Below the pieces are notes generated by a model. The model was not told the DNA's origin and ran no database searches. It saw only the letters and a program-made list of their open reading frames with translations. DNA of 63,486 nt from positions 1 to 63,486 of the forward strand of contig CAZSMV010000003.1 in assembly GCA_964608215.1 (NCBI GenBank). The letters are read 5' to 3'. Below are positions 1 to 63,486 of this stretch, piece by piece; within the stretch, counting starts at the first letter, position 1, and the number at the start of each line of letters is the position of its first letter. This DNA is from an uncultured Staphylococcaceae bacterium. Lineage in GTDB: Bacteria; Bacillota_I; Bacilli_A; RFN20; CAG-826. The position numbers and the translations under genes are program-made.

Positions 1-757
1 TAATAATTGATTCAACAGTCATACGTGGATCAAGTGAATCAATAGGATCTTGGAAAATCATTTGAATTTCTTGCATAAGTTTTGGACTTACATGCTTTTG
101 ATCATATTTAATTTGTTTAATCTTAGCTTTCTGTAAATGTTCAATGTTTTTAAAATGTTCTTTTGCTTCTTCTAAAGATTTATTGTAATCTTCTTGGCTA
201 ATACTACCATCAGTCAATTTCTTTTTTAAATCTTTTATTGTTTCTCTAAAATGGATTTTTGAATATTTTAATTCCTTTTCATTCCATCTAGTGCCCGCAC
301 CAATTCTATATCCTTTATAGTAAATAGAACCAGAAGTAATATCATAAAGCCTAATGATTGAACGACCAGTTGTTGTTTTACCACAACCTGACTCGCCAAC
401 AATACCAAAACATTCTCCTTCATGAACTTGGAAAGAAACATCATGAACCGCTTTTAATTTATATCTATTTGGTCCTTTTCCAAAGAAGAAATATTGCTTT
501 AAATGATTAACAGAAAGGATGATATGATTATCAACATATTCTTGCTTAAATTTACATTTTGAAAGAATATTATGAGTATCTTTTTCTTTATCCAAACTAC
601 CTTTTAATTCATCAACTGGAGGTTTAGGCAATTCATCATAATTAGCAACATCTTTTTCAACAACTAAAGGATTTTCCTCTAATTCTCGATAAAGATTAAG
701 GTTTTCTTTAGCTAAAGAAGCTTGAGAATTTTTAATTTTTTTGTCTTCATTTTTCAT
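1..757 (-). CDS. oppF: Oligopeptide ABC transporter ATP-binding subunit OppF (truncated at window edge)
   Basis: Manual translation from ATG at 757 gives Walker A GESGCGKTTTGRS and FQDPIDSLDPRMTV. It follows oppD directly. Confidence 0.9.
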   Translation of the reverse strand, partial: MKNEDKKIKNSQASLAKENLNLYRELEENPLVVEKDVANYDELPKPPVDELKGSLDKEKDTHNILSKCKFKQEYVDNHIILSVNHLKQYFFFGKGPNRYKLKAVHDVSFQVHEGECFGIVGESGCGKTTTGRSIIRLYDITSGSIYYKGYRIGAGTRWNEKELKYSKIHFRETIKDLKKKLTDGSISQEDYNKSLEEAKEHFKNIEHLQKAKIKQIKYDQKHVSPKLMQEIQMIFQDPIDSLDPRMTVESII

Positions 758-760
758 TTT

Positions 761-2803
761 CTAAGCCTCCAAATTGAAATCAGGATTAATTTTCTTTTCA
801 TCCGCGATATTTTTTCTTATTCTTTCTGCGACAATTTTTGGCATTTCAACATGTGGAGCATCCTTATGTAATAACCAAGTAGCTGCATAATGTGTCTCGC
901 TAACTTTAAAGAAAGGGGGTTGATATTTAAAATCAATTGCTAATGCATATTTATTTCTTAATGCAAATGCATCGCCTTCTGGTGGATAAATCATATCAGG
1001 AGGTGTTCCTGGAATAGCTTCGAGTTTTTCTTTACTATCAACATCAGGAATTGATGATAAAAGTGCCCAAGTATATGGATGTTTTGGATCAAAGAATACT
1101 TCATTAACTTTTCCATATTCAACAATCTTACCAGCATACATAACTGCAACTCTATCCGCCATATTTGCAACAACGCCTAAATCATGTGTAATGAAAATAC
1201 AACTTAAATTTCTTTCTTTCTTAAGTTTATTGATAAGTTCAAGAATTTGGGCTTGAATTGTAACATCAAGAGCAGTTGTTGGTTCATCGCAAATCAAGAT
1301 TTCAGGATTTGCAGTTAAAGCAATTGCAATAACGATTCTTTGTCTCATACCACCTGAAAATTCAAATGGATATTGTTTAAATCTACGTTCAGGAAGAGGA
1401 ATACCAACTTCCTTCATAACGTCTAAAGCCATTTTCTTGGCTTCTTTTCTGGTAATTGTCGTCTTATTAATAAATTCTTCTTTAAGATCAGCAATTTGCT
1501 CTTCAATTGTCTTAATTTCATCAACTAATTCAACATAATGTTTGTCCTTAATTGGAATTAATTCAATCTTATTGGCATTACTAACTTTAGAAACATTAAC
1601 ATCATGATATTTCTTATTTTCTTTATCAATTTTCTTTTGTAATGCTTTGTTTTTTTCTAATATTTCAGATAATTCTAACTTTTTAGCTTCATCTAAAGAA
1701 TTAAAATAACAATCAAGCTCTTCTTTTTTGTTATTTAATTTTGTATTTAAATCAGCATTATTTTTAAGAAATTCATCTTTTAATGCTTTATAGTATTCAT
1801 TAACTTCAATTTTTGCTTTGCCTTTTGCAATTTTTAAATCTTCTTTTAAAGGTTTATTAAGTTCTTTAAAACTATTTTTATATAAAGATTTAATTTCAAT
1901 TAAAGAACTATTACGTTTTTCTAAATCTTCAAAGAATTGCTCTATTGAATTATTAGATAATTGAGAAATAATTTTTTCTTTATAAATATTAAGTTCTTCT
2001 TTCAAACCTTTTAAAGAAATTTCTTTAATTTGAGCTTTTAATTCTGAAGAAACATTATCAGAGTCATGTTTTTTTATACCTTTTTGAATAGATTCAATTT
2101 TTTCTTGATGTTCTCTTTTCAAATTAATTGCAATATCAAAACAATTATTAATAATTTTTTCTTTATTTTTATTCGCTTCTACAAGTTCATCTTTTAAAGC
2201 AGAAATTTTATTTTTTGATTTTTCATCATTTTTAGCTTCCAAAACTTTAATTTTATTTTCAAGTTTTAAAATAGACTTTAAAGAACTGTTGTAATTATTT
2301 TTTAACTCTTTATTTCTTTCTAATTCATGATCGATCTTATTTATATTAAAGTTATAGTTTGCTTCATTATTACGGAAAGCAATTAATTCTTTAGAGATTA
2401 AATCATTATATTTTTTCTTAAGAATATTTTTGTTGATCATCGTTGCTTCAATAATTTGTTTTCCAATTTTCATAACTGGATTTAAAGCACTAAGAGGATC
2501 TTGGAAAATCATACCAATTTTGTGTCCTCTAATACGATGAAATTCTTCTTCAGAAACTTTTACTAAATCTTCGCCTTCGTATAAAATAGAACCATTTTCG
2601 ATAATAGCGTTTTTCGCACTAATACCCATAATAGCTTTATTAGTAACAGATTTACCAGATCCTGATTCTCCAACAATACATAAAGTTTCGCCCTTATATA
2701 AATCAAAAGATACACCTCTAACAGCTTTTACAATCCCTCTATCAGTTTTAAAGGAGATAGTTAAATCCTTGACTTCTAATATTTTTTTATTATTTATAGC
2801 CAT
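761..2803 (-). CDS. oppD: Oligopeptide ABC ATP-binding subunit OppD with a long Lys/Glu-rich coiled-coil insertion
   Basis: GESGSGKS, MIFQDPLSALNP, FSGGMRQR, ILICDEPTTALD and C-terminal HPYT oligopeptide domain. About 350 aa is inserted between FQDP and the signature motif. Confidence 0.93.
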   Translation of the reverse strand: MAINNKKILEVKDLTISFKTDRGIVKAVRGVSFDLYKGETLCIVGESGSGKSVTNKAIMGISAKNAIIENGSILYEGEDLVKVSEEEFHRIRGHKIGMIFQDPLSALNPVMKIGKQIIEATMINKNILKKKYNDLISKELIAFRNNEANYNFNINKIDHELERNKELKNNYNSSLKSILKLENKIKVLEAKNDEKSKNKISALKDELVEANKNKEKIINNCFDIAINLKREHQEKIESIQKGIKKHDSDNVSSELKAQIKEISLKGLKEELNIYKEKIISQLSNNSIEQFFEDLEKRNSSLIEIKSLYKNSFKELNKPLKEDLKIAKGKAKIEVNEYYKALKDEFLKNNADLNTKLNNKKEELDCYFNSLDEAKKLELSEILEKNKALQKKIDKENKKYHDVNVSKVSNANKIELIPIKDKHYVELVDEIKTIEEQIADLKEEFINKTTITRKEAKKMALDVMKEVGIPLPERRFKQYPFEFSGGMRQRIVIAIALTANPEILICDEPTTALDVTIQAQILELINKLKKERNLSCIFITHDLGVVANMADRVAVMYAGKIVEYGKVNEVFFDPKHPYTWALLSSIPDVDSKEKLEAIPGTPPDMIYPPEGDAFALRNKYALAIDFKYQPPFFKVSETHYAATWLLHKDAPHVEMPKIVAERIRKNIADEKKINPDFNLEA

Positions 2804-2804
2804 A

Positions 2805-4790
2805 TTAATTTTTACCTCCCTTTAATGATGGGTTGAATGCATCTCTTAATCCATTACCAAACAAGTTAAATGAAATTAAAAGTAAAACCATAATAAGTGT
2901 TGGGATAAGTAATAAGAATGCTTTTTCACCTTTATAATAACTGTTTGCTTCACTTAAAATAACACCAAATAAAACTTGTCCTTGTAAACCTAAACCTAAA
3001 TAAGCAATACTTGCTTCGGTATAGATAACACTAGGAATCATTAAGATAGAACCAGTAATAATTGTTCCACTTGCGTTTGGCAAAATATGCTTAAAAATTA
3101 ATCTTCCATCTTTTGCACCTAAAGTTCTACTTGCTAAAACATATTCCCTTCCTTTATAACGATAGAATTGAGTACGCGTTCTTGCACTAACACCCATCCA
3201 TCCAGTCATAAATAAGGCAACCATTAAAGCAATAACATCTGCTGAACTACCCCAATTGAATTCTCTACCATAAAGAATACATAAAGTAATAATAACAGTT
3301 GATGGTAAACCTGAAATAATATCACAAATTCTTTCCATGATAATATCAGTCCAACCACCAAAATATCCAGAAATGGAACCCCAAATTAAACCAATTACAA
3401 TATTAACTGCGCTAACTCCAACTGCAAGTAATAATGAGAATCTCATACCTGTAAACATCAATTTACAATAATCTTTAGCATAGTCATTAGTTCCAAAAAT
3501 AAATGATGGCATCTTTTCATAGCCAAGAATTCTATAATTGTAAACTTTAACTTTTAAAGAATAACCATTCCATTTGTTTGAGCTATATTTTGCATCGCCA
3601 ATTTGTTCAACAATTTCAACAAATGGTGAATTGTCTCCAGTAATTTCAAATCTCTTTGCTAACTCTTCTTTATCGCTAGTTGCCTTACAATTTGATGAAG
3701 AAAGATTAACTTTAATATAACCGCTATTAATAAATGTAATTAATTCTCTATCAGAATATGTAACTTCTTTAATTCCATATGCATTTGCATATTTATCAAA
3801 TGTGAAATCACATAATGTAAATTTAACGTTATGAGCACTTCTATTTCCACCAGTAATTCCCCAATACCCTTGATCTTCACTAGTTCTAAGCATAACTTCA
3901 TTACCAGTCGAGAAGTTTTTTGCTTCAAGTTTAGTTTTAAAATCCTCATCCGAACTAGAAGTAGTTAAATTTATTGATGAAATTAAAATACAACTATTAT
4001 TTTGACTATCACTACTTTGCTTAATAATAAATTCAAATCTTGTATTTTTTAAAACATCATCTTCAACTTTATCTTTTAATAAACTAGTAACATCTAATAT
4101 TTTAGAAAAATCAGTAATATATGAAGACTCACTACCAGCCAAATAATATCTTGTAGCACCATCATAAACAGCAACTTTATATCCTTCCATATCGTAACTA
4201 GAATAATATTCATCACTTAAATTATATGAGAGCGTAATTGAAGAAGTTAAGTCTAAATCAATATTTTTCGAAAAATAAATCGCATCTTCAGTTGTACTAC
4301 TTGTACAATTTACAACGCCGCCAGTTCCATATTCGCTATATGTTTCAAGAGTTGATTCATATGTGACCAAATTAAAATATGTACCATCTGTATAGCTAAC
4401 TGGTTTATTAGTTTTTGTATCAAAAATGACACCTTCTCTTTTAACAGTCCCATCCCAAAAACCAGTGCCAGCAGAAAATAATTTTGGTGGCAAATCAGCT
4501 TCAATAGTCTTACCTCCGCCCATGCTTGATACATCGTAAACACCACTATCGCTTGTGAAAAGTGGAATTACAATAGCGCCTAAGGCCAAAAGACCAACAA
4601 TGACACCACCAATAACAGCACTTTTACTACTAGCAAATCTTCTCATAGCATCTTTAAAGAATGTAGTAGGTTTTTTATTAAATTTAACATCATGAATTTT
4701 AGAATCGGTTTGAACTAATTTAAAATCGCTACTAGAAATAGTAATCTCTTTCCCATTTCCATCAACGAATGTCTTTTTTTCGTTTTTCAT
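2805..4790 (-). CDS. oppC: Oligopeptide ABC permease OppC with a large extracellular domain
   Basis: FxxSKSAVIGG N-terminus, FGTNDYAKD, EAA-like motif YVLASRTLGAKDGRLIFKHILPN. Start set at MKNEKK (4790). Confidence 0.9.
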   Translation of the reverse strand: MKNEKKTFVDGNGKEITISSSDFKLVQTDSKIHDVKFNKKPTTFFKDAMRRFASSKSAVIGGVIVGLLALGAIVIPLFTSDSGVYDVSSMGGGKTIEADLPPKLFSAGTGFWDGTVKREGVIFDTKTNKPVSYTDGTYFNLVTYESTLETYSEYGTGGVVNCTSSTTEDAIYFSKNIDLDLTSSITLSYNLSDEYYSSYDMEGYKVAVYDGATRYYLAGSESSYITDFSKILDVTSLLKDKVEDDVLKNTRFEFIIKQSSDSQNNSCILISSINLTTSSSDEDFKTKLEAKNFSTGNEVMLRTSEDQGYWGITGGNRSAHNVKFTLCDFTFDKYANAYGIKEVTYSDRELITFINSGYIKVNLSSSNCKATSDKEELAKRFEITGDNSPFVEIVEQIGDAKYSSNKWNGYSLKVKVYNYRILGYEKMPSFIFGTNDYAKDYCKLMFTGMRFSLLLAVGVSAVNIVIGLIWGSISGYFGGWTDIIMERICDIISGLPSTVIITLCILYGREFNWGSSADVIALMVALFMTGWMGVSARTRTQFYRYKGREYVLASRTLGAKDGRLIFKHILPNASGTIITGSILMIPSVIYTEASIAYLGLGLQGQVLFGVILSEANSYYKGEKAFLLLIPTLIMVLLLISFNLFGNGLRDAFNPSLKGGKN

Positions 4791-4791
4791 A

Positions 4792-5838
4792 CTATTTCTT
4801 CGCCCCCATTCTAATACGTGGATCAATAAACCCATATGATAAGTCGACAACAATTCCTGATAATAAACCAATAATTGTATAGAAAGCCATATCAGTCATC
4901 AATAAGCTGTAGTCTTTAGCATTGAATGCAGCCATATATAATTGACCAACACCTGGAATTTGATATAAATTCTCAAGAATCATACTACCACCTAAAATGG
5001 CAATAAATTCAGCAACAACAGAAGGAAGAACTGGAACCATTGAGTTCCTAAAAGCATGACGCATGATTGCTTGTTTTCTAGTTAATCCTTTAGTTCTAGC
5101 GAGTAAAAGATAATCACTTTCTAAAACTTCACATAATTCTGCTCTAACAAAACGAGCATATCCCATAATTGATCCAATTGATAAAACAAATACAGGAATA
5201 ATATAAGCAGCAACTTTTCTCTCTAACGGATCAGTCGATTGAGGCCACATTGACGGTAACCAACTAACATTATAAGAAACCATAATAAGATAACTAATTA
5301 AAACAAATCCTGGAATAGATAAAAATATCATGATAATTACTTGTGAGATATTATCAAAAACACTTCCTTTTTTAAGTGCGCATAAAACACCAAAACCTAT
5401 GCCAAGTGGAACAGAAATAAGAACACTAAAAATATTTAATTTCATTGTTGTAGGCAATCTTTCAAGTAAAATTTGAATACTTGCTTTACCTGTAGCAAAC
5501 GATGTTGATGTTCCCCAATCCCATTTAGTTATAATATTTCCCATCCAAGCAAAATATCTTTCCATGACAGGGCGTTGATAATAATAAACAGATGTTTCGT
5601 TACGACCACTACCAAAAGTATAGCTCCAAAGCAAATTCCCGAGATCGTCTCTAGGAACATTTGATTCAACCAAAAAACCTCTTAAGTATTCATTATGATA
5701 ATACGCATAAGTTTGAGCTTTTGATGGCATAACTACTGTTGAAATCTTTAAGCAAGATAACAAAATGTATGTTAAAGAAAGAACGATAAAACATACACAC
5801 AATGCTAAAAATATTCTCTTTAAAACATATTTAGTCAT
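4792..5838 (-). CDS. oppB: Oligopeptide ABC permease OppB
   Basis: DWGTS, RLPTTMKLN, YLLLARTKGL, RHAFRNS and terminal IDPRIR. Confidence 0.93.
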   Translation of the reverse strand: MTKYVLKRIFLALCVCFIVLSLTYILLSCLKISTVVMPSKAQTYAYYHNEYLRGFLVESNVPRDDLGNLLWSYTFGSGRNETSVYYYQRPVMERYFAWMGNIITKWDWGTSTSFATGKASIQILLERLPTTMKLNIFSVLISVPLGIGFGVLCALKKGSVFDNISQVIIMIFLSIPGFVLISYLIMVSYNVSWLPSMWPQSTDPLERKVAAYIIPVFVLSIGSIMGYARFVRAELCEVLESDYLLLARTKGLTRKQAIMRHAFRNSMVPVLPSVVAEFIAILGGSMILENLYQIPGVGQLYMAAFNAKDYSLLMTDMAFYTIIGLLSGIVVDLSYGFIDPRIRMGAKK

Positions 5839-5858
5839 TTTTACCTCCTTTTACAAAA

Positions 5859-5892
5859 TATAACCCTATATAAATTAGTATATAGGGTTATA
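5859..5892 (-). terminator. Stem-loop between oppA and oppB (terminator or mRNA stabiliser)
   Basis: Inverted repeat TATAACCCTATA..TATAGGGTTATA followed by TTTT on the minus strand. Confidence 0.65.
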
Positions 5893-5917
5893 CATTCAAA
5901 TAAAATTTGTTTTTTTA

Positions 5918-8900
5918 TTAAAATTCTTTTGCGTGTAACCAATATCCAGACACTGTCTTTTCTTCTGATGTGCCTTCGTAAACGAAACCATAGTGAATTT
6001 CAAAATCTAAATAGTGGAAATTTGCATAATCATCGCCTAATAAAGCACCATCAATAACAGCATCACCTGAGAATGTCATTGTAAGAACACCATTTTCATA
6101 TTTTGCTGTTGGCTCTTCAACATATGCTTCATTACCTTCTGCATCAATTGCATCGACTTGGACACTAATATTAGAAACATATTTTTCTTGAACAGTAAGT
6201 GGTAATTTAACAGTATATGATTTATTAGCTGCATTAGCTTCAAAGGAAGCTTCGCTCTTATCGAATGAAATTGGTTCAACAATTTCTGAATTTTCATTTA
6301 ATAATGCACCACCATTACCAGCTGCCCATAAAGCATCATATGACCAATATTTATTAGAATATTTGATATCTGCAGAAACTTTAGAAGTATCACTGCCAAA
6401 GTTAAGTGAGAAACCACTAGAATTATCTGATTTATAGATATCTAATCCGTTGAAAACATCCAATGCGTTACCAGTAATCTGATAAACGTTTTGACCATCA
6501 GTAGCACCAACTTGAACACCATCATAAATAATGGAATTTGCTAAGTTATCATCATATGGAACATCTCTCTTATCAACAGATAATGTAATTAATGATTTTC
6601 CATTTGCTCCAACCCAATCATTTTTGCCATTACTATTTGTATGGGTTTGAACAGCTAAATCAAATGATTCTTTCCAAGATTCTGTATATGTTGAGAAGTA
6701 GTAGTTTGTACTAGCTCTGTCTACAGTTGTAATATCAAATGAAATTACAGTTGGATTGTCCTCAGTACCAATTTCATAGTGACCAGCATCCAATTCTTCT
6801 TGAATTGCTTGTTCAAAATAGTTAGCACCAACAGATTTCCAATTGGTTAAATCATCTAATTCTGTTCCAAATACATCATTAACAGCTTTCTTGTGTGATT
6901 CCGAAGTGTTGTAAAGGGCAGTTTTTGGTGAAGCCTTAGTAACTGGTAATGTAATTGTAGTTGTTGTTTCAGCATGTGCATATTCAGCCAAAGCATTTCT
7001 ATCCATACCAGTCATTAAACCTTTATAGAAGTTATTATTACTTAATGCAGGTTTAACTTCGTATCCATCAGTTCTAACAGTTGCAACATAGTCGGCATCA
7101 AACCATTCATCATAAGTCGCTTTATCATAAGTATTAATATAAAGTGGGTTTAAAAATGATGAGCCAGAAACTTTCTTTCTTAATGGAGATGAAGCATATT
7201 TATCCCAATAATCGGTAGGAATATTTGAATAATCAGTCAAACCGGCTTCAAATTTTTCAATATACTCGTTTGCATTTGTACCTAAAGCAGAATTGACATT
7301 TAAATGTACACCTTTAATGTTGTACATGCTTCTTCCAGCATTATCTTTGCATAATACTTCTGGCCAATCTTCATTTCTTGCAAATGCGATTGTCTTCTTT
7401 GCTTCATATGTCATCGTGTAATATGGACCAACGCATAACATTGTATCAAGTGGAGTTAAACTTCCTTTGTTAGTGCCATAAACTTTAGCACCAGAAATGA
7501 CATCGCCATCCCCTAAATCTTTGACAAAATCTTCACAAATTGGATTGCCCCATAAACCATCAACTTGATATTCTGCATAATCTGGAGTAATTTTATCGTT
7601 AAATGTAATAGTAATTGAATTATCACTATGATCTAATTTAACCCCAACTTTTTTCATGAACTCTTCATCGCTATCAAGTTGTGTATAATCTTTTGATGCT
7701 GCATAGTATTCAGCATAACCTTTAATTTGTCTATTCTTTGTACTTTCAGCAGCTTGTTCAGCACCTCTATACCAACCAACTGATTGAGTAGCCATTAATT
7801 TAAATGGAGTTAAGTAATCTTCTAATTTAATTGCTCTCTTATCATATTTTGATAATGTAGCATCTTTTGTAGAAGTTCTATAGGATAATCCTTTTGTAAC
7901 ACCATTTGCACCATCGGAATCTCCACCAACTCTAACATAAATTTTCCAAGTATCACTTGCACCATTTGCATCAGGATTTACAGCTTCTGGAGAATCAAAT
8001 CTTGATAAGTTAGCTTCATAACCATAAGAATCACCTGCAGCATTGACATTACTTGACCAATAACTTGCCGAAACATATGAATATAAATCGCTAACAGCTG
8101 CTTCAGAACTATTTAAGTAGTTAAAATTACCTAAATCGCTAGCATCTGACATTTGATCATGTAAGAACCATTTATAAGCATCAGTATGTTCTTCATCCAT
8201 TGGTGAATCAATAGTACCATATGATAATAAACCATAACCATAGCCTGGAATGTAGTTTTCATTATCTAATAAAAATGAGTGCAAACGTGATGAATATAAT
8301 TGGTAACCACTATTAATTAATGATCTAATTGGAGCATTACCATTGTTGTATAAATATTTTTCACTAGTACCAGTCATCTTTTCTCTTTCGGTACCAGCTA
8401 ACGATGAATAGTTATAATATGCACTCTTTGCAATAGTACCTTCTGGAACTACTGTAACATGCATTTTAGTTTTAACACCATCATCATCGCTTGTTGCAAA
8501 TAAATAAATGTAATAATCTTTTGCTTCTGAAACCTTTGGGAAGCTAACAGTTCCATCTTTTGAAACACTAATTTGGCTTGAAGGATTCCCTTCGCCATCA
8601 GTGACTGAAACACCTAATGAATATCCTTCTGGTACAGAATAAGCATATAAATGTGCTGAAGAACCGCCTTCGACTGTTGATTCACTCTTTTGTGAAATAT
8701 AATCTGGTGATTCTCCTCCTGTTCTTACTAAATAACCCGCAAAATATTTTGGGCTTGAATACTCAACAACATAATCGGAATCCATCTCTAAACTAGTATC
8801 TGGTTTCCCAACATTTCTTGTATATGTTGTTGATCCTTTATTTCCGTCATCATTGCAGGATGTTAAGACTGAGACCGTACCTAACAAAGCTACTGCAGAA

Positions 8901-8932
8901 AGGACGCAAATTCCTAATTTTCCTTTTTTCAT
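5918..8932 (-). CDS. oppA: Unusually large (~1000 aa) oligopeptide-binding lipoprotein OppA
   Basis: Lipoprotein signal MKKGK...VLTSC; family-5 SBP-like segments (CVGPYYTMTY, ARNEDW, LSNNNFYKGL..GMDR); first gene of the opp operon. Confidence 0.8.
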   Translation of the reverse strand: MKKGKLGICVLSAVALLGTVSVLTSCNDDGNKGSTTYTRNVGKPDTSLEMDSDYVVEYSSPKYFAGYLVRTGGESPDYISQKSESTVEGGSSAHLYAYSVPEGYSLGVSVTDGEGNPSSQISVSKDGTVSFPKVSEAKDYYIYLFATSDDDGVKTKMHVTVVPEGTIAKSAYYNYSSLAGTEREKMTGTSEKYLYNNGNAPIRSLINSGYQLYSSRLHSFLLDNENYIPGYGYGLLSYGTIDSPMDEEHTDAYKWFLHDQMSDASDLGNFNYLNSSEAAVSDLYSYVSASYWSSNVNAAGDSYGYEANLSRFDSPEAVNPDANGASDTWKIYVRVGGDSDGANGVTKGLSYRTSTKDATLSKYDKRAIKLEDYLTPFKLMATQSVGWYRGAEQAAESTKNRQIKGYAEYYAASKDYTQLDSDEEFMKKVGVKLDHSDNSITITFNDKITPDYAEYQVDGLWGNPICEDFVKDLGDGDVISGAKVYGTNKGSLTPLDTMLCVGPYYTMTYEAKKTIAFARNEDWPEVLCKDNAGRSMYNIKGVHLNVNSALGTNANEYIEKFEAGLTDYSNIPTDYWDKYASSPLRKKVSGSSFLNPLYINTYDKATYDEWFDADYVATVRTDGYEVKPALSNNNFYKGLMTGMDRNALAEYAHAETTTTITLPVTKASPKTALYNTSESHKKAVNDVFGTELDDLTNWKSVGANYFEQAIQEELDAGHYEIGTEDNPTVISFDITTVDRASTNYYFSTYTESWKESFDLAVQTHTNSNGKNDWVGANGKSLITLSVDKRDVPYDDNLANSIIYDGVQVGATDGQNVYQITGNALDVFNGLDIYKSDNSSGFSLNFGSDTSKVSADIKYSNKYWSYDALWAAGNGGALLNENSEIVEPISFDKSEASFEANAANKSYTVKLPLTVQEKYVSNISVQVDAIDAEGNEAYVEEPTAKYENGVLTMTFSGDAVIDGALLGDDYANFHYLDFEIHYGFVYEGTSEEKTVSGYWLHAKEF

Positions 8933-9010
8933 TTTTTTCTCCTTTTCCCTTCCATTGCCCATTTTTGCAACAGATTTTATAATTATATTTATATCTTTTT
9001 TTTATGATTA

Positions 9011-9038
9011 AAAAAAGACCAAATCTTAATATGGTCTT
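9011..9038 (-). terminator. Intrinsic terminator after the protease-1/DUF3899 pair
   Basis: Minus strand AAGACCA..TGGTCTT followed by a T-run. Confidence 0.6.
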
Positions 9039-9049
9039 AATATCTGCTT

Positions 9050-9457
9050 TTAGTTTAATGATTGTTTATATATGATAAATAAAACAACAGAAACAATTAA
9101 ATATAAAGATCCTGCAAATTCTATTGGAATTACCAAATATCGATTACATTTTCTTTTTACACTTTTCATTTCTCGATAGTCAAATAAACTATCATACTTT
9201 TTCGTGCCATTTGCTTTTATTGTCGAAAACAAATTTGCAAATCCAACTGAAAATACATCAAAAGCTCCCTGATTCCCTGTCAAATATAATAATCCGCCAA
9301 AAATTAACACAGAACCAGAAAGAAAAAAGCCATCTATTGAATTATAAAATGAAAAACCTTTATATAAAGAAAAAAACACATAAATTAGCGCCCCTATCGC
9401 TAGAGACACTAATAATGTGATTAAATTTCTTAATGTAAAAATATATTCCTTTTTCAT
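9050..9457 (-). CDS. Small three-TM membrane protein, DUF3899-like
   Basis: Hydrophobic segments and GAFD motif. Translationally coupled to protease 1 through a TAATG overlap at 9455-9459. Confidence 0.55.
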   Translation of the reverse strand: MKKEYIFTLRNLITLLVSLAIGALIYVFFSLYKGFSFYNSIDGFFLSGSVLIFGGLLYLTGNQGAFDVFSVGFANLFSTIKANGTKKYDSLFDYREMKSVKRKCNRYLVIPIEFAGSLYLIVSVVLFIIYKQSLN

Positions 9458-12400
9458 TACTTCTTAAGCTTTCTTAATTTTTTTAATCTAAAATTAATTA
9501 ATAAAATTAAGGTTACAGCAATTACTATACCAATGCAAATAGAAATAACAATTATTAATACAGGATTAAATGAACTTTGACTAATTCCACCTTCAAAACT
9601 TACAGCAAAATCTAATGTAGAAACACTAAATGAAACAGAATTGCCACTTTCATTTTCAGCAATTTTTGTAAAATTATCTCCACTTATTGAGTAGGCTTTA
9701 ATTTCTTGCTCAGTTTTACCATTAGTTGCGCCAACATAAATTGTAGATTCAGAAGTCAAATTGAATTTAGAACCATCTGATTTATAAACGGAGATCTTAT
9801 ATCTATAAGCTTCACCTTCTAAAGCATTTGAAACACTAGTAACTTTCACAGACATGCTTGCATTTGTTGGGATATCACTATTAAATACAACTACATTATT
9901 TTTTACATCAACCAATCCAGATAATCTATTACCAGATGCACTTTCAATTAAAATATAAGCACTCTTTAGATTTGCTAATTTTGATTTGTCGATAATGAAA
10001 TACTTTTCTCCAGTTGAAGATAAAATACTTTTTGCTTCAATTCCTCCATATGTAACCTTATTTGGATTTCCATCAAAGCTCATTCTAATTTCATTATCAT
10101 CAAATTCAACGCTAGTGCTATTTAAACTCTTTGCACCAACTCTTACTTTGTATGTTTTCGTAAATGTAGATCCATCAACAAGAGTATAACTCATTTTGAA
10201 ATTATACAAACCTTCTGGATACGTTTTTCTATCACTAAAATCAAGGAAAGTATAAGCACGATCTGCAATAATTCCAGAACTAATAAGACTTGTTGTTGGC
10301 ATTGTTTTATTTAATGTATGAAGTTTATCTGTGTCCGAATAATAAAGACTAAACATATGATCAGTTAAAACAAGTTCTCCAGTTTCAACATTTGTCATTG
10401 TAATAGTATTGTCTTTTACTGTTCTATTAACATATTGTTGAATAACTGTATAGTTCGAAACACCAGTTACACCAACAATAATTTCATCATTTTCTTCATC
10501 ATATCCTACTTCTTTTCCATATGTTAAGAAACTTGCAGTATTTTTGCTAACAATACTGTTAAGTTCAGCGTCCGTTATTTCATGTTTTAATCCAACCCAC
10601 ATGGAAGCAAAATTAGCGTTTCCAAAACCACTTAAATTTTTATTAACATAAGTATTTAACAAATCTGAACCATAAACCTTATTAGAATCCTTTTCAAAAC
10701 TAAATGGTTCAACAGGTTCTTCTTTATCATAATCGCCATAAAATCCTAAATATGGGATTGAAAGATTTTCAGATCCATCTAATGATTCAAAAACAACATA
10801 GCCTTCTAAATAAGTTCCATTTTCAAAATTTGAATCAAGATATTTCTTATTTTCTTCGGTAATCTTCGCTTCAAAATCAAGTGTGGTCTCGCCAGCACCA
10901 ATTGTGACTTCATTAGTTGAATAAGTCAATAATACATCTCTATTTGTTTTATATGTATAATTTGAAAGATCCTTATAGGTTCCGTCAATATTAGCAACTT
11001 GTGGAGCTTGAACATATAAAGTAGCCTTATATTTTTTAGATGTACTTGATTCATTAACAGCGGTTATGCTTAATTTAACATCACCAACTTTAACATCATC
11101 ATTATTTTTAAGTTCAACTTTAGCTTTGCCATCAACATTACCTTTTAAATAAACATCTGAATTTAAAGCACCACTTACATCAACTTTCCCTGCACCAACT
11201 AATCTTGGAGAATAATATGCTCCATTTGGTTGCTTAATTGGATCAGCAGTTGACATAAATCTATTAGTAATAGTTTTTCTATATTCAACTCTCTTTGTTT
11301 CGTCATTAATACCATCATAATCGCTTAAAAGACTTGCAACGGATCCAGTGTAATTTGGAGTTGCCATACTTGTACCATCATAATAAGCATAAGCATTTGT
11401 GTCTGGACCAATAGAACTATAAACTCCACTCCCTGGAGCACTAATATCAGGTTTTAATTGTAAGGTTGCACTACTTCCATTGCTTGTATAATCTGCAACT
11501 TCTTCTTTTTGAATAACAATTTTCTTTTCAGTTTGATTGACAAGATATTCTCCATCAGCACTAGAAATACCACAAATTGGTCGATAATATTGTTCTTCTA
11601 AAGCTGCATTACCACTACTAGCAGAAAAATCAAAATATGAAATCAACCCATCAGAATCAGGATTATTATAAATTATGACACCAATTGCTCCATGCTTTGC
11701 GGCATTTCTTACTTTTTCAGTAAAAGTAATGGTTCCTCTTTTAATAACTGCAATTTTCCCATTTACATCAATATTGGCATAATCTTTTTCTTCGCCAAGA
11801 TTTGGAACAACTTCATATTCAAGAACAGCACTATCTTCACCATCTTTAATAAATGAATAGAATGGTTTAGCTTTATCACCGTAAATCATATCAGTGTATT
11901 TATTAGTAGATGAATCAGTGTAAGTATGATTTATGATTTGGTCTCTAATCGCTATAACTTGACCATCAAGTGTTGAAATAGTAGTAGAAACATTTTTATC
12001 TTCTAAAAGATTTAAAGCACCAACAACAGTTGCTTCTTCTCTTAAGGCTTCGCCACCTAATTTACCATCTTCAACTGAACTAGTAGTTGTTTTTGAATAT
12101 ACACTAGTTGCACCTTCATCCCTACCATCATTCCCGGCTGCAATATTTGAAGAAATTCCTAAATCGCTAATTTTTTGATAAACAGATTCATAAACTGAAT
12201 CTTCTTCATCAAAATCATTAATACCTCTGCCAAAAGACATATTAATAGCATCAACATTTAAAATAACACAATCGTTCAAAGCCTTTAAAATAGTTTCATC
12301 ACTTGTAAAACTGCCATTATCATCTGTAAGTCTCATAAGTGCCACTTGTGCATTTGGAGCGATGCCTTGGTAATTATCTCCATTTCCAGCTGCAATACCA

Positions 12401-13110
12401 GTAACATGTTGACCGTGATAACTTGTATTATTTTTATAGCTCATTTCTAAAGGTTTACTTGCATTTCCATAATTATAATAAAAAGGAATTTTATTATTTT
12501 TTCTACCATATCCTTTAGCCGAAAAATCACTTGCTGTTGTAACTAAGGTACTAATTTGTGATTCAGTATATCTTAAATCACTATTTAAATCATTAAAGAT
12601 TTCATGATCTAAATTAAATGAGTCATCTAAAATTGCAACAAATGTATTCTTTCCGCCATTAGAATCACTATTGATGTTCATTGCTTTCTTAGAATAGTTT
12701 TTGTCAGGAGCAGTATAAACTCCATCTACAGTTGTATAAGAATCATATGAAAAACTTTCAAGTTCTCTATCAATTGTATATGTCTTACTTTCCTTAACGT
12801 TATCTACCAAACTTAAATTTTCAATTTTACTTACATCATCACTATTAACATCAATAAATAAAATATTACTAGCATGCTTAATATTGGAAGTAATTCTATA
12901 ATTTAATCCAACAACACTTTGAAGTTGCTTTTTAAAGGCTTGTTCAACTTCATTTCTTGATTCTACATCAGTCCCATTAACGTCTTTTAATTCAACAATA
13001 ATTCTTTTATCCCTAACAATACCATCCCCACGATTAGTATTATTAACGAGTAAAAAAGAAAAACCTAACACGAATAAGGAAGACAATAATATACCTGTTC
13101 GTTTTTTCAT
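9457..13110 (-). CDS. Membrane-anchored S8 (subtilisin/lactocepin/C5a-peptidase-like) serine protease, paralog 1
   Basis: Triad D (AILDDSF), H (YHGQHVTG), S (GTSMATP); oxyanion AAGNDG; PA domain (GKIAVIKRG); N-terminal signal; C-terminal TM with Lys-rich tail. Confidence 0.92.
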   Translation of the reverse strand: MKKRTGILLSSLFVLGFSFLLVNNTNRGDGIVRDKRIIVELKDVNGTDVESRNEVEQAFKKQLQSVVGLNYRITSNIKHASNILFIDVNSDDVSKIENLSLVDNVKESKTYTIDRELESFSYDSYTTVDGVYTAPDKNYSKKAMNINSDSNGGKNTFVAILDDSFNLDHEIFNDLNSDLRYTESQISTLVTTASDFSAKGYGRKNNKIPFYYNYGNASKPLEMSYKNNTSYHGQHVTGIAAGNGDNYQGIAPNAQVALMRLTDDNGSFTSDETILKALNDCVILNVDAINMSFGRGINDFDEEDSVYESVYQKISDLGISSNIAAGNDGRDEGATSVYSKTTTSSVEDGKLGGEALREEATVVGALNLLEDKNVSTTISTLDGQVIAIRDQIINHTYTDSSTNKYTDMIYGDKAKPFYSFIKDGEDSAVLEYEVVPNLGEEKDYANIDVNGKIAVIKRGTITFTEKVRNAAKHGAIGVIIYNNPDSDGLISYFDFSASSGNAALEEQYYRPICGISSADGEYLVNQTEKKIVIQKEEVADYTSNGSSATLQLKPDISAPGSGVYSSIGPDTNAYAYYDGTSMATPNYTGSVASLLSDYDGINDETKRVEYRKTITNRFMSTADPIKQPNGAYYSPRLVGAGKVDVSGALNSDVYLKGNVDGKAKVELKNNDDVKVGDVKLSITAVNESSTSKKYKATLYVQAPQVANIDGTYKDLSNYTYKTNRDVLLTYSTNEVTIGAGETTLDFEAKITEENKKYLDSNFENGTYLEGYVVFESLDGSENLSIPYLGFYGDYDKEEPVEPFSFEKDSNKVYGSDLLNTYVNKNLSGFGNANFASMWVGLKHEITDAELNSIVSKNTASFLTYGKEVGYDEENDEIIVGVTGVSNYTVIQQYVNRTVKDNTITMTNVETGELVLTDHMFSLYYSDTDKLHTLNKTMPTTSLISSGIIADRAYTFLDFSDRKTYPEGLYNFKMSYTLVDGSTFTKTYKVRVGAKSLNSTSVEFDDNEIRMSFDGNPNKVTYGGIEAKSILSSTGEKYFIIDKSKLANLKSAYILIESASGNRLSGLVDVKNNVVVFNSDIPTNASMSVKVTSVSNALEGEAYRYKISVYKSDGSKFNLTSESTIYVGATNGKTEQEIKAYSISGDNFTKIAENESGNSVSFSVSTLDFAVSFEGGISQSSFNPVLIIVISICIGIVIAVTLILLINFRLKKLRKLKK

Positions 13111-13294
13111 CTTTCTAACTTCCTCCTAAATAAATATTAAAAATTATATCACTATGGAAAAAATCTAAAATAGATTTAACGATGATTTATTTAAGTTTTA
13201 ATGTTTATAAAATTTAAAGAATTGAAATAATGAATCATTAAATTACACTTAATGCTTTTGCATATAAGAAACAGAATATTGATGAACTAAACTT

Positions 13295-14575
13295 TTAATC
13301 TTTTAAAGCAGTAATTGGAATAACATAAACGCCATCTTTTCTTTTATATACAGCATTCAATACTCCACATATAACACCTTTTATAATTGGTGCTTTTCCT
13401 CCGTGTTTCACTATGTTATTACATACTTTATTAAGGTTAGAGGCAGCTTCTTCTATTCTATTTGCTGCAAGTTTAATTTCAAAAGCGCAATATGAACCAT
13501 CATCAAGTTCCATAATGGCATCAATTTCTTCGTTATTGTAATTTTGATAATGATAAAGCTTAGCCCCAATTCCAGCAGCATAAATTGATAAATCATGCTC
13601 AACTAAGGCTTCAAATAAAAATCCAAAAGTATTTAAATCATTCATTAATTTCTTTTCATTTAAATTTAAAAGAGCACAAGCTAATGCAGGATCACAAAAG
13701 TGTCTTTTATATGCTCCCTTAACTCTTAAAGATGATCTTATATTAGGATCAAAAGGTGGTTGATTATTAAATAGAAACATTCTATCAAGCGCTTCAATAT
13801 ATCTAGTAACTGTATCAGCTGAAATATTTTTGCCATCATTATCTAAAATATCTTTTGCGATTGTTGATATACTTGCTGTAGTTGTCTCATTTCTTGCTAA
13901 TGATTTTAAAATTTGCTCTATTCTTTCTTTAGAATATCTTTTACCTTTTTCATCTGTTAAATTACTATTTATAATTGTTTCTATGTATGATTTAGGATTA
14001 ATTGTAGGATTTTCTGAATCAATATTTTTTGGCCATCCTCCACGTACAATAAAATAAGCTAATTTTTCTAAACTTACTTCTTCTATTATTTTTTCTTCAA
14101 ATTTTCCATTTATTAAATCAGAAAGAGAAACAATACCAGATGAATCTCCAGATTCATATAAAGACATAGTATTCATTTTAATACTAACAATTCTACCTGC
14201 TCCATAATGTAAAATTCCTTTCTTTTTTGGAGTTGATGAACCTGTTAATATCAAACTTCCATAATCGTTATTTTTATCTACAAAAGCTCTTGTTGCATCC
14301 CATAAGGAAGGAACTTCTTGCCATTCATCAATCATTCTTGGCTTGCTGCCAGTAAGTACAAGACTTGGATTAATACTTGCAAGTTCTCTATTAGAAAAAT
14401 TATTGGTTGGATCGCCAACTAAAAATTCACTATTTGCATGATGTGCTGAAGTCCATGTTTTTCCGCACCACTTAGGTCCTTCTATGCAAATTGCTCCACA
14501 ACTTTTTAGATATTCATCTATAGTTTTATCAATAATTCTTGGTTTATATTCTTTATCATTATTTAATGTGCTCAT
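13295..14575 (-). CDS. AAA+ ATPase (AAA_14) with DUF4143 / PD-(D/E)xK nuclease-like C-terminus
   Basis: Walker A GPKWCGKT, Walker B MIDEWQ, HFCDPALA, and C-terminal EID...FEIK motif. Confidence 0.85.
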   Translation of the reverse strand: MSTLNNDKEYKPRIIDKTIDEYLKSCGAICIEGPKWCGKTWTSAHHANSEFLVGDPTNNFSNRELASINPSLVLTGSKPRMIDEWQEVPSLWDATRAFVDKNNDYGSLILTGSSTPKKKGILHYGAGRIVSIKMNTMSLYESGDSSGIVSLSDLINGKFEEKIIEEVSLEKLAYFIVRGGWPKNIDSENPTINPKSYIETIINSNLTDEKGKRYSKERIEQILKSLARNETTTASISTIAKDILDNDGKNISADTVTRYIEALDRMFLFNNQPPFDPNIRSSLRVKGAYKRHFCDPALACALLNLNEKKLMNDLNTFGFLFEALVEHDLSIYAAGIGAKLYHYQNYNNEEIDAIMELDDGSYCAFEIKLAANRIEEAASNLNKVCNNIVKHGGKAPIIKGVICGVLNAVYKRKDGVYVIPITALKD

Positions 14576-14674
14576 ATAGTCAAATATGCTCCTTTCTCAT
14601 CTAACAATTTTGCATCTCATAATTAAGTTTTCTTCAAACAATAAAAATAACTATCTCATGCGATAATTTTAAAA

Positions 14675-14760
14675 TTTTACGGAACTTTTGTCAATTATTT
14701 TGCGGAACTTTTGTCAATTATTTTGCGGAGTTTTAGCAACATATTTTACGGAACTTTCAT
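14675..14760. repeat. 23-bp tandem direct-repeat array (three full units plus a partial fourth)
   Basis: 14675 TTTTACGGAACTTTTGTCAATTA; 14698 TTTTGCGGAACTTTTGTCAATTA; 14721 TTTTGCGGAGTTTTAGCAACATA; 14744 TTTTACGGAACTTT. Confidence 0.92.
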
Positions 14761-14775
14761 TATTTGAACACTGCA

Positions 14776-14895
14776 ATCTTTAAGTTCTACTATATTTTTT
14801 TCTCAAATAACTTCGCCCCCATAATTTTGAGTTATTAACAAATAAAAGCATGATGCAAATAATATGGATATTAATATCCACATTCACTTTTTCAT
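14776..14895 (-). pseudogene. 5' remnant of a fourth S8 protease paralog
   Basis: Manual translation MKK*MWILISILFASCFYLLITQNYGGEVI*EKNIVELKD aligns with paralog 2 MKKRIG...NGSEVIRDKKIIVELKD. Two in-frame TGA stops; purine-rich RBS-like segment upstream. Confidence 0.75.
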
Positions 14896-14955
14896 TTTTT
14901 TATATTCCTTCCACATCAAAGCTAATTATTCATGAATTACATGCTTATTAAAAAG

Positions 14956-14983
14956 TTCAAGCACCAAGATTTTGGTGCTTGAA
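14956..14983 (-). terminator. Intrinsic terminator after protease 2
   Basis: TTCAAGCACCAA-gat-tTTGGTGCTTGAA hairpin with a minus-strand T-run. Confidence 0.75.
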
Positions 14984-15002
14984 TAAACAATTATTTATAA
15001 TC

Positions 15003-18000
15003 TTATTTTAATTTTCTTGTTCGCTTACCAATTAATAATGCTCCAATAACAACGATTAATACAAAACCACATATTGATGATACAAATATTAATAGTATCA
15101 ATAAACTAGACATATCTTGTGAATCGTCATATAAAATTACAAACTTACCAGAAGTAGTCTTCATTGTTATTTTACCATCAACCAATTCATATTTTATTTC
15201 ATCGCCTAGTCCATTTTTCCCAACTGAATATATTTTCATATTCTTAGTTGGTTCACCATTAAATGCATCAAATGTAATCGTGATTTCTGAATCAATTGGA
15301 AGAGTCGAATAATCAGAATCTATAATTGTGAACGTATACAAATAACCATGTTTGTATGAACCATATTTTTGTAGTTTGTAATTAATTGATTCATATCCAA
15401 CTAAACCATCTTTTATTACTGAAAGTCCATTATTTATATATACCAATGCAGTTTTGATATTTCCGTAATTATCATATAAACGTACAAGAAAAGTTTTATT
15501 CTTAATACCATACGTCATAAAAACACTTATATCAAATAATGAATAATAACCATTTTCATCTTTCATTATTTCACAAGCAAAATCGCCCACATATAATTCT
15601 TTTAAATTACTTCCGCTTAATCTTATATATAAGTATTCCCTACCATCTATTTCTTTGATTGTTTGTGAATCAATTGAAGTGTCATTAACAAAAGACGTTT
15701 CACCTACTTTTAGATTATAAGATTTTGTAAACATAGAACCATCAACTAAAGTGTATTCAAATTTAAATTCGTATAAACCATCTTCTACGCCATCTGGAAA
15801 TTGTTCTTTATTTGAAAAATCAAATACAGAATAAGCTCGATCTGCATAATATCCCTTGGAAGATAAAGAGCTTACAACATATGATTTGTATAATTTGCCT
15901 GAATCACTACCATCAGACATGCAAAGGCTAAACATATGGTCAACATGCTCACTATCATTTATAGGCGCCAATAAATTTTTACCACTACTTTTATCAATCA
16001 TAGTTACTTTATTCGATAAAACGCTACGATTAACAAATTGTTGAATAACAAATTTCCCATTTTTACCACTTTGATTCAATATAACTTCATTATTTCCCCT
16101 ATCATACATTACTTTTGTGCCAAATGTGGCAAAGCTTGCATAATTTTTTGCAACATAAGTATATTGTAAACTAGTTAAATCATTTCTAAGAGAAACCCAC
16201 ATTGAAGAATAATCTGCACAATTATATCCCATAGCATCAATTGCATAATTCAATAAGTCAGAACCATACACTTTATTTTCATCTTTTTCAAAATCAAATG
16301 GTTCAACAGGTTCTTCAGCATCATAGTCTCCATAATATCCCATATATGGAATACTTAAATCTTCGCCATTATCTAACGATTCAAGAATTAAATATCCTTC
16401 TAAATATGTGCCATTTTCAAAATTTTCATCTAAATATTTTTTATTTTCTTTTGTAATACTCGCATTAACTTCAAATTTGGATTCACCAGGAATTACAGAA
16501 ACTTCGCCAAGAGACACTTCTCTTAACAAAACATCTTTAGAACTTTGATATTTTTCATTTGAAAATTTTTCGCCAAATGTAACATCTACACCAGTAATTT
16601 CTGGAGCTTGTATTGTTAATCTTAATTTATATGTTCTATTCTCTTTTGATTCATTTATGGTTTTTACTTCAAATTTAACATTACCTTCCTTAATATCGGA
16701 ATTATTCTTAAGTTCAATTTTGGCTTTGTTTTCATTATTACCTAATAAATACACGTTTGAATTATAGGCTCCACTTGCATCAACTTTTCCAGCACCAACA
16801 AGTCGAGGAGAATAGTAAGCACCATTAGCTTGTTTAATAGGATCTGCTGAAGACATTATTCTTGCAACTAATTCTTTTCTTTTAGATATCCTATTTTCTT
16901 CATTAATTAAATCGTAATTGCTTAAAATATTTGCAAATGCACCAGTATAATTTGGCGTAGCCATACTTGTTCCACTCATATATTCATAATGAGAGGTGCC
17001 ATCATTCGGATTAAAATAAGTAGAACTATAAATACTAGTCCCTGGCGCAGCAATTTCAGGTTTTAACTGAAGAGATGCAGTACTTCCATTACTTGTAAAA
17101 CTAGAAACTAACTCTCTTGAAATAACAATTTTCTTTACTTCTTGATTTATAAGTACTTTACCATAATAAGAATCAGTATATGCACATGGTGCATAATATT
17201 CTTTTTCTATATCAGTTAATTCGGAATTACCAGCACGATCTGTTGCACCTTCGTTATTATAAATAATTACACCAATGGCACCATTTTTAACAGCATTCCT
17301 GGTTTTCTCTGTAAATGAATAGTCTGGATTATCTTCATCTTCACCATCAGGTACACCCCTTTGAATTACTGCAACCTTTCCCTTTACATCGATATTTTTA
17401 TAGTCATTAGCACTACCATAATTTGGAACTACAACATATTCGAGTTCAACACTATCTTTGCCTTCAGGTATTAGAGAACAAAATGGTTCATCGCCACTAT
17501 GTCTTTCACCATCATCATCTTCAAAATATGCATATTGTTCTTCAATTTTAATAGATGCGCCGCTTAACGTAGCTATAGAAGATGAAAGATATTTATAATC
17601 GAAATTATAAATTGAAGCAACAGAAGTTGTTTTATCACTAATTAAATCACCACCAAGAACACTAGTTTCGGAATTGCTAGTTAATAAATTTTGGTTTAAT
17701 GGAGAATAATTATAATCTCTACCATCATTTCCGGCTGAATAATTAACAGCAATTCCCTTATCATATAGTTTATCAAAGACGCTTTGATATAAATCATCAA
17801 CAAAATCAAAATCGATAATTCCAATACCAAAAGACATATTAATTGCATCAACATCAAGTGCTGAGCAATCATTTAATGCATTTAAAATGGCTTCATCGCT
17901 AGAAAATGATCCGTATGAATCGGTAACCTTCATTAATGCTAGTTGCGCATTTGGGGAAATTCCTTTAAATGAATCACTATTTCCTCCTGCAATTCCTGCA

Positions 18001-18683
18001 ACGTGTTGTCCATGATAAGTGTTATTATATAAATATGTTAAATCAGTATTATTCGTTCCATAACTATAATAAAAAGGAACTTTATTATTTTTATATCCAG
18101 CTTTTTTTGCTGAAAATTCACTAGTTGAAATAATATTTTTAATATCTTCTTTAGAATATCTTACATTAACATTTTTTAACTCATTAAAAACTTCATGATC
18201 GATTTCAAATGAATCATCTAAAATAGCGATAAATGTATTTTCACCATTTTTCGAGTTTTCATCGATATTCATTGTTTTTGCAGAATCATTTGCATAAGAT
18301 TCCTCTTCATTATCTGAATCGTAAGGCACAATATTTTCATATTCGTAATTATAAGTTTTGCTTTCTTTAACATGGTCAACCAAACTTAGTTTTGAAACCT
18401 TATCAACATCTTCGCTATTAACATCAATAAATAAAATATTGCTCACAGATTTTATATTTGATGTAACCCTATAATTTAAACCAACAACACTTTGAAGTTG
18501 TTTTTTAAAAGCTTGTTCTACTTCATTTCTTGAATTTATATCAGTTCCATCAATATCTTTAAGTTCAACAATAATTTTTTTGTCTCTAATAACTTCGCTA
18601 CCATTACTAGAGTTATTAACAATTAAAAATGAAAACCCTAATACAAACAAAGAAGTTACGAGCGCACCTATTCGTTTTTTCAT
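15003..18683 (-). CDS. Membrane-anchored S8 serine protease, paralog 2
   Basis: AILDDSF, YHGQHVAG, GTSMATP, PA domain and C-terminal TM. The propeptide is very similar to paralog 1. Confidence 0.92.
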   Translation of the reverse strand: MKKRIGALVTSLFVLGFSFLIVNNSSNGSEVIRDKKIIVELKDIDGTDINSRNEVEQAFKKQLQSVVGLNYRVTSNIKSVSNILFIDVNSEDVDKVSKLSLVDHVKESKTYNYEYENIVPYDSDNEEESYANDSAKTMNIDENSKNGENTFIAILDDSFEIDHEVFNELKNVNVRYSKEDIKNIISTSEFSAKKAGYKNNKVPFYYSYGTNNTDLTYLYNNTYHGQHVAGIAGGNSDSFKGISPNAQLALMKVTDSYGSFSSDEAILNALNDCSALDVDAINMSFGIGIIDFDFVDDLYQSVFDKLYDKGIAVNYSAGNDGRDYNYSPLNQNLLTSNSETSVLGGDLISDKTTSVASIYNFDYKYLSSSIATLSGASIKIEEQYAYFEDDDGERHSGDEPFCSLIPEGKDSVELEYVVVPNYGSANDYKNIDVKGKVAVIQRGVPDGEDEDNPDYSFTEKTRNAVKNGAIGVIIYNNEGATDRAGNSELTDIEKEYYAPCAYTDSYYGKVLINQEVKKIVISRELVSSFTSNGSTASLQLKPEIAAPGTSIYSSTYFNPNDGTSHYEYMSGTSMATPNYTGAFANILSNYDLINEENRISKRKELVARIMSSADPIKQANGAYYSPRLVGAGKVDASGAYNSNVYLLGNNENKAKIELKNNSDIKEGNVKFEVKTINESKENRTYKLRLTIQAPEITGVDVTFGEKFSNEKYQSSKDVLLREVSLGEVSVIPGESKFEVNASITKENKKYLDENFENGTYLEGYLILESLDNGEDLSIPYMGYYGDYDAEEPVEPFDFEKDENKVYGSDLLNYAIDAMGYNCADYSSMWVSLRNDLTSLQYTYVAKNYASFATFGTKVMYDRGNNEVILNQSGKNGKFVIQQFVNRSVLSNKVTMIDKSSGKNLLAPINDSEHVDHMFSLCMSDGSDSGKLYKSYVVSSLSSKGYYADRAYSVFDFSNKEQFPDGVEDGLYEFKFEYTLVDGSMFTKSYNLKVGETSFVNDTSIDSQTIKEIDGREYLYIRLSGSNLKELYVGDFACEIMKDENGYYSLFDISVFMTYGIKNKTFLVRLYDNYGNIKTALVYINNGLSVIKDGLVGYESINYKLQKYGSYKHGYLYTFTIIDSDYSTLPIDSEITITFDAFNGEPTKNMKIYSVGKNGLGDEIKYELVDGKITMKTTSGKFVILYDDSQDMSSLLILLIFVSSICGFVLIVVIGALLIGKRTRKLK

Positions 18684-18863
18684 TTTTTATGTACCTCCTA
18701 CGTCACATCGCTTTAAAGAATTATAGACCATTTGTAATGATTACTCTATCATAAATTGATATTTATTTTCATAATTCTTTTTGATAAAAAATAAAAAATT
18801 AAAGTCAAAATTAAACAATGCCTTTTTAAAAATAGACTTCGCAATTATATTTTTAAAAAACAA

Positions 18864-21800
18864 CTAATTATCTATTTCTTTCTTCTTATTGTTTTTAAAT
18901 TTAATGATTAAGAAGATTGTTCCAGAAATAACTAAAATTCCAACCACACTTGTACAAACAACAATAGTTATTATTTTATACCTTGATGAGTTAATTACAT
19001 CATTTTTATTTATTTCATACTCAACTTTGAATTTGTTTGATGAAGCTTTAAAGCTAATAACTCCATTTTCATCAAGCTTAAAATCTGTAACCTCTTGATA
19101 AATGTTATTCTCGTAAGAATATACTTTTATTGAGTCTTTATTGGAAACATCATTTAAATCAATAGTTAATGATATTGTATTTTCCTTATTGATTTCATAT
19201 TCAAAATTATTAGATATCAATTTAAATTCGTAATACTTAGTTTTAACCAATGTTTCATCATTAACTTCTTCATCTATTAAACTAAACCAAACTTTAAAAG
19301 AAGAATCAATTGATGAATCATTATATGTAATTATTTCGTTATCATAAAAAGCAATTAGAAAACCAGTTGTTCTATCATATATATCAATTATTTCTAAATA
19401 ATATGAGCCTTCATTTTCCTCGTATTTCGAAATATCAATATCAATTTTATATTTATCATCGTCTAAACTTATTAACTCAATTTCTTCATTACCTAAAACA
19501 ACTTTTTTAATGTCCTCAGATGTAAAAATTACTTCATAATATTTTTTGTTATCAATAATAATAAAATCATTAGAAATAATTTCAGGAGGTAAAGTTGTAT
19601 ATTCTTTTGAAATTATTACTTTATAAATTTTTGATGGTTGAGTATATCCATTAATTAAAGTATATGTAAAAGTAAGTTCATATTCTCCTTCTTCATAAAG
19701 CAAATTGTTTTGTTCATCAACTAAAGGAATCTCTAGATAAGCCATATTTACAATTTGACCACCACTTATACTTGTGCTTGTATAACATGATTTAACTAAT
19801 GGATGTTCTGAAATGCTTACATAACCAAAAGAATTTAAATTTGATAAGTAAGTATTTAAAACTATTTGACCTGTTTTTTTATTTTTTAAAGTTACTACAT
19901 TATTTTTAATTGCTCTGGAAACAAATTGCTGAATATAAACATAAGTGGATTCATTTTCGATTCCCAAATTAATACGTTCTCTCTTTTTATTATAAGTGAC
20001 TTCTGAATAATAATCTAAAATGTTGCCCTTATTATTTTTAATCACATCTTTTTCAGTTGAAGTTAGTTTTTTATTTCCTACTGAAAAAATACTTCTAAAA
20101 TCTGCATTTTTATAAACAGGTGGGTTTGCAGGATAAACATCAACAAATTGATTAACAATTTCAGACTCATAAACTTTATTTCCATCACGTTCAAATGTGA
20201 ATGGCTCAACTGCATCTCCATTATTATAATCGCCATAAAAACCCATAAATGGTATTGATAAGTCTATGTCATCTTTATTTTGATTTGAAGACTCAAAAAC
20301 AACATATCCTTCAATGTTTGTACCAGATGTAAATTTTTCTAATAATTTTTTGTTTTCTTCGCTTAGAGTATAAGAAAAATCAATTGACGATTCACCCTGT
20401 TTAATAGTAATGTCATATGAAACACTAGCTAAAAGCTCATCTTTATCAGTTTTAACCAAACCTTCATGCAATGAACTCAATGTTGCATCTGGAATAATTG
20501 TTGCTGGAACTTGAACATAAAGTGTTGCTTTATATTTTTTACTTTCGCTTGATTCATTATGTGCATTAATTGTAAATTTAATAATTCCATTTTTAATATC
20601 ATCGTTATTTTTGAGTTCAATCTTGGCTTTATTTAGATCTCCAGTAGATAAATAGACTTCTGATTCGATTGCTTTATCAACATTTACTAAACCTGCTCCA
20701 ACTTTTCTAGGCGACAAATAAGAACCATTTACATATTTAATTGGAGTAGCTGTAGATTGCATTCTTGCCATTAAAGTCTTTTTATAATTATCTAGATTAT
20801 TACCATCATAATTACTAATAATATCAGCCATTGCACCACTAATATTAGGGGCAGCCATACTTGTTCCACTATAAAAAGCATATAGGTTCTCGCTTGTTTC
20901 ATTACTAATGCCACTATAAATATTAGTTCCTGGAGCACTAATATCAGGTGTTAATGATAAATCAGTTTGACCGCCATCACTAGAATATTCAGCATCTATT
21001 CTTCTTCCTATTCTTATAATTTTACTTGATTCATTCGATAATAAATCATATGTGTATGTGCTACTTAAAGCTGTTGGAATATATTCGCCAGAAGATAAAT
21101 TCGATTCGCCACCTGGATTAAAATTAATTACGGTATTACCAAGACTAGAAGTAGATTGCTTAGTATTGCAAATGATAATTCCAATTGCTCCATGCTTATG
21201 CGCATTACGAATTTTTGCAGTAAAAAGATAATTTTTTTCGTTTTCTTTAAGTTCTTCTTGAGTTGGTGCGCCTCTTTTAACAATCGCAACTTTACCATCT
21301 ACATTAATATTTTCATACTCTTCATCAGTCCCATAACCAGCTAATACATATTCCAATTCTAAAAAGTCTTCGTCTTCGTCAATTAGACCTTGAAAAGTAC
21401 TAACCTTAACATCTGTAATTTCAGACCTATTTAAAGCTTCTGGAATTACTTGATCTATTGCATAAAATAATTGATTACTAGCAGTTGAAAAAGAAGAAAG
21501 AATTGTTTCATCATTTTTTAAATTTGTTGCTGATATTGTATTAACCTTTGAATATGAGGAATAAGAACCTATTTCACTTGATTCTATCGTATCAAGTGAT
21601 GTATATTCGCCTACTCCAGTTTCATAATTGCTTTTTCCATCATTCCCTGCAGCAAAATTAACTTGAATTCCTGCATTATTGAGGTTATCAAATATATTTT
21701 TAAAATCATCCGATAAATTATAATCAATTAAAGAAGAACCTAATGATAAATTTATTACATCCGCTTTTAAAAGCATTGCATCTTCTAATGCATTTAAAAT

Positions 21801-22586
21801 CGCATCTATTTTAAAACTTCCAGAATTATTTGTTACACGCATTAAAGCAAGTTGAGAATTAGGTGCGGCTCCTAAAAAAGTATTATTTGCTCCCGCTATT
21901 CCTGCAACATGCGAACCATGATAACTTTTGTTTTTATTATAAGTCATGTTAGTATCGTCAGTTGCATAACTATAGTAAAAAGGGATTTTATTATTTAAAT
22001 AACCAGCTGATTTTGCATAGAAACTTGTATAATTTTTAATTGAATCAATTGTGGCTTTTGTATATTTATAATTGTTTGTTAAATCTTTAAACATTTCATG
22101 ATCGACTTTAAAACTATCATCTATAACACAAATTAAAGTATTTTCTCCATCTTTAGAAGAAGAAGGAATATTCATTTGTATTCGACTATAATCTTTATCT
22201 GGTTTAGTAACATTTTTAGTATCTGGCACAAAATAATCATTTAAATCATCTTCATAACTAATTGTTTGATTTTCAAATACATTTTTTACATAACTTATAT
22301 TTTCAATTTTTTCATAATCTAACGTGCTTATTTGAAGATTAATGATATTAGATATATTAGAATAAGTATTTAAAACTCGGTAATTTAAACCGATTTTTGA
22401 TTTAAGCACATTTAAAAATTTATTTTTTATGGTTTTTCTATCTTCAATTGAATTTGAATCAACATCTTTTAATTCAACAAATATATTCTTATCTCTTTTG
22501 TTTAATGTATCTTTATTTAAATTAGATATTAAAGAGACACTTAATAAGCCAAATAAAACAGCTAAAATACTAAAACGTCTTTTCAT
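18864..22586 (-). CDS. Membrane-anchored S8 serine protease, paralog 3
   Basis: CVIDDSF, YHGSHVAG, GTSMAAP, PA domain and C-terminal TM. Start set at MKRRFS (22586). Confidence 0.92.
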   Translation of the reverse strand: MKRRFSILAVLFGLLSVSLISNLNKDTLNKRDKNIFVELKDVDSNSIEDRKTIKNKFLNVLKSKIGLNYRVLNTYSNISNIINLQISTLDYEKIENISYVKNVFENQTISYEDDLNDYFVPDTKNVTKPDKDYSRIQMNIPSSSKDGENTLICVIDDSFKVDHEMFKDLTNNYKYTKATIDSIKNYTSFYAKSAGYLNNKIPFYYSYATDDTNMTYNKNKSYHGSHVAGIAGANNTFLGAAPNSQLALMRVTNNSGSFKIDAILNALEDAMLLKADVINLSLGSSLIDYNLSDDFKNIFDNLNNAGIQVNFAAGNDGKSNYETGVGEYTSLDTIESSEIGSYSSYSKVNTISATNLKNDETILSSFSTASNQLFYAIDQVIPEALNRSEITDVKVSTFQGLIDEDEDFLELEYVLAGYGTDEEYENINVDGKVAIVKRGAPTQEELKENEKNYLFTAKIRNAHKHGAIGIIICNTKQSTSSLGNTVINFNPGGESNLSSGEYIPTALSSTYTYDLLSNESSKIIRIGRRIDAEYSSDGGQTDLSLTPDISAPGTNIYSGISNETSENLYAFYSGTSMAAPNISGAMADIISNYDGNNLDNYKKTLMARMQSTATPIKYVNGSYLSPRKVGAGLVNVDKAIESEVYLSTGDLNKAKIELKNNDDIKNGIIKFTINAHNESSESKKYKATLYVQVPATIIPDATLSSLHEGLVKTDKDELLASVSYDITIKQGESSIDFSYTLSEENKKLLEKFTSGTNIEGYVVFESSNQNKDDIDLSIPFMGFYGDYNNGDAVEPFTFERDGNKVYESEIVNQFVDVYPANPPVYKNADFRSIFSVGNKKLTSTEKDVIKNNKGNILDYYSEVTYNKKRERINLGIENESTYVYIQQFVSRAIKNNVVTLKNKKTGQIVLNTYLSNLNSFGYVSISEHPLVKSCYTSTSISGGQIVNMAYLEIPLVDEQNNLLYEEGEYELTFTYTLINGYTQPSKIYKVIISKEYTTLPPEIISNDFIIIDNKKYYEVIFTSEDIKKVVLGNEEIELISLDDDKYKIDIDISKYEENEGSYYLEIIDIYDRTTGFLIAFYDNEIITYNDSSIDSSFKVWFSLIDEEVNDETLVKTKYYEFKLISNNFEYEINKENTISLTIDLNDVSNKDSIKVYSYENNIYQEVTDFKLDENGVISFKASSNKFKVEYEINKNDVINSSRYKIITIVVCTSVVGILVISGTIFLIIKFKNNKKKEIDN

Positions 22587-22675
22587 GCAAATTATTATAC
22601 AAAAATCATGATAGGTAACCAAATATTTTTCTATGAATTACATAGAAAAATATCATTTTATGAAACGCAAATAAA

Positions 22676-22711
22676 AACTACCTCATTCAAATTACTTTGA
22701 TAGAGGTAGTT
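22676..22711 (-). terminator. Stem-loop after the 157-aa membrane protein gene
   Basis: AACTACCTC...GAGGTAGTT inverted repeat with a minus-strand T-run. Confidence 0.6.
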
Positions 22712-22739
22712 AATATGCAGTTAATAAATTATTTAATAT

Positions 22740-23213
22740 TTAGTCTTCTTTTTTCAAAAAATAAAATAAAACAAAAACTAACGACATTATGAATCCGGCA
22801 TACATGAAGCAACTTGTAAGTATACTTCCAATGCCTAATGTTGCATTATAAGTTATCCCAATTAATTGAGGTGTGAAAATAACTAATGTACCACCAACCG
22901 CATAAAGAACCATCATAACACCATACGTGATTAAATTGGTCTTTTTTGAAATTTCATAATTAATTAAATTTAAAATTACTAAAACAATTGATGTAATTAA
23001 AGCAACTAAACTTAAAATCCATGCTAGTGTAAGAGGTCCAGTATTCCCTATTTTTGGATTCCCGCCACCAAAAATTCTAAGATATAAAGAATACTTAAAT
23101 ACCCTGCCAGTCGCCTCACAATTTACCGCTCTAAAAGCTGGAGTAATCATAGTTATAACACCAAAAACACTTAATATAATTGATAAAGCATTTTTTAAAC
23201 CCTTATTCATCAT
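22740..23213 (-). CDS. Hypothetical four-TM membrane protein
   Basis: 157-aa ORF with four hydrophobic stretches and GGAGG RBS. Confidence 0.7.
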   Translation of the reverse strand: MMNKGLKNALSIILSVFGVITMITPAFRAVNCEATGRVFKYSLYLRIFGGGNPKIGNTGPLTLAWILSLVALITSIVLVILNLINYEISKKTNLITYGVMMVLYAVGGTLVIFTPQLIGITYNATLGIGSILTSCFMYAGFIMSLVFVLFYFLKKED

Positions 23214-23366
23214 TTCCTCCTTTTTTACTCAATAAAAATATTTTAGATAAAATCAAATAATTCTCAATACATTTTTTTACAAAAAATGATTGTTAAAAAT
23301 AAAAAATAACCAAAAAAATAATTTAGTGGCAAAATAAGAGGATGCAAGAAGGAGGCGTTTTTAAAT

Positions 23367-24283
23367 ATGAAAAAAGAGAAAACAAAGTTAATCGAGCTTT
23401 CGAATTCCTTTTTAGATGAAATGAAATTGACATATAAAAAGTTGACCTACGAAGAAAGAAAAATCATTATTGACAAATATGTACTAAAAAGTTTTAAAAG
23501 CGAAGGCCGAGTAAAGGAGGAATTGATTCTAGATAAGATAATAAATTTTAAAAAATATATCTCTGCTCTAGATTTATCAGTAAGTAGGAAAAATTTAATA
23601 TTTTCTACTGTTAGAAATTTAGTATCATTTGCTGAAGAAAATGACTATCTAGATTACATAGTTGCAGAGAAATTATTAAAATCTTTAAAATCCATAAGGA
23701 AAGATAAAGAAATATCCAGTAAGGTTTGTTTCTGGACAAATGATGAATTTGAAACATTTATTAATACCTTTGATAATAAAGATAAAAAATGGAAATACTA
23801 TTTTTTACTAACATATTGGGGGGCCTTAAGAATGGGAGAAATAAATGCTTTAACATGGGGAGATATAGATTTTAATAATAATTCTGTTTATATTAGCAAA
23901 TCAATTGATAGAGATGGTTATATATCAACTCCAAAAACAAAAAGCAGTAAAGCATCCGTTGATCTTCCAACGTTTTTAATAGAAGAATTTAAAAAATGGA
24001 AAACAAAAATTAAACCAAAAGAAAATGATTTCATGTTTTTTAATAATCACGTTATTTCAAGAACAACAATAAGAAGGATGATGCGAAAGCATGAAGAATT
24101 GGCTTCTGTAGTGCCAATTAAATTCCATGGATTAAGACATTCAATGGCTTCAAGAATGATTAATCAAGGATGTAATCCACTTTTAGTTGCAAAACATTTA
24201 AGACATGCATCTACGCAACAAACATTAGACACGTATAGCCATATATTCCCAAATGCTACAAATGGTTTAATGGATAAATTAGT

Positions 24284-24287
<4 letters not shown>
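23367..24287 (+). CDS. Tyrosine recombinase/integrase (phage/ICE-type catalytic domain)
   Basis: Catalytic R (ALRMGE), K (TPKT), HxxR (HGLRH), H (LRHAS) and Y (DTYSH) are all present; AGGAGG RBS. Confidence 0.9.
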
Positions 24288-24894
<607 letters not shown>

Positions 24895-24896
24895 AT

Positions 24897-25661
24897 TTAT
24901 AAATCAATATCTAATTCAATAGGGCAATGATCTGAACCTAATATCTCATTATGAATATCTGCAATTTTTACCTTATCGCCGATTCGTTCAGATACTAAAA
25001 AATAATCAATTCTCCAACCAGCATTTCTTGCTCGAGAATTAAACATATAACTCCACCAAGAATATTTAACTTCATCTTTATGTAGTTGACGGAAAGTGTC
25101 AATAAAACCACTTGATAATAATTCCGTCATTTTTTCTCTTTCATCTTTTGTAAATCCTGCATTCATTGTATTTGTTTTTGGATTTTTAATATCTATTTCT
25201 TCATGTGCAACGTTTAAATCGCCGCAATAAACAACTGGTTTCTTATTATCTAGTTTAATTAAATATTCTTTCAAATCATTTTCAAAACTCATTCTAAAAT
25301 CTAATCTAACAAGACCATCACCACTATTTGGAACGTAACATGCTACAAAATAAAAGTCCTTAAATTCTAAAGTTATAACCCTTCCTTCATTATCATATTT
25401 TTCGTTTTCTAATCCATAATGAACTAAAAGAGGTTTTATTTTAGTAAAAACTGCAACACCTGAATATCCTTTTTTATCTTTACTATTTGTCCAATAAACA
25501 TAATAGCCATTTGGCATAAAAGGGAAATCTAAATGCAAATCTTCAGTATATTTCGTTTCTTGAATAGCAAAAATATCAGCATTTAACTTATTAAAATCAT
25601 CCACAAATGATTTTTTTAAAATCGCTCGAATTCCATTTACATTAAAAGATATAAATTTCAT
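24897..25661 (-). CDS. xth: Exodeoxyribonuclease III / AP endonuclease
   Basis: SFNVNGIRA, AIQETK, GYSGVA, YVPNSG, CGDLNVAH, WRIDYF and SDHCPI motifs. Confidence 0.95.
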   Translation of the reverse strand: MKFISFNVNGIRAILKKSFVDDFNKLNADIFAIQETKYTEDLHLDFPFMPNGYYVYWTNSKDKKGYSGVAVFTKIKPLLVHYGLENEKYDNEGRVITLEFKDFYFVACYVPNSGDGLVRLDFRMSFENDLKEYLIKLDNKKPVVYCGDLNVAHEEIDIKNPKTNTMNAGFTKDEREKMTELLSSGFIDTFRQLHKDEVKYSWWSYMFNSRARNAGWRIDYFLVSERIGDKVKIADIHNEILGSDHCPIELDIDL

Positions 25662-25753
25662 AACATATTCATAATACACGTTTTAAAAAGAAAAATAAAA
25701 GTAGAAGCCATAATATTCAAATAATATAATAATTTCATTAAGGACATTGAATT

Positions 25754-26434
25754 ATGAACTCAAAAAAGAGAGAGATTATTTCATTAATTGTTAATATGTT
25801 TATATTTATTGTCTCACTTTCTTCATGGATTTATATGATGATTGGAGATGGTTCAAATTCTTTATCATCACAAGGCTTAGAATCATTGAAGTACTTTACA
25901 GTGCTATCTAATCTATACATGGGTTTTGCTGCATTATTTACTTCAATTTATAGAATTACCATGCTTATAAAAGAAAATAAAAATATGCCAAAATGGATTA
26001 AAATTTTAAATTTATCTGGAGTTACAAGCGTAATTACTACATTTTTAATTGTTATCGCGTTTTTAGCACCTAAAGATGCATTAGATGGTGGAAATTTTTT
26101 CACAATGTATAAAGGTGCAAACCTTTTCTTTCATTTGATAATACCGTTAATGTCAATTTCAAATTTTTTATTTATCGAACACGATTGTGAATTAGAAATT
26201 AAATATGTTTGGTTTGGTGTTATTCCTATTTTAATTTATGGAATTTTCTATATAACAAATTTCTTTTCGCACTGGGTTTTCAGTGAACTTGGTGGCATAA
26301 AAACTTATGACTGGTACCACTTGCTTGGAAATGGAAATTATATTCAGGTAATTCTAATTTTTATTGGCTTCTTTTTAGGCGCGTATCTTTTAACGTTGTT
26401 AATTTGGTTCTTAAATAAGAAATTAGAAAAATAG
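25754..26434 (+). CDS. Integral membrane protein (Pr6Pr/AIG1-like)
   Basis: YFTVLSN, FHLIIP, PILIYGIFY pattern with six TM segments. Confidence 0.6.
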   Translation: MNSKKREIISLIVNMFIFIVSLSSWIYMMIGDGSNSLSSQGLESLKYFTVLSNLYMGFAALFTSIYRITMLIKENKNMPKWIKILNLSGVTSVITTFLIVIAFLAPKDALDGGNFFTMYKGANLFFHLIIPLMSISNFLFIEHDCELEIKYVWFGVIPILIYGIFYITNFFSHWVFSELGGIKTYDWYHLLGNGNYIQVILIFIGFFLGAYLLTLLIWFLNKKLEK

Positions 26435-26518
26435 TTATGAGATTATTTTTTAAAAAGAGTCGAAAACGTATATATTTTTCAAAAAAATTCATATATGAAC
26501 TACTTAATTTTGTTAAGT

Positions 26519-26551
26519 TTTAAGTTTCATTTAAGGTAGACGAGATAAAAT
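26519..26551 (+). promoter_or_regulatory. CiaR-type box TTTAAG-N5-TTTAAG, then N10, then -10 TAAAAT, upstream of the response regulator
   Basis: TTTAAG at 26519 and 26530; TAAAAT at 26546. Spacing is identical to the 28439 site. Confidence 0.75.
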
Positions 26552-26572
26552 GAATTGAAAGGTAATTCAATT

Positions 26573-27250
26573 ATGAGATTATTACTTGTAGATGATGAAA
26601 AAGATTTTGTAAAAGCATTAAAAGAAATTTTAGAAACGAATCACTATATTGTTGATGTTGCTTATGATGGTGAAGAAGCTTTAAAGTATATCAACTACGA
26701 ACATTTTGATTGCTTATTACTAGATATAATGATGCCAAAACTTGATGGCTATGAAGTTTTAAAAAGAATTAGAGCAAACAATGATAATACTCCCGTCATT
26801 TTCTTAAGTGCTAAAGCCGATGTAGATGATCGTGTTAAAGGCTTTGATTTAGGCGGAGATGATTATTTACCAAAACCATTTTCAAGTAAGGAACTTTTAG
26901 CAAGAATTAAAGCATTAATAAAAAGGAAAGATGGAATAACCAAAAATAATTTAGAATATGAAGGACTTTCGCTAGATTCAAAAAGCTGTTCACTAATGTA
27001 TGAAGGAAAAAATACACCACTATCGAACAAAGAATACCAAATTATTGAATTATTTTTAAGAAATCCTGAAGCTTTATATAATGCAGATAAAATTCTAGAA
27101 GAAGCTTGGAGTAGCGATTCTTGTTATGACATATCATATGTTTGGGTATTTATTTCTAATTTAAGAAAAAAACTTATTGAATTAGATTGTCCTTTAACAA
27201 TAAAAGCTATAAGAGGGCTTGGTTATAAATTGGAGAAGAAAAATGTTTAA
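26573..27250 (+). CDS. OmpR/PhoB-family response regulator (CiaR-like)
   Basis: LLVDDE, LLDIMMP, DDYLPKPF, and wHTH with IRGLGYKL. Confidence 0.93.
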   Translation: MRLLLVDDEKDFVKALKEILETNHYIVDVAYDGEEALKYINYEHFDCLLLDIMMPKLDGYEVLKRIRANNDNTPVIFLSAKADVDDRVKGFDLGGDDYLPKPFSSKELLARIKALIKRKDGITKNNLEYEGLSLDSKSCSLMYEGKNTPLSNKEYQIIELFLRNPEALYNADKILEEAWSSDSCYDISYVWVFISNLRKKLIELDCPLTIKAIRGLGYKLEKKNV

Positions 27251-28433
27251 AAAATTAAGATTAAAATTCATTTTATTAACTAGCACAATTTCTTTTGCAA
27301 CTTTACTTATTATTACATTATGCATTAATTCTTTTTTAGCATTTAATACATATTCAAGATTAAATAAGGATGCAGAAACCGCTTTAAATTACCCATTAAC
27401 TGATACTTCAAAAGATAATAATCCTACTGATAAAAATAAAGAAAATCTTCTGAAGAGATTCTTTTTTATTACATTAGAAAATGAGACATATAGTTATTAT
27501 AGATATAAAGAATTCCCACTAACAGAAAATGAATTAAATACATTATCAAACAAAATATTTAATTCCAATAAAAAAAATGGCTTTTATAATTATTTTTATT
27601 TTTATAAAAAAGACACAAAAGCTGTAGTTTTAGATGCAAGAAGCGAAAAAGAATCTTTAAATTCCACTATTTTAATTACATCCATAATTTCGCTTTCAGC
27701 TTTTATTCTAATTTCTGGATTTAGTTATCTCTTTTCAAAAAAAGTAATAAAACCATATGAAAAAAATTATCAATCTCAAAGGAGATTTTTAACAGATGCA
27801 TCACATGAACTTAAAACACCACTTGCAATACTTAGCGCTAACTTAGATATTTTAGAAAATGAAAACAACAAAAATAAATGGGTCGAATCATCCCAAGAAC
27901 AAATTTCTAGAATGAGAAATCTAATCAATGAAATGGTTTCATTAAATAAAATTGAAGAACTTAATGGGAATATTAAAAAAGAAAACTTTAATATGTCCAC
28001 TTCTTTATTAGAGGCTATCGAATCATACGAATCTTTGTCATTAGATAAACGAATAAAACTTACTTACGATATAGAAGAAAATATAAATTATATTGGAAAT
28101 GAGGATTTAATTTTAAAATTATATGGGATATTTTTAGATAATGCTTTCAAATATGTTAATAATAATGGCTGGATTAATATAGTTTTAAAAAATTCTAAAA
28201 AGAAAACATTATTACTTTTCTCAAATAGTGTCGATCAAATTGATGAAGAAAAACTTAAATATTGTTTCGATAGATTTTATACGCTAGATTCATCAAGAAA
28301 TAAATCAAGAAGCGGCTTTGGTATAGGTCTTTCAATTGCTCAAGCAATAATTAAAGAACATAATGGCGAAATCAAAACATATCTTAAAGATAATAATAAA
28401 AGCATATATTTTGAAATAATTCTAAAAAAATAA
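27243..28433 (+). CDS. Sensor histidine kinase (CiaH-like)
   Basis: H-box DASHELKTPL, N-box FLDNAFKY, DRFY, G-box GFGIGLSIA; two TM segments. Confidence 0.93.
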   Translation: MFKKLRLKFILLTSTISFATLLIITLCINSFLAFNTYSRLNKDAETALNYPLTDTSKDNNPTDKNKENLLKRFFFITLENETYSYYRYKEFPLTENELNTLSNKIFNSNKKNGFYNYFYFYKKDTKAVVLDARSEKESLNSTILITSIISLSAFILISGFSYLFSKKVIKPYEKNYQSQRRFLTDASHELKTPLAILSANLDILENENNKNKWVESSQEQISRMRNLINEMVSLNKIEELNGNIKKENFNMSTSLLEAIESYESLSLDKRIKLTYDIEENINYIGNEDLILKLYGIFLDNAFKYVNNNGWINIVLKNSKKKTLLLFSNSVDQIDEEKLKYCFDRFYTLDSSRNKSRSGFGIGLSIAQAIIKEHNGEIKTYLKDNNKSIYFEIILKK

Positions 28434-28438
28434 ATTAG

Positions 28439-28471
28439 TTTAAGGTTCGTTTAAGTTTCGATATTTATAAT
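28439..28471 (+). promoter_or_regulatory. CiaR-type box TTTAAG-N5-TTTAAG, then N10, then -10 TATAAT, upstream of the lipoprotein gene
   Basis: TTTAAGGTTCG TTTAAGTTTCG 11-bp direct repeat; TATAAT at 28466. Confidence 0.8.
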
Positions 28472-28496
28472 ACAAACATACAAGGAGGAAAATCCT

Positions 28497-30380
28497 ATGA
28501 AAAAAAGACATTTGTTATTTTGTTTATTACCACTTCTTTTATTAACTGGCTGTAATTCAACATCTAATAATTCATCAGATGGAGATAATTCTAATAAAGG
28601 TGAAGCTTCAAATACCGATTATACAAATGATGTGGACAAATTTAGCGAAGAAAATCCAATTGATATTGAAAGTGAAATAAATGATCAAACTACTGAATCA
28701 TTTAATGAAGGAACCGATGTTGATATCAGCACAATTGAAAATGGTGGCTCCTATACAATTGAAAACGGGGGAACTTATATTATCCATGGTTCAAATGAGA
28801 ACGCACGTTTAATTGTAAATTCAAAAGAAGATGTAAGACTTATTTTAAATGGTTTAACCTTGACTTCATTAACTGATTCTCCAATCGAAGTTAAAAATGC
28901 AAATTCTTTTGAGTTATATATAGCTAGTGCAACTAAAAACACAATTTCAGATTCCAGCAATAATACTTTAGAAGGTGCAATTGTAGTTAAGAAAACACCA
29001 TTAAATATAACTGGAAAAGGATATCTTTATGTTTCAGGAAATGGATTAAGTACAGACGAAATCGATTCTGGAGTCGGCATTCAAGCAGCTAAAGGAATAA
29101 ATGTAGAAAATGCTCATATTGTAGTCAAAAATAGCAATTCACATGCTCTAAATTCAAAAACTGGGTTTAGTGTCACAAATGCAAAACTTTCGTTAACATC
29201 AAATAAAGATGCAATTCATTCTAAAGAAGGCGGTTTAAGTATCACTTCATCAAGTATAAATTTTGATACTCATGGTGATGGAGTTGATGTTTTAACTGAT
29301 GTAAACATCAAAGATACAAAAGCTCATATAATTACTCATGGTGATTTTGTTTTATATAATTCGTTAGATGATACAGATGGTACTTTATATGAAGATTCAA
29401 GATATGTTGTAGATAGTTCTTATTATAAAAAGATTTCAAAAGATGATTTAAATCGTTATAAAACAAGATACTATCTTGATCAAAAATGTAAGGGTATAAA
29501 ATCTGAAGGAACGATTACCATTGATGGCGGTGATTACTACTTCTATACAGATGATGATTCAATAGCGAGCGATACGCAAATTGATTTATTAGATGGTGAC
29601 TTCAGATTTTACACTTTGGACCAAGCCATTAATTCTCAAGAAACACTAAATTTAGGAGAAAAAGATAACAGTCAAAACCATGATACTTTCACAATTAAAA
29701 TTTTTAATTCCTTTGAAGGTATTCAAGGTGGTGTAATTAATTTCTATGATGGCTACACTTATGTCGTTAGCGAAGATGATGGAATTAATGCAAGTAGCGA
29801 TGTTTTGACAGATGTCTCGATGAATTTCTATTCATATTCTACAGTTGTTATTAACTCTGGAACCGATGGAATAGATTCAAATGGTAGCATTACATTAGAT
29901 GGAGGAAATTTACTCATCTTTGGTCCTAAAAGTGGTGGCGATAGCTCTCTAGATTTTGATAAAACATTTAATTATTTAAGTGGTAAGCTGTTTGCTTTTT
30001 CCCAAACAGGTATGATTGAAACCCCTAACACCACTAATATGAATGTCTTAAGTTTAAATTTAGGAAGCTATTCCGCCAATGATATGATTACAATTTTATT
30101 TGAAGATTATGAATATTCAGCAATCCTTCCAAAATCATATTCAAGTATGAATGTAATTGTTGGAGGATCAAAAGTAATAACAGGAAGAACTGCAACTATA
30201 TTAAAAGGTGCATCTACTACAGCAAAATTCAAAAACTATTTCTATGTAGGAGAAAATTTATCATCTAGCGGAAGTGAAATTGTCTCCATTGAAGTAAAAT
30301 CTGGCTTAACAAGTTATGGTTCTTCAAATGGACAAGGCGGAAATCCTGGTGGAAATAGACCTGGAGGCCCTGGAAGATAA
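28497..30380 (+). CDS. Lipoprotein with Cthe_2159/DUF4353-like carbohydrate-binding beta-helix domain
   Basis: LLLTGC lipobox; repeated DAIHS / DGVD / DSIAS / DDGINAS / DGIDSNG motifs; Gly/Pro-rich tail. Confidence 0.75.
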   Translation: MKKRHLLFCLLPLLLLTGCNSTSNNSSDGDNSNKGEASNTDYTNDVDKFSEENPIDIESEINDQTTESFNEGTDVDISTIENGGSYTIENGGTYIIHGSNENARLIVNSKEDVRLILNGLTLTSLTDSPIEVKNANSFELYIASATKNTISDSSNNTLEGAIVVKKTPLNITGKGYLYVSGNGLSTDEIDSGVGIQAAKGINVENAHIVVKNSNSHALNSKTGFSVTNAKLSLTSNKDAIHSKEGGLSITSSSINFDTHGDGVDVLTDVNIKDTKAHIITHGDFVLYNSLDDTDGTLYEDSRYVVDSSYYKKISKDDLNRYKTRYYLDQKCKGIKSEGTITIDGGDYYFYTDDDSIASDTQIDLLDGDFRFYTLDQAINSQETLNLGEKDNSQNHDTFTIKIFNSFEGIQGGVINFYDGYTYVVSEDDGINASSDVLTDVSMNFYSYSTVVINSGTDGIDSNGSITLDGGNLLIFGPKSGGDSSLDFDKTFNYLSGKLFAFSQTGMIETPNTTNMNVLSLNLGSYSANDMITILFEDYEYSAILPKSYSSMNVIVGGSKVITGRTATILKGASTTAKFKNYFYVGENLSSSGSEIVSIEVKSGLTSYGSSNGQGGNPGGNRPGGPGR

Positions 30381-30402
30381 TAAAATAAATAGACGTCAAA
30401 TA

Positions 30403-30493
30403 TGGTTTTCTTAATTTAATAAGAAAACCACAAATGAATTTTCAGTGATTAATTCACAAAAAAATGACTATCCTTTAATTGGACAGTCATTTT
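30403..30493. terminator. Two hairpins between convergent genes
   Basis: TGGTTTTCTT..AAGAAAACCA at 30403-30430 and AAAATGACT..AGTCATTTT at 30461-30493. Confidence 0.65.
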
Positions 30494-30495
30494 TA

Positions 30496-32187
30496 CTACA
30501 TTTTAGAATCGTCGTAACTATTTAAAACTTTAATTTGAGGTTTAACAATCTTACGAATTGTTCCTGGAATAAATGGATTTTTAAGATGTGCTTTACTAAT
30601 TAATTCTAAGAATGGATATTTACCACCCATTTTTAATAATTTAACATATTTATTCCATGCTTTATCTTTATTCTTATCCATTTCATCCTTGAATTCTAAG
30701 GCTAAAACTTGGGCTAAAGTATAATCAATATAATAGAATGGAGTTTGATAAATGTGTGCTTGTCTCATCCAAAGATGGCCTTGAGCATATTCAAATCCTT
30801 TATAGTCATAATCTGGTCTATATTTTGCATCGATTTCTTTCCACTTTGCACAACGTTCTTCATGTGTCACATTTGGGTTTTCATAGACCCAATGTTGGAA
30901 TTCATCAACTTCACAACCATAAGGTAAGAAGGTAAATGCGCTAGCTAAATGAGCAAATCTATATTTATTTGCATCGTCTTTAAAGAACAATTCCATCCAT
31001 GGTTCGGCAAAGAATTCCATAGACATACTATCAATTTCGCAGGCTTCCAAGGTTGGCATTCTTTCACCTGGGACCTTAATCTTACTTCCAAGCCAACCTT
31101 GGAAGCTGTGTCCAAACTCATGGGTCAATGTATCAACATCATTTGAAGTGCCATTTGAATTTGAAAAAATAAATGGCATTTTAATTTTAGGAATATAGGT
31201 CATATAACCACCAGTCATTTTGCCTGGTTTTGCATCTAAATCAAGAAGGTGATCATCAACCATTTTATCAAAGAAATCACCTGTTAATGGAGACATTTCA
31301 TGATACATTTTTGATGCACATTTACATAAATATTTGCTATCTCCACATGGTTTTGCATTTCCTGATAAGAATTCAAGATTAAAATCAACAAATAATGGTT
31401 TTTTAATACCAATTCTCTTTGCCTGTCTCTTTCTTAATTTAACAGCAATTGGAACAACTTCCTCATAAATTTGTTCACGATATTCTTTAACCATCTTTTC
31501 ATCATAATCTAATCTACCTAATGAAAGATATTCATATTCAATAGCATTCTTAAATCCTAGAGTTTTAGCCATCTTGTCTCTAACTTTAACAAGCTCATCA
31601 TAAATTCTTCCAAGTTCAGCATCATTTTTTTCTAAGTAACCATAATAGGCTTTAGCTGCTTCAATTCTAGTATCTCTATCAGTATCACTCATGAACTTTC
31701 CAATACTAGAAAGATTGTAGGTTTCACCTCTAAATTCAATTTGAGCTCCAGCAATAACTTTTTGATATTCATTAACAAGCTGATTTTCTTTAATTTTATC
31801 TTGAATAATTTTTGGATCGAAAACTTTAAATTCATTTTCAATTTTCTTAAAGAATGTTTCACCAAATTTCTTAACTAAATCTTCTTTAAATTTTGATTCC
31901 ATAATTGCTCTATCAAAAGCAACCATGTATTCGCTTAATTTTGGGCCAACTTCATCACAAATATCACTTAATTTAGCAATCTTTTTATCATTCATATCAA
32001 TTGAATGACGAATAGATATAATTGTAAAATTACTTTCTAAATCATCACTTAATTTAAAAGATTTTTGAACTACTTTGATTGCTTCTGCAGCGTTTTTTGC
32101 ATTCTTTAACTCTTCTGTTAAAGTTTGCATTTTGCTAATGATTTTCTTTTCATTAGGTTTGACAGCTTTTAGTTCTTCAAATTTCAT
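30496..32187 (-). CDS. pepF: M3-family oligoendopeptidase (PepF-like)
   Basis: HEFGH zinc motif, EIDSMSME, KPGKMTGGY, and HIYQTPFYYIDY. Confidence 0.88.
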   Translation of the reverse strand: MKFEELKAVKPNEKKIISKMQTLTEELKNAKNAAEAIKVVQKSFKLSDDLESNFTIISIRHSIDMNDKKIAKLSDICDEVGPKLSEYMVAFDRAIMESKFKEDLVKKFGETFFKKIENEFKVFDPKIIQDKIKENQLVNEYQKVIAGAQIEFRGETYNLSSIGKFMSDTDRDTRIEAAKAYYGYLEKNDAELGRIYDELVKVRDKMAKTLGFKNAIEYEYLSLGRLDYDEKMVKEYREQIYEEVVPIAVKLRKRQAKRIGIKKPLFVDFNLEFLSGNAKPCGDSKYLCKCASKMYHEMSPLTGDFFDKMVDDHLLDLDAKPGKMTGGYMTYIPKIKMPFIFSNSNGTSNDVDTLTHEFGHSFQGWLGSKIKVPGERMPTLEACEIDSMSMEFFAEPWMELFFKDDANKYRFAHLASAFTFLPYGCEVDEFQHWVYENPNVTHEERCAKWKEIDAKYRPDYDYKGFEYAQGHLWMRQAHIYQTPFYYIDYTLAQVLALEFKDEMDKNKDKAWNKYVKLLKMGGKYPFLELISKAHLKNPFIPGTIRKIVKPQIKVLNSYDDSKM

Positions 32188-32203
32188 ATATACTCCAATC
32201 TAT

Positions 32204-32740
32204 TTATTTAATGGTATCGATTTCATCTTTTCTAAATAGTACTTTGACCCATTTAGTAAAAAATAAATTTCTCCAATAATTAAAACCAACAACGTATGTA
32301 TTATATAACTGAATTGTCTCGAAATATTTTTTATTTAATTCATCAATGGTTTTTAAAATATTAACCAATTCTCTTGTATCATCTGAATTTTTTAAGTTGA
32401 CACAAACACTCTTAATAATGCTATAAGTTTTTTCAGTATCGTTATAAACATTATCAAAATTTTTAGCTTCTATCTTTTTATATTTAATTGTTTTCTGATT
32501 TTTAATAAAATCTAATAACTTAGGATTGTCATACCCTAGTTTTAACAAAATATTGCTAATCTCATATAAATTTTGAAATTTTTGAAAAATCAAAACATTA
32601 ATTGTTTCAGAACTTGTATCAATCTTTCGCTTAAAATTTTTCATAAAATGAAACGAAACCATCACATAGACAATATATACACAAAGTAAGAATAAAAATA
32701 TAATACCAATGCAAACGCTTTGAACAATACTAATTTCCAT
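32204..32740 (-). CDS. LemA-like membrane-anchored helical protein
   Basis: N-terminal TM, helical body and a YN...FN...F..K C-terminus. Confidence 0.55.
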   Translation of the reverse strand: MEISIVQSVCIGIIFLFLLCVYIVYVMVSFHFMKNFKRKIDTSSETINVLIFQKFQNLYEISNILLKLGYDNPKLLDFIKNQKTIKYKKIEAKNFDNVYNDTEKTYSIIKSVCVNLKNSDDTRELVNILKTIDELNKKYFETIQLYNTYVVGFNYWRNLFFTKWVKVLFRKDEIDTIK

Positions 32741-32818
32741 ATGCAAAATTATAAACGATTTTTATAAAATATATAGTCTTTTGACTATATATACGCATTT
32801 TGCTATAATTTTTTTGTT

Positions 32819-33664
32819 ATGGAAAAGAAAATTATAGCGTTAATGTATGACTTTGATCGCACACTTGCAACTCAAGACATGCAAAATTTTAGTTTCATCC
32901 CAAGCCTAGGTTTAACTCCAAAAGAATTTTGGGAAAAAACAAATGAATATTGTGAAAAATATGATACAGATAGAATCTTAGGATATATGTATGTAATGAT
33001 TGAAGAATGTAAGAAAAAAGGCATTAAATTAACATACAATTATTTAAAATCTCTTGGAAAAGATGTTACTTTTTATAAAGGCGTTTTAACTTGGTTTGAT
33101 AGAATCAATGCTTACGCAAAAAGCAAAGGTTTCAAATGTGAACATTATTTAGTTTCAAGCGGGAATAGCGAAATTATTGAAGGCACTCAAATCGCAAAAG
33201 AATTCAAACATATTTTTGGTTGTGAATATTATTATGATAAAGAAACTAAAGAGGCTACATGGCCTAAATTTATGGTGAATTATACTCAAAAAACTCAATG
33301 TTTCTTTAAAATTAGCAAAGGCATAACTAAGAATTATGATGATGAAAAAGTAAATGAAAAAACTCACATAAGAAGAATACCATATAGAAACATGATTTAT
33401 TTTGGTGATGGATTAACAGATGTTCCAATTATGATTTTAACAAAAAATAATGGCGGAACTGCGATTGCTGTCTATAATAACCAAAAAGATAAAGAAAAAG
33501 TTGAAACTTTATATGATGATGATCGTGTTAACTTTTATTGCAAAGCCGATTATAGCGAAAATAAAGATTTAGAAAAATTTGTTAAATTAACAATAGATAG
33601 TATTGCTATTCAACATGAACTAAGTGATAAATACAATACAAACCAACAAAAAAAGAATGTATAA
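32819..33664 (+). CDS. HAD-superfamily hydrolase
   Basis: YDFDRTL, VSSG and YFGDGLTD motifs. Confidence 0.88.
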   Translation: MEKKIIALMYDFDRTLATQDMQNFSFIPSLGLTPKEFWEKTNEYCEKYDTDRILGYMYVMIEECKKKGIKLTYNYLKSLGKDVTFYKGVLTWFDRINAYAKSKGFKCEHYLVSSGNSEIIEGTQIAKEFKHIFGCEYYYDKETKEATWPKFMVNYTQKTQCFFKISKGITKNYDDEKVNEKTHIRRIPYRNMIYFGDGLTDVPIMILTKNNGGTAIAVYNNQKDKEKVETLYDDDRVNFYCKADYSENKDLEKFVKLTIDSIAIQHELSDKYNTNQQKKNV

Positions 33665-34364
33665 AAATATGAATTACGGGGTTATTTTATTAAGCGGCGA
33701 TAGTTTGAGAACATCTACTTCAGTACCAAAGCAATATTTCATTATTGCTGATAAAGAAGTATTTCTTTATCCATTTGAGATTTTCTTGAAAAACCCTAAT
33801 ATTCAAAAAATATTATTAGTAGCAAATGCAGATTATGTTGATTATGTAAAAAATAAATTAACCAAATACCAAACCAAAAAAGAAATTAATATCATCAAAG
33901 GTGGTTTTAATAGGCAGGAGTCATCATTTTTGGCTTTAGACTACATTAAAAAACATGAAGAAGATGTTTCGTATATAAATGTCATCATTCATGATGCAGC
34001 TAGACCACTACTAACAACTAAAACGTTAAATGATGTTATTAATGCATTAGAAACAAAGGAAGCTGTAACAACCTACTATCCAATTTATGATTCAATTTGT
34101 ACATCCGAAGATTTAAAAGTCATTGATGGATATCGTACAAGAACTAAAACGTTTTCTATACAAACACCCCAGGCTTTTAGATTTAATTTAATTTATAAGG
34201 CACACTTAACTGCAATAGATGAAAAATGGGCAAATATAAATGATGATAGCGTTTTAGTAAAGAAAAATGGTCATGATGTTAATTTAGTTTTAGGCGATGC
34301 ATTAAACTTTAAAATAACAACTATTGATGATTTATATATAGTAAAAAAGATAATAGAAGGTTAA
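33657..34364 (+). CDS. ispD: IspD/TarI-family cytidylyltransferase
   Basis: LLSGDSLRT..VPKQY, GGFNRQES, IHDAARP, QTPQAF, NFKITT. Confidence 0.8.
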   Translation: MYKNMNYGVILLSGDSLRTSTSVPKQYFIIADKEVFLYPFEIFLKNPNIQKILLVANADYVDYVKNKLTKYQTKKEINIIKGGFNRQESSFLALDYIKKHEEDVSYINVIIHDAARPLLTTKTLNDVINALETKEAVTTYYPIYDSICTSEDLKVIDGYRTRTKTFSIQTPQAFRFNLIYKAHLTAIDEKWANINDDSVLVKKNGHDVNLVLGDALNFKITTIDDLYIVKKIIEG

Positions 34365-34369
34365 TAATT

Positions 34370-34747
34370 ATGAATGAAATTAATATTGGAGATATTGTAG
34401 AAGGAATTGTTACATCAATCAAAAAATACGGGGTATTTCTTTCGTTTGAGAACGGATATGTTGGCCTTCTTCACATTAGTGAAATTTCTGGAAAATTCAT
34501 ATCAAATATATTTGACTACTTCGAAATAGGCGATAAAATAAAAGTCACGGTCGAAACTATTGATAGAAAAACAAAATACTTAACTGTTTCTACAATAGGC
34601 TTACCAAAAAATTTAAATAACTTTAGGTCTCATTATCGATCTGATAGTGTACATCAATCGATTAAAAATATAGATTTTTCAAAACTTGATAAAGCACTAC
34701 CACAAATGATTGAGGCTGAATTAGAAAAAGAAAGAGGGAAAAAATAA
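34370..34747 (+). CDS. S1-domain RNA-binding protein (YugI/CvfD-like)
   Basis: GDIVEGIVTSIKKYGVF and GLLHISEIS. Confidence 0.85.
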   Translation: MNEINIGDIVEGIVTSIKKYGVFLSFENGYVGLLHISEISGKFISNIFDYFEIGDKIKVTVETIDRKTKYLTVSTIGLPKNLNNFRSHYRSDSVHQSIKNIDFSKLDKALPQMIEAELEKERGKK

Positions 34748-34748
34748 C

Positions 34749-36035
34749 ATGATTAAGGTTGGATTTGATTATATTAAACCTAGTAAATTAGCCAATCTTC
34801 TTGATTATCAAGAAAGAGTTAGAACAATTCACGAAATGATTAGGGAAAAAACTGGTTTAGGTAATGATTTTCTAGGATGGGTCGACTATTCACAACATTA
34901 TGATCGTAATGAAGTTGAAAGAATCATCAAAAAAGCTGAAGATTTCCGTAAAAAGTATGAAACTTTAGTTGTTTGCGGAATTGGTGGCAGTTACTTAGGA
35001 GCTAGAGCAGCTATTGAATGCCTTAATGGTTTACATTCTTTAGACAAAATGGATATTGTATATTTAGGAAATACTTTAGGGCCTGAATATATTGCCCAAA
35101 CAATGAAATATCTCAAAACAAGAAACTATTGTGTTTGTGTTATATCAAAATCTGGCACAACTACCGAAACTTCAATTAGTTTTAGGCTAGTACGCGAAGA
35201 TTTAGAGAAGAGATTTGGAATTGAAAGTGCAAGAGATAGAATTGTTGCAGTTACCGATAAAGAAAAAGGCGCTTTAAAGACACTATGTAATAAAGAAGGT
35301 TATGAAACATATGTTCTTCCAGATGATATTGGTGGTAGATTTAGTGTAATTACCGCTGTTGGTTTATTCCCAATTGCTTGTGCAGGAATTGACGTTAAAG
35401 AATTCTTAGCAGGATTCTTTGATGGTGAAAAAGAATATGATAATCCTGATGTATTTACAAATGAAGCATATAAATATGCTTGCCAACGTAATCATTTATA
35501 TCAAATGGGTTATTCAACCGAAATGCTTGTAGCATATGAACAACAATATAAAATGCTAATTGAATGGTGGAAACAATTATTTGATGAATCAGAAGGTAAA
35601 ACAAGCAAAGCTTTGCTTGCTGCCAGTGCAATTTTCACAACTGATCTTCATTCAATGGGACAATTCATTCAAGATGGTAGTAAAGTCTTATTTGAGACTG
35701 TAATTTATATTGAAAATCCAAGTGATAATCTTGTTATTCCAGAAGATAAAGAAGATTTAGACGGATTAAATTATTTAGCAAATAGAGAATTAAGTTTTGT
35801 TAATCATAAAGCATATCAAGGAACTTTAAAAGCTCACTCAGAAGTTGGCGATGTTCCAAATATTACTTTAACTCTTGATAAGTTAGATGCTAGAAATTTA
35901 GGTCATTTCATGAGTTTCTTCATGAATGCTTGCGCTATGAGTGCTTATATGTTAGGTGTTAATCCATTTAATCAACCAGGAGTTGAAATTTATAAAAAGA
36001 ATATGTTCCATCTTCTTGGCAAAAAAGGTTATTAA
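34749..36035 (+). CDS. pgi: Glucose-6-phosphate isomerase
   Basis: GIGGSYLG, ISKSGTTTE, IGGRFSV, DLHSMGQ and PFNQPGVE. Confidence 0.97.
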   Translation: MIKVGFDYIKPSKLANLLDYQERVRTIHEMIREKTGLGNDFLGWVDYSQHYDRNEVERIIKKAEDFRKKYETLVVCGIGGSYLGARAAIECLNGLHSLDKMDIVYLGNTLGPEYIAQTMKYLKTRNYCVCVISKSGTTTETSISFRLVREDLEKRFGIESARDRIVAVTDKEKGALKTLCNKEGYETYVLPDDIGGRFSVITAVGLFPIACAGIDVKEFLAGFFDGEKEYDNPDVFTNEAYKYACQRNHLYQMGYSTEMLVAYEQQYKMLIEWWKQLFDESEGKTSKALLAASAIFTTDLHSMGQFIQDGSKVLFETVIYIENPSDNLVIPEDKEDLDGLNYLANRELSFVNHKAYQGTLKAHSEVGDVPNITLTLDKLDARNLGHFMSFFMNACAMSAYMLGVNPFNQPGVEIYKKNMFHLLGKKGY

Positions 36036-36057
36036 TACTTATTTATATTAAAAAAAT

Positions 36058-36089
36058 AAGCTTGTTTCGAAAATATTCGAAACAAGCTT
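36058..36089. terminator. Bidirectional terminator between pgi and the cupin gene
   Basis: AAGCTTGTTTCGAA-aata-TTCGAAACAAGCTT perfect hairpin. Confidence 0.8.
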
Positions 36090-36107
36090 TTATTATTAAA
36101 TGAATAC

Positions 36108-36761
36108 CTATTCTAAAGTTAAAAGTAAAGCCATTTTAAATTTTTTATTAGCTTTTACGCTATGAAGTCCACCTTTAGCAAAATGAAAGTTTTCTCCGGC
36201 TTTAATATTATAGTTTTTACCTTCATAACCTATAATTCCCTCACCTTCTAAAGCAAATATTATTGCTTCGCCAGGGGCCGCATGCTCAGAAAGCCCAGTT
36301 CCTTCGTCAAAAGCCATAATTACAAATTTCATTTTTTCATTATGAACCACATCCATATTAACAATTTTACCTTCTTGATATGGTACGAGCTCACTAAGTT
36401 TAAAAACTTCTCCTGCTTTAATTACACTATTCATAATATCTTCCTTTCTAATAGTTATTTCAGTATATATACAACCAGTTAGTGTTTTTATGCCAATAGG
36501 AGTTCCGATAATTGTAAAAATCGAATCATTCTTTTTCATAGATTTACTAAAACCACCTGCACCATAAACTTCTAAGGTTCCTTCTAAAACTATAATTAAT
36601 TTATAATAAGGATAAATTTCAGCACTAATATCTGTATCCTTTGCTAAAGAAAAATAGATAATATCATTTAAATCACTATAAATCGCTTTAGAAATTGTGC
36701 ATCCAGGAATGGCTTTGTTATCATCTACTATTGAAAATACTTCTCCTACTTTTTCTTTCAT
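36108..36761 (-). CDS. Double cupin-domain protein
   Basis: Two cupin repeats; AFDEGTGLSEHAAPG..LEGEG..HSVKA. Confidence 0.85.
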   Translation of the reverse strand: MKEKVGEVFSIVDDNKAIPGCTISKAIYSDLNDIIYFSLAKDTDISAEIYPYYKLIIVLEGTLEVYGAGGFSKSMKKNDSIFTIIGTPIGIKTLTGCIYTEITIRKEDIMNSVIKAGEVFKLSELVPYQEGKIVNMDVVHNEKMKFVIMAFDEGTGLSEHAAPGEAIIFALEGEGIIGYEGKNYNIKAGENFHFAKGGLHSVKANKKFKMALLLTLE

Positions 36762-36873
36762 AAAATCACCTACTTATTTTTACCATATTTTTAAAATTAT
36801 TGAAACATTAATGCTTAATAATGGATACTACAATTTATAGTTAAACGTTGGCATTTAAGTCTTATATTTTTAA

Positions 36874-36902
36874 TTGACTAATTGAAAATCATTTGATATA
36901 TT
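36874..36902 (+). promoter_or_regulatory. Sigma-70-type promoter of the tRNA operon
   Basis: TTGACT-N17-TATATT with TGn extension. Confidence 0.7.
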
Positions 36903-36930
36903 ATTTAAGCACGCGTATATCGTGTATTGT

Positions 36931-37006
36931 GGATGTTTAGCTCAGTTGGGAGAGCATCGCCTTTACACGGCGGAGGTCGTGGGTTCGAGCCCCTCAGCAT
37001 CCACCA
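36931..37006 (+). tRNA. tRNA-Val (anticodon TAC)
   Basis: Cloverleaf, GGTTCGAG T-loop, encoded CCA. Confidence 0.96.
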
Positions 37007-37035
37007 AAAAATGTACGATTGTGTCAAACCTTGCT

Positions 37036-37119
37036 GGAGAGGTAGCAAAGAGGCTAAATGCGGAAGACTGTAAATCTTTTCCTTCGGGTTCGGCGGTTCG
37101 AATCCGCCCCTCTCCACCA
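37036..37119 (+). tRNA. tRNA-Tyr (anticodon GTA)
   Basis: Cloverleaf with variable arm, encoded CCA. Confidence 0.96.
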
Positions 37120-37128
37120 TGAAGTTGT

Positions 37129-37203
37129 TGGGGTGTAGCCAAGTGGAAAGGCAACAGACTTTGACTCTGTCATACACTGGTTCGATCCCAGTCACCCCAG
37201 CCA
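37129..37203 (+). tRNA. tRNA-Gln (anticodon TTG)
   Basis: Cloverleaf, encoded CCA. Confidence 0.96.
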
Positions 37204-37214
37204 AATAATAACAT

Positions 37215-37290
37215 GATCCACTAGCTCAGTCGGTAGAGCACTTGACTTTTAATCAAGGGGTCTGGAGTTCGAGTCTCCAGTGGATCACCA
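37215..37290 (+). tRNA. tRNA-Lys (anticodon TTT)
   Basis: Cloverleaf, encoded CCA. Confidence 0.96.
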
Positions 37291-37303
37291 TTTAACTTAA
37301 GAT

Positions 37304-37391
37304 GCTCGAGTGGCGGAATAGGTAGACGCGCAGGACTTAAAATCCTGTGGCAGTTGATGCCATACCGGTTCGATTCCGGTCTCGAGCACCA
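37304..37391 (+). tRNA. tRNA-Leu (anticodon TAA)
   Basis: Cloverleaf with long variable arm, encoded CCA. Confidence 0.96.
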
Positions 37392-37405
37392 CAAAGTAAC
37401 TAACT

Positions 37406-37432
37406 AGAGCATCCTACCTGATGCTCTTTTAT
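37406..37432 (+). terminator. tRNA operon terminator
   Basis: AGAGCATC-ctacct-GATGCTCT followed by T-run. Confidence 0.8.
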
Positions 37433-37485
37433 TTTATATAAGCATTAAATTTGATTTATTAAGAAGGGTATATATAATAATTTTT

Positions 37486-37815
37486 ATGACAAATGAAGAA
37501 ACTATTAAAAAGATTAATGAGACTCTCGATAAAGTTAGACCTTTCATTCAAAGAGATGGAGGAGACGTTGAACTCGATTCATTTGAGGATGGGATTGTTT
37601 ATTTAAATTTCACAGGCGCTTGTCAGGGATGTTCCTTAATTGGAAATACATTAGAAAGCGGAGTTGAAGTAATTCTTATGGAAGAAGTTCCTGGTGTGAA
37701 TGCTGTAAGACTTGCTAGCGATAAAGAATATATTAAAGAAGCTATCAAAATTGCTGAAGAACAAAAAGCAAGAGAAGATGCTGAAAAATCAGCAAAAGAA
37801 AAGGACCAAAAATAA
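37486..37815 (+). CDS. NifU/NfuA C-terminal domain protein
   Basis: VRPFIQRDGGDVEL and GACQGC. Confidence 0.9.
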   Translation: MTNEETIKKINETLDKVRPFIQRDGGDVELDSFEDGIVYLNFTGACQGCSLIGNTLESGVEVILMEEVPGVNAVRLASDKEYIKEAIKIAEEQKAREDAEKSAKEKDQK

Positions 37816-37874
37816 CGATTTGGTCCTTTTTAATTCATATATGAATAATACAAGTTCATATATGAATTTTTTGA

Positions 37875-38654
37875 TTATAGTAAGAAATTTTCTTTATTAT
37901 TTATTACTAAGTAACCTTCGCGGTTGTAAACGTCTTCTCTATTATAAAGAATTCTTTCACCATTTGGTTTTAAAACAAAACCACCAGCTTCTTCAACAAT
38001 AATCTGGAATGCTGCAGTATCCCATTCTTTAGTTCCATCATTTAATCTATAAGTAATTTCAGCTTTTCCTTCCGCAATATAACAAGCTTTAATACTACTT
38101 CCACATTTTTCAATGTGTTTAATTTTATCGCCATGTTTAATAGTCATTTCTTTTTCTTTATCCGTAAAATGAAATACACTAGTTAAACAAGTCAAGTCTT
38201 CTGTTTTATTATTTACATGAATTTTGGTAGATACACCATCACGCATCACATATGCACCACTATCCTTGGTTGCGTAATAAATTATATTTTGAACAGGAAT
38301 AGCAACAACTCCAAGCACCACTTCGTGTTTATAAGCTAACGCAATGTTTACTGTGAATCCATCATCATGAGCAACAAAATCTTTTGTTCCATCAAGGGGG
38401 TCAATAATCCAAACAAAATCATTACTTAAGCGTCCTTTATCATCAGCGCCCTCTTCAGTTAAATAAGCATACTTAGAAAATTCTTTGCTTAACTCTTCTC
38501 TAATTAGTTTATCGCTAGCTTTGTCAGCACTTGTGACTGGAGAATTGTCTTCTTTTGTTTCAACATTAAAACCATTATGATAAAAATCAAGAATGATTTT
38601 TGAAGCATCCTGCGCTGCTTTTATTGCAGATTGTAGTTCTTTTTCGTAATCCAT
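37875..38654 (-). CDS. cysQ: 3'(2'),5'-bisphosphate nucleotidase (CysQ / inositol monophosphatase family)
   Basis: SPVTSAD, WIIDPLDGTKDF, EWDTAA. Confidence 0.88.
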   Translation of the reverse strand: MDYEKELQSAIKAAQDASKIILDFYHNGFNVETKEDNSPVTSADKASDKLIREELSKEFSKYAYLTEEGADDKGRLSNDFVWIIDPLDGTKDFVAHDDGFTVNIALAYKHEVVLGVVAIPVQNIIYYATKDSGAYVMRDGVSTKIHVNNKTEDLTCLTSVFHFTDKEKEMTIKHGDKIKHIEKCGSSIKACYIAEGKAEITYRLNDGTKEWDTAAFQIIVEEAGGFVLKPNGERILYNREDVYNREGYLVINNKENFLL

Positions 38655-38719
38655 AAAAATACCCTTTAGATAATAAAAGCTCACAATTATGTGAGCTTTT
38701 ATAATTTATAAAATTTAAA

Positions 38720-39592
38720 TTATTCAGCTTTACCAATACAACCAAAGACTTCGCAATGTGCTTTAACGACATCTTTAATTCCTTGCTTTGCTGGCCCAAG
38801 AATCTTACGTGGATCATAAACCTTAACTGGATCAGTTGTTGAACAAATTTCACGAACAATCTTAGCAAATGCTTGTTGACATTCTGTATTAACATTAATT
38901 TTGCAAGTTCCTCTATCGATTGCCATTCTTAGTTGGAAATCTGGAATTCCACTACCACCATGTAAAACAAGAGGAATACCAACTAACTCATTAATTTCTT
39001 GCATTTCTGGGAATCCAAGTTTTGGTTCTCCATGATATGGTCCATGAACTGAACCTAATGCAGGAGCTAAACAATCAATGTGTGTTGCATCAACAAGTTT
39101 TTTGCATTCATCTTTATCGGCGTATAAAACACCTTGTGAAACAACATTATCTTCTTGACCACCAACGTGACCAAGTTCAGCTTCAACTGAAACATATTCA
39201 CTTCTTGAGTGAGCATAATCTGTAACTTCTTTAACAATTTTAATATTTTCTTCTAATGGATGCTTACTTGCATCAATCATTACACTTGTAAAACCTGCAT
39301 CAATTGCTTTTTTACAGTTTTCAAATGATGAACCATGATCAACATGTAATGCTACTGGTACTGTAATATTATTGTCTTTGATATAACCCTTGACCATTCC
39401 AACAATGGTATCAAAGCCACCCATATACTTACATGCACCTTCAGAAACACCTAAAATAACTGGACATTTTAATTCTTGACATTCATCAAGAATTGCTGAA
39501 GTCCATTCAAGGTTGTTAATGTTAAATTGCCCAACAGCATAATGACCTTCATGAGCTTTTTTTAACATCTCACACATATTTACTAATGCCAT
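38720..39592 (-). CDS. fba: Class II fructose-1,6-bisphosphate aldolase
   Basis: [31 protein letters not shown] and KINVNT. Confidence 0.96.
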
Positions 39593-39625
39593 ATATATCT
39601 CTCCTTTATATTATTAGTAACAAAT

Positions 39626-40039
39626 CTATAAATCTTCTTTGCTAGATGATTCTTCATCTGTTTCGCCATCAGAATCTTCATCTTCGCCTTCTCTTTCTCC
39701 TAACATATCATCTTCATCTTCATCATGTTCATCAATATCGTAATTTGCTTTCGCCTCTTCATCAATATCGCTATAAACATCATTCATATCAATATGGACT
39801 TTGTCATATGTTTCTCTTTCTCTTAATCCCCATTCATTGTCTTTTAAATCAACGAATCTTCCATCAAGAGTAAGGTTTGTGTAGAATTGAGCAATTACCT
39901 TTTTGCCTTCTTCTTCACTCATTTGTTTAAGTTCCAAAACTTTAGTATATATATCTTTGAAATTCATAGATGCTGGAACTCCTTTTAAAACAGAATATGC
40001 AACATCTACCATCGATTCATTCTTATAATTTTCAGCCAT
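39626..40039 (-). CDS. rpoE: RNA polymerase delta subunit
   Basis: SMVDVAY, QFYTNLTLDGRF..WGLR and an acidic tail. Confidence 0.92.
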   Translation of the reverse strand: MAENYKNESMVDVAYSVLKGVPASMNFKDIYTKVLELKQMSEEEGKKVIAQFYTNLTLDGRFVDLKDNEWGLRERETYDKVHIDMNDVYSDIDEEAKANYDIDEHDEDEDDMLGEREGEDEDSDGETDEESSSKEDL

Positions 40040-40108
40040 AATGTCTCCTTTTTTCGTTAATAATTATACTTTAAGCATAACCAAAATACTATAAAATAAA
40101 ACTATATT

Positions 40109-48606: not shown

Positions 48607-51417
48607 TTACCTATGTAATTCCTTAGCAATATTAATATTTTTTATTGGTTTTTTAGATAAAAGAGTTGTTATCAATGTAACAAATAACATTACTAAAAAC
48701 ATAGACAAAAAAGAAATAGCGCTTGTGTTAACTTCAGTGCTTATACCAATTTTTTCACTTATAATTTTGCCAATCAAATTTGAAGTTAATAATAATGTTA
48801 CCGTTGATAAAACAAAACATAGAAATGACGGAACAAAACAATTATAAAACTGTAATCTAAGAATTTCTTTTTTTGAAAATCCAATAATAGTTAATATTGC
48901 ATAATCCTTTTTCGATTCAATTACATCAATATAATTGATAATTGAAATGAGTAAAATAGATGAAATCATTGTTACAATCGATAAACCAATTAAAATCCAT
49001 TCAAGATACGATAGTGTTTCTTCAATCCCGCTAGAAAACATATCTAAAGGATCTTTAAATTCGTATTCTTCAAAATATTCATTATATTTTTCTATTTCTT
49101 CTTTCGTTGGTGTTTTATCAAACTCATAAACAATTGAGTTAGCTAATAAGTTAAAAGATGAAACATGAAATAAATCACGAAATAAAGATATAGTAAAACT
49201 AGGTTCATTATAAATTATTATTTTTTCCGAATCTATTATGCCAACAATTTTTAATTTAATAGTATAAAAGATATTTTTAAATTCTGATCCATTATATTGT
49301 TGCGCCATATTTGTGGTTACATATAATTCATCATACAGATTATCAAATCCTAAATTTTCAGCCATCTTTTTAGAAATACAAATTTCAGTTATTTTTTGCG
49401 GATAATTTCCACTTATTAAATCTCCATATTTAGATGAAAATCTTACTATATTGTCGCCTGTTTTAATTACATTTCCTTCTAAAACACCTTTTTGTAAAAC
49501 TAAATTATTCATTTCTGAAATATCTATTTTTTCTAGTTGTAAAGTCAATGAATCTAATTTTTCTTTTTTTAATGAAAAATATGTTTGTTTAGAAAAACCA
49601 GAGAAAAAATCAGTACCTAAATTAATATATCCACCTTCAGTTGAATAATAATAATTTTTAAATTTTTTATTTATTTTATAAAGCTTTTTGGGCAATAAAT
49701 ATGGAACTTCTGCCTTAAAACTTGTATACATAAAAACTTTATTGGTGTAACAAGGTTCATTAAATGTACATGTTTTAGGGGAATACTTATAGTTATCACT
49801 ATCAAAAATATAATTTACATAGTTTTTATCATCCGCCAATTTATTTAAAAGAGTAGATTGAAATTTTGATGTTTTGAAATAATAGACTTTTTTCATTGTC
49901 CATGGATATTCTTCGCTCTTTTTAATATTTAACGATGATGGGAATCTTAGTCGTTCTTCAAAAAACCATTCATTAAAAAAATTATCATTATGTAAAATCC
50001 TTGATTCATTAGAAGGAACTACAGCCTTAACCCTAAAGCTTACATTATCATCATACTGCCAATCAGAATTTCCTAAATTTATATTAATTATAAATTTGCC
50101 TGACTTAATATAATTCCCCAAACTATCAAACGTTCTTTCTATTTGCAAATGTTTACAAATATTTTTCATTGTTACATAATTCATTGAAAGAACGAGTTCA
50201 TCCATTGCTAGAAAATTATCTATTTTAGGATATATTTCTTCTACTTTTGTAAAATCATTGATATACAAAAAATCATTAAAACTTCTTGCATTAAATCCAT
50301 CTAATTGCTGTGGGATAAGTCTTGAGATATTAGTTACATAATTCCTATCTTTAAAGTGAGTTTCAAAATTTACTAAATAATTGCAACCGCAAAAATCTAT
50401 ATCTCCAGAATAATCTTTAACAAGCGATAATATATCACTTTTATTTGAAGCAAAATAATCTATAACTCCCGTATTAGAATCTTTCTTTGATAATACTAAT
50501 GTATTTTCATTGAGTATCGATGAAAAAGATTTTTTTAATGAATCACCAATTCCTTTTTTTAAGAAAGTACCAAGTCCAATTGAAAATAAAGATAAAATAA
50601 GAAAAAACATTGAAACGAAAGTACGAAATTTCTTAGCTTTAAATTTGTTAATTAAGTGTTTATAAATAAATTTTTCGCTTAATCTTCCTTTATCTTTTTT
50701 CTTTCTTTCAATCATTAATAAACTTGAAGTCTTTTTATCATTTACTTCAGAATTTTTTTCTTCAATTAAGTTTTTATTTTTAATTCTCAAAATATAATTA
50801 CTATATTTATTAGCAAGTTCTTCATCGTGAGTAACGCAAATAATAATGCAATTAGCACTTATTTTTCTTAATAAACTAAAAATCAATTCACTATTTACAG
50901 TATCCAAAGAACCAGTTGGCTCATCTGCAAAAATAATTCGTGGATTATTCACCAATGCCCTTGCAATTGCTACTCTTTGTTTTTCACCACCACTTAAATC
51001 TTTAACAAATTTATTTTCTAAATTAAGAATATCAACTTGTTTTAATACTTCCCTTATCTTTCTCTTTTTCATGCTATTTGAATAATGTGAAATCGAGTCA
51101 ATAACCAAAGATATATTATTAAAAACTGTATCGTTTTCGAAAAGATTAAATGATTGAAAAATATATCCTATATTTGATAATCTATATGCTCTTTTTTCTT
51201 CATCATTTTTGTTTGAATAATTTATTGAATCAAATAAAACTTCTCCACCATCATCAGGGTTAGTAATTAAAGATAAAATATTTAATAAAGTCGTTTTCCC
51301 ACATCCAGATTCACCACATACGCAGTAAAAACTATACTCCTTAAATTCATAATTTATATCTTCTAAAATTTTCCTATCACCAAATGTTTTACTAAGGTTT
51401 CTAATTTCAAATTTCAT
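48607..51417 (-). CDS. Fused ABC ATPase-permease (MacB/FtsX-like)
   Basis: GESGCGKT, LSGGEKQRVAIARAL, FADEPTG, THD, followed by four TM segments with a large extracellular loop. Confidence 0.88.
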   Translation of the reverse strand: MKFEIRNLSKTFGDRKILEDINYEFKEYSFYCVCGESGCGKTTLLNILSLITNPDDGGEVLFDSINYSNKNDEEKRAYRLSNIGYIFQSFNLFENDTVFNNISLVIDSISHYSNSMKKRKIREVLKQVDILNLENKFVKDLSGGEKQRVAIARALVNNPRIIFADEPTGSLDTVNSELIFSLLRKISANCIIICVTHDEELANKYSNYILRIKNKNLIEEKNSEVNDKKTSSLLMIERKKKDKGRLSEKFIYKHLINKFKAKKFRTFVSMFFLILSLFSIGLGTFLKKGIGDSLKKSFSSILNENTLVLSKKDSNTGVIDYFASNKSDILSLVKDYSGDIDFCGCNYLVNFETHFKDRNYVTNISRLIPQQLDGFNARSFNDFLYINDFTKVEEIYPKIDNFLAMDELVLSMNYVTMKNICKHLQIERTFDSLGNYIKSGKFIININLGNSDWQYDDNVSFRVKAVVPSNESRILHNDNFFNEWFFEERLRFPSSLNIKKSEEYPWTMKKVYYFKTSKFQSTLLNKLADDKNYVNYIFDSDNYKYSPKTCTFNEPCYTNKVFMYTSFKAEVPYLLPKKLYKINKKFKNYYYSTEGGYINLGTDFFSGFSKQTYFSLKKEKLDSLTLQLEKIDISEMNNLVLQKGVLEGNVIKTGDNIVRFSSKYGDLISGNYPQKITEICISKKMAENLGFDNLYDELYVTTNMAQQYNGSEFKNIFYTIKLKIVGIIDSEKIIIYNEPSFTISLFRDLFHVSSFNLLANSIVYEFDKTPTKEEIEKYNEYFEEYEFKDPLDMFSSGIEETLSYLEWILIGLSIVTMISSILLISIINYIDVIESKKDYAILTIIGFSKKEILRLQFYNCFVPSFLCFVLSTVTLLLTSNLIGKIISEKIGISTEVNTSAISFLSMFLVMLFVTLITTLLSKKPIKNINIAKELHR

Positions 51418-53447
51418 TCTTCTTTAAGCTCCTTGTATATTTCATTATTTTTAGAAATGACTAATGGTAAACAAACAAATACAAAAATTAATGCAATGAA
51501 AATTATGCTAATTAATATTTTTGTATTTAATTCCGTAGGAACAGAAATCAATTCACTAAATCTCGTTTTAATCTCAATAATTTTATTTAACAATTCTTGA
51601 ATAAAAGGGATTAATAAAAATGAAAATAATAAACTAATTAAGCCAACTATAACTTGTTCAACAATATAAACCATACAAATATCATCATTTTCAGCGCCTA
51701 ATATAGTTAAAATTGCAGATTGTTTTTTATTAAATACATATGTCGAATATGATAAGAATGAAATTAATGCAATCGATGAAGCAACCACTATAAAAATAAA
51801 AAATATAAAACCATCATAAAGAGACGAAGATAACTCTTTAAACGAATCAACTGTTGTAAATGGATCATTAACAATTTTATATTTTGAAAAACTATCAATC
51901 TTATTATTAAAATCAAATACATCTTCTATCGAGTCTAAAAAAACTTGATATGAATAATTCCCTAACTCACTATTTTTTGATGCATCTTGCAATAAACTTA
52001 AATATGTAAACTTAATTCCTGTTTCTTTAAAAATTTCATTACAAAAATGACTATCCAAAAGAGTTTCAAAATAATCAATTGAAAAATACACTTTAGGGTA
52101 ATTTAAATAACTAAATTCATTTACGATTTTTCCTACATATAATGGCATATACATAATAAAATTTTCTGAAATTAAATTACCTCCTTTCCCGCTTGTATTC
52201 TTATAAAGATAATTTCGTTTTAAATGTAAATTAATAGTTTTATCTAATAAACTTTCTCCATTGTGTTTTTCTTTATACATATTATTAAAAGCATCATTAA
52301 CATAAACGATATTATTTGCATTTATATTATTAACAGGTACATATGTTATATTTTCTTGTAATTCCTTATCAATTCTCGTTTCTTTTGTTTCACCAAAAAA
52401 ATAATCTACATTATCGTGTATTTCAAGATTTTCATAAGAACCAAAAATGGTTTTTATTTCATTAATTGTTGGTTTTTCGGTTTTTTGTAACTTTAAGTTA
52501 GAATCATTTATTTGCTCATAAATAATCGTTGAAACTTTATATGAATTATTATTTTGAAATTGCTTTATTAAACTTAATGAATTGTTTTTAACGCCATCAT
52601 TAAAACCCATAGATATAAAACAAACACATATTGTAAAAATCAAAGATATAATAGCAATAACATTTTTCCCAAAATCTTTTTTTAAATTATGATTTAACAT
52701 AAAAGACAAAAATGATTTGCTTCTTTTTCTAGTGTTATTTATATTTTCACTTACTTTAGATTCATTTTTAATTTCCTTTACAAATAATTGTTTCCCATTC
52801 GTTAAATCAAGGTATCCATCATTAAATTCATTAACTATCTTTTTATTATGTGAAACAATAATGATTAAACGAGTTTTTGAAAGTTCCTTCAATTCATTCA
52901 TCAATAAATATGAGTTTTCCTCATCCAAATTTCCAGTTGGTTCATCTGCAAAAACAACTTTAGGATTATTTAGTAGCGCTCTAATTAAGCAAACCCTTTG
53001 TTTTTCGCCCCCACTTAACAAAGACACTTTTTTATCTTTTATATGATCAATTTTATATTTAATCAAAAATTCATTAATGATTTTATCATCATTAATGCAT
53101 TTAATTTTCGCTGCTAATTTAAGATTTTCTAAAACAGTCATATCGTTAATTAAATTAAACGACTGAAAGATAATTCCAATTTCATTTTTTAAGTAATTGT
53201 TTAATTCTTTTTTATTGAATTTCGAAATGTTCTTACCTTTATATAATATTTCGCCTTTTGTGGGTTTCATTAATCCTTCAAAGATATTTAGTAATGTAGA
53301 TTTACCACAACCAGATTTGCCAAAAATAAAAAACATTCCAAACGATGGCAAATCAAAACTTAAATCATTTAAGATAGATAAAGCTTTGCCATCGTTTGTA
53401 ACTAATGTTTTAGAAATGCGCTTAATTTGAAATAAATTCCCCATCAC
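51414..53447 (-). CDS. Fused ABC ATPase-permease (MacB/FtsX-like), paralog
   Basis: GKSGCGKS, LSGGEKQR, FADEPTG, four TM segments; 4-bp overlap with the next gene. Confidence 0.88.
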   Translation of the reverse strand: MMGNLFQIKRISKTLVTNDGKALSILNDLSFDLPSFGMFFIFGKSGCGKSTLLNIFEGLMKPTKGEILYKGKNISKFNKKELNNYLKNEIGIIFQSFNLINDMTVLENLKLAAKIKCINDDKIINEFLIKYKIDHIKDKKVSLLSGGEKQRVCLIRALLNNPKVVFADEPTGNLDEENSYLLMNELKELSKTRLIIIVSHNKKIVNEFNDGYLDLTNGKQLFVKEIKNESKVSENINNTRKRSKSFLSFMLNHNLKKDFGKNVIAIISLIFTICVCFISMGFNDGVKNNSLSLIKQFQNNNSYKVSTIIYEQINDSNLKLQKTEKPTINEIKTIFGSYENLEIHDNVDYFFGETKETRIDKELQENITYVPVNNINANNIVYVNDAFNNMYKEKHNGESLLDKTINLHLKRNYLYKNTSGKGGNLISENFIMYMPLYVGKIVNEFSYLNYPKVYFSIDYFETLLDSHFCNEIFKETGIKFTYLSLLQDASKNSELGNYSYQVFLDSIEDVFDFNNKIDSFSKYKIVNDPFTTVDSFKELSSSLYDGFIFFIFIVVASSIALISFLSYSTYVFNKKQSAILTILGAENDDICMVYIVEQVIVGLISLLFSFLLIPFIQELLNKIIEIKTRFSELISVPTELNTKILISIIFIALIFVFVCLPLVISKNNEIYKELKEE

Positions 53448-53497
53448 TTAATATTTGTATGGGAATTTCAAAAAATTATCAAATTTTTAATATTTTT

Positions 53498-55099
53498 TTA
53501 CATTAAAGTTGCTTGAGGCACTTTTGGTAAGCCAGGCATTGTTAAGATATTTCCTGTTAAAACAACAATGAACTCAGCACCATTTGACAATTTAACTTCT
53601 CGAACAGTTATTTTAAAATTTCTAGGACAATTTAATAATTTTGGGTTATCACTAAAACTAGAAGGTGTTTTCGCCATACAAACTACTAAATTTTCTTTGT
53701 GCAATTTTTTAATATTTTCAATATCTTCAAGTGCTTTTGCGGTATATTCAACTCCATCAGCTCTATAAATATTTTTTGCAATATTCAAAATCTTGTGTTC
53801 AATAGCATCATTTAGATTATACAAAGGTTCATAGCTAGTTTTTTTAGTTGCTAAACATTCTAGAACTTTATTTGCAAGATCAATCGCACCTTCCCCGCCT
53901 TTTAAAAATCCATCAAGGAATGCAACTTCATAACTTTTTTCTTTGCACCAATTAGTTAAGAATTTAACTTCATCTTCTGTATCGCTTGCAAAATGATTTA
54001 TTGCAATTACAACAGGAACGCCAAATTTTCTTAAGTTTTCATAATGTTGTTCTAAGTTTTTAACACCTTCTTTTAAAGCATCAAGATTCTCTTTATTCAA
54101 ATCTTCAAAAAGAACACCACCATGCATTTTTAAAGCACGTATGGTTGCGACTAAAACTGCCATATTTGGTTTTAATTCACCAACACGACATTTGATATCA
54201 AAAAATTTTTCAGCCCCTAAATCTGCAGCAAAACCAGCCTCTGTGATAACAATTGGTGATAATTTCAATGCTAATTTAGTTGCTATTAAACTAGAACAAC
54301 CATGAGCAATATTCGCAAATGGTCCACCATGAATCAAACATGGATTATTCTCGTTAGTTTGAACAATATTTGGCCATAAAGCATATTTCATAATTTTCAT
54401 AATTGCATTTGTTATATGCAAATCTTTTAAGTAAATAGGTTCATCATTATAGTTATATGCAACAATAATATTTTCTATTCTTCTAACAAAATCCTCTTCA
54501 TCTTTTGCAATACAAAGAATTGCCATAAGTTCACTAGCAACTGTAATCTCAAAATGATCTTCTCTTTGAACACCATTTTTCTCACCAAAACCAATCTCAA
54601 TATTTCTTAATTCTCGATCATTTGTATCAAGAGCTCTTTTCCACAAAATTTTATCTTTATTAATATTTAATTCGTTACCTTGATAAATATGGTTATCAAT
54701 AATGGCTGCGATTAAATTAATTGATGAGGTTAAACAATGCATATCTCCAGTAAAATGAAGATTAATATCTTCTTGTGGTTCAATTGTGACTTTTCCTCCA
54801 CCAGTTGCTCCACCCTTAAGTCCAAATACAGGCCCCATAGATGGTTCTCTCAAACATAAAAGAGCTTTTTGATGTAATTTAGCAAGACCATCAAGTAAAG
54901 CAATGCTTGTAGTAGTTTTTCCTTCGCCAGCTTTTGTAGGGGTAATCGCTGTTACGAGAATCAATTTACCATTTGGATTATTTTTATTTCTTTCATAAAC
55001 GTTTGGATAAATTTTCGCCTTATAATTTCCATATAATTCTAATTCATCTGTATTAATGCCAATTTTCTTTGCTACTTTAGTAATATTTTCTAAACCCAT
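53498..55099 (-). CDS. fhs: Formate--tetrahydrofolate ligase
   Basis: TAITPTKAGEGKTT, LREPSMGP, HGGPFANIAHG, TEAGFAADLGAEKF. Confidence 0.96.
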   Translation of the reverse strand: MGLENITKVAKKIGINTDELELYGNYKAKIYPNVYERNKNNPNGKLILVTAITPTKAGEGKTTTSIALLDGLAKLHQKALLCLREPSMGPVFGLKGGATGGGKVTIEPQEDINLHFTGDMHCLTSSINLIAAIIDNHIYQGNELNINKDKILWKRALDTNDRELRNIEIGFGEKNGVQREDHFEITVASELMAILCIAKDEEDFVRRIENIIVAYNYNDEPIYLKDLHITNAIMKIMKYALWPNIVQTNENNPCLIHGGPFANIAHGCSSLIATKLALKLSPIVITEAGFAADLGAEKFFDIKCRVGELKPNMAVLVATIRALKMHGGVLFEDLNKENLDALKEGVKNLEQHYENLRKFGVPVVIAINHFASDTEDEVKFLTNWCKEKSYEVAFLDGFLKGGEGAIDLANKVLECLATKKTSYEPLYNLNDAIEHKILNIAKNIYRADGVEYTAKALEDIENIKKLHKENLVVCMAKTPSSFSDNPKLLNCPRNFKITVREVKLSNGAEFIVVLTGNILTMPGLPKVPQATLM

Positions 55100-55101
55100 A
55101 T

Positions 55102-55800
55102 TTATTCCTCCTCTTTGATATTTAACATATCCCTTAATGCATAACTCGCCATAGCAAGTCCTGCTGCATTAGGAACAAAAACCATAGATGAAACAACTTT
55201 ATCTTTGATTATAGGTTTTTCAGAAGAAAAAGAAACCATAACAGTGGATAAATCAACATCATATTTTTTTAAAATATATCTTAATTTTCTTGCTAATGGA
55301 TCTGATGTTGTTTTATTTAATTTAGTAATTGTTACTTTAGTTGGATCTAATCGATTACCCATTCCTAAACTTGAAATAATTTTTATACCTTTCATTTTAC
55401 AATATGCTATGAGTAATGCTTTAGCTTCAATATCATCAATGCAATCAAAAACATAATCACACATATCAAATAACATAAAATCAAAATTCATATCAATTTT
55501 ATCAAAAATTAAATCACATTGTGTATTTAGTCTTATTTCACCAATCTTATCTGATAAAGCATCAATTTTATCTTTGCCAACGTCACTTGCACAATAAGCA
55601 ATTTGCCTATTTAAATTTGATTTATCAACTTTATCAAAATCGACAAGCATAAATTTATAAATGCCTGATCTTGCTAAAGCTAAAGGAATAATTGAACCAA
55701 CTCCGCCATTTCCACAAATTGCGACTCTTTTCTTTTTTAAAATTTTTAAATTATCTTCGCCTATTAAAAGTTTAGTGCGATCATCAAATCCTTTTGCCAT
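55102..55800 (-). CDS. tcdA: tRNA threonylcarbamoyladenosine dehydratase (ThiF/TcdA family)
   Basis: GNGGVGS, LVDFDKVDKSNLNRQ, DCIDD, SSLGMGNRLDP, DPLARKLR. Confidence 0.85.
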   Translation of the reverse strand: MAKGFDDRTKLLIGEDNLKILKKKRVAICGNGGVGSIIPLALARSGIYKFMLVDFDKVDKSNLNRQIAYCASDVGKDKIDALSDKIGEIRLNTQCDLIFDKIDMNFDFMLFDMCDYVFDCIDDIEAKALLIAYCKMKGIKIISSLGMGNRLDPTKVTITKLNKTTSDPLARKLRYILKKYDVDLSTVMVSFSSEKPIIKDKVVSSMVFVPNAAGLAMASYALRDMLNIKEEE

Positions 55801-56647
55801 AATCAACAGCCTCCCCAACCGAAGTAAACCACTTAATATTATCAAATTGATGCTTAAAAAATGTCATTTGCCTTTTTGCATAATTTCGTGTGTTTTTTTT
55901 AATTAATTCAATCTTTTCTTCAAAAGGAAGTTCATTATTAAATTCTTTATATCCAATTGCTTGCAAAGCTCTTTTATTTGCGCCATATTCTGAAAATAAA
56001 AATTCAACTTCTTTTTCAAGTCCATTCTCAATCATTTCATCAACTCTTTGATTAATTCTTTCATATAAAATTTCTCGAGGAATGTCTAAACCAATTATAT
56101 GAACATCATTATACAAAAGTCTATTTTTACCATTTTGATTTATATCAGATTTGGATTTTCCATAAATTTTATAAATATATAAAGCCCTTAATAATCTTTT
56201 ACGGTTATTTTCGCCTATTTTTTGTGCATCTTCTGGATCAATTAAAAAAAGTTTTTCATATAATTCTTTATTTGAAAAATCACACATAAAATCTTCTGGC
56301 ATTGGAGACTCACCTTTTTCAAAATTATAGTCATATAAGGCGGCTTTTAAATAAAGTCCTGTACCACCAACTAAAATTATATTTTCATTTTTGTGTTCCT
56401 TAAGAAATTCTCTACAAATTTCTTGATATTTTGAAACATCAAAATCTTCATTAATATTTTTAATATCATACAAAAAATATCGACCACTTTCTAATTCTTC
56501 TTTTGACGGCTTAGCAGTACCAATATCCATTTCTTTATAAATTTGAAATGCATCAAAATTTACAATTTTAGCATCATAAAATTGAGATAATTCTTCAGCA
56601 ACTTTAGATTTTCCACTGGCTGTAGGTCCTACTATGCAAATAATCAA
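55784..56647 (-). CDS. miaA: tRNA dimethylallyltransferase
   Basis: GPTASGKS, DAFQIYKEMDIGTAKP, VGGTGLY, QAIGYKE, TRNYAKRQ. Confidence 0.96.
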   Translation of the reverse strand: MIICIVGPTASGKSKVAEELSQFYDAKIVNFDAFQIYKEMDIGTAKPSKEELESGRYFLYDIKNINEDFDVSKYQEICREFLKEHKNENIILVGGTGLYLKAALYDYNFEKGESPMPEDFMCDFSNKELYEKLFLIDPEDAQKIGENNRKRLLRALYIYKIYGKSKSDINQNGKNRLLYNDVHIIGLDIPREILYERINQRVDEMIENGLEKEVEFLFSEYGANKRALQAIGYKEFNNELPFEEKIELIKKNTRNYAKRQMTFFKHQFDNIKWFTSVGEAVDYGKRI

Positions 56648-56937
56648 AGTTCAATCTCCTTTTTAATTTCTTCTAATAAATCATATACCTCATCACTTAT
56701 GCTTTTGAATTGAACAATTAATGGGTTTTCATTATATTGTTTTAAAAGTTTAAAATATTCTTCTTTTTCATCTTCTGTTGGTTGACACTTTTGTAAATAA
56801 GAAATCTTTTTATGTAAATTCGAAAGTTCTTCTGAGTTTTCAATAATTTCTTTTAATTTAATATATTCCTGAACAATTTTTTCATTAAATAAATCTTCTT
56901 TTACTTTACTTAATGCATTTTTAATTTCACTATTCAT
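56644..56937 (-). CDS. YlbF/YmcA (RicA-like) family protein
   Basis: Short helical protein with NPLIVQF; directly after miaB, as in the Bacillus ymcB-ymcA order. Confidence 0.65.
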   Translation of the reverse strand: MNSEIKNALSKVKEDLFNEKIVQEYIKLKEIIENSEELSNLHKKISYLQKCQPTEDEKEEYFKLLKQYNENPLIVQFKSISDEVYDLLEEIKKEIEL

Positions 56938-58384
56938 CTATAACTTCACCAATTAAAAAATATAAATGATTTTCTAAAATCTTCACATCAACTATTTTCC
57001 CAATTAAAGATTTGTCGCCTTTAAAATTAACAACTTTATTGTTTTCAGTATAACCGGTCATTAAGTCATCATTCTTTTTTGATACTGAATCAACTAAAAC
57101 CTTATATGATTTTCCGACCATCTCTTCAGACTTTTTTAAAAAATCTTCTTCAAGAGATTTTTTAAGTTCAGTAAATCTTTTTGATTTTTCTAAATATGGA
57201 ACATCATCTTTAAGTTTGGCAGCTGGAGTGCCAACTCTTGGAGAATAAATAAAAGTATATGCACTTGTGTAACCAACTTCTTTGCATAAAGAAATAGTTT
57301 CTAAAAATTCTTCATAAGTTTCATTAGGGAAACCAACAATAATATCAGTTGAAAGAGCAATGTTAGGAATAATCCTTCTTATTCTTGAAACGAGAGCAAG
57401 ATATTCTTCTCTCGTATATCTTCTTGCCATTCTTCTTAAAACTTCATTACTTCCAGATTGAACTGGCAAGTGAATATATTTCATGATGTTATCATATTTA
57501 GCCATAACTTCTATAACTTCATCTTTAAAATCACTTGGATATGATGTTAAAAATCTAAGTCTAGGGATACCAAGTTTTGCAACTTCTTCTAAAAGAGTTG
57601 CAAAACTGACGCCGTTTTTCAAATCTTTACCATAAGCATCAACATTTTGACCAAGTAAAGTAATTTCTTGATATCCTGCATCAACAAGTTCTTTGCACTC
57701 TTTTAAAATATCGTTAATATCACGACTTCTTTCTTTTCCTCTAGTATATGGAACTATACAATAAGTGCAAAATTTATCACAACCATAACTTATATTTACA
57801 AAAGCTTTGAATTTATCGTTTCTAATTGAAGGTAAATCTTCAATAATGTCGCCTTCTACACTAGATACACAAACTATTCTTTTATTTGTTTCAATATGTT
57901 TTTCTAAAATTAAAACTAAATCTTTAATGTTGTGGGTACCAATTAAAATATCAACGCATTTAAATGTTTCTAAAATTTTATCAATAACATGTTTTTGTTC
58001 GCTCATACATCCAGAAACAATTAAAATAACATCGTTTTTAGTTTCTTTTAATTTTTTAATATCACCAATTTCACCATATACTTTATCTTCTGCATTTTCT
58101 CTTACAGCACAAGTATTAAGTAAAATAATATCTGCGTCCTTTAAATTCTCACTTCTTGTCATTTTTAATGAATTAAAAATACCAGAAATATTTTCTTCAT
58201 CACGATAATTTGCTTGGCAACCATAAGTTCTAATAAAATATTTTTTACCACTTAAAAAATTAATAATGTTCTCATTTGGAACATAATCGTAATGGTATGT
58301 TTCACTGTGTTTTAATCTTTCCCTAGCCTTATTCATGTTAGGAAGATCTAAATATAAAATATCTTTACCCATTTTCTTTCCCAT
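56930..58384 (-). CDS. miaB: tRNA-2-methylthio-N6-dimethylallyladenosine synthase
   Basis: TYGCQAN, LNTCAVRE, radical SAM GCDKFCTYC, HLPVQSG, TRAM domain. Confidence 0.96.
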   Translation of the reverse strand: MGKKMGKDILYLDLPNMNKARERLKHSETYHYDYVPNENIINFLSGKKYFIRTYGCQANYRDEENISGIFNSLKMTRSENLKDADIILLNTCAVRENAEDKVYGEIGDIKKLKETKNDVILIVSGCMSEQKHVIDKILETFKCVDILIGTHNIKDLVLILEKHIETNKRIVCVSSVEGDIIEDLPSIRNDKFKAFVNISYGCDKFCTYCIVPYTRGKERSRDINDILKECKELVDAGYQEITLLGQNVDAYGKDLKNGVSFATLLEEVAKLGIPRLRFLTSYPSDFKDEVIEVMAKYDNIMKYIHLPVQSGSNEVLRRMARRYTREEYLALVSRIRRIIPNIALSTDIIVGFPNETYEEFLETISLCKEVGYTSAYTFIYSPRVGTPAAKLKDDVPYLEKSKRFTELKKSLEEDFLKKSEEMVGKSYKVLVDSVSKKNDDLMTGYTENNKVVNFKGDKSLIGKIVDVKILENHLYFLIGEVIDE

Positions 58385-59156
58385 TCAACAAATTGATTCT
58401 TTCAATTTTAGTTGCCTTATTTGTTTTATCATCTATTTCAATAATTACACCATTAAATAAAATATCATCATTATCCAAATATTCAAAATTAACACTTCTA
58501 TCATGTAAAACAATTTTTTTAATTACAGAATTAATTTCGTTACCTAATACAGAATTATAACTGCCACACATTCCAACATCACTTATATAAGCGGTTTTAT
58601 TATTTAAAATTCGATTATCACTAGTTTGAACGTGAGTATGTGTTCCAATAACGACAGTTAATTTGTCAGATAAAGCATACGCAAATGCTTTCTTTTCTCC
58701 GGTAGATTCCGCATGATAATCAACAATATTTATATCCGAATCATCCTTATTAAGTAATTCAAGCATTTCTTTATAAGGGTCATTAACTTTTTCTTTCATA
58801 AATGATGTTCCTAAAATATTAGTAACCCTTATCTTTTTGCCTTTGTATATATAAACTCTGCTTCCTTTTCCAGGAAAAACTCTTCTAATATTTAAAGGTC
58901 TAACAACGTTATCATGATCAACAATATCCAAAACATCTATATTATCTCGATAATGATTCCCAAGTGTCATGCAATTAATAGGCAATGTGCATAAAAAATC
59001 ATATGTGCTTCTATTAATTCCATGTCCATAAGCAATATTTTCAACATTAACAATCACAAAATCACATTTGGTCTTATTTAGAACAAAGGGAAGGTTCTTT
59101 AAAAGAGCCTTCCTCCCTACTTCAGCAACAACATCCCCCAAAAATAAAATTTTCAT
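58365..59156 (-). CDS. ymdB: YmdB metallophosphoesterase
   Basis: LFLGDVV, NVEN, TLGNH, DYHAESTGEK, GTHTHVQT, DVGMCG. Confidence 0.93.
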   Translation of the reverse strand: MKILFLGDVVAEVGRKALLKNLPFVLNKTKCDFVIVNVENIAYGHGINRSTYDFLCTLPINCMTLGNHYRDNIDVLDIVDHDNVVRPLNIRRVFPGKGSRVYIYKGKKIRVTNILGTSFMKEKVNDPYKEMLELLNKDDSDINIVDYHAESTGEKKAFAYALSDKLTVVIGTHTHVQTSDNRILNNKTAYISDVGMCGSYNSVLGNEINSVIKKIVLHDRSVNFEYLDNDDILFNGVIIEIDDKTNKATKIERINLLNGKENG

Positions 59157-60721
59157 TATTTAGCAGTTTCTATCGCACGATATTCACGAATGACATTAAC
59201 CTTAATTTGTCCAGGGAAAGTCATTTCATTTTCAATCTTTTCTTTTATGTCGTGCGCCATCTTAAACGCTTGAAGATCGTCAATTTTTTCTGGAATAACC
59301 ATAACTCTAACTTCTCTTCCAGATTGCATAGCATAACATTGAGATACACCATCAAAACCTTTGCATATATTTTCAAGTTGTTCAATTCTCTTAATATATG
59401 TTTCGAGTGTTTCACTACGAGCACCAGGTCTTGCAGCACTTAAAGTATCAGCTGCAGCTACTAAAATACTTGTAAGATATTTAGGAGCGCAATCACCATG
59501 GTGAGATTCAATTGAATTGATAACTACATCAGGCTCACCATATTTTTTACAAAGTCTTGAACCAATTTCGACGTGACTTCCTTCAATTTCAAAATCAGCA
59601 GCCTTGCCAATATCATGAAGTAAACCAGCACGTTTAGCCATATTTTGATCTAAACCAAGTTCAGCAGCCATCATTCCACAAATTTGAGCAGTTTCAATAC
59701 TATGTTCTAATTGATTTTGACCATAACTTGTTCTATATCTTAATTTACCAACATAGAACATAAGTTCTTTATCCATTCTTCCAATACCAAGTTTAAATAC
59801 AGCATCTTGTCCTGCTTTACGAATAACTTCATCAACTTCTTTTTGACATTTTGCAACAACTTCTTCAATTCTACCTGGTTGAATTCTTCCATCTTTAACA
59901 AGAATTTGGAGAGCGCGTGATGCAACTTCTCTACGAATTGGGTTAAAACAACTTATCGTTATTGCTTCAGGCGTATCATCAATAATGATATCAACACCTA
60001 GTAATTGTTCGAGTGATTTAATATTTCTACCTTCACGACCAATGATTCTGCCTTTCATTTCATCGCTTGGAAGAGAAATTACATTAACAGTTCTTTCTGT
60101 TGTAACTTCTTGAGCATCTCTAAACATAGCATTAGCTAATATTTGCTTTGCTTTTTCATCGGCTTCTTGCTCAGCTTCATCTTCTCTATTTTTCATGTAT
60201 TGAGCAATTTCACGATTGTACCTTTCTTCAACTCTTTTAAAAATTTCAGATTTTGCTTCTTCAGTTGACATTTTAGCAACTTTTTGAAGTTCATTAATAA
60301 TGCTGTCAATTTTCTCTTGTAATACAGCATCTTTCTTTTTGTTTTCTTCAATACCCTTATCAATTAACTTTTCTTTTTCATCAAGAGCATTTTCTTTTTG
60401 AGTTAAAGAATTATCCCTTTGATTAATAAGTTGTTCTCTTTGATTAAGTTTGTTTTCTTGTACGACAACATCCTGCTTTCTTTCTTTAATGTCTCTTTCT
60501 GCTTCTTGCTTCATCTCAAATATTGTCTGTTTTGCATCAATTTCCGCATTTTTCAAAACATGCTCAGCTTTAATTTGAGCTTCATTTAATATTTTATCGG
60601 CATCATGTTTTGCTTTTTTCTCTTTAAATTTTGGAGAAAAAATCAAAAATAACACACCAATACCAACGCCTGCAAATAAGCACAAAAGAGATATAGCTAA
60701 AGTAGTGTACCATTCTAGCAT
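59156..60721 (-). CDS. rny: Ribonuclease Y
   Basis: N-terminal TM, coiled coil, KH domain KGRIIGREGRNI, HD motif LLHDIGK. Confidence 0.97.
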   Translation of the reverse strand: MLEWYTTLAISLLCLFAGVGIGVLFLIFSPKFKEKKAKHDADKILNEAQIKAEHVLKNAEIDAKQTIFEMKQEAERDIKERKQDVVVQENKLNQREQLINQRDNSLTQKENALDEKEKLIDKGIEENKKKDAVLQEKIDSIINELQKVAKMSTEEAKSEIFKRVEERYNREIAQYMKNREDEAEQEADEKAKQILANAMFRDAQEVTTERTVNVISLPSDEMKGRIIGREGRNIKSLEQLLGVDIIIDDTPEAITISCFNPIRREVASRALQILVKDGRIQPGRIEEVVAKCQKEVDEVIRKAGQDAVFKLGIGRMDKELMFYVGKLRYRTSYGQNQLEHSIETAQICGMMAAELGLDQNMAKRAGLLHDIGKAADFEIEGSHVEIGSRLCKKYGEPDVVINSIESHHGDCAPKYLTSILVAAADTLSAARPGARSETLETYIKRIEQLENICKGFDGVSQCYAMQSGREVRVMVIPEKIDDLQAFKMAHDIKEKIENEMTFPGQIKVNVIREYRAIETAK

Positions 60722-60746
60722 TTTAAAAATCTCCTTTCGCTAAGAA

Positions 60747-60852
60747 GTATCGTAGGAAAAGTATAAAATTTACGTTATATCGTTATCTATTAGTCAAATT
60801 ACAATAAATGAAAATATATATTAAGTATCCTGGCGATACCTTTAAAATTATA
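60747..60852 (-). promoter_or_regulatory. rny extended -10 promoter and structured 5' leader
   Basis: TGtTATAAT at 60847-60855 (minus strand); GUAUCG-CC-AGGA pairs with UCCU-A-CGAUAC about 80 nt downstream. Confidence 0.55.
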
Positions 60853-60927
60853 ACAAAGGAAATTTATATATTCTATATAAATTACTAAAAAATCACTAAA
60901 ACTTATGAATATTAAATAGAAATTTTG

Positions 60928-61995
60928 CTAATTCTTTTTATAGAAATTATCATCCAATTCTTTCGTATCATCTTCAAAGGTTTTTTCAATCTTTTTGTTC
61001 ATTGCTTCACCTGTAACAATTTCTTTTTTAAGTCGATCGAATACATCTGGATTTTCTGCTAAATAAAGTTTTGCGGTATCTCTTCCTTGCCCCATTCTAT
61101 CACCATAGACTTCATACCATGAGCCGGCTTTCTTTACAATTCCCATTTGAATGCCAAGATCCAAAAGTTCACCTTCCTTTGAAATGCCCTTACCATAAAT
61201 AATATCTAATTTGCATGATTTAAAAGGTGGAGCAACTTTATTCTTTACTACCTTAACACATACAGTATTTCCAACAAAATTAACGCCTTGTTTGATAGCT
61301 TCTGTTCTTCTAATATCTAACCTAATGCTTGAATAAAATTTAAGTGCGCGACCACCTGTAGTAACTTCAGGACTTCCATAAATTACACCAACTTTTTCTC
61401 TTAATTGATTAATAAAAATAACTGTACAATTGCCTTTATTTAAAACAGCGGTTATTTTTCTTAAAGCTTTTGACATCAATCTAGCAAGAAGACCGACCTG
61501 ATTATCAATCATCATCCCATCAACTTCAGCTTGTGGAACAAGTGCGGCTACGCTATCAACAACAATCAATTTAAATGCTCCAGATTTTGCAAGCATCTCC
61601 ACAATTTGAAGTGCTTGTTCGCCAGAATCAGGCTGACTTAAAATAAGCTCATCAATATTTACACCTAAATTTTTTGCGTAAGTTGGATCAATTGATTGTT
61701 CTGCATCTATAAATGCACATCTTCCTCCATTTTTTTGAGTTTCTGCAATTGCTGTAAGTGCGAGGGTTGTTTTGCCACTACTTTCAGGACCATAAATTTC
61801 AACTATTCTCCCTAATGGGTAACCTCCACATCCAAGACAATCATCAAGTAATATTGAACCGCTCGATAAAACTTCAGTATTGACTTTAGGTCTATCGCCT
61901 AAAACCATTACAGAACCGCGCCCAAAAGAGTGCTCAATATCACTCAAAACAGCTTTTAAAGTCTCATCATAAAGTTTTTTTGTGTCATCTTTCAT
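60928..61995 (-). CDS. recA: Recombinase RecA
   Basis: [40 protein letters not shown]. Start MKDD follows a GGAGG RBS. Confidence 0.98.
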
Positions 61996-62054
61996 TAAAA
62001 TTTGCCTCCACACTAGTAATATGTAGGGAATTTCAAAAATTTATCAAAAATTTT

Positions 62055-62708
62055 TCATTTTTCGTAAAAAACTTCTTTATTGTCTTTGAGATAAATGATT
62101 CCACCTATCAAGGAAGTTAAAGTAGTTAAATAACAAATGAAATCCGTTATATGAAGATAAGTTGGCCAATTTCCATCAAAATAACTAAATGGCCAACCAT
62201 TTAAAAATACAAGAGAAATTGCAAACATTTGAAGAACAGTCTTTGCTTTTCCCCAATAATTAGCTGCTAAAACAACATTTTTTGTAGCTGCCATGAATCT
62301 TAAACCATCAACAACTAAATCTCTAATAATCATTAAGACGACACAAAACCATGGAAATTTTAGTGCATCTTGCGTACTTAAAAAATTAAGAGATAAAAAG
62401 ACCATAACTGAATTTATAAGCATCTTATCAGCAATTGGATCTAAAAATTTTCCAAGATCTGTAATTTGATTATTTTTTCTAGCTAAATATCCATCTAAAA
62501 AATCAGTAATGCTAGCAATTAAAAAAACTAACCAAAAAATGAGCATCAAGGTATTCAATGTAACTCCACCAAAATTAAAGTTATAATCTACAACACTAAA
62601 AACTTTAAATTGATCGAGTAAATAGCAAACTATTAAAGCAATAATTAAAAGACCGCTAATAATAATTCTCGAAATAGTAATTTTTGTAGGTAAATTAATT
62701 TTTTTCAT
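62055..62708 (-). CDS. pgsA: CDP-diacylglycerol--glycerol-3-phosphate phosphatidyltransferase
   Basis: NLPTKIT, TDFLDGYLARK..QITDLGKFLDPIADK. Confidence 0.94.
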   Translation of the reverse strand: MKKINLPTKITISRIIISGLLIIALIVCYLLDQFKVFSVVDYNFNFGGVTLNTLMLIFWLVFLIASITDFLDGYLARKNNQITDLGKFLDPIADKMLINSVMVFLSLNFLSTQDALKFPWFCVVLMIIRDLVVDGLRFMAATKNVVLAANYWGKAKTVLQMFAISLVFLNGWPFSYFDGNWPTYLHITDFICYLTTLTSLIGGIIYLKDNKEVFYEK

Positions 62709-62726
62709 AACAATTTAATAGAGTAA

Positions 62727-63062
62727 TTCAGTCAATAAGCCATGTTCTGTCAAGTGCAATCATTAATCTAAGATTTCTCTTACTATCAAACTTTCATTTC
62801 AGTTTTCTAGTTTCCCCTACCAATTAATTTGGGTTTCTTGCTTATGGAGTTTACCAACGTTTCATTTTGCAATTTCTTGCAAATTCGTCACTGTGGCACT
62901 TTAAGTTATTAAATCATGACCGAAGTTTTAGATTCTCTAACGTCGTTACTAGCTCCCTAGTACCTAGTTTTATTTTTTAAACTAGCATAATCACTACTCT
63001 CATCGCAGAGAGTGCAAGCATGGACTTTCCTCTAGCATATGCTAGCGATTGCATAGACTGAA
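62727..63062 (-). ncRNA. rnpB: RNase P RNA, type B
   Basis: GAGGAAAGUCCAUGCU, AAAGUGCCACAGUGACG, GUAAACUCCA, AAACCCAAAU, ACAGAACAUGGCUUA; P1 UUCAGUC/GACUGAA; downstream of gpsB. Confidence 0.95.
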
Positions 63063-63064
63063 AG

Positions 63065-63415
63065 TTATTTAATTTTACTTGGATCGACTCCTAATTCATA
63101 GAGCTTGTTTTCATAAGCACTAATCTTTTTTAGCAACTCAAGATTGTCAAGACGTGAATAATCATTTACAACGAAAGTTTGCTTAGATTTTTTAACATTT
63201 AGCGCTTTCAATGTTTCAATTTCATTAACTAACTTTTGATTTTCCTTTTTCAATTCGTTCACTTTATCATTTAAATTAATTACAACATTATCAATAACTT
63301 TGTAATCTTTTAAAACATTATCAAGAAAGGTATCTACCTCTAATGGATCGTACCCCTTAACATTTTTGTTGAATTCTTTGTTTAAAATATCTTTACTAGT
63401 TAATAAAAGTTTCAT
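63065..63415 (-). CDS. gpsB: DivIVA-domain cell-cycle protein GpsB
   Basis: LTSKDILNKEF..NVKGYD..EVDTFLD and terminal LLKKISAYE. Confidence 0.85.
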   Translation of the reverse strand: MKLLLTSKDILNKEFNKNVKGYDPLEVDTFLDNVLKDYKVIDNVVINLNDKVNELKKENQKLVNEIETLKALNVKKSKQTFVVNDYSRLDNLELLKKISAYENKLYELGVDPSKIK

Positions 63416-63486
63416 AATTTTTCTTAATTCCTGACAAATTATATTATAGAAGAATGTATCTTTTTCTTCAATTATTCAAATTGAAA

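Follow-up and report, generated by a model that had tools for sequence, protein, structure and literature searches.

An ATPase-nuclease-like gene of an uncultured Staphylococcaceae bacterium is preceded by four head-to-tail 23-bp repeats, which probably act as an iteron-like array of operators for the protein encoded next to them; the likeliest role of this array is cooperative negative autoregulation. An autoregulatory operator array for an oligomeric DNA-binding protein was among the possibilities raised in an earlier note on this DNA (a stretch of 63,486 nt, here called the window), and comparative evidence supports it. Arrays with the same 23-bp period recur upstream of ~150 relatives in bacteria and archaea and, judged from these comparisons of sequence, the array is a hallmark of a protein clade rather than a local oddity.

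Repeat array and predicted promoter in the window

TRF identified a tandem array of period 23 (3.7 copies; 14,674–14,757), and the motif TTTTRCGGAR is found at 14,675, 14,698, 14,721 and 14,744, in steps of exactly 23 bp, confirming the array with one such motif every 23 bp described in the earlier note. The motif occurs five times in the window (0.62 expected), a count reached in none of 100 shuffles. On the gene strand the four head-to-tail 23-bp units (14,672–14,757) occupy positions −182 to −97, counted from the ATG, so the distance of 100–185 bp upstream given previously is correct. Each unit consists of a 17-bp core and a 6-bp linker, and all four point the same way as the gene, on the reverse strand. 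The core of unit 1 (AAAGTTCCGTAAAATAT; 14,741–14,757) is accompanied by the linker GTTGCT (14,735–14,740) and that of unit 2 (AAAACTCCGCAAAATAA; 14,718–14,734) by TTGACA (14,712–14,717), while the cores of unit 3 (AAAGTTCCGCAAAATAA; 14,695–14,711; from TRF and the motif count) and unit 4 (AAAGTTCCGTAAAATTT; 14,672–14,688) lie closest to the gene. The description of the array as degenerating away from unit 2 is loosely true: units 1 and 4 diverge (CCGT for CCGC, plus the tail), but units 2 and 3 are nearly identical.

A predicted promoter (11/12 match, 17-nt spacer) has its −35 hexamer TTGACA (14,689–14,694, reverse strand) in the linker between units 3 and 4 and its −10 hexamer TAAAAT (14,666–14,671, reverse strand) at the linker position after unit 4. 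With the hexamers in both linkers around the last core, that core exactly fills the 17-bp promoter spacer. Transcription is predicted to start near 14,659, giving a 5′ UTR of ~84 nt (14,576–14,659, reverse strand) with an RBS, AAAGGAG, at 14,589–14,595; a UTR of this length between promoter and gene is unlike the arrangement in most relatives. A terminator-like hairpin (14,956–14,983, reverse strand) follows the upstream protease gene, so that array and gene would form a separate transcription unit. An RNA element was ruled out as the identity of the array, as the upstream region has no Rfam match at E≤1, apart from a chance match to IsrR elsewhere, and the 205 nt upstream fold no better than shuffled sequence (fold z-score 0.06).

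The layout of the window promoter, with hexamers in the linkers flanking the last core, is shared by other loci. A strong sigma-70 match was present in 47 Firmicutes-type loci; the −35 hexamer begins at phase 18 of the unit in 39 of these, and within phases 18–20 in 45. In these 39 loci and in the window the putative operator overlaps the core promoter of its own gene, as expected of an autoregulated repressor. In Bacteroidetes-type loci the array ends 30–45 bp upstream of the TAnnTTTG −7 box and either covers the −33 element or precedes it, instead of lying in the spacer, so that activation rather than repression may take place there.

Genomic setting

Three paralogous S8/PA proteases are encoded in the window (9,457–13,110, 15,003–18,683 and 18,864–22,622) and the ATPase-nuclease gene sits between the first two, bearing out the claim that it interrupts a protease tandem. 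Two proteases are adjacent, without the ATPase-nuclease gene, in a syntenic relative (L171), and a relative of the downstream protease locus (L170) carries, in the corresponding position, a fragment of another ATPase pseudogene. The comparison with empty-site loci proposed in the note therefore yielded one gene-less syntenic locus, but no clean empty site for the window locus itself. A search for an insertion scar, comparing the intergenic pieces flanking the gene with the intergenic region between proteases 3 and 2, all of them AT-rich, revealed no similarity of note. The G+C content of the gene equals that of the window, which is neutral on the question of a mobile cassette.

The encoded protein

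The gene (13,295–14,575, reverse strand) encodes a protein of 426 aa, delimited and annotated from the ORF, Pfam, PADLOC HMM, alignment and an AF2 model, that combines an AAA_14 ATPase, a winged helix and a PD-(D/E)xK-like DUF4143 region and is assigned to PADLOC family PDC-S01. Pfam matches to AAA_14 (residues 28–141; E=1e-11, 45.4 bits, gathering cut-off 27) and then DUF4143 (residues 213–369; E=1.3e-29, 103.5 bits, gathering cut-off 28.1) give the domain order of COG1373, and the PDC-S01 HMM (PDLC04790) aligns with residues 9–424 over model positions 10–417 of 422 (E=1.5e-56). Searches with the 426-aa protein identified no informative family in NCBIfam and no relative by sequence in the PDB. 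The AF2 model (pLDDT 88.4) has AAA+, winged-helix and nuclease domains; in fold searches it matched best with two archaeal ATPases of the AAA+/winged-helix type, 2qen and 2fna, followed by Orc1/Cdc6 on DNA, MalT and DnaA, and Card1/Can2 are also among the matches.

In the AAA_14 ATPase core (residues 28–141; 14,153–14,494, reverse strand; Pfam and alignment) Walker A (G33..G38-K39-T40) and Walker B (D83-E84) residues are invariant in an alignment of 34 sequences extending down to 23% identity, as is R128. A winged-helix DNA-binding domain is predicted at residues 213–295 (13,691–13,939, reverse strand) from the AF2 model, which has helices at 216–228, 236–247 and 253–264 followed by wing strands, and from the peak in partial Mantel correlation described below. 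The third of these helices, ADTVTRYIEALD (residues 253–264; 13,784–13,819, reverse strand), is the predicted recognition helix, in which A253 and D254 covary with core positions 7–10. Residues 296–426 (13,298–13,690, reverse strand) constitute a PD-(D/E)xK nuclease-like domain, identified by alignment, the AF2 model (a helix, then strands 339–368) and fold matches to the nuclease domains of Card1/Can2. Here E322, D352 (EID) and E366/K368 (FEIK) are invariant in an alignment reaching relatives at 23–27% identity, so both residues and fold agree with the PD-(D/E)xK superfamily, in a survey of which DUF4143 was included (PMC3424549). The invariant residues confirm the earlier identification of an ATPase with an intact PD-(D/E)xK-like motif (EID...FEIK), a putative nuclease. 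The accompanying remark that DUF4143 has no established function is correct in the literature searched.

Distribution among relatives

The test proposed in the earlier note, for ~23-bp tandem repeats upstream of homologs, was strongly positive in three independent homolog collections that together span 34–82% identity to the window protein. When self-match periods in upstream regions were compared over lags of 12–40, lag 23 was best for 67 of 76 genome homologs (with lag 22 in five more), 62 of 74 metagenome homologs (37–64% identity) and 22 of 23 viral-contig homologs (at least 34% identity), versus 36 of 473 control regions upstream of non-family genes. It was best in none of 15 viral-contig DUF4143 relatives at ≤26% identity, which rules out an array universal to DUF4143 proteins. 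In the upstream sequences, 22 kb in total, TRF identified 58 arrays of period 23, versus eight in ~518 kb elsewhere, and several of these eight precede paralogs. The association with AAA_14+DUF4143 homologs thus holds in a clade of at least 34% identity, but not for all members of the family: Thermus, Moraxella and Sinorhizobium plasmid homologs have no array upstream, and Novosphingobium and Agrobacterium homologs have two sites only, 22 bp apart. The array-bearing clade (at least 34% identity) corresponds to approximately 683 of 6,325 PDC-S01 clusters at 50% identity. Carriers in culture include Catonella morbi ATCC 51271 and Collinsella aerofaciens.

Phasing of the units gave the consensus [A/C]A[A/T]nTnnCnnAATGAAA plus linker. 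The conserved feature is this unit skeleton together with the 23-bp period, instead of the CGG proposed at first, as the core changes between clades. Within any one array positions 4, 6, 7, 9 and 10 are fixed (information content 1.7–1.95 bits) and the linker is less conserved than the core; between loci the five positions are free (0.06–0.22 bits). Units have the orientation of the gene in 85 of 92 loci. Their number varies between proteins >95% identical, with long arrays of 6–13 units at three loci (L050, L061 and L191), while period 23 is common to Firmicutes, Bacteroidetes and archaea despite their different promoter types. Across 160 loci there is no conserved partner gene (no neighbour family in more than 13) and no recurrent defence gene family among the neighbours; no conserved neighbour emerged there as a candidate for the true binder of the array.

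Covariation of repeat core and recognition helix

Array distance correlates with protein distance (r=0.66), and the partial Mantel correlation between the two peaks over residues 234–274. The highest APC-corrected mutual information is between residue 254 and position 9 (0.52), followed by residue 253 and position 9 (0.42), with the third-best pair at 0.35. N at residue 254 pairs with T at position 9 in 27 of 38 cases, D/E with G in 31 of 43, K with G in all seven and T with C in seven of eight. Among pairs of proteins ≥70% identical outside the winged helix, which are not phylogenetically independent, position 9 differs in 48 of 54 where residue 254 has changed versus 25 of 222 where it has not; the covariation also withstands a test in which permutation was confined to clusters of closely related proteins (p=0.0005). 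Across the aligned loci the core differs by clade, tracking the first two residues of the predicted recognition helix (253/254) in a chemically sensible pattern. At the level of sequence this shows that something co-evolves with the winged helix, covariation itself not being binding.

Proposed mechanism

In the proposed mechanism the winged helix of one protomer would read one core, and residues 253/254, with which the recognition helix begins, would contact core positions 7–10. The AAA+ domain, which has an Orc1/Cdc6- and STAND-like fold, would probably join adjacent protomers head to tail, in which case occupancy would be cooperative and nucleotide-dependent. The promoter appears to be built into the array and, with the −35 and −10 hexamers in the linkers either side of the last core, a protomer bound there would cover the promoter spacer and should obstruct RNA polymerase. 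Negative autoregulation would hold a potentially harmful ATPase-nuclease at a set level. We infer binding of the protein to the array, the cooperativity and ATP dependence of this binding, its repressive sign and the role of the nuclease in the cell; the covariation of residues 253/254 with core positions 7–10 indirectly supports binding and lowered transcription. Some observations do not sit easily with this scheme: arrays of 6–13 units exceed the need of simple repression, 23 bp (~78 Å) is a long step for direct AAA+ contacts, and the window gene is parted from its promoter by the ~84-nt UTR.

Comparison with known systems

Iteron arrays and autoregulated Rep genes occur together in theta plasmids (P1 RepA, F RepE, pSC101 RepA and RK2 TrfA), where head-to-tail repeats of ~17–19 bp are spaced at 22–23 bp directly upstream of the gene for their winged-helix binder. 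These sites overlap the Rep gene promoter, so that binding represses the gene, and iteron specificity diverges between related replicons. The window array likewise comprises direct repeats at 22–23 bp beside the gene of its putative binder and overlaps the promoter. However, the window protein is an AAA+/winged-helix/PD-(D/E)xK fusion, with only AAA_14 and DUF4143 in Pfam, rather than a WH1-WH2 Rep and, unlike iteron replicons, the loci are chromosomal single-gene modules with unrelated neighbours and show no sign of a role in replication.

MalT and other STAND/AAA+ regulators are ATP-dependent oligomers that act cooperatively on like-oriented direct-repeat boxes, and a MalT structure (8bob_C) is among the fold matches of the window protein. 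Unlike MalT, the window protein lacks a sensor/TPR arm, carries a nuclease domain and seems to act on its own promoter only, where it probably represses rather than activates. It has AAA+ and winged-helix domains in common with Orc1/Cdc6, which binds ORB elements, and DnaA, which binds arrays of DnaA boxes (2qby and 8btg, probability 1.0); the accepted model for DnaA involves head-to-tail AAA+ contacts along like-oriented sites. TM-scores to these proteins are low (0.21–0.23), though, site spacing and sequence differ, and the window protein has an extra nuclease domain and no origin context. The best structural matches, PABY2304 (2qen) and SSO1545 (2fna), have E-values of ~2e-6 to 5e-6 (TMq 0.41–0.42, TMt 0.49) and the same succession of ATPase and winged helix, but only 13–14% identity and a C-terminal domain that is different or absent.

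PDC-S01 (COG1373) has the same AAA_14+DUF4143 pair and the same single-gene ‘embedded’ habit as the window gene. The upstream array marks only part of PDC-S01 and is not mentioned in the PDC-S01 literature searched; nor was a prior description found in literature on DUF4143, COG1373 or 23-bp repeats. BrickBuilt, a minisatellite/MITE of Porphyromonas gingivalis, consists of spacerless, intergenic tandem copies of a 23-nt unit, AGAYCATARTATCCTCTCRTRTG, with strain-variable copy number and promoter activity; it further comprises a leader, a tail and terminal inverted repeats, is dispersed in 19 copies and is not reported to adjoin an ATPase gene (PMC4596501). The 23-nt period is shared with the window array and provides a lead only, as the BrickBuilt unit is unlike the skeleton found here. 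Downstream cores, in only four of 91 loci, also set the present arrays apart from such a MITE.

Alternative readings

A bolder interpretation, tentative and rather improbable, is a self-addressed, programmable module in which a sequence-specific AAA+ nuclease would form an oriented filament on a private 23-bp address, as a site of storage, licensing or triggering or as a selfish-cassette end. With one protomer per unit and ~10.6 bp per turn, 23 bp would correspond to ~60° of rotation per unit, a value compatible with six-fold geometry of AAA+ proteins. The first two residues of the recognition helix would set the address, so that many orthogonal paralogs could coexist in one genome. It is unlikely that the array serves chiefly as the 5′ terminus of a mobile cassette of one gene, a recombination or recognition site with which the ATPase-nuclease would move or maintain that cassette, and only secondarily in autoregulation. 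The ‘cassette end’ mooted in the earlier note has in its favour that homology between related genes in different contexts begins at the distal edge of the array, and DNA homology stops 0–27 bp past the stop codon, within gene neighbourhoods unrelated between loci. Head-to-tail cassettes with different cores (at L039), orphan arrays (e.g. L061:7513–7590) and the gene-less L171 point the same way, and PDC-S01, defined by being ‘embedded’ within or beside known defence systems, is here embedded between S8 protease paralogs. However, a matching 3′ repeat is missing: an own-type core is present ≤250 bp after the stop codon in only four of 91 loci, which rules it out as a general cassette feature. 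On incidental inspection the loci showed no target-site duplications or terminal inverted repeats. Homology boundaries of this kind would also arise if only array, promoter and CDS were under selection, and relatives of the window locus include no clean empty site.

The array could also be a loading platform or sensor, from which a parked ATPase-nuclease is released or activated by infection or DNA damage as a single-gene defence effector. The invariant catalytic residues of ATPase and nuclease, arrays of up to ~13 units in excess of regulatory need, changes in unit number between proteins >95% identical and the match to the very abundant PDC-S01 family are consistent with this, but it is quite improbable: the fixed register with the −35 and −10 is more simply explained by regulation, nothing in the analysis ties the array to any trigger, and a representative of PDC-S01 failed to protect E. 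coli B from T4, T5 or T7 (PMC12881386). Direct repeats of ~17–19 bp at 22–23 bp spacing, the classic iteron layout, and the presence of Orc1/Cdc6 and DnaA among the best fold matches might suggest a plasmid-like origin, or reading by another protein such as a host factor or iteron-type initiator. This is very improbable given that close paralogs have different cores, which follow the recognition helix encoded in cis, that the loci lack a conserved neighbouring gene and that they lie in large chromosomal contigs (e.g. 442-kb and 772-kb scaffolds). On incidental inspection no AT-rich unwinding element, DnaA boxes or partition genes stood out. Least credible, and strongly disfavoured, are functionless repeats left by neutral replication slippage or promoter duplication. 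Unit number does vary between near-identical genes, and 23 bp is the distance from −35 to −10 (6+17), but a single period is found across Firmicutes, Bacteroidetes and archaea with differing promoter types and not in control regions, and the core is conserved above the linker within arrays and covaries with the protein.

Implications

PDC-S01 is reported to be the fourth commonest candidate defence family across prokaryotes and the commonest single locus in rumen genomes (PMC12988326, PMC13356809). Array-based self-control would appear to be a feature not previously described for this candidate anti-phage family, and the conserved cis-element is a first concrete handle on a large part of it. 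The array offers a defined candidate DNA ligand for biochemistry and cryo-EM, as well as a predicted promoter and regulatory logic. The predicted two-residue recognition code (N with T:A, K with G, D/E with G:C) may explain how paralogs coexist in one genome without cross-talk, and sets of array and protein would provide naturally orthogonal putative repressor-operator pairs. Phage tests of these genes in heterologous hosts may say little when their native array and promoter are left out or misread, and what ‘guilt by embedding’ detects may be a promiscuous cassette instead of an immune gene. If the self-addressed module proves true, the ‘embedding’ of PDC-S01 would reflect cassette behaviour, not immunity.

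Array and predicted promoter of the ATPase gene

The ATPase-nuclease-like gene (13295-14575, - strand; ORF call, 426 aa) encodes AAA_14 (residues 28-141) and DUF4143 (213-369) domains, each above the Pfam gathering score, and its product is a full-length match (E=1.5e-56) to PDLC04790, the PADLOC model of the candidate phage-defence family PDC-S01. The tandem array described upstream in the earlier note is confirmed: TRF recovered it with period 23 at 14674-14757; TTTTRCGGAR occurs in it four times at exact 23-bp steps (window total 5 vs 0.62 expected; no shuffle reached 5). On the gene strand (-) the array reads as four units, in each of which a 6-bp linker follows a 17-bp core, with cores AAAGTTCCGTAAAATAT (unit 1, 14757-14741), AAAACTCCGCAAAATAA (unit 2, 14734-14718), AAAGTTCCGCAAAATAA (unit 3, 14711-14695) and AAAGTTCCGTAAAATTT (unit 4, 14688-14672). 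The top promoter-like site of the region, TTGACA-17-TAAAAT (11/12 match), is placed in the linkers: its -35 hexamer (14694-14689) is the linker preceding unit 4 and its -10 hexamer (14671-14666) lies at the place of the linker following unit 4. The predicted 5′ UTR (~84 nt), several times longer than that of most relatives, contains two copies of ATGAGAT and one of ATGAGAA (14596-14646, - strand), with no predicted structure and no Rfam match.

The same register recurs elsewhere. A strong sigma-70-type match is present in 47 loci; in 39 of them its -35 begins at phase 18 of the unit, and in 45 it begins within phases 18-20. Given the common spacer length of 17 nt, the -10 likewise falls at phase 18. 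Each hexamer thus lies in a linker, and the spacer of the promoter consists of the last 17-bp core (23 = 6 + 17); a protein on that core would lie between the two hexamers contacted by RNA polymerase, the classic position for a repressor. The period is also found in archaeal loci (L071; L-numbers denote loci with homologs or relatives from other genomes or contigs) and in Bacteroidetes-type loci, where a TAnnTTTG box lies 30-45 bp past the array, here too at a preferred phase (4-7 in 10/13). Sigma-70 geometry alone therefore does not account for it. More probably, the 23-bp period mirrors the geometry of the binding protein.

Distribution of the array among homologs

A homolog scan retaining one genome per species gave 80 loci (relatives at 44-82% identity), most of them preceded by a period-23 array (22 in a few) whose sequence differs by group. 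TRF found an array of period 22-24 within 300 bp upstream in 56/75 genome-homolog loci, and period-23 matches numbered 58 in 22 kb of upstream sequence vs 8 in the remaining ~518 kb, several of the latter preceding paralogous AAA_14/DUF4143 genes. The test proposed in the earlier note, for repeats of ~23 bp upstream of homologs, was positive: among lags 12-40, lag 23 was top in 67/76 genome homologs (44-82% identity; lag 22 in five more), 62/74 metagenome homologs (37-64%) and 22/23 viral-contig homologs (at least 34%), vs 36/473 non-family genes of the same loci. It was top in none of 15 viral-set DUF4143 relatives of ≤26% identity. In very distant plasmid homologs, the upstream region has just a pair of sites at a distance of 22 bp (Novosphingobium, Agrobacterium) or lacks the array altogether (Thermus, Moraxella, Sinorhizobium). 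The array is therefore a mark of one clade, not of the whole DUF4143 family. In a 21%-identity homolog on a Moraxella bovis plasmid (NZ_CP087824; L166:~700-797), the array is replaced by a long palindrome, AAACCTAGTTTAATTTAAGATATAATCTTAAATTAAACTAGGTTT, which is nearly perfect and has TATAAT at its centre; this would be a different operator design of a distant subfamily.

By exhaustive search, the array clade corresponds to roughly 683 of 6325 clusters at 50% identity. Its members carry the labels Firmicutes, Bacteroidetes, Actinobacteria and methanogenic or Thermoplasmata archaea; binning errors probably explain some of the MAG labels (Borreliella, Comamonas). Near-identical low-GC genes appear in the titles of L001-L080 under Bacteroides, Prevotella, Parasutterella, Comamonas, ‘Borreliella’ and Methanobrevibacter; this scatter is due to mis-binned MAGs, to horizontal spread on an unusually wide scale, or to a combination of the two.

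Circular alignment of unit profiles from 92 arrays gave a family skeleton at positions 1-17 of [A/C]A[A/T]nTnnCnnAATGAAA and a poorly conserved linker (18-23), with unit direction matching gene direction in 85/92 loci. Positions 4, 6, 7, 9 and 10 carry 1.7-1.95 bits inside one array and 0.06-0.22 bits between loci, a pattern of fixed-within, free-between variation that would be expected of shared docking geometry with member-specific specificity. L081, which is 99% identical to the window locus, differs from it in a single core base and has a different sequence in one of the three linkers, the other core bases being kept. Arrays have ~2 to 13 units, and the number is unequal even between proteins >95% identical (2.7 in L042 vs 5.7 in L078; 4.6, 7.7 and 5.7 in L060, L061 and L063). 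Very long arrays (8-13 units) lie upstream of some homologs (L050:~160-454, L191, L061:3800-3980); together with the strain-to-strain change in copy number, they suggest a role beyond simple repression, or tuning via expansion and contraction.

Covariation with the predicted recognition helix

No gene family was present at more than 13 of 160 loci in a survey of neighbours; the ATPase gene is the sole constant companion of the array. A confident AF2 model of the window protein (pLDDT 88.4, pTM 0.89) divides it into an AAA+ core, a set of lid helices, a winged helix (three helices at 216-228, 236-247 and 253-264, followed by the wing strands) and a PD-(D/E)xK domain. Two archaeal AAA+/winged-helix ATPases, 2qen and 2fna, match this fold best, followed by Card1/Can2 (nuclease domain), Orc1/Cdc6 on DNA, MalT, Apaf-1, Avs5, DnaA, RuvB and RFC.

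Array and protein dissimilarity are correlated (Mantel r=0.66) and, with whole-protein distance controlled, the signal is concentrated in residues 180-223 and 234-274. APC-corrected mutual information between each protein column and each unit position (119 loci, effective number 88) was led by residue 254-position 9 (0.52) and residue 253-position 9 (0.42), the next pair reaching 0.35; these two residues open the predicted recognition helix, ADTVTRYIEALD. Position 9 is T in 27/38 loci with Asn at 254, G in 31/43 with Asp or Glu and 7/7 with Lys, C in 7/8 with Thr, and T in 25/28 with Arg at 253. The counts fit what is usual in protein-DNA recognition, where Asn tends to favor A:T pairs, Lys to favor G, and Asp/Glu to favor the C in G:C pairs. 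The association holds when permutation is confined to groups of closely related proteins (p=0.0005 at each of three thresholds; nominal values, as pairs are non-independent). For protein pairs with ≥70% identity over the part beyond the winged helix, a change at residue 254 goes with a change at position 9 in 48/54, vs 25/222 where residue 254 is the same. The window protein (A253, D254; core positions 7-10 CCGC or CCGT, with G at position 9) is consistent with this code.

Genomic context and possible cassette behavior

The window gene lies in a protease cluster rather than a defence system, flanked by two of the cluster's three S8/PA protease paralogs (9457-13110, 15003-18683 and 18864-22622), and is parted from the upstream one by a terminator-like hairpin (14956-14983); its G+C content is 29.3% vs 28.5% for the window. 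A tyrosine recombinase gene (Phage_integrase family; 23367-24287, + strand) and a 157-aa gene (22740-23213, - strand; no match in a Pfam/NCBIfam search) border the cluster. L171:4545-17200 is syntenic with window 5918-24287 (integrase, 155-aa gene, two S8 proteases, 1015-aa gene, ABC permeases) and lacks both a third protease and the ATPase gene, so the window carries an extra protease copy plus the cassette; the recombinase and 157-aa genes, both retained in L171, are therefore not markers of a recent island. At the window's cassette position, L170 (~1000-1400; protease 78% identical) has a fragment with the reading GVRGSGKTVAMTSIADFYKK..., which looks like the pseudogene of a different P-loop ATPase, and this position may be a hotspot for genes of that type.

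Where related genes lie in different contexts, the stretch of homologous DNA runs from the distal array edge to 0-27 bp past the stop codon. These edges agree with a compact array-plus-gene cassette relocating as a unit, but are equally explained by selection on functional sequence alone, and an own-type core lies downstream of the stop codon in only 4/91 loci. Intergenic comparisons and relatives of the downstream protease (L170, L171) gave no clean empty site for the window locus. Rarely, a second own-type array directly follows the stop codon (L026:2310-2381; L118). Neighbouring array-plus-gene cassettes, some head to tail and all with different cores (L039:4001-6687, L008:7060-8284, L072:2426-3812), look like orthogonal paralogs. 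In Catonella morbi ATCC 51271 (NZ_KI535368), an orphan three-unit 23-bp array with TATAAA (L061:7513-7590) has the skeleton of the DUF4143 array 3.5 kb upstream and no ATPase ORF after it; ~270 bp beyond lies a Fic_N/Fic/HTH_24 gene (L061:7852-9000) with its own TTGACA-17-TAGAAT promoter between two copies of AAATTGAAATAAG.

Discussion

Conservation, promoter register and covariation of the array are observed, the last with the predicted recognition helix, and on this sequence evidence the autoregulatory operator named first in the earlier note appears to hold. The array would be read by the product of the adjacent gene via its winged helix, one protomer per unit, with the AAA+ domain probably joining like-oriented neighbours as in DnaA and Orc-type assemblies, and a filled promoter-proximal core would repress transcription; binding, cooperativity, nucleotide dependence and the sign of regulation are what we infer. 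This would be iteron-like negative autoregulation of a protein in which every catalytic residue of the ATPase and the nuclease is invariant. With a helical repeat of 10.5-10.6 bp, a step of 23 bp amounts to two turns and a further ~60-69 degrees, so that successive protomers would spiral round the DNA, about six per turn, which is, speculatively, compatible with AAA+ six-fold geometry.

PDC-S01 is a ‘guilt-by-embedding’ candidate family and very abundant (PMC12988326, PMC13356809); the single representative assayed did not protect E. coli B against T4, T5 or T7 (PMC12881386), and DUF4143 is mentioned solely as an uncharacterised PD-(D/E)xK family (PMC3424549). A full-text literature search on DUF4143, COG1373, PDC-S01 and 23-bp repeats returned no description of the array. 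The period is shared by BrickBuilt of P. gingivalis, a 23-nt minisatellite that occurs in dispersed copies and has promoter activity, but its unit sequence and MITE-like ends are unlike the arrays here and no ATPase gene is reported beside it (PMC4596501); as a lead, the likeness is one of shared period only.

Autoregulation of this type is already known (iteron-like, tandem-operator); here it would be exerted by an AAA+/winged-helix/nuclease fusion. The array is new as a handle on PDC-S01, and a local oddity proves to be real and to be a cis-element conserved throughout a large protein clade that is still uncharacterised, with what appears to be a readable recognition code.
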